Source of the DNA: a virus
DNA length: 64,000 bases
IMG/VR virus record: IMGVR_UViG_3300045988_172778
Location: 32,001 to 96,000 of that record
Direction: 5' to 3' (one strand)
Positions 1 through 64,000 of the stretch are shown one piece after another. Below the pieces are notes generated by a model that was not told the origin of the DNA, ran no database searches, and was given only the letters and a program-made list of their open reading frames with translations. Both the position numbers and the translations under genes were made by a program. Each line of letters opens with the position of its first letter. Position 1 is the stretch's first letter.

Positions 1-1
1 G

Positions 2-415
2 ATTGGAAAATTAGTAGTAGATTACGAAGAAGTAAGTTTGGGAGATTTGTTGGATTTTTTAACTGATAAAGGTGTAGAGTGTTGTGTCGATGGTGATAAC
101 ATTTATTTATATTATAACGAGAATCACCGTCGTTTGTCAATTTCTAATATTATGAATAAGAAGAAAATACACAATTATTTCTTCAAAGAATTGACTTCTC
201 CGCCAACTCGCACGCCGACAAATTATGTGCAAACTTGGCTTTTAGAGAAATTCAATGAACAAGAACGTCTTCGCTTCGAGGAACAACATCAAGCCGAATT
301 AAAAAAGGCACAGGAGAATATCCAGAAGGCGATGGAAGAGTATAAACAGTTGTATACAAAATACGTAAATCAACAAAACAAGGAGGCGCAGTCCGATGGC
401 GGATCAAACAACTAA
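2..415 (+). CDS. hypothetical protein, 5' end outside the window
   Basis: Frame is open from base 2 (IGKLVVDYEEV...). The track start at 38 is only an internal TTG. The stop overlaps the next gene start. No recognisable motif. Confidence 0.45.
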   Translation: MGKLVVDYEEVSLGDLLDFLTDKGVECCVDGDNIYLYYNENHRRLSISNIMNKKKIHNYFFKELTSPPTRTPTNYVQTWLLEKFNEQERLRFEEQHQAELKKAQENIQKAMEEYKQLYTKYVNQQNKEAQSDGGSNN

Positions 416-2345
416 AAAACGCGGAAGACCGCGCAAAATTGCAGTAGACGAAGATGAGAAAATTTTAACCGATAACGCGAGTGAAACGCTTATGATGGAA
501 CAGAAGAGCGCGGCGGGAACGAACGGGAAAGTAACCATTAATCAGGTGGCGGAGAGTTTATTCTCGTTGTACGGGAGTGTTCTTGGCACTTATAACGGGA
601 AATGGGGGGAAAACAACATAAACCTTTACAACCCGTTTTTGCAGAACTCGCGATTGAAGATGATAAACGCGTCCCCAGTAACGGAGACGCCAGAAGAAAT
701 CGCGCAAGCGTTGAAAGACCCAGGGTCTCACGAAGAAGAGCTTAAATCGGTCTCGGCAGGGCTTTCCGCTCGACAATACCTTTATTACAAGATATTGCGT
801 GAAGCGTGCGATGTCCCGATGTATAAGAGTTACTTTTTACCTGAAACGCTCGAAGACGCGAGCGAATACACGAGTAAGAAATTCCGCGAGGAAGAAGCTT
901 TTGTGGAAGAGTGGAAAGATAAACTCGACCCGCAGGCTTTGTTCAAAAGAATCGGGATGGAAGTCAAGAGAGAGGGAAAACCGTCTTATATATTCAGACA
1001 ATGTATATATGAGGATGAGGGGAAAAAGCGCGTTAAATACGTAACGTTCCAAAAACTCCCTGCCGCTTATACCAAACTCACAGGAATTGGCGAGCATGGT
1101 TACATTGCGAGTTTTAACCTTATGGTATTTATGAACCCCGCATTTTCGCCGTTGCAATACCCCGAATTCATACGTAAGATTTGGGATAGCATTATTACTG
1201 GCAGAATCGTGTATCGCGACAATAAAGGTAATTATGCGGTAGATGCCAACAAACTTGCGCAATTTACATACGACGACGAAGGACAGGAACGTAAAGGGAC
1301 GATAGAAATCGCTAAACAGGCGGCTTCGACGGTTTATTTGTATTGGGTGCAGTTGCCGCAAGACCTTTGCTTTACTTTTATGAGCGACGGTTCTAACGCA
1401 TGGTCGGTTCCCGACACGATAAGCCTTTTCTCGGACCTTCAAGAATTAAGCGATTATTCAACACTTGCAGGCTTGATAGCGAGCAGCCCGTTGACGGCTG
1501 TTCTTACAGGTCAGGCAGAATTTATAGACGGAGCGCAGCCAGGTCAAGATCAGACTAAGATCAGACCGACGACGCTCAATGCGTTCCAGAACTTTTTTAA
1601 TTCAATAGTTTCTGGAAACGTAAATGCTTTCTTTGGACCGTTCAAAGATATGAAATTACAGTCGTTGCCGAATATACCGAATAGCAGCGACATTAAAACG
1701 AAGGCGGTTCAAAACTTTATTTCCTCGGCAGGAGAGGGTGGTTTGATTGTTGCAACCGATAAACCGTCGGTAGCGATGATTAAAGGCGCACAAATGCTTG
1801 CCGAGTCTCAATACGATTATGTCACAAGACAAATCGAAACAGCCACAAACACTGTACTTGAAAAATGGTGCGGTTGTAAATATAAATGGAAGCTTAAACT
1901 TTGGGGCGGAATTTATACTTTTGACAGTCAAGTCAAGAACATGAAAGAGCTTGTGTCTTCGGGCGCAACGTTCGTCCTTCCAAAATTAGCTTCTGCTTAT
2001 GACATGTCTCTCAGGCAGGTACGCGGAGTATCGAGCTATATTGATGAGAACAAGTTGTATGATAAATTCAAGACATTAGGTTGGGCGCAGAGCATACAAA
2101 ACGCACAGGCTCGTAGCAGCTCGACACAGGATTCTAATGGCGTTGGACGTACAGCATTGGACGATACCGATATAGAAAACGATTCCACGGCACAAAGCAG
2201 AGAGACGGGCGCTAACATCACCGAATTGAAGGAAGATTATGTCGCTCAACATATTTGCCCGTTGTGCGGGAGCGAAGATGTTGAAGACGGTCATTTCTTA
2301 TGCTCGGAATGTGAAGAAAAGATGGAATTAGACGGGGAGGAATAA
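396..2345 (+). CDS. portal protein candidate
   Basis: 649 aa and the first large ORF of the head block, ahead of the protease/scaffold-like and capsid genes. Assigned by size and synteny only. KRGRPRK near the N-terminus, CPLCG..CSEC at the C-terminus. Confidence 0.55.
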   Translation: MADQTTKKRGRPRKIAVDEDEKILTDNASETLMMEQKSAAGTNGKVTINQVAESLFSLYGSVLGTYNGKWGENNINLYNPFLQNSRLKMINASPVTETPEEIAQALKDPGSHEEELKSVSAGLSARQYLYYKILREACDVPMYKSYFLPETLEDASEYTSKKFREEEAFVEEWKDKLDPQALFKRIGMEVKREGKPSYIFRQCIYEDEGKKRVKYVTFQKLPAAYTKLTGIGEHGYIASFNLMVFMNPAFSPLQYPEFIRKIWDSIITGRIVYRDNKGNYAVDANKLAQFTYDDEGQERKGTIEIAKQAASTVYLYWVQLPQDLCFTFMSDGSNAWSVPDTISLFSDLQELSDYSTLAGLIASSPLTAVLTGQAEFIDGAQPGQDQTKIRPTTLNAFQNFFNSIVSGNVNAFFGPFKDMKLQSLPNIPNSSDIKTKAVQNFISSAGEGGLIVATDKPSVAMIKGAQMLAESQYDYVTRQIETATNTVLEKWCGCKYKWKLKLWGGIYTFDSQVKNMKELVSSGATFVLPKLASAYDMSLRQVRGVSSYIDENKLYDKFKTLGWAQSIQNAQARSSSTQDSNGVGRTALDDTDIENDSTAQSRETGANITELKEDYVAQHICPLCGSEDVEDGHFLCSECEEKMELDGEE

Positions 2346-2349
2346 TTCA

Positions 2350-2541
2350 ATGGGAGAAAAATGTAATCATCGAATTAAATCGAAAAACACGACCTTGCAC
2401 TTACTTGGTCGGTTATTTATGACGCACCCGAATGTCCGTCACGCCGTTTGTATGATTTGTGGAAAAGAGTTCAAGTTTGTCGAAGATGAAAATGGCGAAC
2501 TTAAACCCTTTAAGAAGAACTGTGAGGAGGCAGAAAAATGA
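2350..2541 (+). CDS. small Cys/His zinc-ribbon-like protein
   Basis: 63 aa with CNH...CMICG pattern. ATG lies 4 nt after the portal stop, and an ATGA overlap joins it to the next gene. Confidence 0.5.
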   Translation: MGEKCNHRIKSKNTTLHLLGRLFMTHPNVRHAVCMICGKEFKFVEDENGELKPFKKNCEEAEK

Positions 2542-3044
2542 AGATTTCAGAAGCTTGTTACGAGCAATTGAACAATCTTATCAAAAAGAGTTTCGATTGC
2601 AATGCTCAAGCGGATAACTTCGCGTATAACATCGATTACACGCGCTATCCGAACATCGCAAATCTTTATCATCATGCGTTTGCCCACAAATTTCCTCAGC
2701 TTGCGGACGTCATAAGTGACCTTATGATACAGTTAAACGCAAGACCAGTTAGAAAGGCAGTAAACGAGTATAAATCGGAATATCTCAGCCTTTATGACTT
2801 ATTTGTCGATAATGACCGAATGATGGAGGAGTATAGACAAGAGGTGCGTAAAACTATCGATATCGCAGATCTTAACGACGATTATGAAGTTAGAATCGCG
2901 ATGGAAGATTTTTTACTTAAACTTTTGCCTTATGTAAAACAGTCGGATATCTGGCGCACGAAGAGTGAGCAGTATAAGGATGATCCGTCGCAATTTGATG
3001 TGCATTTTGCAGAACTAACTACGCTTATCCCACACACATTATAA
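2538..3044 (+). CDS. hypothetical helical protein (possible ferritin/Dps-like bundle)
   Basis: 168 aa, translationally coupled. HHAFAHKF..ADVISDLMIQLNARP plus a later acidic helix DIADLNDDYEVRIAMEDF recall Dps-type four-helix bundles. The resemblance is at motif level only. Confidence 0.35.
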   Translation: MKISEACYEQLNNLIKKSFDCNAQADNFAYNIDYTRYPNIANLYHHAFAHKFPQLADVISDLMIQLNARPVRKAVNEYKSEYLSLYDLFVDNDRMMEEYRQEVRKTIDIADLNDDYEVRIAMEDFLLKLLPYVKQSDIWRTKSEQYKDDPSQFDVHFAELTTLIPHTL

Positions 3045-3079
3045 AATTAATTAACTTATAAAAAGGGGACTTTTAACAT

Positions 3080-3817
3080 ATGAAAGAAATTGTCGATTCA
3101 ATTATTAAATATGGAAGTACCCCTGTACTGATAGCTGTGCTTATATTTATTATTATTTGGTTCGCCAGATATCTTAAAGAAATAAGTGAGAAACAGCAAG
3201 AAGCAAGCCAGAGGTCCGAGGAGCGGGCTACTGAATTCTTAAAAATGATCAAAGAGGTCGAGGATAATACTAAACATACGCATCCTGGACCAGAAGAGGA
3301 AGAAAATAGGCGTTGTAATGATTTAGTAATGAATTTGTTAAATTGTTTACGTGAAAAATCTGGCGCAAATCGTGTAAGTTGTTTTATATACCATAATGGG
3401 GGGTATAGCGTAACTGGAAGAAGTTTTCAGAAAATGTCGATGCTTTATGAAGTAGTTGACGGGAAAACAGTTTCGGTGATGAATTCTTTTCAAAATGTTC
3501 CTCGAACAATGTTTTTCACACTTACTCAAAAACTATCAGAACAGGGTTGTTACGATATTAGCAATATCGAGGACATAAAAGATGCCGATGCGATAACGTA
3601 TCAAACCTTTTATGCAAGAGGGGCAAAGGCGGCATATTGCGGCGTAATCAGGGATAGTAGGAAAAATATTCTTGGTTTCATTGTTGTTGAATATACCGCT
3701 GACAAATGTAATGATGAGAAAAAGACGAAAGACCTTATTAAAAACAAGGTCAGCAAAATAAGCGCAGCATTGGAGGTAAATCCAGAAGCTCCGCTTAATC
3801 AAGGAGGGAAGAAATAA
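3080..3817 (+). CDS. membrane-anchored protein with GAF-like C-terminal domain
   Basis: 245 aa with an N-terminal hydrophobic helix (TPVLIAVLIFIIIWFA) and a charged linker. The ~150-aa alpha/beta region (CFIYHNGG...ILGFIVVEY) has a GAF-like pattern. Confidence 0.4.
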   Translation: MKEIVDSIIKYGSTPVLIAVLIFIIIWFARYLKEISEKQQEASQRSEERATEFLKMIKEVEDNTKHTHPGPEEEENRRCNDLVMNLLNCLREKSGANRVSCFIYHNGGYSVTGRSFQKMSMLYEVVDGKTVSVMNSFQNVPRTMFFTLTQKLSEQGCYDISNIEDIKDADAITYQTFYARGAKAAYCGVIRDSRKNILGFIVVEYTADKCNDEKKTKDLIKNKVSKISAALEVNPEAPLNQGGKK

Positions 3818-5661
3818 TGCTTAAGTGTTTTGAACTTGATTCTAACCAAATCAGAATTAGAGACATCTTAAACGACAAAAACTTCCTCGAAATAGAAATC
3901 TTTGCGATTTCTGATGCAAATCCTAACTGTAACAAAAGTCATTTTACGCTCGAGTCGATGCAAAAAGATCTCGAGTCTTTTAACGATAAGCCGATACTCG
4001 GTTTTTTCAATAAACAAGGTGATTTTGAGTCTCATAACGGAAGAGTTGCTTACGATCCAGAAGAACAAGTGGACTATTGGGACAACTCTAACGGAGAACA
4101 AATTTTAGGTTTTATTCGCCAGACGGATAGGAAAGAAATCGTAGAGAGAGACGGTTTACACTGGATTTACTGTACCGCAATGATATATACTCAATATAAC
4201 TATAAACAAGTCAAAAAATTGCTCAAAGACCGCAAGAAAAAAGTTTCGGTCGAAATAGCGGTTTTAGACAGCGAGATGGTCGACGGAATTGAATATATCA
4301 AAGAATTTGACTTAAAGGGAATAACAATTCTCGGAAGCCGTAACGGCATACAAGTCAAAGAAGGTATTGAAGGCGCGGGATTATCAATTCTCGAAGTTTT
4401 TGATGCGGCGAGATTCAGTGGACAAAAACAAACAATTATTCAAGCGTACTCTCAGTTAGAGGACGACGAGAAAAATAAGGAGGACGGAAATTTGGCTATG
4501 AAAGATTTTGAAAAAGCTCTTAAAGTCAACAAATCCAAAGAAGCCATGTCCGATACCAGTTGGGGCGACGTTGATAAAGCGGAGCTCAGAAAACGCATTG
4601 TCGAAGCGAGCAACTTTAAGGAAATCGCAGATGACGTGTTCCTCGACTTGAGAGAAGGCTGGGAAGAAGGGGAAGTTACGAAGCTCAAATATCCAGTAAT
4701 GGAGATCAAAGGCGACGAACTGGTATATAACAGAGGGGCATTAGGCTCAGCGAAGGCTTACGCCGAGAAGAACGGCGAAGAAGAAGTCTTAAAGAAGTTA
4801 AAGGCTATTTACGGGCATTTAGATCTCGACTTCGAAGCGAAGTTCGATTGCGAATGCGACGAATTCTGTGACCTTTACGAAGACGACGTTCCGTGCAATG
4901 GCGATTGCGGCGACGATTGTGATAATCATGATGATTGCGACGATTATTCGCTCGAAAAACACGCGGAAGGAGTGGTTGTCGAGGAAGCGAAGGAAGAACC
5001 TGTAGAAAAACCTGCTGTGGTTGTTGAAAAGGTTTACACCGAAAAGGAATTCAACGCGGCTTGTGACGAATTGAAGATGAAATGCAATGAAGCGGAAAGC
5101 AAATTTGCTGAAGCAGAGGGCAAATATTCGGAACTCGAAGCTAAATGCAGTGAATACGAAAACAAATGCGGCGAATACGAAAGTAAGTGTGCGGATTACG
5201 AAAAGAGATGCGCGGAGTATGAGAAGAAATGTGCAGAACTTGAAGAGAAGTGCGCGAATTACGAGGCAACCGCAGGAAAGCTTAAACTCGAAATGGATGA
5301 ATGTGTCGCAAAGATGCAGGATTACGAAGAGGTTAAGAAAGCTCGTGACGAAATGGTTGAGAAATTCGCCGTTATGAAGGTCAACGAGCAAAAAGATTAT
5401 ATTTCCAATGTATGCGCTAAAATGAAGTTTACGGAAGAAGAGATTAAACCGATTGGTGAAAAATGCGAAAGAAGAGAATATGAAGATATCGACGCGATAG
5501 ACAGAGATATCGCTTATTTGTCTTTCCAAAAAACTAAGGCGACACTTTTCAGTGAAAAAACGGAAATGTTTAGTGTAAATATTGTGGAAGAACCAAAACA
5601 AAAATCTGGTCGCAAAGAAAAAACATTACAAGAGCGACTCAAAGATAATTTAAGAAAATAA
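3817..5661 (+). CDS. prohead protease / scaffolding-like protein
   Basis: 614 aa sitting between the portal and capsid genes. The N-terminal domain has SHFTLESM..KPILGFF..ESHNG, followed by a Cys/Asp-rich acidic linker and a long coiled-coil C-terminal half. ATGA-type overlap with the upstream gene. Confidence 0.5.
   Translation: MLKCFELDSNQIRIRDILNDKNFLEIEIFAISDANPNCNKSHFTLESMQKDLESFNDKPILGFFNKQGDFESHNGRVAYDPEEQVDYWDNSNGEQILGFIRQTDRKEIVERDGLHWIYCTAMIYTQYNYKQVKKLLKDRKKKVSVEIAVLDSEMVDGIEYIKEFDLKGITILGSRNGIQVKEGIEGAGLSILEVFDAARFSGQKQTIIQAYSQLEDDEKNKEDGNLAMKDFEKALKVNKSKEAMSDTSWGDVDKAELRKRIVEASNFKEIADDVFLDLREGWEEGEVTKLKYPVMEIKGDELVYNRGALGSAKAYAEKNGEEEVLKKLKAIYGHLDLDFEAKFDCECDEFCDLYEDDVPCNGDCGDDCDNHDDCDDYSLEKHAEGVVVEEAKEEPVEKPAVVVEKVYTEKEFNAACDELKMKCNEAESKFAEAEGKYSELEAKCSEYENKCGEYESKCADYEKRCAEYEKKCAELEEKCANYEATAGKLKLEMDECVAKMQDYEEVKKARDEMVEKFAVMKVNEQKDYISNVCAKMKFTEEEIKPIGEKCERREYEDIDAIDRDIAYLSFQKTKATLFSEKTEMFSVNIVEEPKQKSGRKEKTLQERLKDNLRK
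5143..5268 (+). repeat. 6 x 21-bp in-frame tandem repeat encoding (K/R)C-x-(E/D)(Y/L)E-x heptads
   Basis: KCSEYEN KCGEYES KCADYEK RCAEYEK KCAELEE KCANYEA read directly from the sequence. Confidence 0.85.
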
Positions 5662-5678
5662 TTAAGGAGAAATTTAAT

Positions 5679-6221
5679 ATGGCTACTTTTGCTAAAATTA
5701 AAATGATGTCGGAAGACGTCAATTCTCTTCTTCTTACTGGTAAGTTTAAGGCTAAAGGCCAACTTGCTAGAGTTGAAGATGGCGCTATCGTAGTTGTTGG
5801 CGACTTGATGGATAGCACGGTATATGCTAATAACAAAGATATGAACGTATTTGAAATCGCCGCGCCTGCTGCTGATACCGATGAAGTTGCGATAGTTGAT
5901 ATCGTCGACGTTTCGAAGGGTGATGTTTATGGTGACGCGTGGAGACTCGGTGTTAGAACCGACAGCCTCTTTGCTGAACCTGGTCAGCCTGTTAGAGTGA
6001 GAATATTCCATAAGTATGACAGATTTGAACTCTCGGCTGATGGTTTCAAGAGTGAACCTGCCGTTGGTAAATATGCTGTTATTGAAGCTGGAAACACTAA
6101 GCTCGTTCCTTCGGATGAAGCTCCTGCTGCTGGAAAATTCGGCGTTAAGATCGAAATGGCGAAAGATTTCGTTATAGGTCAGACTGTTGCGGGCAAGAAA
6201 TATTACTGCCGTGTACTTTAA
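5679..6221 (+). CDS. capsid-associated protein (decoration or scaffold-like), unassigned
   Basis: 180 aa with RBS AAGGAG, immediately upstream of the capsid gene. Codon usage matches highly expressed genes. Confidence 0.45.
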   Translation: MATFAKIKMMSEDVNSLLLTGKFKAKGQLARVEDGAIVVVGDLMDSTVYANNKDMNVFEIAAPAADTDEVAIVDIVDVSKGDVYGDAWRLGVRTDSLFAEPGQPVRVRIFHKYDRFELSADGFKSEPAVGKYAVIEAGNTKLVPSDEAPAAGKFGVKIEMAKDFVIGQTVAGKKYYCRVL

Positions 6222-6245
6222 TTTTTAAGGGAGGAATAGAATATT

Positions 6246-7340
6246 ATGTTAAAAATGTTTAATTATAAGAAATCTGAAGTTGCCCTTTTTAATGATGTTG
6301 TAGACGGTATCGTTGATTCCGCTCGTCAAAGCATCGAAGGCGTTCAGAACCGTAAAGAATACGAGGAAATGCAGGATGTAGTTTGCGAAAACCTCGTTAA
6401 ATACTGCGTAAGCAACACTCGTTATGAGAACAGATTTGAAGCGGAAGGTCTTGACCTTATAAAGAGTCCCGCTGTTAACGGAAGCAGAGATTTCAGAGAA
6501 AACTTCGACGCGGTTATCGCGCAGGTTATCAACGCGACTCTTCCGATGACGATGAGCTCGAGATTTGCCGACACGTTTATGGAACTTCATCATGTTGGTT
6601 GGGGCGACACCGCTCGTTTCATCGTTGATTCCAACGAACTCTATCAGGTAAACGAACTTGCGGAAGGTATCCACCGTGGTGCCCTTCAGCACATTTACAA
6701 CAACGAGATTTCGGTTAACCCGCAGCCCGTTGAAATCGCTGTTTCGATCGACTGGTATCTTCTCGCTTCGAGAAAGTTTGATATCGGTGTTTGGGCTGCG
6801 AAGATCGCTCGCTCGTTCGAAAACTACGTTCTTGCGAAAGCTATCGCTTCGCTCCTTTCTGTAACGGATGGACTTGGCGCTGGTTACACCACGAACGGTG
6901 TTGACGTTAAGAAATTCGGCACGCTTGCTCAGAGAGTATCTGCGGCTAACAACGGCGCTGCTGTTTATGCTCTTGGTACTTCCGTTGCGCTTGCTTCGCT
7001 TATGCCCAACACGGTAGGCCTTCAGTATGGTCTTGGCGTTGAAATCACGAAGAACGGCTTCCTTGACAGATATCTTGGAACTAACGTTATCGCGATTGAT
7101 CAGGCTATCGATCCGTCGACCTTGAATTCGACCGCTAACCTTATGGTTCCCGATGATAAGATTTTCCTTATCGCGGCTGGCGCGTACAAACCTCTCAAAG
7201 TTGTTATGGAAGGTAATGAAATCACCCTTACCGACATTCCTGAATATACTTCTGACAGAACTTACGTATTTTCCGTAAAAGTCCGTCTCGGAATCAAAGC
7301 GGTGCTTGGGTCCAAACACGGCGTTATCAACCTCGGTTAA
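6246..7340 (+). CDS. major capsid protein candidate
   Basis: 364 aa with RBS AGGGAGG. Codon bias is very strong (ctt/gct/gtt/cgt). It follows the scaffold-type genes and is followed by a hairpin. Assigned by position, size and expression signals. Confidence 0.65.
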   Translation: MLKMFNYKKSEVALFNDVVDGIVDSARQSIEGVQNRKEYEEMQDVVCENLVKYCVSNTRYENRFEAEGLDLIKSPAVNGSRDFRENFDAVIAQVINATLPMTMSSRFADTFMELHHVGWGDTARFIVDSNELYQVNELAEGIHRGALQHIYNNEISVNPQPVEIAVSIDWYLLASRKFDIGVWAAKIARSFENYVLAKAIASLLSVTDGLGAGYTTNGVDVKKFGTLAQRVSAANNGAAVYALGTSVALASLMPNTVGLQYGLGVEITKNGFLDRYLGTNVIAIDQAIDPSTLNSTANLMVPDDKIFLIAAGAYKPLKVVMEGNEITLTDIPEYTSDRTYVFSVKVRLGIKAVLGSKHGVINLG

Positions 7341-7351
7341 TTAAGTTTTTT

Positions 7352-7382
7352 AATGGCGTTTCTTTTAAAAAAAAACGCCATT
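7352..7382 (+). terminator. hairpin after the capsid gene (weak terminator candidate)
   Basis: Arms aatggcgtt / aacgccatt with an A/T-rich loop. There is no clean downstream T tract. Confidence 0.35.
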
Positions 7383-7397
7383 TCCATTACAAAACGC

Positions 7398-7426
7398 TTG
7401 ACAAGTGTCAAGCAATTTGTTATAAT
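7398..7426 (+). promoter_or_regulatory. consensus sigma-A/sigma-70 promoter for the homing endonuclease gene
   Basis: TTGACA (7398-7403), a 17-nt spacer ending in TGT, and TATAAT (7421-7426). The -35 box sits in the perfect hairpin gcttgac-aagt-gtcaagc. Confidence 0.7.
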
Positions 7427-7524
7427 TAACGTGTAAATTGCGGGACAGCGACGGCCATCGTTTCCTTTTGACTCCTTACCCCAAGGATTACCGCTTTTTA
7501 TATATTTTGTAAGGAGATCAAAAA

Positions 7525-9453
7525 ATGAGAAATTTTTCGAAAGAAGAGTTATATGAATTATATATAACTCAAAACAAATCAAAAAGAGAAGTAGCTGAAA
7601 TATTGCATACTAACGAGAAGACTTTGGGCGATTATTTTAAAAAATATGGAATAAAAAAATCAAAAGAAGATGTCGTTAGAGCAAGAGAATTGACATGCTT
7701 GAAAAATTTTGGTTCAACAAACCCAATGAAAAATATTGAAATCGCGCAAGAACTTCGTTCCAAACAAATAGATAGTGGTAAAATTAAAGATATACCATAC
7801 GAAGAGCTTTATGATGTTTTGGTTAATAAAAAAATGCTTGTAACCAATGCGGCGAATTTTTTTCATACTTCAATAAGCACCATAAAGAGACTTGCAAAAG
7901 AAAACGGGATTGAAATTTGTAAAGAAGAATTAAAATCCGTTGATAAAGACGAGTTGGAAAATTATTATATTACAGAAAAACATACTCGCGAAGAATGTGC
8001 AGAGCATTTTGGAGTATCTTATTCTCATATTAAAACGTTTTTGAAAAAGTATAAAATCGAAAAAAGTAAAGATGAGATTTTTGAAAACATTAAACGTGGG
8101 CATAAGCGTAAAACTGGATATGAATATGCTTTGCAAAACCCAGAATCGATAGAAAAACAAAAGGCCACTTATAAAAATAGAACCAAAGAGGAAAAGTCGG
8201 AGACAATTGAAAAACGCAAAAATACCTGTATGGATAGATTTGGTGTGAATAACCCTTTGTGTTCGAAAGATATAAAAGAAAAAGCTTTTGCCACTAATAT
8301 AGAAAGATATGGATATAAAACATCAATTCAAAATCCAGAAATTCGTAAAAAAGCGGAAGATACTTTATTTGATCGGTTTGGAGTCAGGAACCCGTCTTTA
8401 GTTCCCGAGTTTAAACAAAAAAGAGAAAACACCATGCGAGAAAGATTTGGTGTTTGTAATTACGGAGAGATTGTCTTATCGGAAGATATTAGGAATTTAC
8501 TTAATGATAAAGATAAATTCAAAAAATATGTTTTAGATAATAAGTTGTCGACAACGTATGATATCGCGGAAAGTATAGGATGTTCGATTACAACTATTAC
8601 AAACAGAATTCACGAGTATAATTTAGAGGATTTGGTGAATAGGTCTCAATCGCATTTTGAGACGGAAATCAATCGTATTCTGACCGATTGGAATGTCAGG
8701 CATTATAAAACAAGACAAATTTTAAGTAACAAACAAGAAATAGATTTTTATTGTCCGAATGAAGCGGTTGGTTTTGAATTTAATGGTAATTGGCCTCATT
8801 GTTCGATTAATAAAGATAAAAAATACCACATGGACAAATCATTGGAAGCGCAAGAAAAGAATGTAAGATTTGTTCATATATATGAATACGAATGGTGTAA
8901 CCCCCAAAAACAGCCAATAATATTATCTTTAATGCGTGGAGCGCTTGGGCTTTTTGATAAAAAAATATATGCAAGAAATTGTAAAACAAAAGAGGTTGGA
9001 ACAAAAGAGTATTTCGACTTTTGTAATCAAAATCATACCCAAGGTTATAGGCAAGCAAGGGTTATTTATGGGCTTTATTTCAATGATGAATTAGTTCAAA
9101 TAATGAGTTTTTCTCATAATGATAAATATGAGTGGGAGATAATTCGTGAATGTTCTAAAATCAATACTCAAGTAATTGGCGGTAACTCAAAGCTGTTTAA
9201 ATATTTTATAAAAACGCAAAATCCAAACAGTATTTTTAGTTATTGCGATTTTAATAAATTTAATGGCAAAGGCTATGAGTTATTGGGTATGAAATTTATA
9301 GGATATACTGGTCCAGATATGAAATGGTATTTGAAAGGCAATATAGTTATAAATAGAAGTCCAAGTAAAAACAAAGAACTCAAAGAAAAAGCTATTGCCC
9401 AAATTTGGGGCGCTGGTTCTAAAAAGTATTTGTGGATAAAACCGCAAGAATAA
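7525..9453 (+). CDS. free-standing homing endonuclease-like protein (HTH repeats + RFG..NP repeats + PD-(D/E)XK core)
   Basis: 642 aa and AT-rich relative to its neighbours. It has three N-terminal HTH-like repeats (ELYxxYI..xxxxEVAExxxxxxxTxxxYxKKYGI). Multiple (R/K)(F/Y)G-x-x-NP..EI..K repeats follow, then EIDFYCP..VGFEFNGNWPH (nuclease-like) and a C-terminal IYARNC..GLYFNDELVQIMSF module typical of Hef-like HEGs. Confidence 0.65.
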   Translation: MRNFSKEELYELYITQNKSKREVAEILHTNEKTLGDYFKKYGIKKSKEDVVRARELTCLKNFGSTNPMKNIEIAQELRSKQIDSGKIKDIPYEELYDVLVNKKMLVTNAANFFHTSISTIKRLAKENGIEICKEELKSVDKDELENYYITEKHTREECAEHFGVSYSHIKTFLKKYKIEKSKDEIFENIKRGHKRKTGYEYALQNPESIEKQKATYKNRTKEEKSETIEKRKNTCMDRFGVNNPLCSKDIKEKAFATNIERYGYKTSIQNPEIRKKAEDTLFDRFGVRNPSLVPEFKQKRENTMRERFGVCNYGEIVLSEDIRNLLNDKDKFKKYVLDNKLSTTYDIAESIGCSITTITNRIHEYNLEDLVNRSQSHFETEINRILTDWNVRHYKTRQILSNKQEIDFYCPNEAVGFEFNGNWPHCSINKDKKYHMDKSLEAQEKNVRFVHIYEYEWCNPQKQPIILSLMRGALGLFDKKIYARNCKTKEVGTKEYFDFCNQNHTQGYRQARVIYGLYFNDELVQIMSFSHNDKYEWEIIRECSKINTQVIGGNSKLFKYFIKTQNPNSIFSYCDFNKFNGKGYELLGMKFIGYTGPDMKWYLKGNIVINRSPSKNKELKEKAIAQIWGAGSKKYLWIKPQE

Positions 9454-9515
9454 GTTAAAACAAAAGTCACGTAAGCGGCGTTTTGTATGATAAAAGTAGT
9501 AAAAGGAGAAAAATT

Positions 9516-10229
9516 ATGGCAACAACAACGACAAAAAAAGAAATCACCGAAGAATTAGAGAAGAAACCTGCGCCCCCAGTAGGCGCCACATCTACGGCAA
9601 TAAAATCGCCGAAAACAGACAACCTTGACGCGAAAATGGCAAATCTGACTGACCTTATGTCTCAGTTCGTTCAGGCGATGATGGCAAATCAAGCAGCTCG
9701 CACAGAGGTTAGAACACCCGAAGACAAAATTGTAATTGTCCATTTGGCACAGACTGACCCCCAACTTGGAACCACAATTCACCTTTCCAACACAGAAATT
9801 GGAATGACCGAATTCGGTGAAGAAAGGCAGCTCACGATACAGCAGTTCGAAGAATTGCTTTCGAAATACAGAAGCTGGTTCGCTAAGGGACTTTTGTGTG
9901 TGGCAGACGGATACGAAGAGGCAGCTAAAAAATATGGCGTAACAACCGCAGGTTCGTGCCCCATAGATAAGACGTTCATAAAGGGGCTCGGAGATATACC
10001 AATGAGCAAGATCGAAGAGGTTTACGCTAAACTTCCAGAATACGGAAAAGAAAACCTCGTAAGTTACTGGATCAGGTGTGCTTATGACGGAAATCCGAAA
10101 TTCACCGATATGCGTAAATTAAAACAGTTTAACGATATAACGGGCGGCAAGTTCGATAATATAATCGTTGAATTCGAGGGAAGAAAAGATACGCCCGAAA
10201 GTAATAGACCAAACATCGTAAGATACTAA
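9516..10229 (+). CDS. hypothetical structural-block protein
   Basis: ATG at 9516 with RBS AAAGGAG (the track start at 9483 is upstream of the RBS). Followed by a strong terminator. Function unknown. Confidence 0.5.
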   Translation: MATTTTKKEITEELEKKPAPPVGATSTAIKSPKTDNLDAKMANLTDLMSQFVQAMMANQAARTEVRTPEDKIVIVHLAQTDPQLGTTIHLSNTEIGMTEFGEERQLTIQQFEELLSKYRSWFAKGLLCVADGYEEAAKKYGVTTAGSCPIDKTFIKGLGDIPMSKIEEVYAKLPEYGKENLVSYWIRCAYDGNPKFTDMRKLKQFNDITGGKFDNIIVEFEGRKDTPESNRPNIVRY

Positions 10230-10245
10230 TTTAATCAAATAAATA

Positions 10246-10282
10246 AAAGCCCCATTTCATTACACGATTTGGGGCTTTTTAA
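10246..10282 (+). terminator. rho-independent terminator
   Basis: Arms aaagcccca / tggggcttt followed by a T-run. Confidence 0.75.
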
Positions 10283-10309
10283 ATAAAAAAATAACGGAGG
10301 GGAACACCA

Positions 10310-11020
10310 ATGATTCAGTTCTCAGATATTTACGAGCGGACGGTTAATCTTATTGATGACCCCGATATCAACAGAGCTTATTTAACAAACACAATTGAAT
10401 TTCAGAAAATAATGTACAATTTCCTCATCAACGGTTTAAGTTACTTTTCCAACCCGATAAACGTATCCGACGCGCTTGCACAGTACGACAAACCGACTGG
10501 CGAGACAGAAGTCGGAAAGTGCGAGGCTGGAAAGCAGATTTACAATGTCACGATGGACATACCCAAAGACGCGGAGATTGTATTTTACATAGACACGCCG
10601 AACAAAAAAGGCGTGTTAATCAAACACCGAACGGAAGCGACTTATGACGCGACCGCTAAAACCGTCGAGTTCGCGAACCCCGTGAACGATGGCGAACAAT
10701 ATGAAATCGAGTGGTATAAGGCAGGCGCATTTACGGCGGATTTTATCGCCGCAGGGAAAGCAATTGGCGATTCGATGACAAAGCGTGTAACGGAAATACT
10801 CGCAAGAACAACGGTAATCGCGTGGGCAGAGAAAGAGCAAAATTTCTTGCTCGATATTCGTAATGTGTTCAATGATACCGACTTTAAACTTCATTCGCCC
10901 GCAAATTCGTTGAAGGCAAAAACCGATTGGGTAAAGGATTTGCAGTTCGAGATTTATTCGTTGCAGAACAAGCTCGATTGGGATTTGCGGAATAGGAGCG
11001 TGAGTTGGTATGGATACTAA
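10310..11020 (+). CDS. hypothetical protein, connector/adaptor-size
   Basis: 236 aa with RBS GGAGGGG. Lies between the capsid and tail genes. Assigned by position only. Confidence 0.4.
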   Translation: MIQFSDIYERTVNLIDDPDINRAYLTNTIEFQKIMYNFLINGLSYFSNPINVSDALAQYDKPTGETEVGKCEAGKQIYNVTMDIPKDAEIVFYIDTPNKKGVLIKHRTEATYDATAKTVEFANPVNDGEQYEIEWYKAGAFTADFIAAGKAIGDSMTKRVTEILARTTVIAWAEKEQNFLLDIRNVFNDTDFKLHSPANSLKAKTDWVKDLQFEIYSLQNKLDWDLRNRSVSWYGY

Positions 11021-11360
11021 TACGTTTGAAAACCGCATAATAATTTCCGACGCCGCGAAAAAGAAATTCCTTGAAAAACTTATCGGCAAGATGATAAAGA
11101 TTTTACATCTTGTTGAGGAGAGAGAAGAAACTGGAATTGACCCTCGTGATTTCATATACGGACAACTCGTCGAGTTAAACTCGGCTAACCAATTATTCGA
11201 CAACGAATTGGTTGAAATAATCGTAAAACTCAATGTGGTTTATCGCGATTTCAACAAAGTCGAATTTAAAGCAATAAAAAAACAAATTTTCGAGATAAAG
11301 CGTAAAATCAACTATCTTATTGATTTAATCGACGCTCGCGAGAAGGAGGCGGCGAAATGA
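11010..11360 (+). CDS. hypothetical small helical protein
   Basis: 116 aa, overlapping both neighbours (translational coupling). Confidence 0.4.
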   Translation: MDTNTFENRIIISDAAKKKFLEKLIGKMIKILHLVEEREETGIDPRDFIYGQLVELNSANQLFDNELVEIIVKLNVVYRDFNKVEFKAIKKQIFEIKRKINYLIDLIDAREKEAAK

Positions 11361-12661
11361 GCAAAATAATAAACAGCGCGTTTACCCCGACTTCTTATGT
11401 TTACGATCTCGAAAACAATGTCGGCGCTAATAACGGAGAACCTTACAAAATAATCTCTCAAACGCCGAAGAATTATTCAAAATATAACTACTACTTACAC
11501 ACGTTGCAGGATAAAATCGACGCCGATTGGAAATACCGTCCTAACAGAGTTGACGTTGAAGAACAGGAAATCGAAGATTGGGGCACGGATAAATACACCC
11601 CGATTGAGGTTGTTATTCAGACGCTCAAAAATGACAAAGGCGAGAAGCTTGCGGACGACTATAAAAAGCTCGTATTCCGTGATATTCAACACAACAAACT
11701 TCTCGGAATGAAATATCGTTTCTCGTTTAACTTCGATCTCGAAGAAGATGACGTGGATAAGTTCTGCTGGCTCATTACAAACCTAAACGAAACTGACCCG
11801 ATGAGCGCGGTTGTAATAACTCGTTGTAACGGCACGATTGCTTCAGTTTTTAAGAACGCAGACGGTTATAACGACGTTCATATTGAAGAAGTTATCGCAG
11901 GAACCGATTTGTCTGGAACGGGCTTCCATTTCAATGAGGCGATTTTGACACAGAAAGACAGTATAGTGATGATTGTTCAGGCAAACGATTATACGCGCGG
12001 TTATTACGTGAACCAACGTTTTATCGTCGGCTACGACACGGTTTATAAAGTAACAAACATTGAAAATTACAACAGCAGAAGCACTTATAAGGCGAAGGAT
12101 AACGGGTTAATCGTGTTATACGCGACCGTTGACCAAAAGAGCGAGCAAGACATCTTTGACAAAGAGGTTTACGGGAAAGAACACGTTTACCTCGCGTATA
12201 ATAAAGCGGAAGACCAAATTACGGTTACGCCGCCTGACGTTAGCGAGGGATATACGTTCAGATTTTACGAACCCGTTCCGATGCCGACCGAATTATACAG
12301 CGAACCGATTACGTTCAAAGTCGGCTTATTCCGAGGTGACGCGTTGGTCGAAGCGTCCGTCAATATCAGCATAACGCTTGGTACGCTTGTGCCGTTTGCG
12401 GTTTACGACCCGAATACTTACGCGGGTTATGCGTTCCTTATCACGAAAAATGGGGAGCAATTTTACGTTGTTGATCTGGCTGATTACGAGAAATACGTCG
12501 AAGTCGTTGATGATGACGACAAAGGTACGTTCACACTTCGCAGGCTGAAAGTTTACGCTCGTAAAGAACTCGTCGTTATGGCTTATATATCGGCAGAAAA
12601 CAGTCCGACAGGCAAAGAGATGAAACAATCGTTCGTTTTGAGCCTCCGTGGGTTGGAGTAA
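11357..12661 (+). CDS. hypothetical virion-block protein
   Basis: 434 aa with RBS AAGGAGG. No recognisable motif. Confidence 0.45.
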   Translation: MSKIINSAFTPTSYVYDLENNVGANNGEPYKIISQTPKNYSKYNYYLHTLQDKIDADWKYRPNRVDVEEQEIEDWGTDKYTPIEVVIQTLKNDKGEKLADDYKKLVFRDIQHNKLLGMKYRFSFNFDLEEDDVDKFCWLITNLNETDPMSAVVITRCNGTIASVFKNADGYNDVHIEEVIAGTDLSGTGFHFNEAILTQKDSIVMIVQANDYTRGYYVNQRFIVGYDTVYKVTNIENYNSRSTYKAKDNGLIVLYATVDQKSEQDIFDKEVYGKEHVYLAYNKAEDQITVTPPDVSEGYTFRFYEPVPMPTELYSEPITFKVGLFRGDALVEASVNISITLGTLVPFAVYDPNTYAGYAFLITKNGEQFYVVDLADYEKYVEVVDDDDKGTFTLRRLKVYARKELVVMAYISAENSPTGKEMKQSFVLSLRGLE

Positions 12662-12685
12662 AAGTGAGAAAAGGAGGAAACACGC

Positions 12686-13360
12686 ATGGGGCTTCCTATG
12701 TATTTTGACGACAACGGGTATAACCGTTATAACGACCTCGACGGGTTGGAGTGGCGAATTATACACGCGTTGGTAAACAGCGACTCGAAATACGGCAAGT
12801 ATTTGTGGAAGTTGCTGAAATATAACACGCCTGATTGCCTTATGAATGATGAACTCAACAACAAAGAGAAGTATAAAATGGTTTATCGTGACAATGGCGA
12901 TGCAAGCAATTATAACGTATTTTTACTTCCGTTTATCGACGACGGTTGGACAAAGCAGGCTTCGAGGCTTGACGTTTACGTGAGCCGAATCGAGCCTTTT
13001 GATCAAGTTCGCTCGAAAGTCGATGTAACGCTCGAAATTATAGTTCATAACAAAATCAATAACGTTTACGGCGATGCGGATGATGAAGAAAACCCGCTGA
13101 CGAACCCGACTGAAACTGATGAAGATGGGAACATCTTAATTCCGACGAAGAGCCGTGCAACCACTATTTTGAAGTGCGTTTTGGCTATTTTAAACGGCTT
13201 ATACGTCGATGGTGTCGGTACGTTACAGTGTAATCAACTGACAAGCCCGTATTGCGGAGTAAGAAGTTACGTCTGGAACGACCGCTCGTATTTTGGTTAT
13301 TCGGTTACATTCTCGACGGTTATGGCGCAAGAAACGGTTAATCCTGATTGCGGTTGGTAA
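12686..13360 (+). CDS. hypothetical virion-block protein
   Basis: 224 aa with RBS AAGGAGG. Confidence 0.45.
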   Translation: MGLPMYFDDNGYNRYNDLDGLEWRIIHALVNSDSKYGKYLWKLLKYNTPDCLMNDELNNKEKYKMVYRDNGDASNYNVFLLPFIDDGWTKQASRLDVYVSRIEPFDQVRSKVDVTLEIIVHNKINNVYGDADDEENPLTNPTETDEDGNILIPTKSRATTILKCVLAILNGLYVDGVGTLQCNQLTSPYCGVRSYVWNDRSYFGYSVTFSTVMAQETVNPDCGW

Positions 13361-13373
13361 GGCGGTGATTTAA

Positions 13374-14375
13374 GTGAAAATTTATAACCCCAATTTACCG
13401 CAAAGCCTCGTTGATGAGCTTAATCGGCTTAATGCAACGTATTTTCAATTCGATGAACCCGTTCCATTTAAAGACGGTTTAATGTTATACCCGATAAACG
13501 TTCGGTATCATGATGAATTTTTAGCCGCGTCGGAGTGTTTGACACTTAATAAAGACGATGTAGAAGGAAATGAAGAGAAAACTAACCTCGAATATCTTTT
13601 ACTGAAGATGAGCGGGAAGGCCGAACAACAAGATGAAGATGGACCGCCGAAAGGCGCGTTAGAAAAAGCCGCCGAAGAGAAAAAGGCAAAAGAAGAGCAG
13701 GCTCGAATTTCACAGTATTTTATACGCATTTGCGAATTGGTTTTTCACGTAAAATATGGCATTCGTTGTGCGAAGTGTGGAAAAGTTTATGATTATCAAG
13801 AGTTTTTAATAAAAGCGCTTGATAAAGAACATCCATTCCATTGCGAGTGTTATAAAGGCGAAGAAGGTGAGGAGGAAGATTTCGATATAAACATAAAATA
13901 TCGAATGAACCCCGAAACTAAAAAATACGAAATTTTGATTAACGGAATTACAATAACATCGGAAGACTTCGACCGTTTGAGACAAATTGTAATGTATCAA
14001 AATTTGCCTGACTTTAAAGATGACACTTGGGTCGACCCCGATATGAGAGCCGACCAAGCGGAGAAACAAAGGCTTTTGGCGAAGAAAAACAACGCTGGAA
14101 CCGCGACACTCGAAAGAAAGATTGTTTGCGTTTCGGCGAAATCGTGTTATAAAATCGAAGATATTTACAAATTAACAATGAGAAAATTCTTGATTTTGTT
14201 GTCTGCGATTGATGACGCGATGAATTATGAGTGTACACGTATCGGTCTAATGACTGGTATGGTGAGTATGAAAGAACCAGTTGAACACTGGATTTATAAG
14301 AAAGAATCTGATGATTTGTATGGTGGAGAGGCAGTAAGTCTTGATGATATACAAGAAACAATTGATTCTGCATAA
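13374..14375 (+). CDS. hypothetical protein with internal CxxC..CxC cluster and acidic linker
   Basis: 333 aa with a GTG start. Contains CAKCGKVYDY..HCECYKG. Sits just upstream of the major tail-like gene. Confidence 0.4.
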   Translation: MKIYNPNLPQSLVDELNRLNATYFQFDEPVPFKDGLMLYPINVRYHDEFLAASECLTLNKDDVEGNEEKTNLEYLLLKMSGKAEQQDEDGPPKGALEKAAEEKKAKEEQARISQYFIRICELVFHVKYGIRCAKCGKVYDYQEFLIKALDKEHPFHCECYKGEEGEEEDFDINIKYRMNPETKKYEILINGITITSEDFDRLRQIVMYQNLPDFKDDTWVDPDMRADQAEKQRLLAKKNNAGTATLERKIVCVSAKSCYKIEDIYKLTMRKFLILLSAIDDAMNYECTRIGLMTGMVSMKEPVEHWIYKKESDDLYGGEAVSLDDIQETIDSA

Positions 14376-14485
14376 CAATTTACAAAAAATTATGGCTTTA
14401 AAAATGTGGTTAATCCGCTGCATTTTTTTATTGCTTGATTTTAATATATATAAATTTATATAAATTAAAAAAGGAGAAAATTAAT

Positions 14486-15322
14486 ATGGCTAATTATATT
14501 CTTGGCGATGTTATGAAAGCCGAAGCCTTTGTCCGTGGCGAAGACGGCAAACTTCAGCATTATTTCAGCGCGAATACAATGACTGATAGCACGCTTAATA
14601 TATCTGTTACCGCCGAAGAAATTCGTGGTGGTTGGGGAAACCAGCTGCTTGGTAAAATATTCCATGACACTAACTTCGGTGTAAATCTTACTGAGGCTAT
14701 GTGGTCGCTTGATTATCTTGCTGCTCAAATTGGCGAAGAAGTTAAGAAGGGCGCTGGTAAAGATCTTAAATCCGTTGCTGGAACAGTAGCGGCCGAAGGC
14801 GCTCTTACGGTTACTATTCCCGAAGGAGATACTATAGCTCCCATGTTCGACAAGGCGGCTGGTTTCTGTGCGGCAGCTGATAATACTCTTGTAGTTTGGG
14901 TTAAGGACTGTAACGATGAAATGTTCACTTATACTGCTACGAAGGATGGAGATGGAAATACTTATACGTTCCAACTTGTTGGCGATGCTAAACCCAAGGT
15001 TGGCGCGGTTTGTGTTACTTACCCCACTGAAGTGACTGATTGCGAACAACTTATAGTTTCCGCTGCTTACGCTCCTAAGGAATTTAGCTTATTCCTTTAT
15101 GGCAAACTCTTTGCTGGTAATGGCTGCCAAAAATCCAAAGGTAAATATGCTGGCAAAATAACCATCGAAATTTCGAGATTCCAACTTGATGGTACGGTTG
15201 ATCTTACGATGAACCCGAGTTCCGCTGCTTCCGTTTCGCTTAACGGTCAGGCTCTTGCTTCTGGCTGCAGCTGCGATGGCGAACCTCAATATGCTACCAT
15301 TACAACTATCATAAATAAATAA
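14486..15322 (+). CDS. major tail (tube) protein candidate
   Basis: ATG at 14486 behind AAAGGAG (the track start at 14435 is spurious). 278 aa with strong codon bias. The motif T.TDSTLNISVTAEEIRGGWGNQLL recalls siphovirus major tail proteins. A strong terminator lies downstream. Confidence 0.5.
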   Translation: MANYILGDVMKAEAFVRGEDGKLQHYFSANTMTDSTLNISVTAEEIRGGWGNQLLGKIFHDTNFGVNLTEAMWSLDYLAAQIGEEVKKGAGKDLKSVAGTVAAEGALTVTIPEGDTIAPMFDKAAGFCAAADNTLVVWVKDCNDEMFTYTATKDGDGNTYTFQLVGDAKPKVGAVCVTYPTEVTDCEQLIVSAAYAPKEFSLFLYGKLFAGNGCQKSKGKYAGKITIEISRFQLDGTVDLTMNPSSAASVSLNGQALASGCSCDGEPQYATITTIINK

Positions 15323-15504
15323 TGAGTTGTAAGTTTGCAACTGTGAAAGACATGAACCCTGTTAGATGTGCGATTGATAACGTTGGGAGATGTCTTTTTC
15401 AGTATTGGTGCTCTGCCGATAGATGTTATAAATGTATCGGTGACACAATAAAATGTAAACATTATCAAGAAGCAGATAATTCTAAACAACTGAATAAAAA
15501 ATAA
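15322..15504 (+). CDS. small Cys-rich protein (7 Cys in 60 aa)
   Basis: The ATG overlaps the stop of the tail gene (TAATG). Sequence MSCKF...C...C...C..C..C...CKHYQE resembles the Cys modules of the early region. Confidence 0.45.
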   Translation: MSCKFATVKDMNPVRCAIDNVGRCLFQYWCSADRCYKCIGDTIKCKHYQEADNSKQLNKK

Positions 15505-15512
15505 TAATAAAT

Positions 15513-15560
15513 GGAGACCGTTGAATGTGTTAATTGCGATACGTTCGCGGTCTCTTTTTT
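15513..15560 (+). terminator. rho-independent terminator
   Basis: Arms gagaccg / cggtctc followed by tttttt. Confidence 0.75.
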
Positions 15561-15678
15561 ATCCATCGTATAATAAAATAAAACTTTTATTCAACAATTT
15601 TATATTAAAAGTGAGTAAAAAAGGTGTAAAAGTAGCAAAATTAATAACAAAAAATACTAAATATTGCGGGGATGAATT

Positions 15679-16290
15679 ATGTTATATTTAGATTATGCTA
15701 AACAAATTGATTCGGGGTACATTTTAAATCTTTTTGCAGATTCATTTGAAGACATAAAAGAAGTATCCAATGGTAAAAGTTTTGTAACGAAGAATGGCAC
15801 TAATTACGGAGTACCACAAGCGGGAAGTACGGTTACAATAACCACTCCTAATGCACCCAAGACTACTTATGTTATAGATGCAGAAGGAACGTGGGTAGTC
15901 GCTGAGAATATCTCTTATTCTGCGGTTGTAGCAAACCCCACAGACGAAGCGACGGAAAAGCTGGAGAAACTTAAGGTAAATGACACAACTTACGGCGTGG
16001 GGTCAAAGTTATACAGAAAAACGGTTATTGTTACAAAAGATGAAAATAAATGTTATTTTACAACATTTGAGAGCAATAGCAATAAAATAGTCGGGCGTTA
16101 CAGACTTTTTGGTATCGGCAGTTGCTTAATTGATGGAGTTTGGTATCCATGTAACAATATCAGAATGACGGAAGAAGTAAATTCTGAAACAGATTTCAAC
16201 GCTCAAATAGGTTACGTTAAATCTGAGGTTAACGTTTTTGTAGCTAAATTCGAAAACGCAACAGCAACAATAACCGTGGAAGAGGTGTAA
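15679..16290 (+). CDS. fibre-like protein, paralog of the 16332 N-terminus
   Basis: 203 aa. Its first ~75 aa ([16 protein letters not shown]...KNGTNYGVP) align with ORF 16332, but it uses AT-richer codons. Confidence 0.5.
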   Translation: MLYLDYAKQIDSGYILNLFADSFEDIKEVSNGKSFVTKNGTNYGVPQAGSTVTITTPNAPKTTYVIDAEGTWVVAENISYSAVVANPTDEATEKLEKLKVNDTTYGVGSKLYRKTVIVTKDENKCYFTTFESNSNKIVGRYRLFGIGSCLIDGVWYPCNNIRMTEEVNSETDFNAQIGYVKSEVNVFVAKFENATATITVEEV

Positions 16291-16331
16291 TATAAATAAA
16301 ATAAAAAAAATAAGATAAAAGGAGGATTAAT

Positions 16332-17447
16332 ATGTTATATTTAGACTATGCAAAACCTGTTGATGGCGGTTATATACTTAATTTCTTCGCCGATAAAGTT
16401 GAGGATATGGAATCCATAACTGGCGGCAAAGAATTTATCACAAAGAACGGCACGAATTACGGCGTTCCCCTTAAAGGTTCGACGGTCGTAATAACCGCTC
16501 CTGACAAAGAGAAGAAGACGTTCGTTCTCGATGAAAATGGGGAATGGAACGAGGGCGGATTAGACCCGAACCAATTTTACACGAAGGAAGCTGCTGACGA
16601 AAAATTCATGGAAAAGGCAGGCGGCTCGATAACTGGCGACCTTACCGTTGGTGGTAATCTTGTTGTAAACGGAAAGACGACCACGGTTGAATCCGAGAAC
16701 CTCGCCGTTAAAGATAAACTTATCGAGGTTGCGGCTGGAAACGCGGCGAAGCTTGCGGCACCCGCTGGTCTCGTTGTCCCGAAATATGACGGGACGAATT
16801 CTGGTGCGCTCGTATTTGACGGCGACGGAATTGCTTATGTCGGTGACGTTGTTTTGAACGCGAAAGGCGATATAGACGTTTCGCAGAGTGACCTTGCGGC
16901 GTTGGCGGTAAAGAAAGATATACCCACTGATTATCTTGTCGGTGGCGAGCAGACAGCCACTTCTGAAGACGATGGCGGAGCTAACGTATTCACGTTCACG
17001 AAAGCTGACGGAAAGACCGCAACATTTACAGTGAAGAACGGATCAAGGGGCGCAGTTGGTCCCGCAGGCCCCGCTGGCGCAAAGGGCGAAACTGGTGAAG
17101 CAGGAGCCCAAGGCGCGGTTGGCCCGACTGGTCCCAAGGGAGACAAAGGAGACGTAGGTCCGACTGGCCCGCAGGGTCCGAAAGGCGATGCGGGTGCGGC
17201 TGGTGCAGCGGGTGCGGCTGGTCCGAAAGGTGACGCAGGTCCGCAGGGACCTATTGGTCCGACAGGCCCGAAAGGAGATCAGGGTGAGACTGGTCCCGCA
17301 GGTGCAGCTGGCGCGAAAGGCGCAACGGGTGCGCACGTTACAGCTATAACGCTTACGAAGGATTCGACGGGCGCGATAACTAGCGGCACGGCTTCTTTGA
17401 GCGATGGCACGAGCGTTCCCATAACGGTAACGGTTGCAGAAGCGTAA
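16332..17447 (+). CDS. collagen-like fibre protein (type 1)
   Basis: 371 aa with an uninterrupted GXY tract of ~97 aa (nt ~17041-17333). The N-terminus is paralogous to ORF 15679. Confidence 0.7.
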
Positions 17448-17523
17448 CAAATAATATAAGCGTGGCGATTTCTTTCATAAATTGAAGGCGATCGCCGCGC
17501 AAAATAATAGAAAGGAGATAACA

Positions 17524-17856
17524 ATGGATACCGAAAAAATCGTTTTATATATTTCTTTAGGAATTGTTTGTCTTTGCTTAATCACAGCTTTAATTGTGAA
17601 AATTGTGAAGCTTTGCAAAATGCCCAAAGAAGAAAGAGAAAAGGTTATAAAGACTTATCTAAAAGGCATAATCATGCTGGCGGAAGAGGAAATTATTGGT
17701 ACGAAAAAAGGTGAGGAACGCCTTGCGATGGTTGAAGAATATTTCAATAAAAATGCCCCGCTGACGTATCGGATTATTTTGTTTCTTCTCGGGAAAGATA
17801 ATTTAAAAAATTTAATCGAAGATGCACTCACCGAGATCAAGGAAGCGTTACAATAA
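17524..17856 (+). CDS. small membrane protein, LL-H-type holin-like
   Basis: ATG at 17524 behind AAAGGAG. 110 aa with one N-terminal TM helix, then AEEEIIGTKKGEERL..LIEDALTEIKE, which recalls the LL-H holin family. Confidence 0.4.
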   Translation: MDTEKIVLYISLGIVCLCLITALIVKIVKLCKMPKEEREKVIKTYLKGIIMLAEEEIIGTKKGEERLAMVEEYFNKNAPLTYRIILFLLGKDNLKNLIEDALTEIKEALQ

Positions 17857-17913
17857 TATAGAAATTTTGTTGTAGAGGTATTTCCTCGAGGTGACGGTAG
17901 AGGGAGGGAAACA

Positions 17914-18996
17914 ATGGCGCAAAAATATAAAAGTAAATGGACGGGTCCACAAGTCGACGAGGCAGTCGGGAACGTCTCAAAAAAAATAGACAAAGACAGT
18001 TTGACTGGCAGTAACGGGATAACTATTAACAAAACCGTTTCGACGATAGAAATAAGCGGAGTTGAATTGGTAAAAAAGACGACAGAAGCTAACAGGGTAT
18101 ATGGAACCGATTCAACTGGCGGGCAGGCTTTAAAGCCGTTTGCCAACACCCCAACCCCTTCTGCCTTGGCGGCGTATAACGACGTTTCTAACTTAAAAAC
18201 GTCTGTGCCCGTCGAAGATTTGGATTGTACGAACAAGAAATATGTAGATGATGCAATAGCAGGAGTGGCAGAAAGTGTAACAGTCGACGGAACCTCGCTT
18301 GTCAAAGATACCGACGGGAAAATCCAGCTCAATCAGGAGTACATCGACTATCTCGACAACCAGCTCTATCAGCCGCCCGCTATTTCGGTTTTCACCATGC
18401 TTGATGCGGCTGGTGCTGCGCTTCCCACGAGTAACGAGTTGGGCACGACTTTAAGCGCGGCGGCGTTTAATCACCAAGAAACGAACATCAAGAACATCCA
18501 GGGTGATAACGTCGAGTTGCACATTAACAATGCGGCGGCTGCGACAATTTCAGCCGCGAAGAAAGACGTTGCAACAAAGGTGACTCTCACAACGGCGCAG
18601 AGCATAACAAACAGTACCAAATTCACACTCAAAGGCACGAACACGAAGGGCGCGGCTTTCAGCAGAGATTACCAAGTCAACTTTTACAGATACGCATACA
18701 CGGCGACGACAGACGCGACAACCGCTCCGACAAGCGGCGCAACGCAACAAGCGGCAGTCAGCACTTTCGCGTCGAACGGAAGTACGTTCAACTACACCAA
18801 GGGCGGGTATATATACTTCTATACCGACAACACAGGCAAGAAGGTTCAGACGAACGTTTTAGGTCAGTGGGCGGATGTTGATACGACAGACATGGGCAAA
18901 GTTACGCTCACGCAAAGTAACGGCTCAACACACGAATATACGTGTTACAGAATCGGACCCTTCATCGAGACGGGTTCCGCTAAATATAGAGTCTAA
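17914..18996 (+). CDS. tail fibre protein (MAQKYKSKWTGPQVD family, copy 1)
   Basis: 360 aa. The N-terminus and the NKKYVDDAIAGVAESV junction are shared with ORF 25729. The C-terminal domain is unique. Confidence 0.6.
   Translation: MAQKYKSKWTGPQVDEAVGNVSKKIDKDSLTGSNGITINKTVSTIEISGVELVKKTTEANRVYGTDSTGGQALKPFANTPTPSALAAYNDVSNLKTSVPVEDLDCTNKKYVDDAIAGVAESVTVDGTSLVKDTDGKIQLNQEYIDYLDNQLYQPPAISVFTMLDAAGAALPTSNELGTTLSAAAFNHQETNIKNIQGDNVELHINNAAAATISAAKKDVATKVTLTTAQSITNSTKFTLKGTNTKGAAFSRDYQVNFYRYAYTATTDATTAPTSGATQQAAVSTFASNGSTFNYTKGGYIYFYTDNTGKKVQTNVLGQWADVDTTDMGKVTLTQSNGSTHEYTCYRIGPFIETGSAKYRV
18238..18280 (+). repeat. 43-bp exact direct repeat, copy 1 (partner 26407-26449)
   Basis: aaatatgtagatgatgcaatagcaggagtggcagaaagtgtaa is identical in both fibre genes. 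It extends to 49 bp with one mismatch. Confidence 0.9.
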
Positions 18997-19008
18997 GGAG
19001 GGTGAATT

Positions 19009-19368
19009 ATGGCTTTAACGATAAATACAAACATTAAGAATGAGGCTAACGGCTACTCTTTAGACGCTTCGCAAGTTAAGGGCGGATATGTGGTAGTCGC
19101 GAATGAAGACGAAAGAAACGCAATCCCCGCCGCAACGAAGGTAAATGGAACGACGATTTACCAGGCGGATGTTGGGAAGGAATATAGATGGGATGGCAGC
19201 GAGTGGCTCGAGGTTTCGGGAGGCGGGACCGAGGTTACTCCAAACCCAACCTTAAGCGGAACGGAAGCGGCTCTTTCCGCCCTTCAAATAGGCGATACGA
19301 AGTATCGAATAGAAGGCTCTTTAACAACTCTTATGGTTGGCATTGATTCCTCGCTTTTAGGAGGTTGA
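19009..19368 (+). CDS. small fibre-associated protein
   Basis: 119 aa with RBS AAGGAGGG. NPTLSGTEAALSALQIGDTKYRI is similar to NPTDEATEKLEKLKVNDTTYGV in ORF 15679. Confidence 0.45.
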   Translation: MALTINTNIKNEANGYSLDASQVKGGYVVVANEDERNAIPAATKVNGTTIYQADVGKEYRWDGSEWLEVSGGGTEVTPNPTLSGTEAALSALQIGDTKYRIEGSLTTLMVGIDSSLLGG

Positions 19369-19370
19369 TT

Positions 19371-20846
19371 ATGGCAATTAAAAGAGCGATAAAAGCGGGA
19401 GATAAAAGTATAATTTCATTTAAGAAGGCAATTAAGGTTGGCGAGATTACTCAATTAGTCAATTCTACTACAATTAGTCCATTACCATCTATAAGTGGTG
19501 TGTCCGTGACGTATGATGGAAAAGGTACAATTCATTTATCGGGCACTTGCCAAGGTGGTGGCGGCAGAGTCTCTTGGGGTATTTATATGGAGATGATAAA
19601 GGGGCATAAATATCTGACAGAATCTTTTATTGATGATGCACTTTTATATTTAACAAATTATAATGTAGGTAGTATTTTTCAGGGTATTTTATCAACTACG
19701 CCTATTTTTGAATTTACTAAAGAAAGTGGAAAATATAGAATGGGCTGGAATCTTCTTAATGAAAAAACTTATAATGTAGATATTACCCCCCAACTCTTCG
19801 ACCTGACCGATATGTTCGGTGCGGGACACGAGCCCACCACCGTTGCTGAGTTTAAGGCGAAGTTCCCTGAAGCGTATTATCCTTATCAAAGGGCTGTTTT
19901 GAACGTGTATAATAAGGTGGTCAGACCGTGCGTGAGAAAGGGAGAGGTTGTACAGTTAGTCAACCCAGTAGATTTTGGTTTTACAACACAGACTGTTAAT
20001 GGTATTACTTTTACAAATAATAATGATGGAAGTGTAACTATAAACGGAACAGCAACTAGTGATGCAGCATATAGATTAATATTAAACAGAGACAAAATTA
20101 TAAATGGATATGTATATTTATATGGTTCTGAACAAAATACTAATGATTATGGTGTTGCATGGGGAACTAATTTGCCACAGAATTTAACTTTTAATACTGC
20201 TTCAATTAATAATAATTATACTGTTATAGTTAAAAATGGGGCTACGGTAAATAACATAACTATTTTTCCGCAGATATATAATCTCACTGCCATGTACGGA
20301 GCAGGTAACGAGCCAAAAACTCTCGCTGATTTCAGGAAAGATTATCCAGAGAGTTATTATCCGTATAGCCCAATTCAGACGAAGAATTTGTTCGATATAA
20401 GGAAAGTTAGTGGGTTGATTAGTAGTCTACTTGGCAATCTTAATTATTATCTTACTAAAAATTTAACTCAAAATTCTTTGAAAATTCGTTATGGTGGATA
20501 CGGAACGGGAGCGTTTTTAAAAGAACCATATATCTTGTCAGCAGGGACTTATACATTTAGTTGTAATTGTGATTATGATGTTATTAACAACAGAGGCGGT
20601 GTTCATTTGTTCGTTGGAAAGAAGGCAGCAGACGGGTCGAGAATGAACGAGATAGCTAGTGGTCCTTACCGCCAGGTACATCGTTTAGTTTTAACTTTTA
20701 CCCTGGCGGAAGAAACCGAAGTTTATTTATCTCTGCAAGGTGATGGCGGACCTACTAATTATACTAACCTAAACAACGTATTTTTCAATATTCAACTCGA
20801 AAAAGGCTCAGTCGCCACAGATTACGTGCCGCATGACTACATTTAA
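19371..20846 (+). CDS. receptor-binding-type protein with an internal domain duplication
   Basis: ATG at 19371 behind AGGAGG. It is AT-rich. There are two copies of L(T)xM(F/Y)GAG(H/N)EP(T/K)..(E/D)F(K/R)..(F/Y)PE.YYPY, at nt ~19783-19890 and ~20263-20375. Confidence 0.5.
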   Translation: MAIKRAIKAGDKSIISFKKAIKVGEITQLVNSTTISPLPSISGVSVTYDGKGTIHLSGTCQGGGGRVSWGIYMEMIKGHKYLTESFIDDALLYLTNYNVGSIFQGILSTTPIFEFTKESGKYRMGWNLLNEKTYNVDITPQLFDLTDMFGAGHEPTTVAEFKAKFPEAYYPYQRAVLNVYNKVVRPCVRKGEVVQLVNPVDFGFTTQTVNGITFTNNNDGSVTINGTATSDAAYRLILNRDKIINGYVYLYGSEQNTNDYGVAWGTNLPQNLTFNTASINNNYTVIVKNGATVNNITIFPQIYNLTAMYGAGNEPKTLADFRKDYPESYYPYSPIQTKNLFDIRKVSGLISSLLGNLNYYLTKNLTQNSLKIRYGGYGTGAFLKEPYILSAGTYTFSCNCDYDVINNRGGVHLFVGKKAADGSRMNEIASGPYRQVHRLVLTFTLAEETEVYLSLQGDGGPTNYTNLNNVFFNIQLEKGSVATDYVPHDYI

Positions 20847-20863
20847 AAGGAGGAAAATGAGAA

Positions 20864-22156
20864 ATGGCAGTAAATTATACAGATGTCCAAAAGACAGAAA
20901 AATATATATCAAGAACTAACTTTGACGCCTTGGAAATGGCGGCAGTCCCCGAAGGGACAGAATTCAATATCGTTGATCCGATTCACGAGAGCGATTTAGA
21001 CAGTGACGTTTTACAGAAGCTTAATAACAACGCGAAGATAAACACAGCGAATACTTTTACAGCGGCACAGACGTTTAAGAAAGATATCACGATCGAAGGG
21101 AACATCATTCAGAACGGCAGTGCTTATGAGACGCACGCGGAAAAGCTTTATACGAAGAATGACATGATTTACACGCGCGATGGGGCGACCGCCGCGTTGG
21201 CAGATAACGCTTATACGGGAATTCAGGCAGTCAAGTATGACGGTACGAATGACGGGCAGTTGGTGTTCGGAAAAGATGGCGTCGCACGTGTTGGAGATGT
21301 CGGGAATACACAGCCTTTGGCGACGAGGGCGGAGGCAGGCGCGATTGTGGACAAGCACTTGCTTCAGTGGGACGCGGCTGGACAGACACTGGTTGACAGT
21401 GGAAAGAGCGTGAGTGATTTAGAGGGTGGCGGAGGAGATGTAATCGCCGCTGGCACTAATACTTTCACGGGGAACAATACTTTTACTAACGGTATAACTG
21501 TGGCGGCAGATAGTACGGCTACTTCTGCTCATATCGTATATGGAAGCGATGGTATTAAAGTAAAGAAAGAAGGAACCCCTGCGGCTAGCCCAGAATTTTC
21601 TATTAAAATTCCTACTGATATACCAGGAACTTTTGCGGTAATAAATGCTGTAAGTAATACCCTCAATACTACTGGTTTAAATGTTTCAAGTTCTGCAACA
21701 ATAGAAAATATGCTTCTTGGCGGTTTAACTTTTAAACCAACTGTCACATATTTTAGTGTAGGAAGTTTTAAAATCACGCTCCCTACAAAGACAAGCACTC
21801 TCGCCACAACAGACGATATAAGCTCTTTTGTTAAAAATAATGCTTCTACAAATTTTTCGGTTTATGATGAAGTCAGCGGTAACAAATCTACACTTGGTTA
21901 TAGCGGGCTAACATTAGAAGATCCTGTTGCTCATAATACTTGCACACTAAGTGCCGCTGGATTAGTACACAGACAAATGAGTAATGATGGAGCAATAACA
22001 AACCATAATACTACCTTGGCATTTGAGAGTGCTGGTTTAACTACAACATTAACAGTTCCTAATAAAACTGGTACTCTTGCTCTTACAGGTGATATTCCGA
22101 TTAGTTCGGCAACTTTAAGCGACAACGACACAACCTTAACGCTTATTCTTAGATAA
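20864..22156 (+). CDS. tail fibre protein with a compositionally distinct C-terminal third
   Basis: 430 aa. The N-terminal part (..TANTFTAAQTF..) is GC-richer. From ~21480 the sequence becomes visibly AT-rich. Confidence 0.55.
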   Translation: MAVNYTDVQKTEKYISRTNFDALEMAAVPEGTEFNIVDPIHESDLDSDVLQKLNNNAKINTANTFTAAQTFKKDITIEGNIIQNGSAYETHAEKLYTKNDMIYTRDGATAALADNAYTGIQAVKYDGTNDGQLVFGKDGVARVGDVGNTQPLATRAEAGAIVDKHLLQWDAAGQTLVDSGKSVSDLEGGGGDVIAAGTNTFTGNNTFTNGITVAADSTATSAHIVYGSDGIKVKKEGTPAASPEFSIKIPTDIPGTFAVINAVSNTLNTTGLNVSSSATIENMLLGGLTFKPTVTYFSVGSFKITLPTKTSTLATTDDISSFVKNNASTNFSVYDEVSGNKSTLGYSGLTLEDPVAHNTCTLSAAGLVHRQMSNDGAITNHNTTLAFESAGLTTTLTVPNKTGTLALTGDIPISSATLSDNDTTLTLILR

Positions 22157-22167
22157 GGAGGAACGGT

Positions 22168-22887
22168 ATGCCTTGGGTAATAGATAGTAAACTTAAAGTG
22201 GAAACGACGTTGCTTCAAAAAGTCGTGGTAAATGGGGAAGAGCTTTATAAAGTTGATTGCGTGGATAAAAACGGCGTAAAGCACACGGTTTTTCACAGGT
22301 ACTGGGTCGAACCCACTGGCGGAAGCAGCGATAGCGAAACCATGGACTCGGTGGGCAATGGCAGTATCGCCATAGGGATAATTAACCACGCATTTACTGA
22401 TGAATTAAAGAATGCGTGGGGCGTTCTCGAGTTCGATACGGGATTTCATTCTGATTTAGCACAAACTTACAATTTCAGGAGAGAAGTACCCGACGAAGGT
22501 AGGGACGAAGAAGTCGATATAGCTCAAACGGTATTAGACTTTTTCTGTTGCATAACGAAAAAGGACTATGCGAATTTTGATATTCTTCAGTCGGCTCTCA
22601 CAGATATTTGCAACGATGGCTCGTTTAGTCAGCTCATAGAGCAATATGGATTAGCCACCAAAATAACCGAATGGATAAATACATGGATTCAGGAGCAGAC
22701 CGACGCGGGGACTTATACCGAAGCCGCATATCAAAGCTTCATCTCAACGGTTGATGGAAGCGGAACAAACCTCAAAGAAAAGATGAACGGCGACGAGAGC
22801 TTTCAGCAGGCAAGACAAGATTTCTTGACGCTTATGGCAAATCAATTAGGGATTACCAAAGACGAGCTGTTAGGCGGAAACTGGTAA
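22168..22887 (+). CDS. hypothetical protein (possible fibre accessory/chaperone)
   Basis: 239 aa with RBS AAGGAGG. It is the last gene before a terminator. Confidence 0.35.
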   Translation: MPWVIDSKLKVETTLLQKVVVNGEELYKVDCVDKNGVKHTVFHRYWVEPTGGSSDSETMDSVGNGSIAIGIINHAFTDELKNAWGVLEFDTGFHSDLAQTYNFRREVPDEGRDEEVDIAQTVLDFFCCITKKDYANFDILQSALTDICNDGSFSQLIEQYGLATKITEWINTWIQEQTDAGTYTEAAYQSFISTVDGSGTNLKEKMNGDESFQQARQDFLTLMANQLGITKDELLGGNW

Positions 22888-22909
22888 GCAATACAATAAG
22901 AAGTAAAAT

Positions 22910-22954
22910 GGCAGACTTTAAGATGTTAGCGGCTTGTTAAAGTCTGCCTATTTA
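22910..22954 (+). terminator. terminator hairpin
   Basis: Arms ggcagactttaa / ttaaagtctgcc followed by tattt. Confidence 0.6.
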
Positions 22955-22973
22955 CAAATATGGAGGGATTTAG

Positions 22974-23867
<894 letters not shown>

Positions 23868-23908
23868 ATAATCTTATTAAAAAAATCAATCAAGGAGGGA
23901 TTTGCCAT

Positions 23909-24919
23909 ATGGCAAGAACAACGGTATATAACGAAGATTTGTCAAAGGAGTGGCAGATCACAAACCCGAAAAATCAGAAATTACTCAAAGAATTTATTCG
24001 TTATTGCGTGGCGAACGATAAAAGCCCGCAAACTTGTAACCAATATGAGTCGCAACTCAAAATCTTCTTTTGTTGGAATTACAGGGAAAATGACGATAAG
24101 TTTTTTGTTGACATAAAGAAGCGCGAGCTTGTGAACTTTTTCGGTTGGGGGCGGAGTATCGGTTGGAGCTCGTGCAGGCTTGCTTCTCTTCGCGCGGCGT
24201 TAAGTTCGTTCAGCAATTACATAGAACGAATACTTGATGAGGATTATCCGACATTCAGAAACCTTGTGAAGGTTCTCGAACCGATTCACCTCGAAGCGGT
24301 TCGAGAAAAGACGATAATCGAGAAAGATGATATAATGGCAGGGATTGAGCGGTTAGTTGCGCTTGGAGAATACCAATACGCGTGTTTCCTCTCGCTCCTC
24401 TTTTCGTCTGGAATGAGAAAAGCGGAAGCCGCGCAGATGAAGGTCTCGTATTTCACGACCGATAAGGTAGTCGTGTTTAGGGGACTCGCTTATATGACTC
24501 CGAAAATCAGGACGAAAGGGCACGGGGCACGTGGCAAGCAGGTGCCGAGATACGTGTTCAAAGAAACGTTTGACAAATACTTTGAGCTATGGCTTAAAGA
24601 GCGCGAAAAGCTCGGGATCGAGATAGACGATTTATTCGTTGTAAAAGGTGCCGACGGGAGATACCGACCCGCAAAAGGGCAGAATTTTTCACATTGGGCA
24701 GTGAAAATCGGGGAGTTAATAGGCGTAAATTCACTATATTGTCACAGTTTGAGACACGCGTTTACGACGTATTTGAAACGGCAGAACTTCCCGACCGACG
24801 TCGTTCAGAAAATCCAATCGTGGGGAAGCGCAGATATGGTGGCGAGATATGATGACAGAAGCGATAGCGAAGAGTTGGATAGCTTTTTTGAAAAAATGAC
24901 CGAAAAGGAGAGAGAATAA
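23909..24919 (+). CDS. tyrosine site-specific recombinase (XerC/D- or Cre-size, no arm-binding domain)
   Basis: 336 aa. N-terminal SAM-like core-binding region, then SGMRKAEA (Arg), KIRTKGHGARGK (Lys), HSLRHAF (HxxR), and W..ARY (Trp/Tyr nucleophile). RBS AAGGAGGG. Confidence 0.8.
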   Translation: MARTTVYNEDLSKEWQITNPKNQKLLKEFIRYCVANDKSPQTCNQYESQLKIFFCWNYRENDDKFFVDIKKRELVNFFGWGRSIGWSSCRLASLRAALSSFSNYIERILDEDYPTFRNLVKVLEPIHLEAVREKTIIEKDDIMAGIERLVALGEYQYACFLSLLFSSGMRKAEAAQMKVSYFTTDKVVVFRGLAYMTPKIRTKGHGARGKQVPRYVFKETFDKYFELWLKEREKLGIEIDDLFVVKGADGRYRPAKGQNFSHWAVKIGELIGVNSLYCHSLRHAFTTYLKRQNFPTDVVQKIQSWGSADMVARYDDRSDSEELDSFFEKMTEKERE

Positions 24920-24921
24920 GC

Positions 24922-25719
24922 ATGGTAGAAAATGGAACGAGAGCGGACATCGCCCGTAAAAGATTTGAAGACACAAATCAATTAACAGCAAAACACATGA
25001 TATATGTCGGGACTGGCGACACAGAAGAGGTTACCCTCGGAAAGGATAAAAGTTATATTTACAAAACGGAGGGGAAGAATATTATAAGCGCGATTAATGA
25101 CGCGACTAAGGATGAAGCGGGTATCATAGATAAGGCACACAGCGCAGAAACAGCAGATCAGGCAACTAATGCAGAGACCGCGAAAAAAATCGTATCAGAA
25201 GACGATAGTAGCATCACTATAATAAAAGGGAAAAGTAATAACAATCAAAGTAGGATTGTCCCTCCTGGAGGCGTTGAGGTGGATTTAGGTGCTTCTGGGT
25301 ATGAGTTTGCTAAGGTTTATGCGAACATTTTTACAGGGACGGCAAATGCAGCGATAGACACTAATTTTTCGAGAGAAACTTTTAAAAGTAGTGTAGTTTC
25401 AAATACATCTTTTGGACTTTCTGAGGCGGGATTTTATTATATTTATTTTGTAATAAATTCTCAAAGGATAAATCTTGGTTTGATATATTGGGATGGGGAA
25501 AATGATAGTTACAGCCCAATAATGGCGAGTTATAGAGATAATGGTGGTTCTTTTGAGATATTATGCGATGAATATTTTGCGCGCATCTACCCCTTCGAGC
25601 TCGGAGGAAAAATCGAAGGAAAAATTGCGATATATAAAAAAAGTTCGCTTAGGAGTAAGCCAGATGCTTGGGCGTCTGCATCATCAGGGGTTACAATATA
25701 TTACAAAAAAATCAGATGA
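24922..25719 (+). CDS. fibre-like protein
   Basis: 265 aa. Its start lies 2 nt after the recombinase stop. AHSAETADQATNAETAKKI is a fibre-type alanine-rich stalk motif. Confidence 0.5.
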   Translation: MVENGTRADIARKRFEDTNQLTAKHMIYVGTGDTEEVTLGKDKSYIYKTEGKNIISAINDATKDEAGIIDKAHSAETADQATNAETAKKIVSEDDSSITIIKGKSNNNQSRIVPPGGVEVDLGASGYEFAKVYANIFTGTANAAIDTNFSRETFKSSVVSNTSFGLSEAGFYYIYFVINSQRINLGLIYWDGENDSYSPIMASYRDNGGSFEILCDEYFARIYPFELGGKIEGKIAIYKKSSLRSKPDAWASASSGVTIYYKKIR

Positions 25720-25728
25720 GGTGGCGGC

Positions 25729-26736
25729 ATGGCACAAAAATATAAAAGCAAATGGACAGGGCCACAGGTCGATTCAGCGGTTGATCAAATTACCGATAAG
25801 ATAGACAGAGGCGAGATCGGGGTTGCAGGCGGGATCGCTTCTCTCGGAAGTGATGGAAAGGTTCCGAGTTGGCAATTACCAACAGCAAAGAGTGTTACGG
25901 CTGATAATTTTATAGGTAAAGATGGAATTACAATCGACAAAGCAGCTGATTCTGAAAAGATAGAGATAAGCGGTAGTGGATTGGTAAAGAGAGGAACCAA
26001 CGTTAATGTTACAAATTATGGTCACGTATATGGATATAATGGAAATGGAACAAAAGTCATAGATAAAGAATTTATAGTTAACCAAGATGCTGAAACGCAA
26101 TCAATTGCTCTTAGAACTAACAAGGGTGAATTAATTGCTAATACTACAGATACAGCAGGGGACCTTACCCTCACCAACAAGAAATATGTAGATGATAACT
26201 TTGTAGCTAAGGATACAACTCCCGCAAGAGTAATATATGCACACTCTCCTGATGGTACTCCTTTAATGTTACATCCTCAAGTTAGTGATACTTTAAGTGA
26301 ATGGTGGCTTCCAGTTTATAGACCAAGTGTATCAGGCGATACTGTAACAGGTAATGCAGTGCTTTTAACCGCCGTACCAACAAGAGATTATCAATGTGCA
26401 AACAAAAAATATGTAGATGATGCAATAGCAGGAGTGGCAGAAAGTGTAAGCCGTTATAAACATCACGTGAAATTTACATTTGTTTCTAACACTTATAACG
26501 GAAGTTTTTTCACCGATATTTATTCAAATCAGAATACAGTGATAGATTCTCTTGCAAGTTTGAAGACTTATTTAGGGGATGAATTTACGAAGGATTTGTA
26601 TGGGTATTTAGAATATAGCAACGCTTATCGTTTAGGCAATTTAATAACCGACACAACAGTATTTTACATACAAAACGGTGTTGGGACTCAATCAATCTCT
26701 AACTTTACTATTTCTGATACAGTAACGACAATCTAA
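25729..26736 (+). CDS. tail fibre protein (MAQKYKSKWTGPQVD family, copy 2)
   Basis: 335 aa and AT-rich. It is a paralog of ORF 17914 and carries two NKKYVDD motifs, the second inside the 43-bp exact repeat. Confidence 0.6.
   Translation: MAQKYKSKWTGPQVDSAVDQITDKIDRGEIGVAGGIASLGSDGKVPSWQLPTAKSVTADNFIGKDGITIDKAADSEKIEISGSGLVKRGTNVNVTNYGHVYGYNGNGTKVIDKEFIVNQDAETQSIALRTNKGELIANTTDTAGDLTLTNKKYVDDNFVAKDTTPARVIYAHSPDGTPLMLHPQVSDTLSEWWLPVYRPSVSGDTVTGNAVLLTAVPTRDYQCANKKYVDDAIAGVAESVSRYKHHVKFTFVSNTYNGSFFTDIYSNQNTVIDSLASLKTYLGDEFTKDLYGYLEYSNAYRLGNLITDTTVFYIQNGVGTQSISNFTISDTVTTI
26407..26449 (+). repeat. 43-bp exact direct repeat, copy 2 (partner 18238-18280)
   Basis: Identical string. The flanks diverge immediately on the 3' side. 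Confidence 0.9.
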
Positions 26737-26751
26737 AGATAAGGAGGATAT

Positions 26752-27669
26752 ATGAATACGGAATATTATTTATCTAGATTCAGCGGGGAAATGATAGACG
26801 GGAAAGTGGATAAAATGCCGAAATCAAATCCTCGATCAGATAGTTTAATTGTAATTAACAAGGATGGGCGAAGCGGCGGGTATTTAGCATTATCCGACAT
26901 CGATCCGTGGAAATTTGTAGACTCGGCATTATCGGCGACATCAGATAATACCGTTGAAAATAGCGCGATTACGAAGGCGCTTTCTGAAAAAATCCAATAC
27001 CCAAAAGTTGATGGAGTAAACGGTTGGTGTTTATTCAGAGACAAAAATGGTATTGCGTGGAAAGAGATGGTGCCTGGCGATTTTAAACAAGGAGACAGCG
27101 CTTACGACATATGGTTGCGTGCTCCCCATCAAGGCACGAAAATAGACTTCCTTAACAGCTTAATAGGCATAGCTGGCGAGAGGGGCGCTATAGGCGGCAA
27201 AGGCGCGACAGGCGCACAGGGCGCAAAAGGCGAGACAGGTGCACAAGGCAGTAAAGGCGCGACAGGCGCACAGGGCGCAAAAGGCGCGACGGGCGCGACG
27301 GGTGATCGAGGAAGTCAGGGCGCCTCGGGTCGGCAAGGCGAAACGGGCGATACAGGTGCAGAAGGCCCGAAAGGCCCAACAGGTGATAGCCCAAAGGGTA
27401 ATACGGGTGCAGAAGGACCAAAGGGTAATACGGGTGCAGAAGGACCAAAGGGTTCCAGGGGAGATCAAGGGCCAATGGGTCCACAGGGGGCACAAGGAAA
27501 CCCAGGAGCTTGGGGTTGGGAATCAGGTTGCGGCGGAAGTTCTCCAAGTAAAGGTTCTGATTTCCTATATGAGCCGATAGAGAGTGCCGTTATGTTTCAG
27601 ATGCTAAATGATAGTGGGGAGACAGAGGGGGTAAAAATAACTATGAGTATTACAGGGAATACGATTTAA
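26752..27669 (+). CDS. collagen-like fibre protein (type 2, copy B)
   Basis: 305 aa. Same N-domain plan as ORF 22974 ([22 protein letters not shown]). GXY tract at nt ~27166-27515 with a GDSPKG interruption. Confidence 0.7.
27391..27453 (+). repeat. 27-bp tandem repeat (2.3 copies) in the collagen tract
   Basis: ccaaagggtaatacgggtgcagaagga is repeated and encodes PKGNTGAEG. Confidence 0.9.
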
Positions 27670-27680
27670 AAGGTGAAATT

Positions 27681-29228
<1,548 letters not shown>

Positions 29229-29254
29229 AATATTTACAATAATGGAGGTACAAT

Positions 29255-29582
29255 ATGATTTCAGTAAAAACATTTTACGCTTATGGTAAAGAAAAGCCAA
29301 TTACAGGCGAGAGTTCTGTTATTTTTAACAATTCTGCGGAGACCCTCACTATGCAAGTTGACGAACTAGCGGGTAGTGTTGAGTTATATGGTACCGCAGA
29401 TTTTGATTCAGATGTTTTTTTACAAACTCACGGGCAATAGCTCGTCTTTTGAGTTAGTAAACAAAATCACAACCGACGGGATTTATCACTTCTCAATCGA
29501 AGGCATTGCGAAAATCAAATTTGAGGTCGAAAACACCAATAAAGATTTGATTGTATTTTGCCGAATGACAAAGGGGGTATAA
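29255..29582 (+). CDS. small beta-rich protein split by a frameshift at a T7 run
   Basis: ORFs 29255-29440 and 29376-29582 overlap. The sense continues across the T7 at 29415-29421 (..ADFDSDVF / YKLTGNSSSFELV..). Removing one T fuses them into ~108 aa. Confidence 0.55.
29415..29421 (+). other. T7 homopolymer at the frame break
   Basis: gatgttttttt ac; the frame changes from 2 to 0 (+1) here. Confidence 0.8.
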
Positions 29583-29586
29583 TCTT

Positions 29587-31832
29587 ATGACGGATAAATT
29601 AGCGAGAGATTTAGCATTAAGTGCTTTAGACAAAGTGAATAAAACCGTCGAAGGTGTTCCGAAGGATTATGTCGATGAGCATTTGTTGAAGAAGGTAGAT
29701 AAAATAGAAAGTTCGTCCGCAAACCCGCGCTTATACGGAGTTAGCGAGGCGGGGTCTCAAACTAGTTATTTCGCCACCCAAACCGCCAACGCGTACACAA
29801 TTCCGATGAGAGACGCGAGCGGCAGATTTCAAGTTGAAAGCGGGTTGGCTCCGAAACAAGCCGTGAATAAAGAGCAGCTTGACGCTGCGTTAGATACGGT
29901 CGCGAAGCTGGCGGAGCCTAACACTTTTACGGAACAAAACACATTTACATCGGAAGTGAAGTTTTACGGAACCGTTGAGCACACGTCCAACGTAAATATA
30001 ACGAACGGTTTTCTGAAAATATTAAACGGTAAAGACAAAGATTATGTCACGACGTATAATGTTGATAATATTAAGGTCGAGGAAAATGGAAGCGAATACA
30101 CACTGGTATTTCCGAATCAATCTGGCACATTAGCGCTAACCGATGATATTACGGCGAAGATAAATGAAAAAATCGGGTTTAAGTATTCGCAATTGAAAAA
30201 TAATGATGTTTTAATAACGGTGCGATTCAAAAAGACGATACGTGGGAAACCAACGACACGGACGCCTCGTTAAGTATTCGGCATTCTGACGCGATTAATC
30301 AATCGGAAATAGCAGTATCGAAAGCATTTGCAGAGATAGGTGTTCAAGAAGTAACAGGGCAATCTAGTGCCACATCTCAACTTACTTTAACAACGGATAA
30401 CGTTAGTTTAACAAGTACGCGCGGAGCGGATACTTATACGACCGTCATTATAAACCCCGATGGGGCGACAATCAACGGTGAGAAGATAGCGACCGAGAAA
30501 ACGGTTAACGCGAAAGTAGCACGTATCCCTGAAGGTGTCGAATTAACCGACCCCGAAAGCGCGACACAGGGGAATTTGACGGCGGAGCAGCTCGCAAAAC
30601 TTCAGTTCAACAAAGCGAATTATATCCTTTTCGCAGGGAAGAAATATGACTTGCGGAATGAGCGTTCGCAACAAGATTCGTTGTCTTACGTTTACAATGA
30701 TTACTTGAACAGTCGTTGTATTCAAGACGTTATAACGATCACGGTTTCGACTCGTTCGTGGGTGCGTAATTCGTGCACGTTGGTGACAAACAAAGATTAC
30801 GGCGATGGTACCGCTGGCGCGGTGTCGATAAAGAAAGACTTTTCTGGCGGGTTACAATTGGCGACGACAGATGGAGATTTAAGCATATATGGTGCGGTCG
30901 ATGCGGATATAACTGGCAGGAATTCCAAACGCCCGATTACGCCTATAAACCTCAACAAAGCGGTTTTAGCGGCGTTGACCGATGCGAAAAAGGTTGAACC
31001 AACCGAGCAACAAAAAACCGATTTTAAGGCAGCATGGGGAATTATCGACGCTGTAAATATTCTCGACGCGGAAATGTCCGATGATAGCACTAATGCAGTT
31101 CAGAACAAGGTTATTAAAGCAGAATTAGATAATCGTGTTAGGTGCTCAACAAACGTCCAAAGCGGGCAAGTAAAGGTCTACTGCGCGACACAGAATAACC
31201 CAAACGATGTTTGTTTGGTTTCGAGTTCTGGAGTACAAAACTCGATTGCTCGATATACGTCGACGGGGCAGCTCGCTGTCGGGAGAGAGCCGAGCGGCGA
31301 TATGGAAATCGCTAACAAAAAATTTGTGGAAGGAATTGTTCCGAAATATGGGGCGGAACTTCCAAACCCAACCAACGACGCATACAAAATCGGGTGCTCG
31401 TTTTTAAACACGACAACTGGCGGCTTATATGTTTTGGTTGCTTCTGGAAGCGCGAGTAATCGTTCTTGGCAGTTACAAACCACGATTGAAAAGCCGAAAT
31501 GGAGAAACACGCTACCACACATAAATGACACGCAGGAAATCGACGCGACAAAGGTCTTATTTACGAAAGTCACGATTACGACGATCGATAGTACAAACTT
31601 TCCTGGAATGAACGGAAAATCTGTAACAATTCAAGGATTGAGTTTTTATGGGTTTGCGGCTGGCACGATTGTGTGTGATGAGATAACGGGCGGTATACAG
31701 TATAGCCCGTGTTTTATTGGCTCAATAACTTCGAGCAGGGCGTCTGGAGTTTTAATAAAAGGCTCTAACGCGGTCGCGGTTATAAGTGTTGATAATCCCG
31801 AAGTTTCTTTTGCTTACGAGTATTTGTGGTGA
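29587..31832 (+). CDS. long tail fibre protein interrupted by a -1 frame break at an A5 run
   Basis: ORF 29587-30273 ends in junk (..RFKKTIRGKPTTRTPR*). The frame of ORF 30576 is actually open from 30207 and reads ..KDDTWETNDTDASLSIRHSDAINQ.. . Joining at ttc aaa aa(a) gac gives ..TVRFKKDDTWET.. . Fibre motifs are present (NTFTEQNTFTS, STNAVQNKVI, ANKKFVEG). Confidence 0.6.
30229..30233 (+). other. A5 run (c aaa aag) at the frame break
   Basis: The frame 1 to frame 0 (-1) transition is required within 30207-30273, and this is the only slippery-looking element there. Confidence 0.6.
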
Positions 31833-31887
31833 GATAAAACCCTCGTTTTATTCAATGGAGAAAATTTAGGATATTTTTTAGGTAAAA

Positions 31888-31935
31888 TTAGAGACCTCGC
31901 TACGCGCGAGGTCTCTAATTTACTATATTTTTTTA
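31888..31935 (+). terminator. terminator hairpin after the fibre block
   Basis: Arms attagagacctcgc / gcgaggtctctaat, followed by a T-rich tail (tatattttttt). Confidence 0.6.
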
Positions 31936-31971
31936 GAATTTGGGAAATAAAAAAACAAGGAGGCACGGAAT

Positions 31972-32460
31972 ATGGATATAAAACAGACGCTTATGCAGGC
32001 GTTGAAAAAAGATATAAAAATAGACTTAGAGCGGAAATTAGAGAAAGTGCGAATTCCGTGCATGAATTATCTAAAGGAAAACGCTCTAAGAATTTTTAAA
32101 GAGAAAATAACAGAGGTTTATAAAATAAACTCTGATAGAATACAAGTAATAGATTTACCCCTATTTTTAAAAACTGTAACAATACAAGACAAAGATAAGT
32201 GGAGTTTTGATATTTTTATTGACGAAGATTTGTTAAATTTTAAAACTAAAAGTGGTGAACAGATTTATCAATACTCTAATGACGGGATGTTTTATACTAA
32301 CAACGAAGAAGTTCATAATTTAGATGAATATTGGCATTCACCTATAAACGGGAAGAGTGAAAATAATTGGTATAAAATTGAAATTTGGAAAGAACTTAAT
32401 ACTTTTTTAAAAAATGATTTTACACAATATGTAAAAGACAGATTAATGGAGGTAAAATAA
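31972..32460 (+). CDS. hypothetical protein immediately upstream of the tape measure (chaperone position)
   Basis: 162 aa, AT-rich, RBS AAGGAGG. Its stop abuts the tape-measure ATG. Assigned by position only. Confidence 0.35.
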   Translation: MDIKQTLMQALKKDIKIDLERKLEKVRIPCMNYLKENALRIFKEKITEVYKINSDRIQVIDLPLFLKTVTIQDKDKWSFDIFIDEDLLNFKTKSGEQIYQYSNDGMFYTNNEEVHNLDEYWHSPINGKSENNWYKIEIWKELNTFLKNDFTQYVKDRLMEVK

Positions 32461-35400
32461 ATGAAAAAAACTGACAAAATCGGTGTTGAAATATATTTGA
32501 AACAATATGAAGATATGTTTAAACAGTATCAAGAACTTTTAAACAAAGAAATGGGCAATCATAAAGATATGCTAACTTCGATTATGAGAGAGCAACTTGA
32601 TGATCTCAAAGATACTTATAAACTTCCAATGGACAAAATCCGAGAAATAGAAGATCGTATTTTGGCGCCGAAATTAAAAGAACAGGCTGAGAAAGCAGCA
32701 CAACAAGCTAAAAAAGACGCTGAGGATTATTTGAAGAAGAACCAGGAGACTATCAATAAGGCATTAGGTGTTAATAAAGATAGTATGAAAACACTCTTAG
32801 AGACAAATAATTTAGTAGTCGAAAGTAGTAAAAAAGCTCTCGAGGACGCAAAAAAAGCGAAAGAAGCCATAGAGAAACAAGATAAAAAAATGAAGATGGA
32901 TAGAGTTAGGGGTGAAAGAACTCTTAAGGCTCAAAAGGCAAGAGCGGAAAAAGAGAGCCGAATGAGAGAGGAACAGGCTAAATCGATGTATTTTGAAGCC
33001 GCACCATCTTCTGATTATGAAGTGATAAACGTGCCTGGATGGGGGCATGATTATAAACATAAAAAAGCTAAAACTGCAAAAATGAGGAGTGGGAAAGAAG
33101 TAGATTTAGGTAACGTAAGGCAATTATCCGTTACCAAATTAGCATCTCTTATAACTCATAATTTTGAAGATTTTGAAGCTTTGGCAAAAGAAAATGCAAA
33201 GAAAATTGCTGATTTTGAATCCAAACATGGTAAAACCCCATTAGACAAAGATAAAGCTAAGGAACTTTCCGATCTTAAAACTTTACAACGTGAATATGAA
33301 GATGCTAATCTAAATTTAACAAATGCCCAAAAAAGAGGAACTGCATTTCATAAAGTGGTCGAGCTTGTAGAAAAAAGTGAAATTTCTTTGGATGAATTAA
33401 CAGAAGATAGATTAGAAGAACTTGGAAAGCAATATGACGAAATCGGGGAAGGGCTTAAACTTCAACAAAGAACCAAAAATGGCAAATTAAGGTCTGTTAA
33501 ACAAAACAAACAAATTTTAGATCTCGTAAAAAAATATGACGAATTTAAAAAACAAGCTGGGTTAAAGGGGCAAACAACTACAGAAACTCCGCTTGGGATG
33601 CTTGTAGATCTTGGTGACGAGGTTGTAGAAGTAGTAGGAACGTTTGATAGTATTTTCAACGAAATGTCGACCCTTGTGGACTTTAAAACTAGTAGCAGAG
33701 TCGATGTAAAAAAAATAGGAATACAGCTAAACTTACTCAAAAAAATGGCGCTCCTTAATCCCAAGTTTATGAAAGCCAAAGGGATAAAGGGTAGCCTCGA
33801 CGCGTTGAAAGTTTTCCATTTGCCATTTAGAGGCGGAAAGGGTGGTGTTTATGACGTTGGCACCGCCGATGATGCAATGATGTGGCAGTGGATAAAATCC
33901 GCTTTCGATATTTTAGCTGGAGAAACGACGGAAAAGCCTGACGTGCCTGTCTTAATGCGTGGTAAATTAACTCTTGGCGAATGGCAGAATAAAAAAAAAG
34001 GTACAAGTGGTAGGCAGTGGTTGCTCAATAATATTTCTTTAAACGATTTAGCCAAACAATATGAAAGAGGCACTATGTCTTACGAGGAAATTATGGATAA
34101 CATAAATTCCTTAAACGAAGAAGACCGTCGGCATTTCATAAATTTGATTTGGAGCACCAAAGAATACGAAGAAAAAAAGAAAACTCAACGAGTATTTAAA
34201 GTCGTAGATGGGAAACGCGTTCCACTGTTAGATGAAAAGGGGAATGCACAATACGATGCGTCTGGCAAGCCATTATATGAGATGCAAGATATTGTGTCTT
34301 CGGTCCCCCCGAGAGAAACTGGAAAATTATACAGACAGGGCGCATTGTGGGACAAATTAAGAGGCGATTTGAATTCTTTTCAAAAAGATATTGAAGGAAT
34401 AGTTGATGATGAATACGCAAATATATCTAATAGAATGACAAAAATTCAAAATCAAATCTCGAAAATCAAAATTTCTTATATAGAAGCAAAAGAATTTGTA
34501 ACCGATGCAAACGGGAATTTAATAGAAACCACAAAAACTATGCCTGCGAATGAAAAAGAAAAGGCGAAAGAAAATAGACGGAATGAGCTAATAATACAAA
34601 GAGAGGCGTTGCGCGAACAGTTGGCTAACCAAGCCACATCTGCTTTTTCTGAACAGGTTTTTAAAACAGATCAAGGATATGGGAGTGCTCAAACCATTGG
34701 TGGCGGGTATTTATCTGAGTGGGCAAAAGCTTATCGTATTCATTCTGAGAGCGGAGATGGATTGGCGGATCAAATCGCTAACCGTTTTGTCAGTTACATT
34801 TTAAACGCTGGATTGTCTAATTTTCAACTTGATGAATTGAAGGGTGGTTTAGTTGGTATAGCGGCAAAAGATGAAGCTAATCAAGCATTTGTGGACGCTA
34901 TTCAAGATAGACTGTTGGGAAAACATTCCGTAATTGCCCCTGATTTAGAGAGAGCCCAAGAACTCGAAAGTCAAATAATAGCACTTAATAAAGAAAGGGC
35001 TTCTTTAGATAAAGATGTTTTAAATCCAAGAATAGAAGAAATCGACAAACTTGTACAACAACTAATTGCGGAACAGGATCGAGTCAAATATGCTCAAGAA
35101 GTTGGTGGGATTTTTACCGATGAATCTATCGGCATAAATGAAATGACGGAGGATTATGCTTCAGAAAAAGGCAAAAAATCCGCTCGGATGCGAGGCGAAG
35201 CCGCAACTAATAGAGCTGCTCGAATGATAAGTCGGTTAAGAGCGTTTTCAGAATATGATTTGTCCGATAAAAGTTTTGACGACGTTATGGGATTTATCAA
35301 AGGTTTGTCTGGAATAAGGAATGAATTTAAAGGATTTTTAAACGCATTGGGTTCAGATGAAAATTCCGAAATAGACGAATATGGTGTGCCTGAATATATA

Positions 35401-37568
35401 GAAAAGAGCGAAAATATTTTGGACGCATGGACCACATTTGTCCGTAATTTAAAAAATAAAGTTCGCGGGTTAGAAAATTTAGACGAAAATCAGATAGAAG
35501 AGGCGGTTCGAGGATTAGACATTTCAACTGGCGTTCAAGAAGACATTGGAGGGCTTGCTAAAAAAACGGGGCATAAATTATCTTGGTTATATCAACTTAA
35601 AGATATTTACGACGAGTTTTTATCGCCAGAGATGGAAGAGGTTAACAAAAGTCTTTCTGAAAAAGCTAAATTTACTTCGGTTGAACAATATGCAAAGTCT
35701 CGACTTACACAAGCTCAATATGAACAATATGCTTCTTCAATTGATTTTAGAAAATCCATATCGGAAGGAAAAGATTTCAGTACCGTAATAAGCCAATTTT
35801 TGGATACGCCTGAATTTCAACTAAAAAGTAATTTGGCGACTGCGTTACAAAAAGCTTTAGCAAAAATAATGGAGGCGAATCCTCAACTTTTAGATGATAC
35901 CATTTATAATATTTTTATGACACAAACTGATTTAGGCGAAGGAAATAAAATGAAATGGTGGCATGGAATTGGGGCATCTGAAAGGTTAAGAAGGGGCGAT
36001 ATTGTTAGAAATTGGGCCTACAATCCCAACGAAATCCTAACGACGAAACCCGAAATGATCGTTGAAGTAGAAGAGAGAGCAGAAGAAAAATTACGCGATG
36101 AAAGTTCGATCAGAGACGCGGTAGAAAGCGCAAGAATCAGGGCGGAACAATCAGCTAGAGAATATAACCAAAAAGCATTTGACATTAAAAAACAAATTAC
36201 GGCTCAAACTGGATTTGATATTGAAGATTATGATAAAAAATATGGATTTGATAAATATGAAAATGCTTATAAAAAATTGTATGCTTTAGCAATAAAGGTC
36301 GGGCGTGGAGAAACTGATTACAAAGATTTTATGAGAGGAGAGCTGGGGGAAACTCATCTCTCTGGTGAAACTTTACAGAAATATGAAGAGCTTCGCAAAG
36401 GATTGGAGATCGCACAACTTCAAATGGGGATGCCCGATGATATGTCCGAAGAAGCGAAAGAGTTGTTTGCTAAAAGGCAACATCTTTTCGAAGAATATTA
36501 TATTCCGTCTCTTAGAGACAAAAGTTATGTCTCTATTTTAAGGAAAAGATATGGGGTTAAAGGCGACGAATCCGATGTTTTAGCTCAGCAAGCAGCGGTT
36601 GTAAACCAGATAAAATCTCTTCCCGATCAAGCACTTTTAAACACCACCTCTGAAATAAACGATGCAAAAAACGTAGACGTCGACGCGAATTCTATTACAG
36701 TGGGTGAACCCGAAAAAGTTGAAAATAATACCGAGACGACTGAAATAAAGGCTGACACCGTGGTGATAAATGAAGCAGAAAGCTCAGCGGATGCCGAAAA
36801 ACCCACCAAACGTCGTGGGCGTCCTCGTAAAAAGAAGGCCGAAGACGTTGAAGTGGCTTCTGAATCATCTGATAAAATGGAAGTTTCATCTGACGGTGGT
36901 ACTGGAGGCGGAGATGGAGGAGGTAAAACCCCACCGAAGTCTAGCGGAAGAAAAGGCAAGAGCGATGAAGAAAAGGCACAAGCGGATACTGAAAAACGGC
37001 AGAAACAAGATATAAGGGAATACCAACTGTATATTAACAGAGTTATAAGCCTTGAATCTCAGATTGATAAACTTCAAAGGCAAGCAGCGTTAAGCGGCGG
37101 AAAGCATAAGGATGCTATTTATGGAACAATTGACGCGCTTAATGAAGAGCTTGGGGATCTTAATCGTAATAACGACGCGCTCAAACAAAGAGTTGCGACC
37201 GAACAAGCAGCAACAAAAGAATCGATTGACGCAACAGCGGCCCTTAAGAAGCAATCAAACGCGCAAAAGAATCTTGTAAGCGTAAAAGGCGCAACTTCAA
37301 TCTGGGATATGATGGCGAACGACATTCGTCGTGCAACCATGCGTGTCGCAGACTTCGGAATTGCTGCGAAGGTTTTGAACAAGATCCCGCAGGATATACA
37401 GAAGGTAATTCAGTATACGAAAGAGTTGGACGCGGCGATGACGAATATTCGTGTCGTTACGGGTGCTTCGGCGGAAGAGGCTCAAACGCTCGCACAAGGA
37501 TATACACAACTTGCAAAAGAATTGGGGATAACCACTGTCGAAGTTGCTAATTCGGCAAACGAGTGGGT
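32461..37568 (+). CDS. tape measure protein, exon 1 (includes a PD-(D/E)XK-like domain and an AT-hook)
   Basis: Long coiled-coil-rich ORF. It ends ..AMTNIRVVTGASAEEAQTLAQGYTQLAKELGITTVEVANSANEWV, the start of the conserved tape-measure core. The frame then runs into a stop after 10 unrelated codons. Confidence 0.7.
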
Positions 37569-38742
37569 TAACAAATGTCTGGCTCACTATAAACTCCTTT
37601 AATTGCTGGAACCCCCTTAGAGCCATATAACTACAACATAACGATGAAATAGGCGTAAGTGTGATAGTTAAAAATATATGGATTGGGAAATCAGCAGCCA
37701 AACCTCGAACAGAGGAAGGTTCAACGAATATGTTCCACGAGTGTGGATAATGGGGAGCTCTACATAGAGAAATCTATGCGAAAGATATATTCTGAACTTC
37801 TGAGGAAACTCAGAGAAAATTCTATAAAAGGAGGTGAAATATTTGTGATAATAGAAAGTGAAGTTAAAATGGTTATAAATCAATATAATTTTGATTATTA
37901 TAAAAATCTTGGTTACGATATTCAAAAATGTGGACAACGAATTTTTGTAAAAGTTTCTGATTTACCAAAAACATCTGGGACAAAAATCCATACGATATGT
38001 GAATATTGTGGAGAAATAGTAGAAAAATCATACCGAAGGTATATAGAATCTATCGAATGTGGGAAAAACTGTTGTTCAAAATGTTTGAAATACAAAATTC
38101 CTGAAAATGTTTTAGAAAAATACGGATGTCGTTCTACTTTAAGAATTCCAGAAATTCATGAATCGGTAACTAAAAATAATCTTAAGAAGTACGGTTGTGA
38201 AAACCCTCTTGAATCAGCAGAAATTAGGGCTAAAGGTGTTCAGACTATGCAGAGTCGTTATGGTTGTAGTTATACCCTTCAAAGTGATGAATTACGTGAA
38301 AAGTGTAATCGGACATTATATGAAAATGGGAACGATATAACTGCGACAAGCAGACAACAAAGATATTTGTGTGATTTATACAAAGGAGAATTGAATTATC
38401 CTATTTGGATTTATCACATAGACATTTTGTTGTCGGACAACATATGTTGCGAATATGATGGAAGCGGTCACGATCTTAGTGTTAAATTAGGTAATGAAAC
38501 AAGAGAAAACTTTATTAGAAAAGAAAATAAAAGAATAACCTTTTTAACAAACCACAATTATAAGTTATTTAAAATACTTTCTAACACAGATATTTTGCCT
38601 AGTGATGAGATACTTTTAAACATAAAGAAACGGGCTTTTGAAATATTAAAAGTCCGAAATTATATGTATTATGAGTACAATTTAGACACAAATATAGAAT
38701 CTTTTAAATGATAAACTAAATTTAAAAGTAACACAATTACAG
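37569..38742 (+). mobile_element. group-I-like intron 1 with homing endonuclease ORF
   Basis: Exon GUGGGU (37563-37568) can pair with GCUCAC (37582-37587), giving a terminal U-G at the junction. GAAA-capped hairpins lie at 37763-37778 and 37800-37813. The 3' end reads aaaagtaacacaattacaG. Both the 5' and 3' ends resemble intron 2. Confidence 0.6.
37845..38711 (+). CDS. intron-encoded homing endonuclease (zinc ribbon + KYG..P repeats + EYDGSGHD nuclease core)
   Basis: GTG at 37845 (or ATG at 37869) behind AAAGGAGG. Motifs: CEYCG..CCSKC; repeats KYGCRSTL/KYGCENPL/RYGCSYTL; HIDILLSDNICCEYDGSGHD (Vsr/DUF559/EDxHD-like). It is AT-rich. Confidence 0.6.
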   Translation: MIIESEVKMVINQYNFDYYKNLGYDIQKCGQRIFVKVSDLPKTSGTKIHTICEYCGEIVEKSYRRYIESIECGKNCCSKCLKYKIPENVLEKYGCRSTLRIPEIHESVTKNNLKKYGCENPLESAEIRAKGVQTMQSRYGCSYTLQSDELREKCNRTLYENGNDITATSRQQRYLCDLYKGELNYPIWIYHIDILLSDNICCEYDGSGHDLSVKLGNETRENFIRKENKRITFLTNHNYKLFKILSNTDILPSDEILLNIKKRAFEILKVRNYMYYEYNLDTNIESFK

Positions 38743-41700
38743 ACAAGGTTACGCAGGGGAAGAAGCCAACCAATTGATTGTCGCTTCCTCAAAACTCGCT
38801 AAACTCGGTATGATTTCGACCACCGAGGCAACTAAAGATTTGACGAGCGCGATAAAAGGCTTTAAACTTTCTACAGAAGACGCGATGTCGGTTGTCGATA
38901 AATTGACAAAAATCGACCAAGTGGCTGCAATTTCCGCAGGAAATTTAGCAGAAGGTCTCGCGCGAGTCTCTACTACCGCACAACAAGCAGGGCTTTCGCT
39001 CGACGAAACCGCCGCAATGGTAACTACGATTACCGAAGTTACGCAGCGTGACGCAAGCACGGCGGGTGAGGCGCTCAGAACTCTTATTTCGAGATACTCT
39101 AACGTTAAAGCGGGCGTATTCACGAGTATGGGAGAAGAAGCCGAAGAAACTTCTGGAAACATAAACGATATCGAAAAAGTATTGGGCAAGTTGGGAATTC
39201 GAATTCGTACTTCTGGAACTGAAATGAGAAGTATTGAAGACGTCCTTGACGAATTGGCTGAAAAGTGGAACACATTAGACGATGTAAGTCGTAATGCAGT
39301 TGCAAGTGCTTTTGCGGGCGTTCGCCAACGTGAATCATTCAATATATTATTAAGCAACTGGAACCGTGTAAAGGAACTCACTGAAGAATCTGCTAACGCC
39401 GCAGGAACCGCTGACGAGAAATACTCCGCTTACATGGACTCTATGGAGGCGGCGACGAAGCGGCTTCAAAACGCGTGGGAAGGATTTACTCAATCGCTCG
39501 AAACAAGCACGGTAATGAAATTCCTCACAAATACGACCGCCGCGATAGTCGAAAATGCCGATAAATTTAAGCTCGTTGTAACTGGGATTGCAGCCGCGAG
39601 TTCATTAAAAATTTTTGACTTCTTTACCAACAAAGGTGAAACGGGCGGATTCAAAGGCTTAATCGCCAACATCCCGTTTATAGGTAGAGGAACGAAGACT
39701 AACAATATTCTCGAAAGTATTGACAAAAAAGTCGGTAACATCGAGAAAGGCGTCGGAGCGGATTCGATAGCAAACCAAACGAAGAATGGCGGGTTATTTA
39801 AAAGAATTGGAAGCTTCCTAAAAAATGGTTTTGGATTTGGTGATATTTATGACCCAAATTCTGATACATCAATTTCAAGAAAGACACTCAGATTATATAA
39901 ACAATCCCAAAAAGGCAAAATACGTCTTGGTGATGATTTCCTGGGTTATACTAAGGGGTTAACGGATGATGAACGCGAGCTTTTAAGACTGTCAGCAACA
40001 GTAGGGCGAAAAGATTCTAAAGAAATGATGGAGGCGTATAACAAGCTTCTCAAACAGCGTAAAATCGGGAATGCCGCGATGGGTGCAACTTCTGCCGTTT
40101 TGACCAATCTGTTTACCACGAAACAAGTCGGTGGGGACATTGGCGGTTCTTTCATGAAAAATATCATGGGAATGGGCGATAACGAACAAGTTGTAGAAGA
40201 AACTGCTGGAGATAAAATTGGGAGAACAATTAGTTCTGGTATTCTTGCTGGGGTTGGAGGCTATTTCTTAGGTCCTCTTGGAGCGATGCTCGGGCAAACG
40301 CTCGGCGAGGGGTTTGCAAGCATGTTTTCCACGTGGTATCACCGTGACGAGCTCGCAATGAAGCAGCGTGTTGCCGAAGCCAAAGAAAACCTTTCTGCAC
40401 TCGGCGATATAAAAAACGCTATCGAAAATAACGAGGATTTATTAAACAAAGATTCTTACACGTCTGAGGATATCGAAAAGTTAAAAACATACGCAGATTC
40501 TTTAAGAAAAACCTTCACTAAGAATGACAATTTAGCTGAGTCGTTTTTAGATGACGTTAAGAAACTCGACATTGGAACATTTACGACAATTGAAGATATC
40601 CTCTCTCAAATAACCAAAGGTAATGCCGATATCAATAAGCAGCTTAAGAGACAATTAGAACTCACAACGGCTAGATTAACGGTGGAAGAAACTCTCGGGG
40701 AACAGGAAGAAGATAGGGCGGAAATTAATAAATATAGTAAAGACAATGGATTTAGGGTACTTCAATCGAATACACCAGGTGATTTATCAAATTTTGTCGG
40801 TCGTTTTGGATCTGTATCTAAATATGGCACTATTAGTGTGCGTAACCGTCATGCAATTAAAAAAACAAAATATGGTATTCAGGTTGCTGGAAATACTATT
40901 GAAGAACAATTTGAAAACGCAGAACAGATTTTACAAAATTTTAGGAATGCTGGTGGTAAGTATAACGATATTGCCCAGGAATGGGAAAAAGTTGTTGATG
41001 AATATCAGAAACAATTAAATAAACAAACAGAACTTAATAATGAGCTTTTATCTACTCAAGTTGATTACGCTTATTTAACTTCCGATATTTTAAACACCAA
41101 GTCTCGTGATGAAATACGTGATCTTGGTATGGAAGGCGTTGTTAAGATAATTCGTGACGAACTAATTTCGCAAGGTGTTGGTGTGGTTGATGAGAATGGA
41201 GTAATTCATCAAGACGCTTATGATGCCATCGTTAAAAAGATACGTTCTGACTCGACTTTGAGTGATTATATAACGAAAGATATTCGTTCGATTGGGGATC
41301 TTATTTCCAAAGACGATATACGAGGCATTGAATCGTTTGCAAGAGCATTTGGTTTAACAACCGAGGCGGCGAAAGAGCTTGGTAAGCAGTTTGGATATTT
41401 AACTCAATCAATGGGTTTGATGAACGTTCAAGAGACGACGGAATACTATGAGAAACTGAGTACGGTATTTTCAAATTTAAGCTCGAATGTTGCTTTGACT
41501 GCAGGGCAGATTAGCAGTCTTTTGACGACCTCTGAACTCAAAGATTTGCTTCCGTATTTGATGAACCAAGACGACCCTGACGCTTTGATAAAGGAACTTT
41601 ATAAGAGAATTTACGGCGGCGGTCAGGATGTCCATATGGAGAACGCGCTTTATGACGCGACCATGGGGATGTCGACCGATAAATTCAGAGAATACTTGCA

Positions 41701-42049
41701 AAACAAAGGGCTAAAAGAATATGCTGCTGAAATTGACAAAGGTGGGTATACCACCTTATCTCAAATTAGAGATGCGGTTAAAGAATTTGACGAGACAGAC
41801 CCGAGACGTAAAACGTTTTTGGAATATCTTGAAACGATAAATTATACTTACTCCAAAGACTTGACAGCTTTAGAGAAACCGTCCGAGTATATTAAATCTC
41901 AACTCGAAGAGCAAATAAACAATCTTCAAGAGCAAAAAGATGCTTTATCTCAAATTAATGACGAGAGAGAAAAAGAACTTAATCTAATTAAAGCGAAACA
42001 AGCGCTCGAAAACGCTCGGAAAGAAAAGAGAAGGGTTTATAGACAGGGT
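38743..42049 (+). CDS. tape measure protein, exon 2 (conserved core)
   Basis: Reads (V)QGYAGEEANQLIVASSKLAKLGMISTTEATKDLTSAIKGFKLSTEDAMSVVDKLTKIDQVAAISAGNLAEGLARVSTTAQQAGLSLDETAAMVTTITEVTQ, the classic TP901-type tape-measure core. It ends ..EKRRVYRQG. Confidence 0.7.
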
Positions 42050-43288
42050 AAACAAATATGCCCTTAAGTAACTATATCGGTTAAAACCTAGAAGTAGGTA
42101 AGACCGAGGTAAGATAAATTTTAAAATGTTAATATGCAATAAAATATAAATAAATTAAAAAAGGAGGTGATGACATGGAAAATAATATTAAAGAAGATTT
42201 GATAGCGTTAACCAACGAACAGGCAAAGAAGATTAATGCTGAAATTATTGAAAGATTTACGGGGAAAGACGGTAAGGCAAAGTTAAAAATACGCTCTTTA
42301 TCATATCCCGAAAAAGGAGTAAGGGTCGTTGATCGATATAATTTCTTGCACTCCACTGCCCAATATAGATATTTTAACGCCGTGACTTGTAAAAATGATT
42401 TATTGAGACATGAAGAAATAACATCTAGAATTGATATAATTGGAGATTATATCAACACTGCGACAAAAATTTTATGCAAATGTAAAATTTGTAGCAATGA
42501 ATGGATGGTAACTCCAAACAAATTATTACAAGGTCGTGGATGCCCTAAGTGTGCTTCACAAAAAGCACATCGGGCTTACTCTAAATCACATGAAGAATTT
42601 ATAAATGAATTAAAAAACGTCAACCCTTCTATCACGATACTTGATGAATATTATAATAATCGCACTAAAATAAGATACAAGTGTAATATTTGTAATAAAG
42701 TATCTATGTCTACTCCTTGTAAATTATTAGACGGGGAGAGCGGGTGCCATTTTTGTAAAAGCTCGATCGGTGAACAGAAGATATTCTGTTTTTTATTTGC
42801 CCACAAAGTACCATTTGAGAGAGAAAAATATTTTGAAGATTGTAAAGATAAAGGGAAATTACCTTTTGACTTTTATTTATCTGATTATAATATTTGTATT
42901 GAATTTCAAGGTGAACAACATTTCCGTCCAGTAGACTTTTCATATACTCCAACTGAGGAATCGAAAAATAAAGCCGTTGAAAAATTTAAAGGTATTCAGA
43001 AGCGTGATAAAATAAAAGCAGAATATTGTAAACAGAATGGAATACGTCTTTTAATTATTGATTATAAACAAATAAAAAATATAGAAAGCATATTAACAAA
43101 AGAATTAAATTTATCAACCGTAACGACTGCAGGATCTTTGTGGTAACATAAAGATTGAAGTTACTTCAATATGTTTTAGACATATTGTAATATACAGTCT
43201 GAACTCGTAATATAACGAAATGAAATACGAGAGTAAGGATTAACGTCCTTGCCGCCACATTTATTGTGGTCATAAAAGTAACAGATTG
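42050..43288 (+). mobile_element. group-I-like intron 2 with homing endonuclease ORF
   Basis: Exon AGGGU (42045-42049) pairs with GCCCU (42060-42064), giving a terminal U-G. The 3' end reads aaaagtaacagattG. Several hairpins lie in 43147-43288. The junction restores ..RVYRQG|IGFVMESNEEAIAEAQ. Confidence 0.65.
42175..43146 (+). CDS. intron-encoded homing endonuclease (two zinc ribbons + PD-(D/E)XK core)
   Basis: 323 aa with RBS AAGGAGG. Motifs: CKCKICSNEW..GRGCPKC and CNICNKV..GCHFC; LPFDFYLSDYNICIEFQGEQHF nuclease motif. It is AT-rich. Confidence 0.65.
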   Translation: MENNIKEDLIALTNEQAKKINAEIIERFTGKDGKAKLKIRSLSYPEKGVRVVDRYNFLHSTAQYRYFNAVTCKNDLLRHEEITSRIDIIGDYINTATKILCKCKICSNEWMVTPNKLLQGRGCPKCASQKAHRAYSKSHEEFINELKNVNPSITILDEYYNNRTKIRYKCNICNKVSMSTPCKLLDGESGCHFCKSSIGEQKIFCFLFAHKVPFEREKYFEDCKDKGKLPFDFYLSDYNICIEFQGEQHFRPVDFSYTPTEESKNKAVEKFKGIQKRDKIKAEYCKQNGIRLLIIDYKQIKNIESILTKELNLSTVTTAGSLW

Positions 43289-44266
43289 ATTGGCTTCGTT
43301 ATGGAAAGCAACGAGGAAGCAATTGCCGAAGCGCAAAAAAATCTCGAGAACTTAAATACTCAAAAACGCCAAGAAAATCTTCAAACGCAAATTGACGCGC
43401 TTCAGATGCAGAAAGACATTATCGAAGCTCTTCCAAATCAGGCTCAACTCGAACAAACCAAAAAGATTTGGGAATTGTGGGCAGCGGATAAGGGAACGAA
43501 AGGAAGTCTTGCTTCTGTAACCGAAGGCGTAACGATGTTGGCGGATGCTTATACAAATGCCACAAATCGGATGAATATGCGTGCTAAAACAGAAGGGGTT
43601 CTAAATACACCTGATGAAAAGAGCAGTATGCAGACATCTGATAAAAATACTAACCCCGTTATCACCCTTAGTGAAACTCAAATAGAATATACTAAAGCCT
43701 TAGTTTCTAACGTGGATGATATTAGAAATATCTTATTAGGGAAACATACTAAAAACTTCCAAAATATGTTGGATTTCGTGAACAAAAACAACATGCTTCA
43801 AGGCGATTATGCACGGTGGGGAGAAATGTTCAGAGCTGCTGGTATATTAAACGAATGGAATTCTTTGTCTGATAAAGAGAAAGAAGCTATTAGAAGCCAA
43901 GCAAATACGAGAGCGGGTGGAGACATTTCCTTCCAAGGCGGTAAAGCTCTTATCAACGAGCTCGGAACCGAAGCGGTCATCACGCCAGGCGGCACGCTTA
44001 CCGCCCTTCCTTCGAAGACGGGTATCGTCCCTGCGGACATAACCCGAAACGTTTGGGCGCTCGGAGAAGTCGCTCCGACGTTGGTCGCACAGCTCGGCTC
44101 GCTTACGCAGAAGACGCTCTCTGGCAACGCTGTAAACACAACTTACGAAGAAGGTCAATACTTCGACAACTTTACGATGAACGTTTACCCCGCAAAGGGC
44201 GACGATTTCAACAAGATACTCGAACAGGCGCGCGCACAAATGCGACTTACGCGTCATAACAACTAA
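43289..44266 (+). CDS. tape measure protein, exon 3
   Basis: IGFVMESNEEAIAEAQKNLE... ; the C-terminal GGKALINELGTEAVITPGGTLTALPSKTGIVPADIT is typical of tape-measure C-termini. Confidence 0.65.
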   Translation: MGFVMESNEEAIAEAQKNLENLNTQKRQENLQTQIDALQMQKDIIEALPNQAQLEQTKKIWELWAADKGTKGSLASVTEGVTMLADAYTNATNRMNMRAKTEGVLNTPDEKSSMQTSDKNTNPVITLSETQIEYTKALVSNVDDIRNILLGKHTKNFQNMLDFVNKNNMLQGDYARWGEMFRAAGILNEWNSLSDKEKEAIRSQANTRAGGDISFQGGKALINELGTEAVITPGGTLTALPSKTGIVPADITRNVWALGEVAPTLVAQLGSLTQKTLSGNAVNTTYEEGQYFDNFTMNVYPAKGDDFNKILEQARAQMRLTRHNN

Positions 44267-44428
44267 AATGCGGCTCGATAAAAGAAGCATTTTATTATAC
44301 AAAAAAACGGTTCATTTCGGTTTTATCGCGTTTCCGTAAAAAACGCGTTACCATTAGTTTGGGTGTGGCGGTTGAGAAGACCTCCCGCCCGCCATAACTC
44401 AATAAAAAAATAAAGAGGAGGAAAAATT

Positions 44429-47400
44429 ATGGCTATTTATAAACCGAGCAATTGCACGCCGTTTTTGACGTGCCTGGATTTGACGAAAGCGCAGGATATA
44501 ACTTGTGAGCTTAATACGTCCAACGAATTAGTTACGGGGTATAAAATCAAGATATTAGACAGTAACAATGACGTGATTTTCGAAGGGGCAAAGTTTGATC
44601 CGATAAATCCCGTTGGTTACGAGAACAGTGGCTTGAACGGTTCGACGCTCGTGTTGCCCTTAATTGTCGAAGGGAAGGCGATTAACAATAACACGATCGG
44701 CTATCAAAACGGGGGATACAACGTAAAAGATCTGACTGGCACCAAATTCGATGCGACGCGCTTTTCTAACGGCTATATCAATCAACCGTACAAGTGGGAG
44801 ATCGTCCTCGAACAAGGAAACACGACAGGTGTTAAAGCGGATAAATTTTACGACATGACTATCACGCAAGGGAAAGTCCTCGGTTCGACGAGAAACCGCA
44901 TTCAGAGTTATTTATCAGATAACATATATAAGGATTATTTCATTCAGTTAAACAATACTTCGAAGAGAGTGTTGATAAACAGCTATGACCATACATACGG
45001 GTATTTATACCCGCAGGAAAACAAGTTCACCGATGAAGAGGTTGAAGCGGCGACTTTTTTCGAGATATACAAATTCAGTAATGACCCCGATGTGATTGCG
45101 GCAGGATCGCAAGTCGCATATGCTATCAATAAACCGATGAAAGAAGTTAAAATCGGGGGAAAACAAAATACGATGGGGTGGGGGAGTAATTTGGTTTACC
45201 CGTATTATTTTGAGCAAGTTTTTAAAGGGTTACCTAATTCTTATGCGACGCAAAACGATATTCCAAATTCCGCGTTCAATTCTGATATGAGCGGGTTTCT
45301 TGTTGTTGGAACAAACGTTATGGTAAAAGGAGAAACAGACGCAAACGCTTTTAACGGAATCTTCACATTGAATTCGGTTTCTGAAAAGGAACAAGAGGTC
45401 GAAGTTGATGGCAAAAAAGAGAAGCAATATGACCTTACGCTCAAATGGCTTAGAAGCACACCTGGAAATACGTGGGCGAATTTAACCAACACAGTATTTT
45501 ACGTTCAAAACGGAACCGATAAAGGAAGGTGGCAGGTAAATACCGACACGCAAACAGTCGGGACGATTAACCAGACGCCCGTTATTTTTATCCGTGAGAA
45601 ACCCGTGGAGATATATACTGACGCAAGCAAAGGGTACAGTTCCGACAAAACAAAAGGGCAAATTTTTAAAAATACAATCAGGCAAGTTTATATACGTCCT
45701 TTTATCGGAATAGAATCTGGAATGCGGTTTAGTTATTTAAAGAAAGGTGAAATTGCTTATAAAAATATAAATGATTTCACAATAGACACAGAGACGTGGC
45801 AATTGAGCGGGAATATCGGTGAAATATTAAAACCAGATGAAACCCAATATAAAATTTCGTCTTATTTTAAGAGAGGCGATGAAAATCCGTTTTACGCTTA
45901 CGCCAAACCAGTTGTCGTATTGTTTTGCGATGGAGAAGTATTGAGTTCTGATGACTTAAATAGAACCATTATTTATAGGCGTATTGCAAACCTTAGTGCC
46001 GAATTTCAACAAGAAAACAATAAAAGTTGGACGAGTTTTCAATGGTATCTTAACGATTTAACAGATGGAACGACTATTGAGACGGATAAATTTTACACGG
46101 GGAATATATCTTATGAATTTGATGGATTGCAAGATGGGCATATATATCAAGCGATTTTGAGAATTGAAGATGAGTTTGGGAATACGTATGATTTTTATGG
46201 CAATATCGAAGCTAACATCTCTATAATTTCAGGCAAAACGGATTTGAATATCGAGCAAGATTGCGTGACCCAATCATATTTAATAAATTTCACAAAGGAT
46301 GGAGTTGTTATTCCGAAGTATGATCCACAAACTTTAGGGTACAGGGTTATAGGCGATAATATTACTTCTAAGGAAAATTATACTGTAAAAGAAGAAAACG
46401 CAGAGACGTATGAACCATTTGCCATAACCGACATTGGCGCATATGGATATAACATCGAATACCCCGAGACGGCAAGTGGTGAAACTTATTTATCGTTATC
46501 CAACATTGAACATCTCGAAGATTTTGATGACAGGGAATCGTTAATGGAATACGATCAGATAAATATTACGAATAGTGAAATTTATACGCCAATTGCAACT
46601 CCCGCTGGGAATGCCAACACATTTAATTCTCAACATAAATTAAATGCAGGATTCGTAGGCGATATAATTAAATACGAAATGGACGTGGATGATGTTTTAT
46701 TTAAAGATACAAAAGCCATCGTGCGTATATATCTTCCTCCTCTTACAAGAACTAATGACGCGGGCGAAATCGAACTTTATACCAACGTTTCCAATGATTT
46801 GTATGTGCAATACGAGGTTAAAAGTTTAGAACAAACCAATGGAATGGACTATACAGTTGTCAAAACACCCGACGACGAAGAACTGTTTTTCGTAAAAGAT
46901 AACGATTTTATTGTTGGGCGTTATAGTGTAATTGCCACTTATACGCGTGTATATTATTCAGGCAGTAGTGGTATAATATTCGCCGCAAAAGCTATACCTT
47001 GGGATGCAGAAAGAGCTCAAAAGGCAAAGGTTGTTTCGGCATGGGTGGAGCCTGGAACCACTGCCGACGAGAAATGCGATTATATTGATACAGACATCGT
47101 GTATGACGTCGAACCGAATAATGCGAATTATCGTCATATTCGCGGCGAAGGTAAGTTTAATAGTCATGGGCTTATTCATTTCCCTTTTACAACTTCACAG
47201 AAAGAAACGGGGCATCCTTCATTTTTTTACGATAAAAAGAATGCTTTGGTTACACAAGCTAACGATGCACAAAACAATGAAAACAAAATTAACGTTTTGA
47301 CGGGCGAGTATAACTATATTGATGACGGGCATCCCGAATCGCCGAATTATTGGCAAGATAACGTGTCTGAGGCAGAAGTATATGCGCAAACCAATATCAA

Positions 47401-47551
47401 TAATAATGGAATTCATAATGGAAGACAATTTGTTGCCAATAAAATATTGACGATGAATTTGGCTTTAAGAAATTATAATAGTAATAGTAGAAGCGATCCC
47501 ACTTTTGCTTCAAGAGATTTTGAATTTAATTTATTCACAAAGGAGGTGTGA
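44429..47551 (+). CDS. large tail-tip structural protein
   Basis: 1040 aa with RBS GAGGAGG. It is the first gene after the tape measure. Assigned by position and size only. Confidence 0.5.
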   Translation: MAIYKPSNCTPFLTCLDLTKAQDITCELNTSNELVTGYKIKILDSNNDVIFEGAKFDPINPVGYENSGLNGSTLVLPLIVEGKAINNNTIGYQNGGYNVKDLTGTKFDATRFSNGYINQPYKWEIVLEQGNTTGVKADKFYDMTITQGKVLGSTRNRIQSYLSDNIYKDYFIQLNNTSKRVLINSYDHTYGYLYPQENKFTDEEVEAATFFEIYKFSNDPDVIAAGSQVAYAINKPMKEVKIGGKQNTMGWGSNLVYPYYFEQVFKGLPNSYATQNDIPNSAFNSDMSGFLVVGTNVMVKGETDANAFNGIFTLNSVSEKEQEVEVDGKKEKQYDLTLKWLRSTPGNTWANLTNTVFYVQNGTDKGRWQVNTDTQTVGTINQTPVIFIREKPVEIYTDASKGYSSDKTKGQIFKNTIRQVYIRPFIGIESGMRFSYLKKGEIAYKNINDFTIDTETWQLSGNIGEILKPDETQYKISSYFKRGDENPFYAYAKPVVVLFCDGEVLSSDDLNRTIIYRRIANLSAEFQQENNKSWTSFQWYLNDLTDGTTIETDKFYTGNISYEFDGLQDGHIYQAILRIEDEFGNTYDFYGNIEANISIISGKTDLNIEQDCVTQSYLINFTKDGVVIPKYDPQTLGYRVIGDNITSKENYTVKEENAETYEPFAITDIGAYGYNIEYPETASGETYLSLSNIEHLEDFDDRESLMEYDQINITNSEIYTPIATPAGNANTFNSQHKLNAGFVGDIIKYEMDVDDVLFKDTKAIVRIYLPPLTRTNDAGEIELYTNVSNDLYVQYEVKSLEQTNGMDYTVVKTPDDEELFFVKDNDFIVGRYSVIATYTRVYYSGSSGIIFAAKAIPWDAERAQKAKVVSAWVEPGTTADEKCDYIDTDIVYDVEPNNANYRHIRGEGKFNSHGLIHFPFTTSQKETGHPSFFYDKKNALVTQANDAQNNENKINVLTGEYNYIDDGHPESPNYWQDNVSEAEVYAQTNINNNGIHNGRQFVANKILTMNLALRNYNSNSRSDPTFASRDFEFNLFTKEV

Positions 47552-47557
47552 TATATT

Positions 47558-48535
47558 ATGAAAACAATGCGTGTTCTGTTATCAACTTATGAAAAAAACA
47601 CAAACATAGGGCAAGAAGTTTATTTTATCAATATTACAAACTCTTTTGAACCGCTTGGAGAAGAGCCAACAAAAATAGAATATTCCAATAGAAATAATAC
47701 TTCTTTATTAATTAATTATGAAAATTATAAGGATGATAAATTAGACTGCAATTATAAACAAGGTTACGCACCCATTTCTTCTGGTGGAAACGGTGATTCT
47801 TTCGCTTCCGTTTATAAGAGAGAAATTAGAACTAATGACGACGGAACCATTGAACCTCTTACAAAATTATCACCTGTTTTAACCGATATGAATAATTTTA
47901 AAATTAGAGATTTTAATATTTCAAATAACAGAGAATATCAGTACGTGCTTTATTTGGACTATTCACCGACAACTGGCGAAATAGAAAAAACAGTCAAAAC
48001 CCCTGTTAAAACTTCGTGGGAAGCATGGAGTATAACGGAATTACATCCCGTTAATGGAAGTAAGAAATATTTTACGGCAACCGCAGATGATGTGTGGTTA
48101 TTTAATTTGAATGTGAGTACGGGTGAGCAAACACAAAATATTTCGCGTAATGAACAGCAAACATTAGGTCGTTTTAATAAATATTCACAAGGTAAGATGA
48201 ATTATATAAGTGGAAGCGTCAACTGTTTACTCGGAAGCGAAGTTATTCCCGCAACTTATGCAAATAAGGGCGGGTATGTTGAGAGAAGAATTTTTGACAC
48301 AAATCCAACCTCTAATGAGCGGGTAGATATGTTATTGGCATGGAGAAAAGTGGTATATTCTTCAAACCCGAAATTGCTTAAAGACCGTGCTGGGCAATCA
48401 TTTTTAGTAACTCTAAACAGTTCCTCAAATCAGCCAATGGATGCCGTCAAAATTCAACCAAATACTATAAGTTTCAATTGGACTCAAATTGGCACCCTCG
48501 ATGATGTTCAAATAGTCGACAACAGTTTGGAATAA
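47558..48535 (+). CDS. tail-tip/baseplate structural protein
   Basis: 325 aa with RBS AGGAGG, tightly packed after ORF 44429. Confidence 0.45.
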   Translation: MKTMRVLLSTYEKNTNIGQEVYFINITNSFEPLGEEPTKIEYSNRNNTSLLINYENYKDDKLDCNYKQGYAPISSGGNGDSFASVYKREIRTNDDGTIEPLTKLSPVLTDMNNFKIRDFNISNNREYQYVLYLDYSPTTGEIEKTVKTPVKTSWEAWSITELHPVNGSKKYFTATADDVWLFNLNVSTGEQTQNISRNEQQTLGRFNKYSQGKMNYISGSVNCLLGSEVIPATYANKGGYVERRIFDTNPTSNERVDMLLAWRKVVYSSNPKLLKDRAGQSFLVTLNSSSNQPMDAVKIQPNTISFNWTQIGTLDDVQIVDNSLE

Positions 48536-48545
48536 GGAGACAAAA

Positions 48546-49787
48546 ATGGGCGATTATAAAGTTAGAAGCGCAAGTGGAGATATTTTGGCGTATTACTCAA
48601 CAGAGACTTCCCAAAATATCTCCATAGAACGTATAAAGCAAGAAATAGACAATGCCCCCGTGATAAACCCAAAATTTCGGTTCCATATTCTTAACGAAGA
48701 CGAGACAATTCGAGAGGATATTCCCGAAGAAGATGTAATCATAGGCGGGACTTATAATGAGAACTATCAGAACGGGCAACGTCGAAGTATCTCAATTTCA
48801 CTATTTAATCACACTGGGAAATATACGCCTTCCATAAACGGGTTATGGGTTGGAGTTAAAATAAGCTTCGATATGGGTTTAGAAATAAACGGTGTTACTA
48901 TTTGGTTCAAGAAAGGAATTTATGTTATTTCATCGATTTTCCCCTCTCATGAACCTAAAACGACAAATGTTAGCGTAGAATTGAGCGATAAATTTGCCGT
49001 TTTAGAAGGTGCAACGGGAACATTTGAGACCTCATATACTGTTCCAGTAGGCAATGACATTCAAGAAGTGATTCAGAATTTGCTTAATTTGCAAAGAGGA
49101 AACGGGCAGGTAATCGATCCGAAACCCATAATATATAACAGCAAGTTTAAGGGCGCAAAAATACAAGCCGAAATACCCAAACAAGCAGGAGACACCATAG
49201 GTTCGATAATAATAGACATAGCCACTCAACTTAACGCGGAAGTGTTTTACGATGTCGAAGGAAATCTCACGTTTGTTCCGATAAACGATGTGACGGGTGA
49301 TGAGGATAAACCCGTCATATACCATTTTTATGATGAAAACGGGGATATCTTTAATAATAATTTGTCATTTGATCTTAGCGGGGCGATTAACCGTGTTATA
49401 GTGATTGGTTCAACTGTTAATAGCAATGTTATTACAGCCACTTCCGTGAATGATAATGTTGGGTCGCCCTTATGCTACCAGCGAATTGGATATCGAACCG
49501 CAAGCCCAATAAACGACTCGAATATTACCACCGAAATTTTAGCGCAAGAACGTGCCGATTACGAGCTTCGTCAGCATTTGATACTTAAATCAAGTGCGAG
49601 CAACGGTGTTCGGTATAACCCGCTTTTATCGGTAAACAATTTAATCGGCGTAACAGATTCGTTTTACGGATTTAATCAGGAACGATTTTTGTTGCAAAGT
49701 ATAAGTTGCCCGATTGATTATAGCGGTTCGATGAGTATAACAAGTGCAAATATACAGAATTTCGGATTTTTAACGACTCGGAGGTAA
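48546..49787 (+). CDS. tail-tip/baseplate hub-like protein
   Basis: 413 aa. ..VSVELSDKFAVLEGATGTFETSYTVPVGNDIQEVIQNLL.. recalls XkdQ/gpD-like hub proteins (weak). Confidence 0.4.
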   Translation: MGDYKVRSASGDILAYYSTETSQNISIERIKQEIDNAPVINPKFRFHILNEDETIREDIPEEDVIIGGTYNENYQNGQRRSISISLFNHTGKYTPSINGLWVGVKISFDMGLEINGVTIWFKKGIYVISSIFPSHEPKTTNVSVELSDKFAVLEGATGTFETSYTVPVGNDIQEVIQNLLNLQRGNGQVIDPKPIIYNSKFKGAKIQAEIPKQAGDTIGSIIIDIATQLNAEVFYDVEGNLTFVPINDVTGDEDKPVIYHFYDENGDIFNNNLSFDLSGAINRVIVIGSTVNSNVITATSVNDNVGSPLCYQRIGYRTASPINDSNITTEILAQERADYELRQHLILKSSASNGVRYNPLLSVNNLIGVTDSFYGFNQERFLLQSISCPIDYSGSMSITSANIQNFGFLTTRR

Positions 49788-49790
49788 GAT

Positions 49791-50054
49791 ATGGAAAACA
49801 ATGCGGAACAACTTGTTTCTCTTATTCGAGAGTTAGTAAGAGAAGAACTTAATAAACGAGATAGCACTTCGATCGGAATGGTGAAAAGTGTTAATAATGA
49901 TAATACGGTGAATATTTGTTTATTTCCTGATTTTAATACTATAATATCTAATATAAAGAATTCTTCTAAATATGAACTTAAAGAAAATGATATAGTAGTA
50001 TTATATAAAATAAATAACCAAATAAATAATTCTTTTATAATTTCTAAATATTAA
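49791..50054 (+). CDS. small tail-tip protein (XkdR/DUF2577-like size and pattern)
   Basis: 87 aa and the last gene before a strong terminator. IGMVKSVNNDNTVNICL..DIVVLYKINN suggests an OB-like fold. Confidence 0.35.
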   Translation: MENNAEQLVSLIRELVREELNKRDSTSIGMVKSVNNDNTVNICLFPDFNTIISNIKNSSKYELKENDIVVLYKINNQINNSFIISKY

Positions 50055-50062
50055 TGATGATC

Positions 50063-50102
50063 AAGGATATTAGATTTTCAAAGTCTAATATCCTTTTTTT
50101 AT
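50063..50102 (+). terminator. rho-independent terminator ending the late block
   Basis: Arms aaggatattaga / tctaatatcctt followed by ttttttt. Confidence 0.8.
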
Positions 50103-50147
50103 CCATTTTTGTCCGAAAGATTTTTTTGAAAAATTTGCATTAAACAC

Positions 50148-50176
50148 TTGACAAATGAATTTTGTTATGTTATAAT
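50148..50176 (+). promoter_or_regulatory. consensus sigma-A promoter (early P1)
   Basis: TTGACA, a 17-nt spacer ending in TGT, and TATAAT. Confidence 0.75.
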
Positions 50177-50209
50177 GGCAGCGAAGAATAAATTTTGGAG
50201 GTCACAAAT

Positions 50210-50527
50210 ATGGCAAAAGAAAAGCTTAACACAATGGCGGTAAAAGTGGAAGATATTTTAAGGAACAAATCGAAAGCTCGCGACGACGATAACGTGTTAT
50301 ACGCGTATTTCTTGAACTCGCTTGGTGTTTCGGTTCGTAAAACGTCATTTTGGGAAATCACGCGCCGCGTAGTAAACGGCGATTTGCCGTCGATGGAAAG
50401 TGTGGGGCGTGTTCGCCGCAAAGTGCAGGAACTCAACCCCGAACTCGTCGGCACGGCAGAGAAGAGAAAGATAAGATATAAGGCGATAGACGATTACAAA
50501 GCATTTGCTCGCCAAAAGGAGATTTGA
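50210..50527 (+). CDS. hypothetical early protein
   Basis: ATG at 50210 behind GGAGG (the track TTG at 50195 overlaps the RBS). 105 aa. Confidence 0.55.
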   Translation: MAKEKLNTMAVKVEDILRNKSKARDDDNVLYAYFLNSLGVSVRKTSFWEITRRVVNGDLPSMESVGRVRRKVQELNPELVGTAEKRKIRYKAIDDYKAFARQKEI

Positions 50528-50528
50528 T

Positions 50529-50894
50529 ATGGAAGAAAAAGAGGTTTTTAAAGTTCCCCCGAAAGAGGTTCAACAGGCGGTCATCGACCGCGTTTTGATG
50601 CGGATAGAGGCGCGTCGTTCGAGTTTCACCCGCGAAGACGTAATCGGTTTCGCAAAAGAGGCGCAGATCCCGACCATATACGCAGAGGCGGTTAGCTCCG
50701 CTGTTATCGAGGATTTGGGCAGCAGAATTTTCTCGCGTTTGCTCGTAAACGGAATGCTCATTCCCGTAAAAGGCACCAACTATTACAGGAAAATCACCGA
50801 AGAAGAAATGCAAGCGGCAAAGAAGGCTTATTTGGCGGCGCAGGAAGAGACAACGCAGGAGGCGCAAAATGACGAAAAAACCGTACTTAACTAA
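50529..50894 (+). CDS. hypothetical early protein
   Basis: ATG at 50529 behind AAGGAG. 121 aa. Confidence 0.5.
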   Translation: MEEKEVFKVPPKEVQQAVIDRVLMRIEARRSSFTREDVIGFAKEAQIPTIYAEAVSSAVIEDLGSRIFSRLLVNGMLIPVKGTNYYRKITEEEMQAAKKAYLAAQEETTQEAQNDEKTVLN

Positions 50895-51225
50895 AGAGCA
50901 GTTCGTAGAGTACGTCGGGCGGATAAAAGCGACGTGCGATAAAGACGACATGTTGTCAGAAGCGGTAGAGAAAGCGTGTAACGATGATTGCCGAGTAATC
51001 GGCTTATACGGCGCTGAATGCTCCGCGATGGTTGATTTGCTCTCGTTCGCAATGGGGTCGGAAGTCGGGACTTGCAGCGGAAATGAGATTGAGTATTTCA
51101 TATACGACCTGAATTTTGGGAAAGATTACGCAGAAGGGTGTTTCACCGAAATGGACGGTACACCGATAGATATTTCAACGGCAGAAAAGTTATACGACTA
51201 TATTGCGTTGGAGGCAGAGAAATGA
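50869..51225 (+). CDS. hypothetical early protein
   Basis: 118 aa, overlapping its neighbours. Confidence 0.5.
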   Translation: MTKKPYLTKEQFVEYVGRIKATCDKDDMLSEAVEKACNDDCRVIGLYGAECSAMVDLLSFAMGSEVGTCSGNEIEYFIYDLNFGKDYAEGCFTEMDGTPIDISTAEKLYDYIALEAEK

Positions 51226-51587
51226 TTACAATGTACGACACGCCCAAAAAGGTTAAACTCACCGATTTATTCCCTGATTCGGGGCGCAAGTATTATATTC
51301 AAAAGTTCGAGTACGGTGATTTCGATAATTGGGTTACGGCGGTTATATACGAAACGAGCCTCGTTATAAACGATTACTCGCTCAATTCAAAAGCGGTAAA
51401 AGACGGGAAATACTCCGCGTATTTAGCGACGACGTTTATTTCAATCGATGGAGTTGGGGAAATGGGCGAAGACTTCATAAAAAGAGGCCGTAAGTTTGTC
51501 GGTTGTGGGAATGACATAAAAATAAGTAAGCTCGAAGATTTAACCGATTTCGAAGTTACGGTGGACGGAGAATGGACGAGAGGCTGA
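51222..51587 (+). CDS. hypothetical early protein
   Basis: ATG at 51222 behind GGAGG, with an ATGA overlap to the upstream stop. 121 aa. Confidence 0.5.
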   Translation: MITMYDTPKKVKLTDLFPDSGRKYYIQKFEYGDFDNWVTAVIYETSLVINDYSLNSKAVKDGKYSAYLATTFISIDGVGEMGEDFIKRGRKFVGCGNDIKISKLEDLTDFEVTVDGEWTRG

Positions 51588-51588
51588 A

Positions 51589-52653
51589 ATGCTCAAAGAC
51601 ATAAAGGAAAAACTCATAACCAACGCGGATGCGCTCATCGAATTACTCGAAGAATTCGGGTTTGAAAAAATCACCCCGCGAGTAAGCGAAATTCGGTGCG
51701 CCCGTGACGCAGATGGTGGCGGCAATAACATTCAAATTCGTCTCAATAATAACGACGGCGTGTATGTTACCGATTACGTACGCGGAACGAAAGGCGAAGA
51801 TATAATCGCTTATATAATGCGCGAGAAAGGCGTTGATTTCCGCACAGTCGTTGGGAAAATTCAGAAAATTCTCGGTTTATCGGACGATTGGGCGAAGCAA
51901 AAACAATTGCCGTTATTTGGCGGGTTTTACAATCAAATCGGGCGAAAGAACGCGGAAATCGAAGTGAAGACTTATCCCGAAAGTGTGCTCGACCAATACG
52001 ATATGACGCCGAATGAACGTTGGATTAAAGACGGTATCACGATCGAGGCACAGCGGTTTTACAATGTGGGATATGACCAATACGACCAAAGAATTATATT
52101 TCCTATTCGTAGTGCGGAAACGGGCATGCTCATGGGAATTAAAAAAAGACGCAATTATTCAACGACTGACGAGAGTGACCCGAAATATGTTTACGAAAAA
52201 GACTATGCTTGCTTAATGAGCCAAACGCTTTTCAATTATTCGGAAAGTTACGGCGATTTATATGGGAACGAAGTTTGGGTTGTAGAAGCAGAAAAAACTT
52301 GCTTACAGGCATATGGATTTGGAGTTCATAATGTTGTCGCCCTTGGTTCACATTCATTGTCAGAAAAACAAGCGCAATTAATTCTTCAACTTAATCCAAA
52401 ACGAATAATTATGGCACTTGATGAGGGTTTGGACAAAACAAACCCCGAGGCACTTGATATTAATATGAAAATGCTTAAATCGTTTTCGGCGTTGCGCGAT
52501 CTTGAATTATGGTACTGGGACTCAACGCTCGACCCGATGATTAAAGGGACAAAATGCGGTCCGTGCGACAATGGCGCGGAGTATTTCGAAAAAGTGAAAA
52601 ACGAGCAACTAAAAAGGTGGAATTATGGCAAAGAAAAAGACGAAGAAGTTTAA
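51589..52653 (+). CDS. DnaG-like primase (TOPRIM) with a degenerate zinc-finger region
   Basis: 354 aa. VWVVEAEKTCLQAYGFG..VVALGSHSLS..IIMALDEGLD forms a TOPRIM Glu plus acidic cluster. The N-terminal region has the spacing of a CHC2 finger but lacks the Cys/His ligands. Confidence 0.6.
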   Translation: MLKDIKEKLITNADALIELLEEFGFEKITPRVSEIRCARDADGGGNNIQIRLNNNDGVYVTDYVRGTKGEDIIAYIMREKGVDFRTVVGKIQKILGLSDDWAKQKQLPLFGGFYNQIGRKNAEIEVKTYPESVLDQYDMTPNERWIKDGITIEAQRFYNVGYDQYDQRIIFPIRSAETGMLMGIKKRRNYSTTDESDPKYVYEKDYACLMSQTLFNYSESYGDLYGNEVWVVEAEKTCLQAYGFGVHNVVALGSHSLSEKQAQLILQLNPKRIIMALDEGLDKTNPEALDINMKMLKSFSALRDLELWYWDSTLDPMIKGTKCGPCDNGAEYFEKVKNEQLKRWNYGKEKDEEV

Positions 52654-53059
52654 GGGGTTTCACAATTTGTCGGCGGGGCTTTTTGGCTATTACGGTTGGC
52701 GTTGGTATAAAAATATCGGCGATTTTTGGATTTTGATTAAGCGCGTATTTTTCGTCTTGAATCACGGTTATGCTCCGCAAGCGTTATGGGAAACTGACGG
52801 TTGGTTTATCGGGGTTATGCGGGAGATTTTGACAGATTACCGTAATAATCGAGGTTTCGTCGGGTTTTTTGACCGCGAAACAGAAACCGAAGAAGAAGAC
52901 GAGAAAAAGACGAATGAATTGCTCGATCATATGATTGGTTTGCTCGATAAAATGGAACTTGATTATATGTATGATGAAAAAACAATAAAAGAATCCGATG
53001 AAGCGAGAGAGGAATTTTTTGCATTATTTTGCAAATATTTTTATTCATTTTGCGATTAA
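52625..53059 (+). CDS. hypothetical early protein
   Basis: 144 aa with a basic N-terminus, an aromatic-rich core and an acidic linker. Confidence 0.45.
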   Translation: MAKKKTKKFKGFHNLSAGLFGYYGWRWYKNIGDFWILIKRVFFVLNHGYAPQALWETDGWFIGVMREILTDYRNNRGFVGFFDRETETEEEDEKKTNELLDHMIGLLDKMELDYMYDEKTIKESDEAREEFFALFCKYFYSFCD

Positions 53060-53074
53060 AAGGAGAGGTGGAAG

Positions 53075-54316
53075 ATGTCGAAATTTAAAACTTATAAAGA
53101 TGTGAAAATTGCGGTATATGCGATATGTAAAAACGAGGCGAAATTCATTGACGGGTGGTTAAAGAATGTTTGGTGTGATGGAAAGGGCGCTGACGGGGTT
53201 TATGTTCTCGACACTGGTTCAACCGATTCGACATTACAGGATTTCGAAAGCGTTTCCAAAGCAATCGGCGCACCCGAAGGTTGGTTGACCGTTAAACAAA
53301 AGACGTATGAGAAGTGGCGTTTTGATACGGGGCGCAACGACAATCTCGCAATGGTACCGCCCGAAAAATACGACGTTTTTTATTGTATCGACCTCGACGA
53401 AAAGGTTATCCCTGATTTTTGGGATGATTTGCGGAAGATGGTTTTTGAACACCCCGATTTTGAGCGTATATATTACCAATATGCGTGGTCGCATGATGAA
53501 GAGACGGGCGAACCGAAATTGTATTTTTGGTACGACAAAATTCACGGCACGCGCGGCTGGCGCTGGGATTGCCCCGTACATGAGGCATTAAAATGCGATG
53601 AGCCTGAAAAATATGGATATCATGGCATTTATTACCTCAATTCGGACAAAATATATCTCCATCATTACCCCGATCCAACAAAAAGTAGAGGGTCTTATTT
53701 AGGGCTTTTAAAATTAAGGACCGAAGAATGCCCCGAAGATTTATATGGCTTGTATTATCTCGCGAGGGAATATACGTTTTATAATGATTCGGCGAATGCC
53801 TCAAAAACACTTTTTGAATTATATGTTAGATTGCTTAAAACAAATCCGACAAAAAAAGAATTGGAAGGTCGCAGCGATACAAAGATGTTGCCTATAACGT
53901 GCTGTTTATTAGGTGATACATTGAGAAAATGCGGGTTAAAAGACGACGCAGAATTTTATTATCGTAGGGCGTTTCATTTTAATAATACAATAGGCGCCCA
54001 ATATATTAAATTAGCACAATTATTGGCTTATAGCGGCAGAAGTGAAGAATGTTATGCTGTTTTAAAGGAAATGGATGACAAAGCCGTTAAAGACACCGAT
54101 TGGCGTTTCGCTGAATATTACTGGCGCGATTGGAAAAAATTCCAAATTATAGCGGATGCGAAATGTTGGGAAGGAAAGTACGAGGAAGCACAAAAATATT
54201 TCGATATGGCATTTGCCGACATTAAAACCGTTTCGGATAAAACCGATGCAACAAATGAAGGATTGTATACGGATTATGCTTGGTTGGTAAATCATTTGGC
54301 GGAACAGAAAAAATAA
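53075..54316 (+). CDS. family-2-like glycosyltransferase fused to TPR repeats
   Basis: 413 aa. IAVYAICKNEAKFI..VYVLDTGSTDST plus YCIDLDEKV (DxD) make up the GT-A signature. The C-terminal ~180 aa has TPR-like repeats (YYLAREY.., FYYRRAF.., KYEEAQKYFDMAF). Confidence 0.65.
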   Translation: MSKFKTYKDVKIAVYAICKNEAKFIDGWLKNVWCDGKGADGVYVLDTGSTDSTLQDFESVSKAIGAPEGWLTVKQKTYEKWRFDTGRNDNLAMVPPEKYDVFYCIDLDEKVIPDFWDDLRKMVFEHPDFERIYYQYAWSHDEETGEPKLYFWYDKIHGTRGWRWDCPVHEALKCDEPEKYGYHGIYYLNSDKIYLHHYPDPTKSRGSYLGLLKLRTEECPEDLYGLYYLAREYTFYNDSANASKTLFELYVRLLKTNPTKKELEGRSDTKMLPITCCLLGDTLRKCGLKDDAEFYYRRAFHFNNTIGAQYIKLAQLLAYSGRSEECYAVLKEMDDKAVKDTDWRFAEYYWRDWKKFQIIADAKCWEGKYEEAQKYFDMAFADIKTVSDKTDATNEGLYTDYAWLVNHLAEQKK

Positions 54317-54324
54317 TTTTTTTG

Positions 54325-54361
54325 AGAATTGTTAAGTAAAATGCTTGACAATTCTTTTTTT
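54325..54361 (+). terminator. terminator hairpin overlapping the next promoter
   Basis: Arms agaattgt / acaattct followed by tttttt. The 3' arm contains the -35 box. Confidence 0.55.
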
Positions 54362-54373
54362 ATCTGTTATACT
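54345..54373 (+). promoter_or_regulatory. sigma-A promoter (early P2)
   Basis: TTGACA, a 17-nt spacer ending in TGT, and TATACT. Confidence 0.7.
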
Positions 54374-54421
54374 AATACCAAGAAATGAATAATAGCATCA
54401 TTTTAATAGGAGAGAAATATC

Positions 54422-54736
54422 ATGAAAATTCTGAACAATAGCAAAGAAACAAAAGAATATCTCAACTCATTACCGAAAGCCTATATTGCAGCTTGCTGGG
54501 CTGGTTGGGGTGTTCGAGGTTTCCCTTTTAGCGGTAAATATGCAGACAAAGAAAAAATGGACCCGCTCGTTTGGGATTATTTCGATTTCAACGGAGCCGC
54601 CGATGAATGGCATTTAATCAGTATTTACGACACGACAACTGGATTTATTGCTGGTTGGTCTTTTAATGAGGCGATGTTAAAAGATTATGTTCGACTTAAA
54701 AACATTGAACGCGGAGAAGGGTGGCGAAATGAGTAA
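54422..54736 (+). CDS. hypothetical early protein
   Basis: 104 aa with RBS AGGAGAG. Confidence 0.5.
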   Translation: MKILNNSKETKEYLNSLPKAYIAACWAGWGVRGFPFSGKYADKEKMDPLVWDYFDFNGAADEWHLISIYDTTTGFIAGWSFNEAMLKDYVRLKNIERGEGWRNE

Positions 54737-55052
54737 ACTCGTAAAAGCGTATAAATACGACGGGCGATTATATTCCGATGAAGACCGTGTGCAATGCTTA
54801 CCGATTTACACTTTGTATCGAAAGTTGGAAGATGAAGAGAAAGTTACAACGGTTTTGGATTATGGACGTTCTGATTGTTTGGCGGAATATTATTATATGC
54901 CAGAGGATTATCAAAGCGGATTTCTTAATTATCAAATTGAAGATTTAACTGAATTTTTAGATAAATTTGCGGATAGACTTGGAATAGAGATTTTGGAGAT
55001 AGAAAAATGTATACGGAAAAGGAGACAAAAAGATGAAACGCGAATGTATTGA
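54729..55052 (+). CDS. hypothetical early protein
   Basis: ATG at 54729, overlapping the upstream gene. 107 aa. Confidence 0.45.
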   Translation: MSKLVKAYKYDGRLYSDEDRVQCLPIYTLYRKLEDEEKVTTVLDYGRSDCLAEYYYMPEDYQSGFLNYQIEDLTEFLDKFADRLGIEILEIEKCIRKRRQKDETRMY

Positions 55053-55326
55053 TAAATTAGCGAAACTTTTAGACGAGGCGGGAGTGCCTTATACCAGAAA
55101 ACCGATTTGGGATGGAGAGCAAATTCGCATTGAGGTGCTTTGCGATGCGGTTTGTCATAATTTTTCTTATGGGAATGAAAATGACCTTTTAGAAATTATA
55201 GGTGCCGTAACAGAAGAAGAGTGCGAATTTAGTGATGTTTTAGGGTTTTTAACACCCGAAGAGGTCGCAAAAAGATTTGAGTATTGTTATCACAATAACA
55301 CAGACACTTATCGCGAGGAAAAATAA
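55033..55326 (+). CDS. hypothetical early protein
   Basis: 97 aa, with overlapping starts and stops. Confidence 0.45.
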   Translation: MKRECIDKLAKLLDEAGVPYTRKPIWDGEQIRIEVLCDAVCHNFSYGNENDLLEIIGAVTEEECEFSDVLGFLTPEEVAKRFEYCYHNNTDTYREEK

Positions 55327-55788
55327 ATGAACGGAATAGTGGAAATAATTATTTTGATAGCTTGTTGTGGAGTTTTAGGCGTTGGCGCTGCTTGTTTTAT
55401 TGGAGAAGGGATATTGGTTCGCCGTTACAAAAAATTTTACGAGACTACCGAAGATGGAAAGAAATTATATTATGCCAGATATATGTTGGATCTTCTTAAA
55501 ATAAAAAAATGCAGCTTTATTAGAAACCAAATGCAATTAAAAGATAAAATAGATGAATATATAGCATATATGCCAGACGATAATGAGAATGGAGAAAATT
55601 TAATAAAATTAAAACTTCAATACAAGTGTAATATCGAAGAATTAAAAAGAATAAATCAAAAAATAGAGGATTTAGAAAAGCAAATCAAAAAAATGGTAGC
55701 AGATTTGCCCAAAAAGTATAAAGGAATTTTAGACTATAACTGGGAAATCGCGAAAGTGGAAGTTAAGGAGGAAGACATATGTTGGTAA
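55327..55788 (+). CDS. membrane-anchored coiled-coil protein
   Basis: 153 aa with an N-terminal TM helix (IIILIACCGVLGVGAACFIG). Confidence 0.45.
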   Translation: MNGIVEIIILIACCGVLGVGAACFIGEGILVRRYKKFYETTEDGKKLYYARYMLDLLKIKKCSFIRNQMQLKDKIDEYIAYMPDDNENGENLIKLKLQYKCNIEELKRINQKIEDLEKQIKKMVADLPKKYKGILDYNWEIAKVEVKEEDICW

Positions 55789-56159
55789 AAGATTGGCTGA
55801 GCGTGGTTGTTCCCGCGTCGAATATTGAGGTTGTATACGGGAATCTCTCGGCATATGGAACAAAGGAAAGCATAGAGGAAGATTACGGGGATTTCGACTT
55901 GAAAAGAGTCGAGCAAGTAGATGATACAGATTTGTTAATTCTTTATGTTTCTAAATATACAGAATGCGATTGTTATCGGACCAAAAAAGTGAGACATTAT
56001 CTTACAGAATACGAAAAAGGATTTTATGCCGCATTACATGGTGGTTCCCCTGTAGATTATATAATTGAAGACCAATCTTATTGTATAGGTACAAAAGAGT
56101 GCGAATTTTGTACCTGTGGTGGAGATAAAAGAAAGTGTGATTTTTATCCTGCTAAATAA
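55779..56159 (+). CDS. hypothetical protein with a C-terminal Cys cluster
   Basis: 126 aa, ending ..CEFCTCGGDKRKCDFYPAK. Confidence 0.45.
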   Translation: MLVKDWLSVVVPASNIEVVYGNLSAYGTKESIEEDYGDFDLKRVEQVDDTDLLILYVSKYTECDCYRTKKVRHYLTEYEKGFYAALHGGSPVDYIIEDQSYCIGTKECEFCTCGGDKRKCDFYPAK

Positions 56160-56193
56160 AATCGGAATTTTATCAAAAACCTCGTTCAAACAG

Positions 56194-56222
56194 TTGACAA
56201 ACGGATTTCGGTGTGCTATAAT
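56194..56222 (+). promoter_or_regulatory. consensus sigma-A promoter (early P3)
   Basis: TTGACA, a 17-nt spacer ending in TGC, and TATAAT. Confidence 0.75.
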
Positions 56223-56251
56223 AAAGCCACAGATTGAGTAAAGGAGTAAAT

Positions 56252-56368
56252 ATGAGAGAAGATTATACTTTTTGTTATGATAATGTTCCTATTGACTTTA
56301 AAGCTTATGTGCTAAATCAACTTAGAAATTTGGGTTATTTTAATTGGCTTAGAGATGAACCTAGATGA
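56252..56368 (+). CDS. small ORF (38 aa), below the track threshold
   Basis: ATG lies 7 nt after AAAGGAG. Sequence MREDYTFCYDNVPIDFKAYVLNQLRNLGYFNWLRDEPR. It is the first ORF after the promoter. Confidence 0.4.
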   Translation: MREDYTFCYDNVPIDFKAYVLNQLRNLGYFNWLRDEPR

Positions 56369-56504
56369 ATTAAAGAAGAGGAAGATTTTTTAAATTATCC
56401 CTTACATAGAAAGGGAAATAAAACGAGACCAAAAAAGAATAAGAGAAGCCAAGGAATTTCTTAAACGAATAAAAGAGCACCCTGATGAAGAGTATGGGAA
56501 ATAC

Positions 56505-56921
56505 GTGAAAGACGAAACCGAGAAATGGCAGGCGCAGTATAATACCAAAATTAATAACGAAACAGATTATGCCACTGAGCGCATTAAATACCTGAAACGC
56601 CGTGCCGATGAGTTGCAGTCTTTTCTTAATAGTTGGGAGACGCCTGATGAATATTACAACGTGACTGAAACTTTGAATAATCAGCTTCGGACTGTAAGAA
56701 AAGAAGTCAAAGAGCAGCAAGAAGATAGAAAACTGTTTTATGACAACCTTGAAGACAAACCCGTTATAGCGTCTAAGGAAGTTTATCTGGAAGATATTAA
56801 AGAACAGTGTGAAGACATTATAAAGAGAAGTCGGAATTGGATTTCTGATAATAAAAGAAATATCGAAAGAATGAAAAAGCAACTCGCCCGCCTCAGTCGT
56901 GGATGTTTGTTGAAGAGATAG
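56505..56921 (+). CDS. coiled-coil protein, start uncertain
   Basis: The frame is open from 56394. The only start is a GTG at 56505 with a poor RBS. An in-frame ATG at 56355 is separated from it by a single TAA (56391). Confidence 0.4.
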   Translation: MKDETEKWQAQYNTKINNETDYATERIKYLKRRADELQSFLNSWETPDEYYNVTETLNNQLRTVRKEVKEQQEDRKLFYDNLEDKPVIASKEVYLEDIKEQCEDIIKRSRNWISDNKRNIERMKKQLARLSRGCLLKR

Positions 56922-56949
56922 AAATAAGATAAAAACAAGGAGAGAAACA

Positions 56950-57282
56950 ATGATTAAAATTTGGGTTGATGATGAAAGAGAAATGCCAAAAGACTATAGT
57001 TGTACCGCTTGTACAACTAGATGTGCTCTTTATTTTATCAAGAAAGCTTTTTATAATAAAGATGATGTAGAAATTTCTCTCGATCATGATGCTGGAAAAT
57101 ATGCTGATATGGGCGGGGATTATATTAAAATTTTAGAGAAATTGGAAGCTTTATCTTATGAATATCCAATGGTTAAAGATTATATCAAAAACAAAATGGT
57201 CTTCCATCTTCATACTGCAAATCCAGTCGGAAGAGACAATATGAGAAGAATTATTCAGAAAAATGGTTGGAAGGAAGTATGA
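56950..57282 (+). CDS. receiver-like domain protein (cyclic-phosphate-processing REC / cREC-type pattern)
   Basis: 110 aa. IKIWVDDERxxP ... ISLDHDAG ... HLHTANPVGRDNM matches the widespread phage pattern I.LDDxR..//..SLDHDLG..//..HSxNPxGxxxM. Confidence 0.55.
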   Translation: MIKIWVDDEREMPKDYSCTACTTRCALYFIKKAFYNKDDVEISLDHDAGKYADMGGDYIKILEKLEALSYEYPMVKDYIKNKMVFHLHTANPVGRDNMRRIIQKNGWKEV

Positions 57283-57386
57283 AAGATAGAGATAATTTAA
57301 AATAAGTATAAAAATATAGCGTCAACTAATTTTATACTATAATATATAATTAAATTATAAAAATTATTTGGAGGTGCCATTGAAAT

Positions 57387-58502
57387 ATGGTAGGATTTAT
57401 TTTAGGTTTAATTGCTATTGCAATTGGTGTTATTGTTGGAGCAGTTCTTAAGGGATACTCTATTATGGAAGCTGTAACTAACTCTAATAATGAAAGAGTT
57501 AAGGTTAAGACCAATCCTCTTAAGAAATATGCAGTCATTCCTATTGCAGCTGGAATTGTTTTAGGGTGTATTGGTACATTCTGTGGTAGTGTTGTGTCGG
57601 TAACTACAGGTAATACTGGTGTTGTATCTACTTTCGGTAAAGTTGAAAACTATACTCTTGAGTCAGGGTTCCATTTTAAAGCTCCTTGGAATACTGTAAC
57701 AGAGATGGATAATAGAGTTCAGAAGCAGACTATTGAAATGAAATGCTTTAGCTCTGATATTCAGGAAGTTAGTATGAAATATACTCTTAACTATCAAATT
57801 GATCGTGCTAATGCACAGGAAATTTATAGAACTATAGGTAAAGATTATTATTCAACTATTATTGAACCTAATATTACTGAGGCTGTAAAAGTTGCTTCTG
57901 CTCAGTATACCGCAGAAAAGCTAGTTCAAACTAGAAGTGAATTAGCAGATGATATTGAAAAACTATTGAGAGAAAATCTTAATAAATATCATATTAATGT
58001 AAGTTCAACTGCTATTGAGGATATGGATTTTACGGATGCTTTCACTAATGCAGTAGAAGCAAAGCAGGTTGCAGAACAGAAGAAGAAACAAGCAGAAATT
58101 GAACAGTCTCAGCAACTTGCTCAAGCTGAAAATGATAAGAAAATTGCTGAAACAAAAGCTAAAGCTGAAGCTGAGGTAGCAAAGATTAAAGCAGAAGCAG
58201 ATATGGAAGTAGCTAAGATTGAAGCTGATACAGCTGAATATGCAGGTCAGAAAAATGCAGCTATTGCACTTCAAGGACTTGCCTCTACAAATGGGTGGAC
58301 AGTTGTAACTTATAAAAATCCTGATGGTGCTTCTATCAATAAGCTTCTTAAATCTGATGGTGAAGTTGTAACTCAAGCTGAACTTGAAATTGGTGTTAAG
58401 AATTATCTTGAAAAACTTAAAAATGATAAATGGGATGGTAAGTTGCCTGTTTACTATCTTGGATCTGATGGAAGTATTACAACTGTAATTCCTACACCAT
58501 GA
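57387..58502 (+). CDS. SPFH/band-7 (prohibitin/HflC-like) membrane protein
   Basis: 371 aa with two N-terminal TM helices. The SPFH core reads TGNTGVVSTFGKVENYTLESGFHFKAPWNTV..IEPNITEAVKVASAQYTAEKLVQTRSELADDIEKLL..I.DMDFTDAFTNAVEAKQVAEQ, followed by an Ala/Glu/Lys coiled coil. Codons are strongly AT-biased. Confidence 0.85.
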   Translation: MVGFILGLIAIAIGVIVGAVLKGYSIMEAVTNSNNERVKVKTNPLKKYAVIPIAAGIVLGCIGTFCGSVVSVTTGNTGVVSTFGKVENYTLESGFHFKAPWNTVTEMDNRVQKQTIEMKCFSSDIQEVSMKYTLNYQIDRANAQEIYRTIGKDYYSTIIEPNITEAVKVASAQYTAEKLVQTRSELADDIEKLLRENLNKYHINVSSTAIEDMDFTDAFTNAVEAKQVAEQKKKQAEIEQSQQLAQAENDKKIAETKAKAEAEVAKIKAEADMEVAKIEADTAEYAGQKNAAIALQGLASTNGWTVVTYKNPDGASINKLLKSDGEVVTQAELEIGVKNYLEKLKNDKWDGKLPVYYLGSDGSITTVIPTP

Positions 58503-58792
58503 AGGGGATGAAGAACATGAGAATAATTTGTAATTCAATTGGTCTTAATATAGAAACAGAGGTAATATTTGCTGGGAGAAGGTTAGTAACGCAAGGTCTA
58601 TCAATTAAACAATTATGCGATTTGTGGAAATGGTATTATCATATTTCATCATTTGAAAAAGTTGAAATTGTATTTTGTCATGATAAAGATTACAATGCAA
58701 TAAATCAGAAAACCTTGTCAAGTTCCAAATCGGTAAAAGAAATGCTTGAAGAAGAAGGTTTCGTTTGTAAAAAATTTGACGAGGTTTTTTGA
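58499..58792 (+). CDS. hypothetical protein
   Basis: There are three in-frame ATGs (58499, 58508, 58517); 58517 has the best RBS spacing. About 91-97 aa. Confidence 0.45.
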   Translation: MKGMKNMRIICNSIGLNIETEVIFAGRRLVTQGLSIKQLCDLWKWYYHISSFEKVEIVFCHDKDYNAINQKTLSSSKSVKEMLEEEGFVCKKFDEVF

Positions 58793-58793
58793 T

Positions 58794-59123
58794 ATGTGTG
58801 ATTGCAAACATTGTAGTGAAAGGTTTAATTTCGACCCAAAAGATGGGAAAGAATATTCTTATTGCGTTTGTTTGCGCGATGATAATTATCTCGAATATTG
58901 TTTTGCCGAAGATGGCGGTAAATGCCGCCTTTACGAACCGCCAGAAGATAAAATCTGCCGAAACATAACCAAAGAAAATCCCGTAGATGATTTCGTTTGC
59001 TCGAAGTGCGGCGTTCATTTATACGACTGGATTAGAGTACGCGATGAGGATTATTACGAATACGAGTTTAAGTATTGCCCGAATTGCGGGGGCAAGGTGG
59101 TGGAAGATGGTAAAGTCTTGTAA
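58794..59123 (+). CDS. Cys-rich protein with a C-terminal zinc ribbon
   Basis: ATG at 58794. MCDCKHC..YCVC..YC..KC.LYEPP then CSKCG..CPNCG. Confidence 0.5.
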   Translation: MCDCKHCSERFNFDPKDGKEYSYCVCLRDDNYLEYCFAEDGGKCRLYEPPEDKICRNITKENPVDDFVCSKCGVHLYDWIRVRDEDYYEYEFKYCPNCGGKVVEDGKVL

Positions 59124-59340
59124 GTATTGCTCACTTAGAAAAATTGACGGGCATTGGGACTTCCGTTGTTCGCACGAAGGTAATTATTTGCAAAAATGCG
59201 CAAATGGGTTTAATCGGTCTTGTGACTTGTTTAAAGAAGAACCGAAAGGTGCTATTGTCAGAATTACATATAGCGGTCCAAGAGCAGAGATGCTAAAGCT
59301 CTTGGAAGAATTGGGCGGTTCAATAGAAGAAGATAAATAA
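59107..59340 (+). CDS. Cys-rich protein
   Basis: ATG at 59107. 77 aa. CKYC..RCSHEG..KC..SCDLFKEEP. Confidence 0.45.
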   Translation: MVKSCKYCSLRKIDGHWDFRCSHEGNYLQKCANGFNRSCDLFKEEPKGAIVRITYSGPRAEMLKLLEELGGSIEEDK

Positions 59341-59352
59341 AAAAAATTTTTG

Positions 59353-59385
59353 GTCAACTGTGTAAAAACAGTTGACTTTTCTTTT
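59353..59385 (+). terminator. rho-independent terminator overlapping the next promoter
   Basis: Arms gtcaactg / cagttgac with an 8-nt loop, followed by ttttctttt. The 3' arm carries the -35 box. Confidence 0.7.
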
Positions 59386-59400
59386 CGGTTATGTTATAAT
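59372..59400 (+). promoter_or_regulatory. sigma-A promoter (early P4)
   Basis: TTGACT, a 17-nt spacer ending in TGT, and TATAAT. Confidence 0.7.
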
Positions 59401-59429
59401 CAAATTATCAAGTTAAAGGAGTGGTTTTC

Positions 59430-59765
59430 ATGAAAGACTATAAAAAATTAACCTTTAAAAGATTGGTAGAACCTTACGATGACGATTGCGAAGAAACCGA
59501 AAACGCGTCTACCGCAAGTTACGAGGAAATTTTAGAACGCCTTGCTGAATTAGAAGATAAAATCGAGGACGGAACACTTGTTGAATTACCGTGCAAATGT
59601 ATAGAAGAATTAGACATTATTAAAGACGGAATGATTTTTATTTTTTATAAAATGTGTTTAGAACAAAATTTGGGACAAGGGGTTTTTCTCGAATACAAAT
59701 CAAAAATCAATGAGTGGTTTAAAAGCTATTTAAAAAACAAAGGATTACAGGAGAAAGAGAAATGA
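59430..59765 (+). CDS. MKDYKKLTF-family protein (N-module only)
   Basis: ATG at 59430 behind AAAGGAG. MKDYKKLTFK..ASYEEILERLAELEDKIEDGTLVELPC. Confidence 0.5.
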   Translation: MKDYKKLTFKRLVEPYDDDCEETENASTASYEEILERLAELEDKIEDGTLVELPCKCIEELDIIKDGMIFIFYKMCLEQNLGQGVFLEYKSKINEWFKSYLKNKGLQEKEK

Positions 59766-60250
59766 AAGACTATAAAAGATTGACTTTTAAAAAAAGTAAA
59801 AACATATCTTCTGCAAGTTACGACGAATTATTAAATCGTCTTACCGATCTGGAAGATAAAATCGAAAACGGAACTCTTATTGAGGTTGAGTCGCCTTGTA
59901 CAGAAGAAAAGTTTGATTATATTTGCAAGTATTATGAGAATGGCTTGTGTCATCTTGGTGAGGAATTATTTGGTACTCCACCTCAGTTTCAGTTGTGTGA
60001 TTGTATAAATGACTTTGAAAATTGTATGGGTTCTAAACCAATTAAATATGAAAAAGAACAGAAGATTGGCATAACTCTTAAAGAAATCAAACAGGATGCC
60101 ATTACACAATTAATCAATCTTGTAAATAAAAAATTGAATACATTGTGTAATAATAAACGCAACACCAAATTATCGGCTTTTTATTTATCCAATATGATAA
60201 AAGAAGCTTTACATGAACTTGGATATGAGGTTCGAATATATGAAATGTAA
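59762..60250 (+). CDS. chimeric paralog: MKDYKRLTF N-module + Cys module
   Basis: The N-terminus aligns with ORF 59430. Residues ~55-105 (ICKYYENGLCH...CDCINDFENC...KYEKE) align with ORF 60240. Confidence 0.55.
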   Translation: MKDYKRLTFKKSKNISSASYDELLNRLTDLEDKIENGTLIEVESPCTEEKFDYICKYYENGLCHLGEELFGTPPQFQLCDCINDFENCMGSKPIKYEKEQKIGITLKEIKQDAITQLINLVNKKLNTLCNNKRNTKLSAFYLSNMIKEALHELGYEVRIYEM

Positions 60251-60821
60251 ATTTTATTCTGAATATATTTGTAATCATTATGGGAATGGCTTGTGTCATT
60301 ATTTTGAGCACTTTGGTGGTCTGCCTCAATCGTGTAATCATATAAATGATTTTGAAAATTGCATTTGTTTTGAGCCAATTGAATATGAAAAAGAGTCATT
60401 CCCTTATAGTTTAAATAGAGTGGAAGGAAAGGTACTTTTTAGGTTGTTTAAAGAATATAGAAAAGACCAAGATAAGTTAGATAAATTAGTAGAAGCATTT
60501 GAATCTTATTTATCAAATGCTGTTAAAAGTCCTGCTAATGCAGAAGGCAAATGCGATAATGAAGATACTTTATATAGAATCATAAAAGAAAGAATTGAAG
60601 ATAAGGAGGAACCATATCCTTCTACTTTAAAATATGATAAAGTAGAAACTGTGAAACTAATGCCTGATAATGGTATAGATAAAAGAGCTTTAACAATTCA
60701 AAACTGTGATAAAATTATTCTAAAACCAAAAAGTCTTGAAGTAGAAGTTAAAATTGAAAAAGATAATTTTGATGATTTTGATTATATTATTATAAATGAA
60801 CATAAGTTTAAGAGGATATAA
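60240..60821 (+). CDS. MKCKFYSE Cys-module protein
   Basis: ATG at 60240 (the track start at 60213 lies inside the upstream gene). MKCKFYSEYICNHYGNGLCHYFEHFGGLPQSCNHINDFENCICFEPIEYEKE. Confidence 0.55.
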   Translation: MKCKFYSEYICNHYGNGLCHYFEHFGGLPQSCNHINDFENCICFEPIEYEKESFPYSLNRVEGKVLFRLFKEYRKDQDKLDKLVEAFESYLSNAVKSPANAEGKCDNEDTLYRIIKERIEDKEEPYPSTLKYDKVETVKLMPDNGIDKRALTIQNCDKIILKPKSLEVEVKIEKDNFDDFDYIIINEHKFKRI

Positions 60822-60824
60822 ATT

Positions 60825-61211
60825 ATGGTTATAGAAGTTTATAGTAAAAAAGATTCTAATAATTATAGAATTTATGAAAAAGTAGTAGATGTTATTGATT
60901 TAATAGATAGAGTTCAGTTTACTGTTTATAAGCCTAATCACGAATCTTATAGGTTTGACTATGACGAATACGATTGGAGAGAATTAACTATGGATGAAGC
61001 TATAGCTCGTGGAATTTGCATTAAAGAGAATGAAAACCTTAAATACACACTAACTGTAAATGACTCTGGATATGGAATGAATTGCATAAAGTGTGAAAGA
61101 ATTATTTTTATTAAACCTAAGGCTGGAGATTCTGTAGAGTTAGATTCTAAAAAATTATCTGAACTCGATTGGATAAATATAAACGGGATTAAATTTAAGA
61201 GAGAAAAATAA
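60825..61211 (+). CDS. hypothetical protein
   Basis: 128 aa, AT-rich. Its C-terminal ..INGIKFKREK echoes ..INEHKFKRI at the end of ORF 60240. Confidence 0.45.
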   Translation: MVIEVYSKKDSNNYRIYEKVVDVIDLIDRVQFTVYKPNHESYRFDYDEYDWRELTMDEAIARGICIKENENLKYTLTVNDSGYGMNCIKCERIIFIKPKAGDSVELDSKKLSELDWININGIKFKREK

Positions 61212-61414
61212 TGTCAGATATGATAGAAAGTAAAGAAACAGAAAGATTATATAATTCTCCAGAATTTTTTACTTACAGAGAATCTATAATTGAAGAAATG
61301 AAAAATCTTAATGCAACTAAAGAAGAACTGGCTTTACTGGCTGACAATACAGTTATAAATGGATTAGTAAATAAAAGAAATCCAAAATCAGTAGCTCTTG
61401 CCGTTCTACAATAA
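61211..61414 (+). CDS. hypothetical small protein
   Basis: 67 aa, with an ATG overlapping the upstream stop. Confidence 0.45.
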   Translation: MSDMIESKETERLYNSPEFFTYRESIIEEMKNLNATKEELALLADNTVINGLVNKRNPKSVALAVLQ

Positions 61415-61440
61415 AAGATTTAAGGAGAAGGATTAAATAT

Positions 61441-61716
61441 ATGAAAATTCTAATAAATAAAACTTATCAACCTTTTTATAATGCTGTGCCTCAAGAATTT
61501 TATGATGCGTATAATATAACTGGTGTAGACCAACTTTGTTTAAGCAGAAAAGATCCAAGATTGATTAAATGGTTGGAGGATCACCCAGAGCAACAGCATC
61601 GCACTATTTGGGTAGAAGAAGTTCCAAAAGGGACTAAATATAGAATTGTTGTATTAGAAAGTGGTTGCGAAGATATTGAATGTTTTGATGACATTGTGTG
61701 GGAAATTGCAGATTAA
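61441..61716 (+). CDS. hypothetical small protein
   Basis: 91 aa with RBS AAGGAGAAGG. Confidence 0.45.
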   Translation: MKILINKTYQPFYNAVPQEFYDAYNITGVDQLCLSRKDPRLIKWLEDHPEQQHRTIWVEEVPKGTKYRIVVLESGCEDIECFDDIVWEIAD

Positions 61717-61732
61717 TAGGAGGATTGAATAT

Positions 61733-62182
61733 ATGAAATGCAAGTTTTATTCGGAAGAGATAGGCAAATGCTTATTTGATGGACCACCAGATGATTGTCC
61801 TTTTGAAAATAATGAAGATAATTGCGCTTGTTTTGAACCCAAAATGATTGAATACGGAAGCAGCGACGTGCATAATGACGAAGACGAGTTTTACAAGAAA
61901 TATTGCAGAGGATGCAGTTCGTTGGTGTGCAGTGGCGTCAGAGATACGATCGCAAGAGAGGGTTGTAGATATTATCGGCATGAAATGAAGAAAGAAACTC
62001 CCGACAATTTGCCTTTACCCGAAGGCGTCATACCACTCAAGGGCTACAAAATCGCATTGCCGAAATATTCCGCAAGGATTTCAATTGGCAGTTTGCAAAT
62101 AAATTTAACTGACAAAACGTTCACCGAAGAGCAAATCAAAAATATGAAAGAAATGCTTGGTTGGGAGGTTGAAAACTTATAA
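61733..62182 (+). CDS. MKCKFYSE Cys-module protein, second copy
   Basis: ATG at 61733 behind TAGGAGG. MKCKFYSEEIGKCLFDGPPDDCPFENNEDNCACFEPKMIEYG, then a CRGC..C..C cluster. Confidence 0.55.
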   Translation: MKCKFYSEEIGKCLFDGPPDDCPFENNEDNCACFEPKMIEYGSSDVHNDEDEFYKKYCRGCSSLVCSGVRDTIAREGCRYYRHEMKKETPDNLPLPEGVIPLKGYKIALPKYSARISIGSLQINLTDKTFTEEQIKNMKEMLGWEVENL

Positions 62183-62547
62183 TGGAAATTTTGCGAGTGA
62201 TATTTTTCATACAAGCAGGAGTAACTATTTCTCTTTCCGTTGGATTGATAACAGAAGGTATTTCGTCAGGTAAATTTGGAATTTTAAATTTACTTGTGAG
62301 ATCGACGGTTTTGAATAAATTTGGAAAAATTTTTTCAATTATATTATATGTACTTATTAGCCCGTTTTGGGCGATAGTGGATACATTGTGGCTTACAATG
62401 ACATATAAGAAGGATAATGTAAAATGCAATAACTGCGGGGAAAGTTTTTATGCAAAAACCGCTGAGAAGGCACCCGCCATTACGGGTGTTGCAAAATGTC
62501 CTCATTGTGGTGAGTTTAATGTGATAGATAAAGGAGAGCAAAAATGA
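62182..62547 (+). CDS. membrane protein with a C-terminal zinc ribbon
   Basis: 121 aa with 2-3 hydrophobic helices, then CNNCG..CPHCG. Confidence 0.5.
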   Translation: MEILRVIFFIQAGVTISLSVGLITEGISSGKFGILNLLVRSTVLNKFGKIFSIILYVLISPFWAIVDTLWLTMTYKKDNVKCNNCGESFYAKTAEKAPAITGVAKCPHCGEFNVIDKGEQK

Positions 62548-62657
62548 GATTGGAGCTTGCGAGATATTCTATTAGTTATTACTTTACAGAAAGCGAACTT
62601 GAAAAGGTACGTGCTGAGATTAATTATGCTCTCCGCGTTGCAGATAATGATGAATAA
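62544..62657 (+). CDS. small ORF (37 aa), below the track threshold
   Basis: ATG behind AAAGGAGAG, overlapping the upstream stop. MRLELARYSISYYFTESELEKVRAEINYALRVADNDE. Confidence 0.35.
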   Translation: MRLELARYSISYYFTESELEKVRAEINYALRVADNDE

Positions 62658-62671
62658 AAGAGGTGTTTTAT

Positions 62672-62851
62672 ATGAAATTAGAACCGATATACAACAGATG
62701 CACAACCGTTTCCACTGCGATGAAAGTTTGTCACTTAAAGGCGATTTTAGAAGATTTGCCCGACGATATGCCTGTGGTAATTCCCGCTCGCGTCGATGAA
62801 AATTACCACATTTTGACAAATTGTGTCGCAAATTCAACATTCTGTACTTGA
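62672..62851 (+). CDS. hypothetical small protein
   Basis: ATG at 62672 behind AGAGGTG. 59 aa. Its 3' end overlaps the opening of the long terminal ORF. Confidence 0.45.
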   Translation: MKLEPIYNRCTTVSTAMKVCHLKAILEDLPDDMPVVIPARVDENYHILTNCVANSTFCT

Positions 62852-64000
62852 AGATGAGCCTGTAAAAAGAATTGCGTTATTGAAATCTTTTACGACCCAA
62901 AATATTAAAATTGTAACAGAAGAAGAGGCTAAAGATGTTGTTTTAGGAGCAGTAAAAGATTTTTGCGCGTCTTCTCGCCCGCTTAGTTCTGATAGTTTCA
63001 ATTTGGTTGTTTCGGCGATTAACGAATATAATTTTATTCCCGAAACCAAATCTTCGAATACCGCGATTGGTTTGCTTATAGAGACAAGAAGAGTTGAGTT
63101 TTCCAACCAGTTAAAACTTAATGAATTTCCAAAAGTGGTTGAAGAATTGAATTATCGGTGTTATGAAAATAAAAACGTAAAAAAACTTAACTTAAAGAAT
63201 AAAGATAGAAAATTCTTGATTTCGATTCTCGATAAAATGTTATCTCGCGAGATCACTGTTTCTGATTTAATTTTATGTTTAGAAAAGAGAAAAATCTGGA
63301 AAGGGATTTTACATCATTTGCACTATTCTAATAAGCTTTTACAGAATTATATATATAACGATTCCCTCTCGTCTTTTATGGGCGTGTTCGAGCGTAAAAT
63401 AGAGAGTTGTTCTTTTGTTGAAACGATAAAGTGTTTAGATGCGCAAAAAGGTCCTGCGGCAGTTATCAGAAATTTAGATTATATAATTTCTCGATATAAG
63501 GATATTTCACGTCAAGAAATGTTCAAAATACTTATGCCCATTATCGATAAGACGAATAACGTTGTTCTTCTTCAGATGATAAATCATTATAACAACTTTG
63601 AAAGAGACAGGAGATTTTATTCGTTTTCAAAGTTCGGGCTCAAAAAGAACCATTCTCAAACCGATAAAGAAATGGCGGTTTGCCAAACAAGTAGAATCCC
63701 TGAAAACATTATTGATTGGCTTAAAGGGTGGTTTATGGCTGCTTTAGCCGCAAACATGAGGGAGTTGAATGTAGACAAGGTTTATATCGATCCTGTATTT
63801 AAAAAGATTGCCCCTCCCTTAGATATGGCAGCAATGAATGGAGGCACTGGTGTTTTGCCCGCTGGCTCGAGGCTTTCAATACCCGAAGGCGCAGTTGTTC
63901 GTGCATTTACTTATTGGGAAAAAGTCAACGATATTGATTTATCAGCTTTTCTTTGCGATGACAATATGAAAAAAATTGAAGAATTTAGCTGGCGTAGTTA
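62823..64000 (+). CDS. large ORF running off the window end (not in the track), start unresolved
   Basis: Frame 0 is open from 62817 to base 64000 (>390 codons: ..LEDEPVKRIALLKSF...VRAFTYWEKVNDIDLSAFLCDDN..). The only early start is a GTG at 62823 without an RBS, and the first ATG is ~63235. The last ~35 aa resemble the beginning of a TerD-like domain. Confidence 0.5.
   Translation, partial: MSQIQHSVLEDEPVKRIALLKSFTTQNIKIVTEEEAKDVVLGAVKDFCASSRPLSSDSFNLVVSAINEYNFIPETKSSNTAIGLLIETRRVEFSNQLKLNEFPKVVEELNYRCYENKNVKKLNLKNKDRKFLISILDKMLSREITVSDLILCLEKRKIWKGILHHLHYSNKLLQNYIYNDSLSSFMGVFERKIESCSFVETIKCLDAQKGPAAVIRNLDYIISRYKDISRQEMFKILMPIIDKTNNVVLLQMINHYNNFERDRRFYSFSKFGLKKNHSQTDKEMAVCQTSRIPENIIDWLKGWFMAALAANMRELNVDKVYIDPVFKKIAPPLDMAAMNGGTGVLPAGSRLSIPEGAVVRAFTYWEKVNDIDLSAFLCDDNMKKIEEFSWRS

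Follow-up and report, generated by a model that had tools for sequence, protein, structure and literature searches.

Tyrosine recombinases encoded in the late operon recur among phages, having been found in SPbeta, the Tsamsa-like Tyroviruses, the Sextaecviruses, and the Ldl1/949-like and Wbeta-like phages. Annotation routinely labels them "integrase", and they then count as a sign of temperate phages, for instance in phage-therapy screening; as far as the searched literature shows, function has been demonstrated for none of them. Here we describe one more, encoded in a stretch of 64,000 nucleotides (the window) that is part of a ~146-kb gut phage with an SPbeta-type morphogenesis module (Pfam families YonJ, YonD, YonB, YomX, YomW and YomU). 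The unusual placement of such a gene is a published curiosity already (PMC9703825), a precedent that the initial annotation of this DNA had missed. What is new is that the recombinase is conserved in a large clade of ~60-160-kb gut phages, that its active site is under strong constraint, and that it stays in place while the fibre region around it is hypervariable; taken together, these findings make a stronger case for a role in the lytic cycle.

YomM of SPbeta (Bacillus phage SPBc2, NP_046588, "site-specific integrase") has 333 aa, compared to 336 aa for the recombinase of the window, and the two are 30% identical (BLASTP, E=6e-22). The SPbeta order is yomU (tube)...yomR/Q/P (fibre-like)...yomM...yomK-J-yomI (TMP), a late structural operon with the recombinase in the same slot as in the window, and the genes around both recombinases have the Pfam families YonD, YonB, YomX, YomW and YomU in common. 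In YomM, Lys replaces Arg-II (HxxK) and His replaces Trp at position III, whereas the window recombinase has HxxR and W; catalysis may not always be required, given this Lys. The yomM gene is followed by a ~0.4-kb non-coding stretch and then by the oppositely oriented yomL, in contrast to the co-oriented fibre genes that begin 2 nt on in the window. The host of SPbeta is Bacillus, whereas the window phage is from the gut. SPbeta integrates by the serine recombinase SprA. The SPbeta-like phages SPbetaL3 and BUCT082 also match the recombinase, and a literature search on yomM found no relevant paper.

The second described system is gp50 of the Tyroviruses (the Tsamsa/Thrax Bacillus siphoviruses), which is ~29% identical over 93% of the recombinase (tblastn, E=2e-20; the recombinases of Tsamsa, Thrax and Skywalker span 2e-20 to 4e-17). 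The order in Thrax2, MTP - neck protein - recombinase - TMP, matches the tube-to-tape-measure slot of the window. The Tyrovirus authors called the placement of gp50 in the structural module "especially curious", its function being unknown, and considered it likely co-transcribed with the structural genes, "contrary to a role in phage lysogeny"; they suggested that an 11+6+11 inverted repeat right after it is attP-like, and reported two other tyrosine recombinases, beside replication and plasmid genes (PMC9703825). An 88-nt intergenic region directly follows gp50, whereas the window recombinase has no adjacent intergenic DNA, and the fibre cluster that surrounds the latter has no equivalent around gp50.

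Among 50,697 phage records, 136 match the recombinase at E<=1e-5. The other matching Firmicute siphoviruses are Staphylococcus Sextaecvirus (6ec, SEP9, BE02, SA2), Enterococcus Andrewesvirinae, Lactobacillus Ldl1 and the Wbeta-like BtCS33 (ORF15). Their homologues are 23-27% identical, have His at position III where the window has Trp, and are all co-oriented with late genes, but they stand at the end of the late operon and not between tube and tape measure: SA2 has its copy behind a fibre gene, vB_EfaS_140 and Ldl1 behind the lysin, and BtCS33 between the minor structural protein and the lysis genes. The Sextaecviruses carry the homologue, yet 44 strains yielded no lysogens of them (PMC10117716). 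In BtCS33 the integrase is a different gene, ORF25. Since SPbeta and BtCS33 integrate otherwise and Sextaecvirus gave no lysogens, the recombinase does not appear to be the lysogeny integrase in these relatives.

The recombinase and its active site

The gene and its catalytic codons are as follows.

23892..23898, + strand: Shine-Dalgarno AAGGAGG, 10 nt before the recombinase ATG (direct reading of the sequence)
23909..24919, + strand: Xer-like tyrosine recombinase gene (ORF, PF00589, YomM match, AF2/Foldseek)
24416..24418, + strand: codon of catalytic Arg-I (R170), invariant in the alignments and in 84/84 unique relatives
24515..24517, + strand: codon of catalytic Lys (K203) in the beta-hairpin motif TKGxG, invariant in the 33-sequence alignment, K in 81/84 relatives
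24743..24754, + strand: H279-x-x-R282 motif (His-II, Arg-II), invariant in 84/84 relatives
24821..24850, + strand: W305 (His/Trp-III position) to the nucleophile Y314, W in 78/84 and Y in 83/84 relatives

The ORF starts with ATG and encodes 336 aa. The Pfam family Phage_integrase (PF00589) matches residues 152-319 (E=4e-16, 59.7 bits against a cut-off of 27.1), and PHROG 1 "integrase" matches with E=2.5e-24. With 344 homologues at E<=1e-10, the family match is far beyond chance. An N-terminal SAM-like domain (Pfam SAM_4) gave a weak match under the cut-off (E=0.009). In the AlphaFold2 model (pLDDT 90.2) four helices form the N-terminal domain (residues 20-108), which a linker joins to the catalytic domain (139-335), and an arm-binding domain is absent from the model and from the Pfam scan alike. 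Foldseek ranked XerA (5hxy), XerH (5jjv) and Cre as the best matches to this model, with IntI4 in 24th place; the family profile matched XerA 4a8e (E=5e-12), followed by XerA 5hxy, XerH 5jjv and XerD. The closest solved structures by both profile and fold are thus archaeal XerA, Helicobacter XerH and Cre, which share with the window recombinase the two domains, the lack of an arm-binding domain and the catalytic residues, although identity to the solved Xer/Cre structures is only 13-18%. They differ in their setting: Xer proteins resolve chromosome dimers in cells, and the gene for Cre has a promoter of its own beside loxP.

The catalytic residues R170, K203, H279, R282, W305 and Y314 are invariant across the 33-sequence family alignment, and the RKHRWY signature is retained in 78 of the 84 unique relatives. 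Position III is His in the Bacillus, Staphylococcus and Enterococcus phage homologues. The gene at 23909-24919 is real, and it is very likely that it encodes a two-domain tyrosine recombinase of the Xer/Cre type. From its intact active site, the enzyme is apparently active, that is, catalytically competent, and the strict conservation of all six residues across lineages down to 40% identity indicates purifying selection for activity. The initial annotation had called the product a complete, Cre/XerD-sized tyrosine recombinase lacking an arm-binding domain, and PF00589, the six residues and the AF2 model all agree with this description.

The slot between tube and tape measure

The recombinase lies in a variable region between two conserved anchors. 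Related metagenomic loci are designated by L-numbers.

14435..15322, + strand: tail tube gene (YomU_Tube; PF27173 on the identical gene of L112, and synteny), conserved left anchor of the variable region
22903..22955, + strand: stable hairpin upstream of the collagen-like gene, with a 12-bp perfect stem (GGCAGACTTTAA/TTAAAGTCTGCC) and a 15-nt loop
22974..23867, + strand: collagen-like fibre gene (PF01391, E=1.5e-17), a variable cassette directly upstream of the recombinase
24922..29228, + strand: four variable fibre-like genes directly downstream of the recombinase, where L013 has a different 3.7-kb set
24922..25719, + strand: gene of 265 aa within this set, no Pfam match
25729, + strand: gene of 335 aa, paralog of gene 17914
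26752 and 27681, + strand: two genes, both collagen-like
29238..31832, + strand: fibre-like module of a small ORF (29255) and a 748-aa gene (blastn/blastp synteny)
31885..31921, + strand: intrinsic-terminator-like hairpin closing the fibre/recombinase array, with a 16-bp perfect stem, a 5-nt loop and a T-run
31972..47551, + strand: conserved right anchor, a 162-aa gene followed by the tape-measure gene (PHROG tape-measure matches)

The order tube (14435), recombinase (23909), tape measure (from 32461) is common to the window, SPbeta (yomM), the Tyroviruses (gp50) and ~90 metagenomic loci; relatives L002-L010 and L013-L092 have the same slot with differing neighbour genes. Across these loci the recombinase is the conserved anchor, and the flanking genes are swapped at gene boundaries. 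The recombinase gene is 95.8% identical in nucleotides to that of L013, and the genes directly on either side of it are replaced: L013 has a different 261-aa gene in place of the collagen-like gene 22974-23867, and the homology to the window stops at 22895, just before the upstream hairpin. In L002 the counterpart of the gene 24922-25719 carries YadA-head repeats. The fibre-like module at 29238..31832 lies downstream of the recombinase in the window and L013, and upstream of it in L002, L003, L014, L015 and L017; the cargo downstream of the recombinase in the L008 lineage consists of nucleotide-metabolism genes, not tail genes. The distance from tube to recombinase ranges from 1.5 to 14 kb among the relatives. 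The initial annotation had considered that the recombinase hitch-hiked with an imported fibre cassette; the loci show the opposite, the recombinase being the anchor and its neighbours being replaced.

More distant phages with a YomU-like tube have neither the recombinase nor the variable block, with ~4.3 kb from tube to tape measure, and the recombinase is therefore not indispensable for the tail module. An empty-site search anchored on the tube gene gave no closely related presence/absence pair for the recombinase block, and where the recombinase seemed to be absent, it lay more than 10 kb from the tube or the lineage was a distant one. By the evidence of sequence and gene order, the recombinase belongs to the conserved genes of the SPbeta-type siphovirus tail module and is the gut-phage counterpart, and ortholog, of YomM and gp50. 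A ~222-aa protein with no Pfam family and no similarity to YomJ directly follows the recombinase in 50 loci; it is missing from the window and was rejected as a conserved partner gene. Between L008 and L009 the difference after the recombinase is a 155-nt duplication inside the next gene, which was not informative. An exact 56-mer used to extend the window's genome had no match in the viral collection.

All genes at the recombinase locus are on the + strand, and the recombinase is packed tightly among collagen-like and fibre-like genes of the same orientation. The gaps of 41 nt to the collagen-like gene upstream and 2 nt to the gene at 24922 are as given in the initial annotation, which had rightly placed the recombinase among co-oriented late structural and fibre genes (all on the + strand, with the PF01391 neighbour). 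It had also named a terminator at 22910. A stable hairpin does exist there (22903-22955, -23.6 kcal/mol, z=-4.8), but with its 15-nt loop and poor T-tail it was passed over by the terminator scan, and it is possibly a weak terminator. It occurs once and is confined to the window's own lineage. The hairpin at 31885-31921 was the best-ranked in the same scan (-27.9 kcal/mol, z=-8.3); it is kept in L002-L005 and L013-L016, in a similar form in L007, and most copies have a G.T position (G.U in RNA). Neither the terminator scan nor folding found a terminator-like site between 22955 and 31885, which fits co-transcription of the recombinase with the fibre genes. Given this, the 41-nt gap with its strong Shine-Dalgarno and the 2 nt to the next gene, we infer that the recombinase is co-transcribed with its flanking fibre genes and expressed late.

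Target sites, isoforms and integrated copies

The cognate site of a simple recombinase of the Xer/Cre type spans ~28-34 bp, a 6-8 bp spacer lying between two arms in inverted orientation. The DNA inspected here comprised ~82 kb of the ~146-kb genome. Whole-window and multi-locus scans for inverted repeats pointed to no clear target site and, unlike in the Xer/Cre systems, no dif-like or lox-like site was found in the scanned window DNA. The search of 15-32.5 kb for inverted cassettes or recurring inverted repeats that the initial annotation had called for was empty, in line with its remark that no inverted cassettes are present. There were no att-like junctions around the recombinase, and there were no attC-like hairpins between the fibre genes, where the intergenic gaps are 2-15 nt and each of the two hairpins (22903 and 31885) occurs only once. 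The absence of a local attP, excisionase and repressor was likewise confirmed: the neighbours are fibre genes at 41 and 2 nt, and no lysogeny-type Pfam domain was present among the window ORFs scanned. The placement is indeed atypical for a lysogeny integrase.

These results set the locus apart from three known arrangements. The Rci shufflon and Gin/Cin/Min resemble it in having a site-specific recombinase beside host-range genes, but they need inverted repeats flanking oppositely oriented cassettes, and the window has none of these and no isoforms were seen. Gin and Cin are, moreover, serine recombinases. An integron has attI beside a divergently oriented intI, whereas the window recombinase is co-oriented with the cassettes and attC-like hairpins are lacking. 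A lysogeny integrase of the lambda type has an arm-binding domain and an adjacent attP, excisionase and repressor, all of which the window recombinase is without.

An exact-protein look-up gave four contigs that encode the identical recombinase, all with the gene order of the window, and thus no structural isoform of the region among them. Gut viromes in which the phage occurs are samples ERZ27229626, ERZ28570409 and ERZ28572370, and its complete ~146-kb contigs are ena:ERZ27229626:k119_262272 and IMGVR_UViG_3300045988_171725. Fibre switching of the Rci/Gin/Cin kind, one suggestion of the initial annotation, is at odds with this single gene order and with the lack of inverted repeats or cassettes. 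Another, cassette exchange at direct repeats, does not agree with the junctions of the translocated 2.6-kb fibre module, which match the RBS and the stop codon to the nucleotide; its filled and empty sites have no core in common.

Three individual candidates for a site were considered. A palindrome within the gene (24273-24307, 13-15-bp arms) was rejected as a self-site: it is not kept in L013 (97% identical) or L002, and it arises from the codons LEP...VRE. The hairpin at 22903-22955 was rejected as a repeated attC-like site, being a single copy in the window's lineage only. Of the palindromes downstream of the recombinase, the hairpin at 31885-31921 alone is conserved, and its position is analogous to that of the proposed Tyrovirus attP; with its GC-rich stem, its T-run and its G.T (G.U) position it is read as a terminator and not as a lox/dif-like site, and it stands as a weak candidate for a recombination site.

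Integrated copies were looked for with short peptide patterns in 185,579 GTDB species genomes, in which the host, possibly uncultured, may not be represented. The nine matches included none in an isolate chromosome; all were on MAG contigs of 2-173 kb with mutually inconsistent taxonomy, and we read them for this reason as mis-binned phage contigs.

What the recombinase may do

We consider it the best account, with a probability of roughly 0.45, that the protein is a late-expressed Xer/Cre-like recombinase that acts on the phage's own replicating DNA and serves neither for lysogenic integration nor for fibre switching. It would be expressed late, along with the structural genes on either side, and would act in trans on one specific site of the replicating phage DNA, by analogy with Xer/Cre as a homotetramer on a short site of inverted arms. 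It might resolve multimers or recombination intermediates ahead of packaging, in the manner of Xer/Cre, or it might re-circularise the DNA. A Cre-like multimer resolvase with a distant site, an alternative in the initial annotation, may also apply. This activity on phage DNA is proposed tentatively and by exclusion, as no target site was found in the ~82 kb inspected. It is also not obvious why a phage that packages from concatemers would require a resolvase for multimers. Other points against this reading are the terminator-like look of the one conserved palindrome, the distant phages whose tail module does without the gene, and the Lys at Arg-II of YomM. The recombinase would neither integrate the phage into the host chromosome nor rearrange the fibre genes; the fibre paralogs around it would diversify by ordinary exchange at gene boundaries, for which the conserved recombinase gene may merely supply a block of homology.

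It is unlikely that the protein is instead a lysogeny integrase in an unusual place, with its attP elsewhere in the ~146-kb genome. Such a role would be in keeping with the superfamily, which is that of the phage integrases, with the temperate lifestyle of SPbeta-type and Tsamsa-type phages and with the attP-like 11+6+11 repeat proposed beside Tyrovirus gp50 (PMC9703825), and a site or a lysogeny module could sit in the ~64 kb beyond the DNA inspected. The lack of an arm-binding domain and of an adjacent attP, xis or repressor argues against it, as does the position inside a late structural array. Relatives that have the gene integrate otherwise (SprA; BtCS33 ORF25) or do not lysogenise, and the species genomes held no integrated copy, only phage-like MAG contigs.

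An equally unlikely role is that of a driver of fibre diversification, either through a Cre-lox-like hot-spot (as in P1) between co-infecting relatives or through the capture of cassettes beside the recombinase itself. The recombinase is always within the hypervariable region, both flanks differ even where the recombinase genes are 96% identical, the 2.6-kb module is upstream in some relatives and downstream in others, and the variable tube-to-recombinase distance and the metabolic cargo of L008 point the same way. Yet the junctions of the moved module coincide with the RBS and stop codon and have no shared core or repeat, neither recurring inverted-repeat sites nor attC-like hairpins occur between the genes, and the four contigs with the identical recombinase have one gene order. 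Phage tail-fibre regions are, besides, mosaic in general, with or without a recombinase. The broader form of this idea, that the recombinase makes the surrounding region a dedicated point of exchange or capture for fibre genes and other cargo in SPbeta-type phages, seems to us improbable. The hot-spot would then reassort genome halves between co-infecting relatives or, alternatively, the region would be a platform for cassette acquisition with sites too short or degenerate to be seen by sequence. If true, it would explain why the recombinase is the sole conserved gene in a hypervariable block and why modules lie on either side of it according to lineage.

We also find it improbable that an integrative element, a moron carrying fibre genes, was once inserted between tube and tape measure, with the recombinase gene as its remnant or driver, now fixed with little or no function. 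The tube gene of a typical siphovirus is immediately followed by those for the chaperone and the tape measure, whereas here the variable block and the recombinase intervene; both are lacking from the distant phages with a YomU-like tube, and in SPbeta, L007 and Thrax2 the recombinase forms the right-hand end of the inserted block. A remnant is, however, hard to reconcile with six catalytic residues strictly conserved down to 40% identity, and neither a closely related presence/absence pair nor flanking direct repeats were found. Least likely of all, and very improbable, is that the integrase fold serves here to bind DNA without catalysis, in a regulator or an accessory of packaging (compare the SPbeta repressor MrpR/YopR), for although SPbeta-type phages are reported to have repurposed integrase folds as repressors (PMC10516654; bioRxiv 10.1101/2025.11.27.690993), and YomM has HxxK and not HxxR, R-K-H-R-W-Y with its nucleophilic Tyr in 78/84 unique relatives would be unexpected if the protein only bound DNA.

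Some minor observations remain. In the window the 748-aa fibre-like gene is frameshifted by a 1-nt deletion in a T-run, which leaves the ORFs 29587-30273 and 30576-31832. The tape-measure gene is split as well, into 32461-37602, 38774-42067 and 43286-44266, with 44429-47551 coming next. A DUF7487 gene (37683-38711) and an HNH endonuclease gene (42175-43146) lie between the pieces, and an Rfam search of the split region found no introns. In L005 and L007 the tape measure is one giant ORF, with which the pieces of the window are collinear.

Genomic setting of the recombinase

The window comes from a large siphovirus. By exact-protein look-up its genes were found on contigs of 145,019, 145,035, 146,575 and 149,660 bp from separate samples, which sets the genome size at ~146 kb. 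Those contigs carry the Pfam families YonJ_N, YonD_N, YonB, YomX_C, YomW and YomU_Tube, whose namesakes are structural proteins of Bacillus phage SPbeta, and this points to an SPbeta-type morphogenesis module. The features needed here are as follows.

Features of the window
396: portal gene
16-31 kb: collagen-like and fibre-like genes
22974-23867: collagen-like gene upstream of the recombinase (PF01391, E=1.5e-17)
23892-23898, + strand: strong Shine-Dalgarno sequence AAGGAGG, 5' of the recombinase
23909-24919, + strand: recombinase ORF, 336 aa
from 32461: tape-measure gene
51589: primase gene

The tyrosine recombinase ORF named in the initial annotation is real. Its 336-aa product gives a Pfam Phage_integrase (PF00589) match of 59.7 bits (cut-off 27.1), with a weak match to a SAM-like N-terminal domain, and the catalytic set is complete: R170, K203, H279, R282, W305 and Y314 are all invariant in the family alignment (n=33). 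The gene is separated by 41 nt from the collagen-like gene and by 2 nt from the gene at 24922. The AlphaFold2 model (pLDDT 90.2), for which the 33-member family alignment served as input, places a linker between a four-helix N-terminal domain and a catalytic domain, and contains no arm-binding domain. The solved structures closest to the model are XerA, XerH and Cre, and the first matches of the family sequence profile are XerA, XerH and XerD. The enzyme is very probably Xer-like.

The tape-measure gene is split within 32461-47551 into three pieces (32461-37602, 38774-42067 and 43286-44266) that are collinear with the single giant tape-measure ORFs of two relatives, L005 and L007. The pieces are separated by genes for a DUF7487 protein (37683-38711) and an HNH endonuclease (42175-43146), and Rfam, even at E<=1, gave introns of neither group I nor group II in this region. 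Relatives without the remainder of the DUF7487 ORF keep its residues 1-48 with 94% conservation. Between the YonB-like gene and the structural gene that follows is a 642-aa homing-endonuclease-like ORF (7525-9453), with matches to PHROG 3339/559, faint HTH matches and a DUF7487 entry in the contig annotation. The contig L109, whose portal protein is identical to that of the window, has a 373-aa DUF7487 gene in this position, which indicates turnover of mobile endonucleases at the site. In the early region, a cREC_REC (cyclic-phosphate-processing receiver) domain protein (56950-57282) adjoins a Band_7/lipoprotein-like gene (57387-58502), and the two may function in host interaction or anti-defence.

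Known counterparts and the question of lysogeny

The recombinase belongs to the YomM/gp50-type late-operon tyrosine recombinases. SPbeta yomM, annotated as a 333-aa 'site-specific integrase', sits in the late structural operon after yomU (tube) and the fibre-like yomR/Q/P and before yomK, yomJ and yomI (tape measure); its product is 30% identical to the window protein (E=6e-22). The position of the Tyrovirus counterpart, gp50, within the structural module has been termed 'especially curious' (PMC9703825). Its authors find the placement common to Psychrobacillus phage Perkons and the lactococcal 949 phages, take it to suggest co-transcription with the structural genes, 'contrary to a role in phage lysogeny', give the function as unknown, and propose that an 11+6+11 inverted repeat directly 3' of the gp50 stop codon may be an attP (PMC9703825). 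Since gp50 is described in exactly such terms, the late-operon placement emphasized by the initial annotation is a known curiosity.

Only 136 of 50,697 phage records matched the query at E<=1e-5. They comprise the Tsamsa/Thrax 'Tyroviruses', SPbeta-like phages, Staphylococcus Sextaecviruses, Enterococcus Andrewesvirinae, Lactobacillus Ldl1-like phages, Wbeta-like Bacillus phages, large Clostridioides and Clostridium phages, and Thermus P23-45-like phages. Thrax2 has the gene between its tube/neck genes and its tape-measure gene, and the genes of Sextaecvirus SA2, vB_EfaS_140, Ldl1 and BtCS33 are co-oriented with the late genes, beside fibre or lysis genes. The metagenomic clade numbers 344 proteins at E<=1e-10, and 80 loci were kept from 178 viral-contig stretches. 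The feature is already known, and it is found here in a new, much larger metagenomic clade; the window recombinase alone shows no new mechanism. What is added is that large gut phages widely carry the gene, that its active site is strictly conserved, and that it is a fixed gene within a hypervariable fibre block.

The recombinase is probably not a lysogeny integrase, because it lacks an arm-binding domain, no attP, xis or repressor adjoins it, and its relatives integrate otherwise. The integration enzyme of SPbeta is the serine recombinase SprA, and BtCS33 has a separate integrase besides its homologue. Two further recombinases of Tyroviruses lie close to replication and plasmid genes (PMC9703825), and Sextaecviruses carry the homologue with the rest of the lysogeny module absent and gave 0 lysogens on 44 strains (PMC10117716). 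A pattern-based scan of 185,579 prokaryotic species, one genome each (the host may be uncultured), returned nine matches only, all on MAG contigs of 2-173 kb. Their taxon assignments (Bacteroidaceae, Lachnospiraceae, Treponema, Bacilli and others) are mutually inconsistent, as expected of mis-binned phage contigs. With ~82 kb of the ~146-kb genome covered by the analysis, a role in lysogeny is given a low probability.

The recombinase among exchanging fibre genes

In comparisons with close relatives (L013 at 97% aa identity; L002, L003 and L014-L017 at 83-85%; L005 at 73%), the recombinase is the conserved anchor. Nucleotide homology to L013 is 95.8% over 23881-24911 and ends at both gene edges, and the flanking genes on either side differ between the two. 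The module 29238-31830 lies 3' of the recombinase in the window and L013, and 5' of it in L002, L003, L014, L015 and L017. Its junctions fall on a ribosome-binding site and a stop codon, and no core is common to filled and empty sites, which argues for the usual modular exchange at gene boundaries rather than site-specific recombination. Across the wider clade the tube-to-recombinase distance ranges from 1.5 to 14 kb.

Inverted-repeat scans gave no recurring sites. A palindrome inside the recombinase gene (24273-24307) was rejected, as it arises from the codons LEP...VRE and its nucleotides are not conserved. Window gene order is kept in 4/4 contigs encoding the identical recombinase protein, which differ only by collagen-repeat length and one small ORF. 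Because repeat sites do not recur, the junctions are coreless and the four contigs share one gene order, the shufflon, invertase, integron-like and direct-repeat-deletion schemes are without support, and the proposed functional link to the fibres gives way to a recombinase that is kept while its flanking genes are swapped. A diversification hot-spot or cassette platform, for all the variability of the block, is as improbable as the lysogeny role.

Contigs with the identical recombinase also show length variation at the population level. The collagen-like gene 27681-29228 encodes 515 aa in the window and L113 but 509 aa in L112, and the ORF after it (29255-29440), a small one, encodes 61 aa in the window and L112 but 108 aa in L113. 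A fibre-like gene that is one 748-aa ORF in L013, L002, L003 and L014 is present in the window (29587-31832) as 228-aa and 418-aa ORFs, because a T-run near 30210 has lost 1 nt (GTTTTT to GTTTT). Two independent metagenome contigs, L112 and L113, carry this frameshift as well, so it is not a read error of the window; the gene could be a pseudogene or subject to slippage-based phase variation or programmed frameshifting. Paralogous fibre-like pairs in direct orientation (17914-18996 vs 25729-26736; 15679-16290 vs 16332-17447) share short stretches of 89% nucleotide identity (17914-17957/25729-25772 and 18216-18280/26385-26449) around divergent segments. Such an arrangement is typical of modular fibre genes and offers a possible substrate for homologous exchange. 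In L005, a 418-aa gene (1585-2841) 5' of the recombinase has an Mtd_N domain, found in the major tropism determinant of Bordetella phage BPP-1, a hint that the fibre region of a related phage holds a target of a diversity-generating retroelement.

Transcription, candidate site and proposed activity

All window ORFs of substantial size are on the + strand, and 31885-31921 is the only strong terminator-like + strand site in 15.5-33 kb by terminator scan (hairpin of -27.9 kcal/mol, z=-8.3). Co-transcription of the recombinase with the fibre genes is on this basis a reasonable inference. The 'terminator at 22910' of the initial annotation is a stable, unique hairpin (22903-22955) with a 15-nt loop and a poor T-tail; it is absent from the scan calls and is a possible weak terminator.

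The hairpin at 31885-31921, AGAGAC(C/T)TCGC-TACGC-GCGAGGTCTCT, is also the only conserved palindrome 3' of the recombinase. In every close relative it occupies the first intergenic region 3' of the recombinase; it is similar in L007 (recombinase 52% identical), and is positionally analogous to the Tyrovirus candidate site. As it has every intrinsic-terminator feature, with a G.U-compatible mismatch in most relatives, we treat it as a putative terminator and as a weak candidate only for a recombination site.

The data show an intact Xer-like enzyme that is encoded within a late structural gene array and conserved down to ~40% identity, or to ~25% with cultured-phage homologues included. The reading we favor, at a probability of about 0.4-0.45, is that the recombinase would be made late with the structural gene array and that its Xer/Cre-type homotetramer would target one short site in the replicating DNA of the phage itself. 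Multimers or recombination intermediates would be resolved before packaging, or genomes re-circularised. A remnant of an integrative element is slightly less probable than the integrase or cassette readings. A non-catalytic DNA binder is the least likely, the RKHRWY signature being kept in 78/84 unique relatives.

The genes directly 3' of the recombinase vary among lineages. In the L008 lineage (L008-L010, L032 and L033, with 48-49% identical recombinases; two contigs of ~155-159 kb), the recombinase is followed by a ~238-aa gene and then by metallophosphoesterase and anaerobic ribonucleotide reductase (NrdD/NrdG) genes, with no tail genes and no tape-measure-sized ORF within 10 kb, so that tail-module synteny breaks just 3' of the recombinase. 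In most lineages (L007 11023-11691, L001 16066-16734 and another 48 loci) the recombinase is directly followed by the gene for a conserved ~222-aa protein that has no Pfam family or similarity to SPbeta YomJ and occurs neither in the window nor in its close relatives. The phages that carry this protein may use it as a recombinase partner or accessory.

What the first reader, a model, noticed from the sequence alone, without database searches (positions are those of the whole stretch)
32461..44266. Giant (3130-codon) tape-measure gene interrupted by two related group-I-like introns, each with a homing endonuclease
The conserved tape-measure core is cut twice. The first cut is ..ELGITTVEVANSANEWV | QGYAGEEANQLIVASSKLAKLGMISTTEATKDL.. 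. The second is ..ARKEKRRVYRQG | IGFVMESNEEAIAEAQ.. . The three pieces lie in different frames and are separated by 1174 and 1239 nt. Each gap contains an AT-rich endonuclease ORF with its own AGGAGG. Both 5' junctions read GGGU| followed by (U/A)AACAAAU. In each case a downstream guide pairs with the exon end to leave a terminal U-G wobble, the group I P1 hallmark (GCUCAC 37582-37587 with GUGGGU; GCCCU 42060-42064 with AGGGU). Both introns end AAAAGUAACA(N5-9)G. GAAA-tetraloop hairpins lie at 37763-37778 and 37800-37813. Splicing at these points yields one ORF of 9393 nt. A twin-intron tape measure of this size, which would imply a tail of several hundred nm if length scales as usual, is unusual.
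Basis: partly seen in the sequence, partly recalled or inferred. Interest (0 to 1): 0.75.

Follow-up and report, generated by a model that had tools for sequence, protein, structure and literature searches.

The report
Tape-measure gene with two self-splicing introns
A very long phage tail "tape-measure" gene is interrupted by two mobile group I introns, each carrying a homing-endonuclease gene; this arrangement is already known in other phages, but the first intron belongs to a clade whose DNA ends in A, not the near-universal G.

Summary
Three collinear ORF pieces (32461-37568, about 38740-42049, 43289-44266) are separated by two AT-rich inserts, each with an endonuclease ORF.

Both inserts are group I introns.
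- Intron 1: its core scores 53 bits (cutoff 50) on Rfam RF00028 once filters are relaxed. It is homologous to more than 200 phage introns and shows compensatory changes in P1, P3, P5, P6 and P7.
- Intron 2: a homologue sits at the same tape-measure site in Thomasclavelia phage TR-TP1. All helices, including the P3/P7 pseudoknot, are kept by compensatory changes.
- Relatives lacking either intron read straight through the junctions.

One correction is needed. An intron-less allele with identical flanks shows that intron 1 is 37569-38739 (1171 nt) and ends ...AAUUA. All 12 distinct copies examined, from three sublineages, end in A, and a 5-bp P10 sits in that register. Whether RNA is cut after A38739 or G38742 needs RT-PCR.

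The two introns belong to different sublineages. Multi-intron tape-measure genes were described in 2008, so the headline is a new member of a known kind. The A-ended clade is the new part.

The parts
32461..37568 (+). Tape-measure exon 1 (1702 codons + 2 nt), ATG 32461 with GGAGG at 32449-53
   Evidence: ORF and sequence. Its last ~27 aa complete the Pfam PhageMin_Tail domain when joined to exon 2.
37563..37587 (+). Intron 1 P1: exon GUGGGU 37563-68 pairs with guide GCUCAC 37582-87, with U37568.G37582 at the cleavage site
   Evidence: Two compensatory positions among natural copies: GUGGGU/GCUCAC, CUGGCU/GGUCAG and GUGGCU/GGUCAC.
37569..38739 (+). Intron 1 as a DNA insertion (1171 nt), a group I intron of the subgroup IA type. 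The core lies 5' of the ORF. The intron ends in hairpin 38701-09/38720-28 followed by the tail UAACACAAUUA.
   Evidence: L001 (no intron) versus L026 (intron) have identical flanks. L004 also lacks the intron. All copies end AATTA.
37577..37581 (+). Guide segment GUCUG, forming P10 with CAGAC 38740-44 and contiguous with P1
   Evidence: 100% paired in 10 introns. The first pair is G-C in 6 and A-U in 4.
37594..37813 (+). Intron 1 catalytic core, P3 to P9. P7 is 37722-23 + 37726-31 paired with 37787-94, with G37726-C37792 as the G-binding pair. P8 is 37763-78 and P9 is 37800-13.
   Evidence: Rfam RF00028 scores 53.1 bits, E 6.7e-13, over 37525-37815. BLAST finds homology to 231 phage records. 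Covariation is shown.
37845..38711 (+). Intron 1 endonuclease ORF (288 aa), GTG start, AGGAGG at 37829-34, placed downstream of P9
   Evidence: Pfam DUF7487 at 4e-13 and phrog_12131 'homing endonuclease' at 5e-38. ORF-less copies of the same intron exist: L192 is of the window type, and L185, L187 and L188 are of the L184 type.
38740..42049 (+). Tape-measure exon 2. It begins C|AGA CAA GGT (V-R-Q-G-Y).
   Evidence: Homologues all read EW[LMV]RQGY. PhageMin_Tail scores 112.7 bits with Arg against 104.9 bits without it.
42050..43288 (+). Intron 2 (1239 nt), group I, with its ORF in the P6 loop.
Helices (window coordinates):
- P1: 42045-49 / 42060-64
- P3: 42066-73 / 43159-66
- P4: 42077-81 / 42103-07
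- P5: 42087-90 / 42095-98
- P6: 42108-10 / 43117-19
- P7: 43125-29 / 43195-99
- P7.1: 43136-42 / 43147-53
- P8: 43169-74 / 43180-85
- P9: 43204-09 / 43226-31
- P9.1: 43235-39 / 43246-50
- P9.2: 43255-59 / 43265-69
The intron ends with G43288.
   Evidence: All helices pair in group I order in this intron, in the TR-TP1 intron and in the extra L009 intron, with different sequences in each. Relatives without the intron are collinear across the site.
42175..43146 (+). Intron 2 endonuclease ORF (323 aa). Its last codons overlap P6', P7 and P7.1.
   Evidence: Pfam CapR and DUF4379 zinc-finger hits. phrog_559 at 7e-60, plus phrog_9084 and phrog_7140 (homing / intron-encoded nuclease). Weak DUF2726 hit.
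43289..44266 (+). Tape-measure exon 3 (325 codons + stop)
   Evidence: P0043 is 92% identical and uninterrupted across the junction.

Best explanation
One tape-measure gene of about 3131 codons is interrupted by two mobile group I introns from different sublineages. Each carries its own homing-endonuclease gene.

Proposed mechanism:
- The gene is transcribed as one RNA.
- Each intron folds into the P1-P9 ribozyme and takes up free guanosine. It cuts after the exon U that pairs with the guide G (U37568, U42049), then joins the exons.
- The endonucleases cut intron-less alleles during co-infection, so the introns are copied in. This produces the presence/absence pattern seen among relatives.

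Boundaries:
- Intron 2 is canonical (42050-43288, ending in G).
- Intron 1, as a DNA element, is 37569-38739 and ends in A.

For intron 1, I favour exact excision after A38739, positioned by a 5-bp P10 and a 2-bp P9.0. I put this at about 0.55. The alternative is cutting after the next G (38742), which removes one Arg codon; I put this at about 0.35.

Shown: homology, fold, covariation, DNA boundaries. Inferred: actual splicing, homing activity, and which 3' bond is used.
For: Single gene:
- Pfam PhageMin_Tail covers profile positions 2-201 only across the join.
- Relatives read through site 1 (L001, L004) and site 2 (L003/P0043, P0047, P0048, P0062).

Intron 1 is group I:
- Rfam RF00028 scores 53.1 bits against a cutoff of 50.
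- Same-site introns in L184, L185 and L187 score 78-83 bits.
- BLAST homologues Str-PAP-1 and Goe20 score 82 and 72 bits.
- In 10 introns, 98.8% of cells are paired and 11 pairs carry compensatory changes. No shuffle out of 500 reaches the covariation score, and slid registers pair only 28-45%.

Intron 2 is group I:
- A homologue lies at the same site in TR-TP1.
- All helices are fully paired in three divergent introns, in group I order.

Mobility:
- The intron 1 copy in L009 differs from the window at 2 positions across the intron, while the aligned stretch as a whole is 97% identical.
- ORF-less derivatives exist.
- A relative carries a third intron.

The boundary at 38739:
- Related introns end AUUG| (AM1, intron 2, TR-TP1), where this clade ends AUUA|.
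Against: - No RNA data of any kind were available. Splicing is inferred.
- A 3'-terminal G is near-universal in group I introns.
- The P7 G-binding pair here is the ordinary G-C. From my recollection of Tetrahymena mutagenesis, not checked here, that pair should bind a terminal A poorly.
- The P10 covariation is one event between two clades, and three of the four possible base combinations would pair anyway.
- The helices of intron 2 were chosen by eye on three sequences, and Rfam does not detect its 3' half on its own.
- Neither endonuclease has a solved or characterised close relative.
Confidence: 0.85

Rival explanations
1. One reading: intron 1 is spliced after G38742. The mRNA then lacks CAG and the protein reads EWV-QGY, one residue shorter than in every intron-less relative.
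For: - The cut is in frame.
- It supplies the canonical terminal G to an ordinary G-C binding pair.
- The related AM1 intron is spliced at G|ACAAG.
- From memory, Tetrahymena introns with a mutated terminal G use nearby G residues instead.
Against: - It removes an Arg that is invariant in homologues and costs 7.8 bits on the Pfam model.
- CAG is exon sequence in intron-less alleles with identical flanks.
- No P10 is possible in this register, whereas CAGAC/GUCUG is 100% paired in the other register.
- The spacing from the conserved tail motif is N9, against N5 in intron 2, TR-TP1 and the L009 intron.
Confidence: 0.35
2. A split gene: the inserts are not removed and the tape measure is made as three separate polypeptides that assemble, with the endonuclease genes free-standing between them.
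For: - Public annotations of Str-PAP-1 and TR-TP1 list the pieces as separate CDS.
- No RNA evidence is available.
Against: - The cuts fall inside a conserved domain and in different frames.
- Exons 2 and 3 have no convincing start codon with a ribosome-binding site at their 5' ends.
- Complete ribozyme cores with covariation flank the ORFs.
- ORF-less inserts of ~300 nt occupy the same site, which a free-standing-gene model does not explain.
Confidence: 0.03
3. Intron 1 is a decaying, splicing-defective element (its terminal G mutated to A) and this tape-measure gene is a pseudogene in a defective phage.
For: The terminal A, and the fact that default Rfam filters miss the core.
Against: - The A is conserved in all 12 distinct copies examined, from three sublineages, on 69-145 kb phage contigs with diverged exons.
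- The core keeps pairing through compensatory change.
- The copy in L009 is almost identical to the window's although the aligned stretch as a whole is only 97% identical, which implies recent transfer.
Confidence: 0.05

Closest known systems
Group I introns IVS1-IVS3 in tape-measure genes of Bacillus cereus-group prophages (Tourasse & Kolsto 2008, PMC2504315)
   Same: - Subgroup IA group I introns sit in conserved parts of a tape-measure gene, with several sites per gene.
- They show a presence/absence pattern among relatives.
- Some carry endonuclease genes and some have lost them.
- P1/P10 adapt to the target site.
   Different: - Different host gene lineage, different insertion sites, and a much longer gene (~3131 aa against >1200 aa).
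- I found no non-G 3' end mentioned in the section of that paper that I read.
Tape-measure intron of Thomasclavelia phage TR-TP1/TR-TP2 (PQ571309/10), annotated only as separate genes
   Same: - Homologous to intron 2 (71% over the 3' half).
- Same insertion site (..VY..G|[VI]G[FW]..).
- Same P1 (AGGGU/GCCCU), an ORF in P6, and the same tail AAAAG(U/C)AACAGAUUG|.
   Different: Longer P1 loop, a stronger P10, and a larger endonuclease (415 aa). Most helices differ in sequence but stay paired.
Widespread phage subgroup IA group I introns recognised by Rfam RF00028 (e.g. the Str-PAP-1 tape-measure intron, Bacillus Goe20, Lactococcus AM1 nrdE, Vibrio ICP1)
   Same: - Intron 1 shares the P4/P6, R and S elements, the GAAA-capped P9, the UGGGU| exon end and the GCUCA guide.
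- AM1 has the same AUU-terminal motif.
   Different: - Intron 1 has a compensated A-U in place of C-G in P7.
- Its ORF lies after P9.
- It ends in A instead of G.
Sea-anemone mitochondrial ND5-717 group I intron (PMC8146996)
   Same: It naturally ends in A instead of G, and RNA-seq shows exact exon ligation there.
   Different: It is an obligatory, vertically inherited organellar intron, unrelated in sequence and not mobile. The phage clade has not been tested at the RNA level.

Membership tests
Group I intron (intron 1) | Conserved core P3-P9 with the P3/P7 pseudoknot, recognised by the family covariance model | tested here: met
   RF00028 scores 53.1 bits (cutoff 50) on 37525-37815. Same-site relatives score 78-83 bits. 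Helices are kept by compensatory changes. Default filters missed it.
Group I intron (intron 1) | P1 with a U.G wobble at the 5' splice site | tested here: met
   U37568.G37582 is invariant. Two other P1 pairs covary.
Group I intron (intron 1) | 3'-terminal guanosine | tested here: not met
   The DNA element ends in A38739 in all 12 distinct copies examined. A G lies 3 nt downstream, inside the exon's Arg codon. Which bond is used cannot be settled without RNA.
Group I intron (intron 1) | G-binding G-C pair in P7 next to a bulge | tested here: met
   G37726-C37792 follows the bulged A37724/C37725 and is invariant in 10 introns.
Group I intron (intron 1 and 2) | Guanosine-dependent self-splicing | not testable with these tools
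   Needs in vitro transcription with GTP, or RT-PCR.
Group I intron (intron 2) | Core helices in group I order with R/S-like elements, U.G at the 5' site and a terminal G | tested here: met
   P1-P9.2 are fully paired in intron 2, TR-TP1 and the L009 intron, with different sequences. R is AACGACUG and S is AUAUACAGUCUGAAC. The pair is U42049.G42060 and the intron ends at G43288. The helices were hand-built on three sequences.
Group I intron (intron 2) | Recognition by the Rfam covariance model | tested here: not met
   No hit at E<=10 over the whole intron or on the 3' half alone. This is expected, because a 1-kb ORF splits the core at P6. An ORF-deleted sequence could not be submitted to the tool.
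Homing endonuclease genes | Similarity to a known nuclease family with a catalytic motif | tested here: inconclusive
   There are PHROG homing-endonuclease / intron-encoded-nuclease families at 5e-38 and 7e-60, and Pfam DUF7487 and CapR/DUF4379 zinc fingers. No characterised catalytic domain and no PDB relative was found.
Phage tape-measure protein | TMP domain, and position between tail-chaperone-like and distal tail genes | tested here: met
   PhageMin_Tail at 112.7 bits. 14 PHROG tape-measure families hit. A tail protein gene lies downstream at 48546-49787 and tail-fibre-like genes lie upstream. The N-terminal 1600 aa match nothing.

The most novel reading that the evidence does not exclude
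A clade of mobile phage group I introns, found at one tape-measure site in at least three sublineages, splices exactly although its last nucleotide is A and its G-binding pair is an ordinary G-C. The 3' site would be fixed by a strong P10 contiguous with P1, plus P9.0. In my limited search this would be the first bacterial or phage example of a natural A-ended group I intron, and it comes in a compact 304-335 nt ORF-less form that suits biochemistry.
Probability: 0.5. Interest if true: 0.65.

Novelty: new variant of a known kind. Interest (0 to 1): 0.45.

Why it matters
The headline is ordinary biology: introns with endonuclease genes in a tape-measure gene. Its main use is for annotation, because public records such as Str-PAP-1 and TR-TP1 list these genes as fragments.

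The part worth a bench experiment is the intron 1 clade. Group I introns are defined partly by a terminal G that docks in the same pocket as the guanosine cofactor. Here a conserved A sits at that position in an otherwise textbook ribozyme, with a G exactly one codon downstream.
- If the RNA is cut after the A, it shows how far P10 and P9.0 can replace recognition of the terminal G.
- If it is cut after the G, the phage tolerates loss of an otherwise invariant Arg, and the DNA and RNA boundaries of a mobile intron differ.

One RT-PCR decides between them.

Tried and rejected
- Rfam at gathering threshold on the whole window, and at E<=10 on 37400-43500, found nothing. This was a filter loss for intron 1 and a real miss for intron 2.
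- A megablast of the whole region against phage genomes gave only a 107-nt hit.
- A gapped DNA pattern scan of IMG/VR for the intron 1 tail returned 119 loci. None of the 10 that shared the tail or exon context was a relative, so the scan was wasted.
- Alignment A1 was too divergent for the search for related loci.
- A tape-measure C-terminal alignment found only two viral loci.
- BLAST with ORF-less intron 2 found only TR-TP1/2.
- BLAST with an ORF-less site-1 intron found no isolated phage carrying it at this site.
- Considered and rejected: a 5' site after A37571 (giving EWVKQGY). P1 covariation and the L026/L001 comparison both rule it out.
- Considered and rejected: an intein, group II intron or translational bypass. 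The pieces are in different frames with stops between them, no reverse transcriptase is present, and the inserts are over 1 kb.
- Literature searches found no report of an A-ended phage intron, but the search tool cannot match the omega sign.
- I found no function for the shared AAAAGUAACA tail.
Full report
**What is in the sequence**

Joining 32461-37568, 38743-42049 and 43289-44266 gives a single 9393-nt ORF. The gaps are 1174 and 1239 nt long and 30-31% GC, against 38-45% in the exons. Each gap has an ORF behind an AGGAGG: 37845-38711 with a GTG start, and 42175-43146. The quoted junction strings, guide sequences and GAAA hairpins are all present. The gene starts at ATG 32461 behind a GGAGG.

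**It is one tape-measure gene**

- Exon 2 alone matches Pfam PhageMin_Tail from profile position 28. The joined protein matches positions 2-201 with a higher score.
- Fourteen PHROG tape-measure families hit exon 2.
- Database homologues run uninterrupted across junction 1 (P0001-P0005) and across junction 2 (P0043 at 92% identity, P0047, P0048, P0062).
- The close relative L004/L005 carries intron 2 but not intron 1, in one ORF of at least 3100 aa.
- L003 lacks intron 2.
- L009 (IMG/VR 3300045988_171725, 145 kb) has both introns plus a third.
- The window comes from a large phage of uncultured origin. The relatives' contigs are 69-145 kb.

**Intron 1 is a group I intron**

- Default Rfam runs found nothing. 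Searching 37500-37860 alone, with laxer filters, gave RF00028 at 53.1 bits (cutoff 50), E 6.7e-13.
- BLAST of the 5' 320 nt hit 231 phage records. Str-PAP-1 and Goe20 among them score 82 and 72 bits on RF00028.
- IMG/VR relatives of the tape measure carry introns at exactly this site. L184, L185 and L187 score 78-83 bits, and L192 scores 47 bits.
- On an alignment of ten site-1 introns, my P1/P3-P7/P9.0/P10 structure is 98.8% paired, with 11 pairs changed on both sides. No shuffle out of 500 reaches the covariation score, and slid registers pair only 28-45%. Most of these changes are a single split between two clades, so they count as few independent events.
- P1 shows three variants, all fully paired: GUGGGU/GCUCAC, CUGGCU/GGUCAG and GUGGCU/GGUCAC.
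- The window's P7 carries a compensated A-U where the consensus has C-G. That probably explains the weak Rfam score.
- The ORF lies after P9. A 9-bp hairpin and an 11-nt tail follow it.

**The 3' end of intron 1 must be moved**

- Every homologue reads EW[LMV]RQGY.
- Intron-less L001 reads GAGTGGCT CAGACAAGGTTACGAAAGCACCGAGGAG. L026 has the same flanks with the intron between CT and CAG. No base is shared across the ends, so the inserted element is unambiguous. In the window it is 37569-38739, ending AATTA.
- L004 agrees.
- The corrected ORF is 9396 nt, 3131 aa. PhageMin_Tail rises from 104.9 to 112.7 bits.
- CAGAC 38740-44 pairs with GUCUG 37577-81, directly next to the P1 guide. That is the expected geometry for P10. 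In the L184-188 clade the guide reads GUCUA and the exon reads UAGAC.
- Related introns end AUUG| (AM1 nrdE, intron 2, TR-TP1), and this clade ends AUUA|.
- All 12 distinct copies examined, from three sublineages and including ORF-less forms of 304-335 nt, end in A.

*Against exact excision after the A.* A terminal G is near-universal, and the G-binding pair here is an ordinary G-C. From memory of Tetrahymena work, a terminal A needs a changed binding pair, and mutants tend to use a nearby G. The next G, 38742, is exactly one codon downstream, so that outcome would also be in frame.

*Precedent for a working terminal A.* The sea-anemone ND5-717 intron ends in A and is spliced exactly (PMC8146996).

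I put exact excision at about 0.55 and use of G38742 at about 0.35.

**Intron 2 is a group I intron of another sublineage**

- Rfam does not see it. A 1-kb ORF splits the core.
- Its 3' half is 71% identical to a stretch between two tape-measure fragments of Thomasclavelia phage TR-TP1, beside an 'HNH endonuclease' gene.
- The TR-TP1 element sits at the same protein position and has the same P1 and the same tail.
- The extra intron in L009 is a third member of this sublineage.
- In all three, P1, P3, P4, P5, P7, P8, P9, P9.1 and P9.2 are fully paired in group I order, including the P3/P7 pseudoknot. P7.1 is present and fully paired in intron 2 and TR-TP1 only. The sequences of P3, P5, P7.1, P8, P9, P9.1 and P9.2 differ between the introns. 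By reading the sequences, a 3-bp P6 (GGU/ACC, GCA/UGC, GGA/UCC) closes the ORF loop.
- R (AACGACUG) lies inside the end of the ORF.
- These helices were picked by eye on three sequences, which is the weak point.

**Are the two introns related?**

Only loosely. They share the S element plus CUGAAC, a 5' AACAAAU, and AAAAGUAACA near the 3' end. That 10-mer occurs nowhere else in the window. It is also in the L009 intron, and it appears as AAAAGCAACA in TR-TP1. I could not assign it a pairing partner.

**The endonucleases**

- ORF1: DUF7487 and phrog_12131 (homing endonuclease).
- ORF2: zinc-finger domains, phrog_559, and nuclease families phrog_9084 and phrog_7140.
- Neither has a solved or characterised close relative.

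**Comparison with what is known**

- Tourasse & Kolsto 2008 reported subgroup IA1/IA2 introns at three sites in tape-measure genes of B. cereus-group prophages. At least one prophage (B. cereus E33L) has two in its tape-measure gene. They also described the same mosaic distribution and loss of endonuclease genes.
- Str-PAP-1 and TR-TP1 carry such introns in public records without annotation, and ICP1 has one next to its putative tape-measure gene.
- PHROG tape-measure profiles reach 2600-3100 positions, so the length is large but not unique.
- The tail-length inference cannot be tested here. The first 1600 aa match no family.

**Verdict**

This is a real and well-supported pair of group I introns in a giant tape-measure gene. 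As a kind of feature it is already known. [quoted passage not shown]

Noticed in passing
L009 3977-5413 (IMG/VR 3300045988_171725); equivalent to window 39317|39318 (AFAG|VRQR): A 97%-identical relative has a third group I intron in the same tape-measure gene, which the window lacks. It is of the intron 2 sublineage (GCUGGU|AGGAUG...GAAAAGUAACAAAAAG|GUACGU). It carries a 380-aa ORF with a Pfam HNH_repeat domain.
   Followed up: partly
L189, L193-L197 (IMG/VR); equivalent to about window 38842 (..TKDL|TSAIKG..). Also L187 3826-4006.: More distant tape-measure relatives are interrupted at a further site about 34 codons downstream of site 1. L187 has a second weak RF00028 hit there (33.8 bits). 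This conserved domain is an intron hot spot.
   Followed up: partly
L185, L187, L188, L192: ORF-less copies (304-335 nt) of the site-1 intron exist. In L192 the endonuclease ORF of the window-type intron has been deleted cleanly, while the terminal hairpin and tail are kept.
   Followed up: partly
window 38724-38733 and 43274-43283; L009 about 5395; L047 about 3136: The 10-mer AAAAGUAACA (AAAAGCAACA in TR-TP1) lies 5-6 nt before the 3' end of introns from two different sublineages, and nowhere else in the window. Its role is unexplained.
   Followed up: partly
window 37525-37815: The Rfam group I model misses this intron with default filters and with E<=10 on 6 kb, but scores it above threshold when only 361 nt are searched. 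Negative whole-window Rfam scans are unreliable for such introns.
   Followed up: yes
L007 (Str-PAP-1 NC_028666) and L047 (TR-TP1 PQ571309): Public phage records annotate intron-split tape-measure genes as separate 'tape measure', 'hypothetical' and 'endonuclease' CDS. Str-PAP-1 appears to hold two ribozyme cores and two endonuclease ORFs in one gap.
   Followed up: partly
window 23909-24919: An integrase-family ORF (phrog_1 at 2.5e-24) lies upstream of the tail-fibre-like genes of this large phage.
   Followed up: no
L002 (ENA ERZ1767612 NODE_4, 153 kb): The tape-measure homologue is a 277-aa fragment surrounded by many very short ORFs. This could mean further interruptions or a recoded stop codon.
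   Followed up: no
L001 versus window 36868-37448 and beyond: L001 is 94% identical to the window up to about 37448 and then diverges sharply, while keeping the site-1 target sequence. This looks like a mosaic recombination boundary close to the intron site.
   Followed up: no
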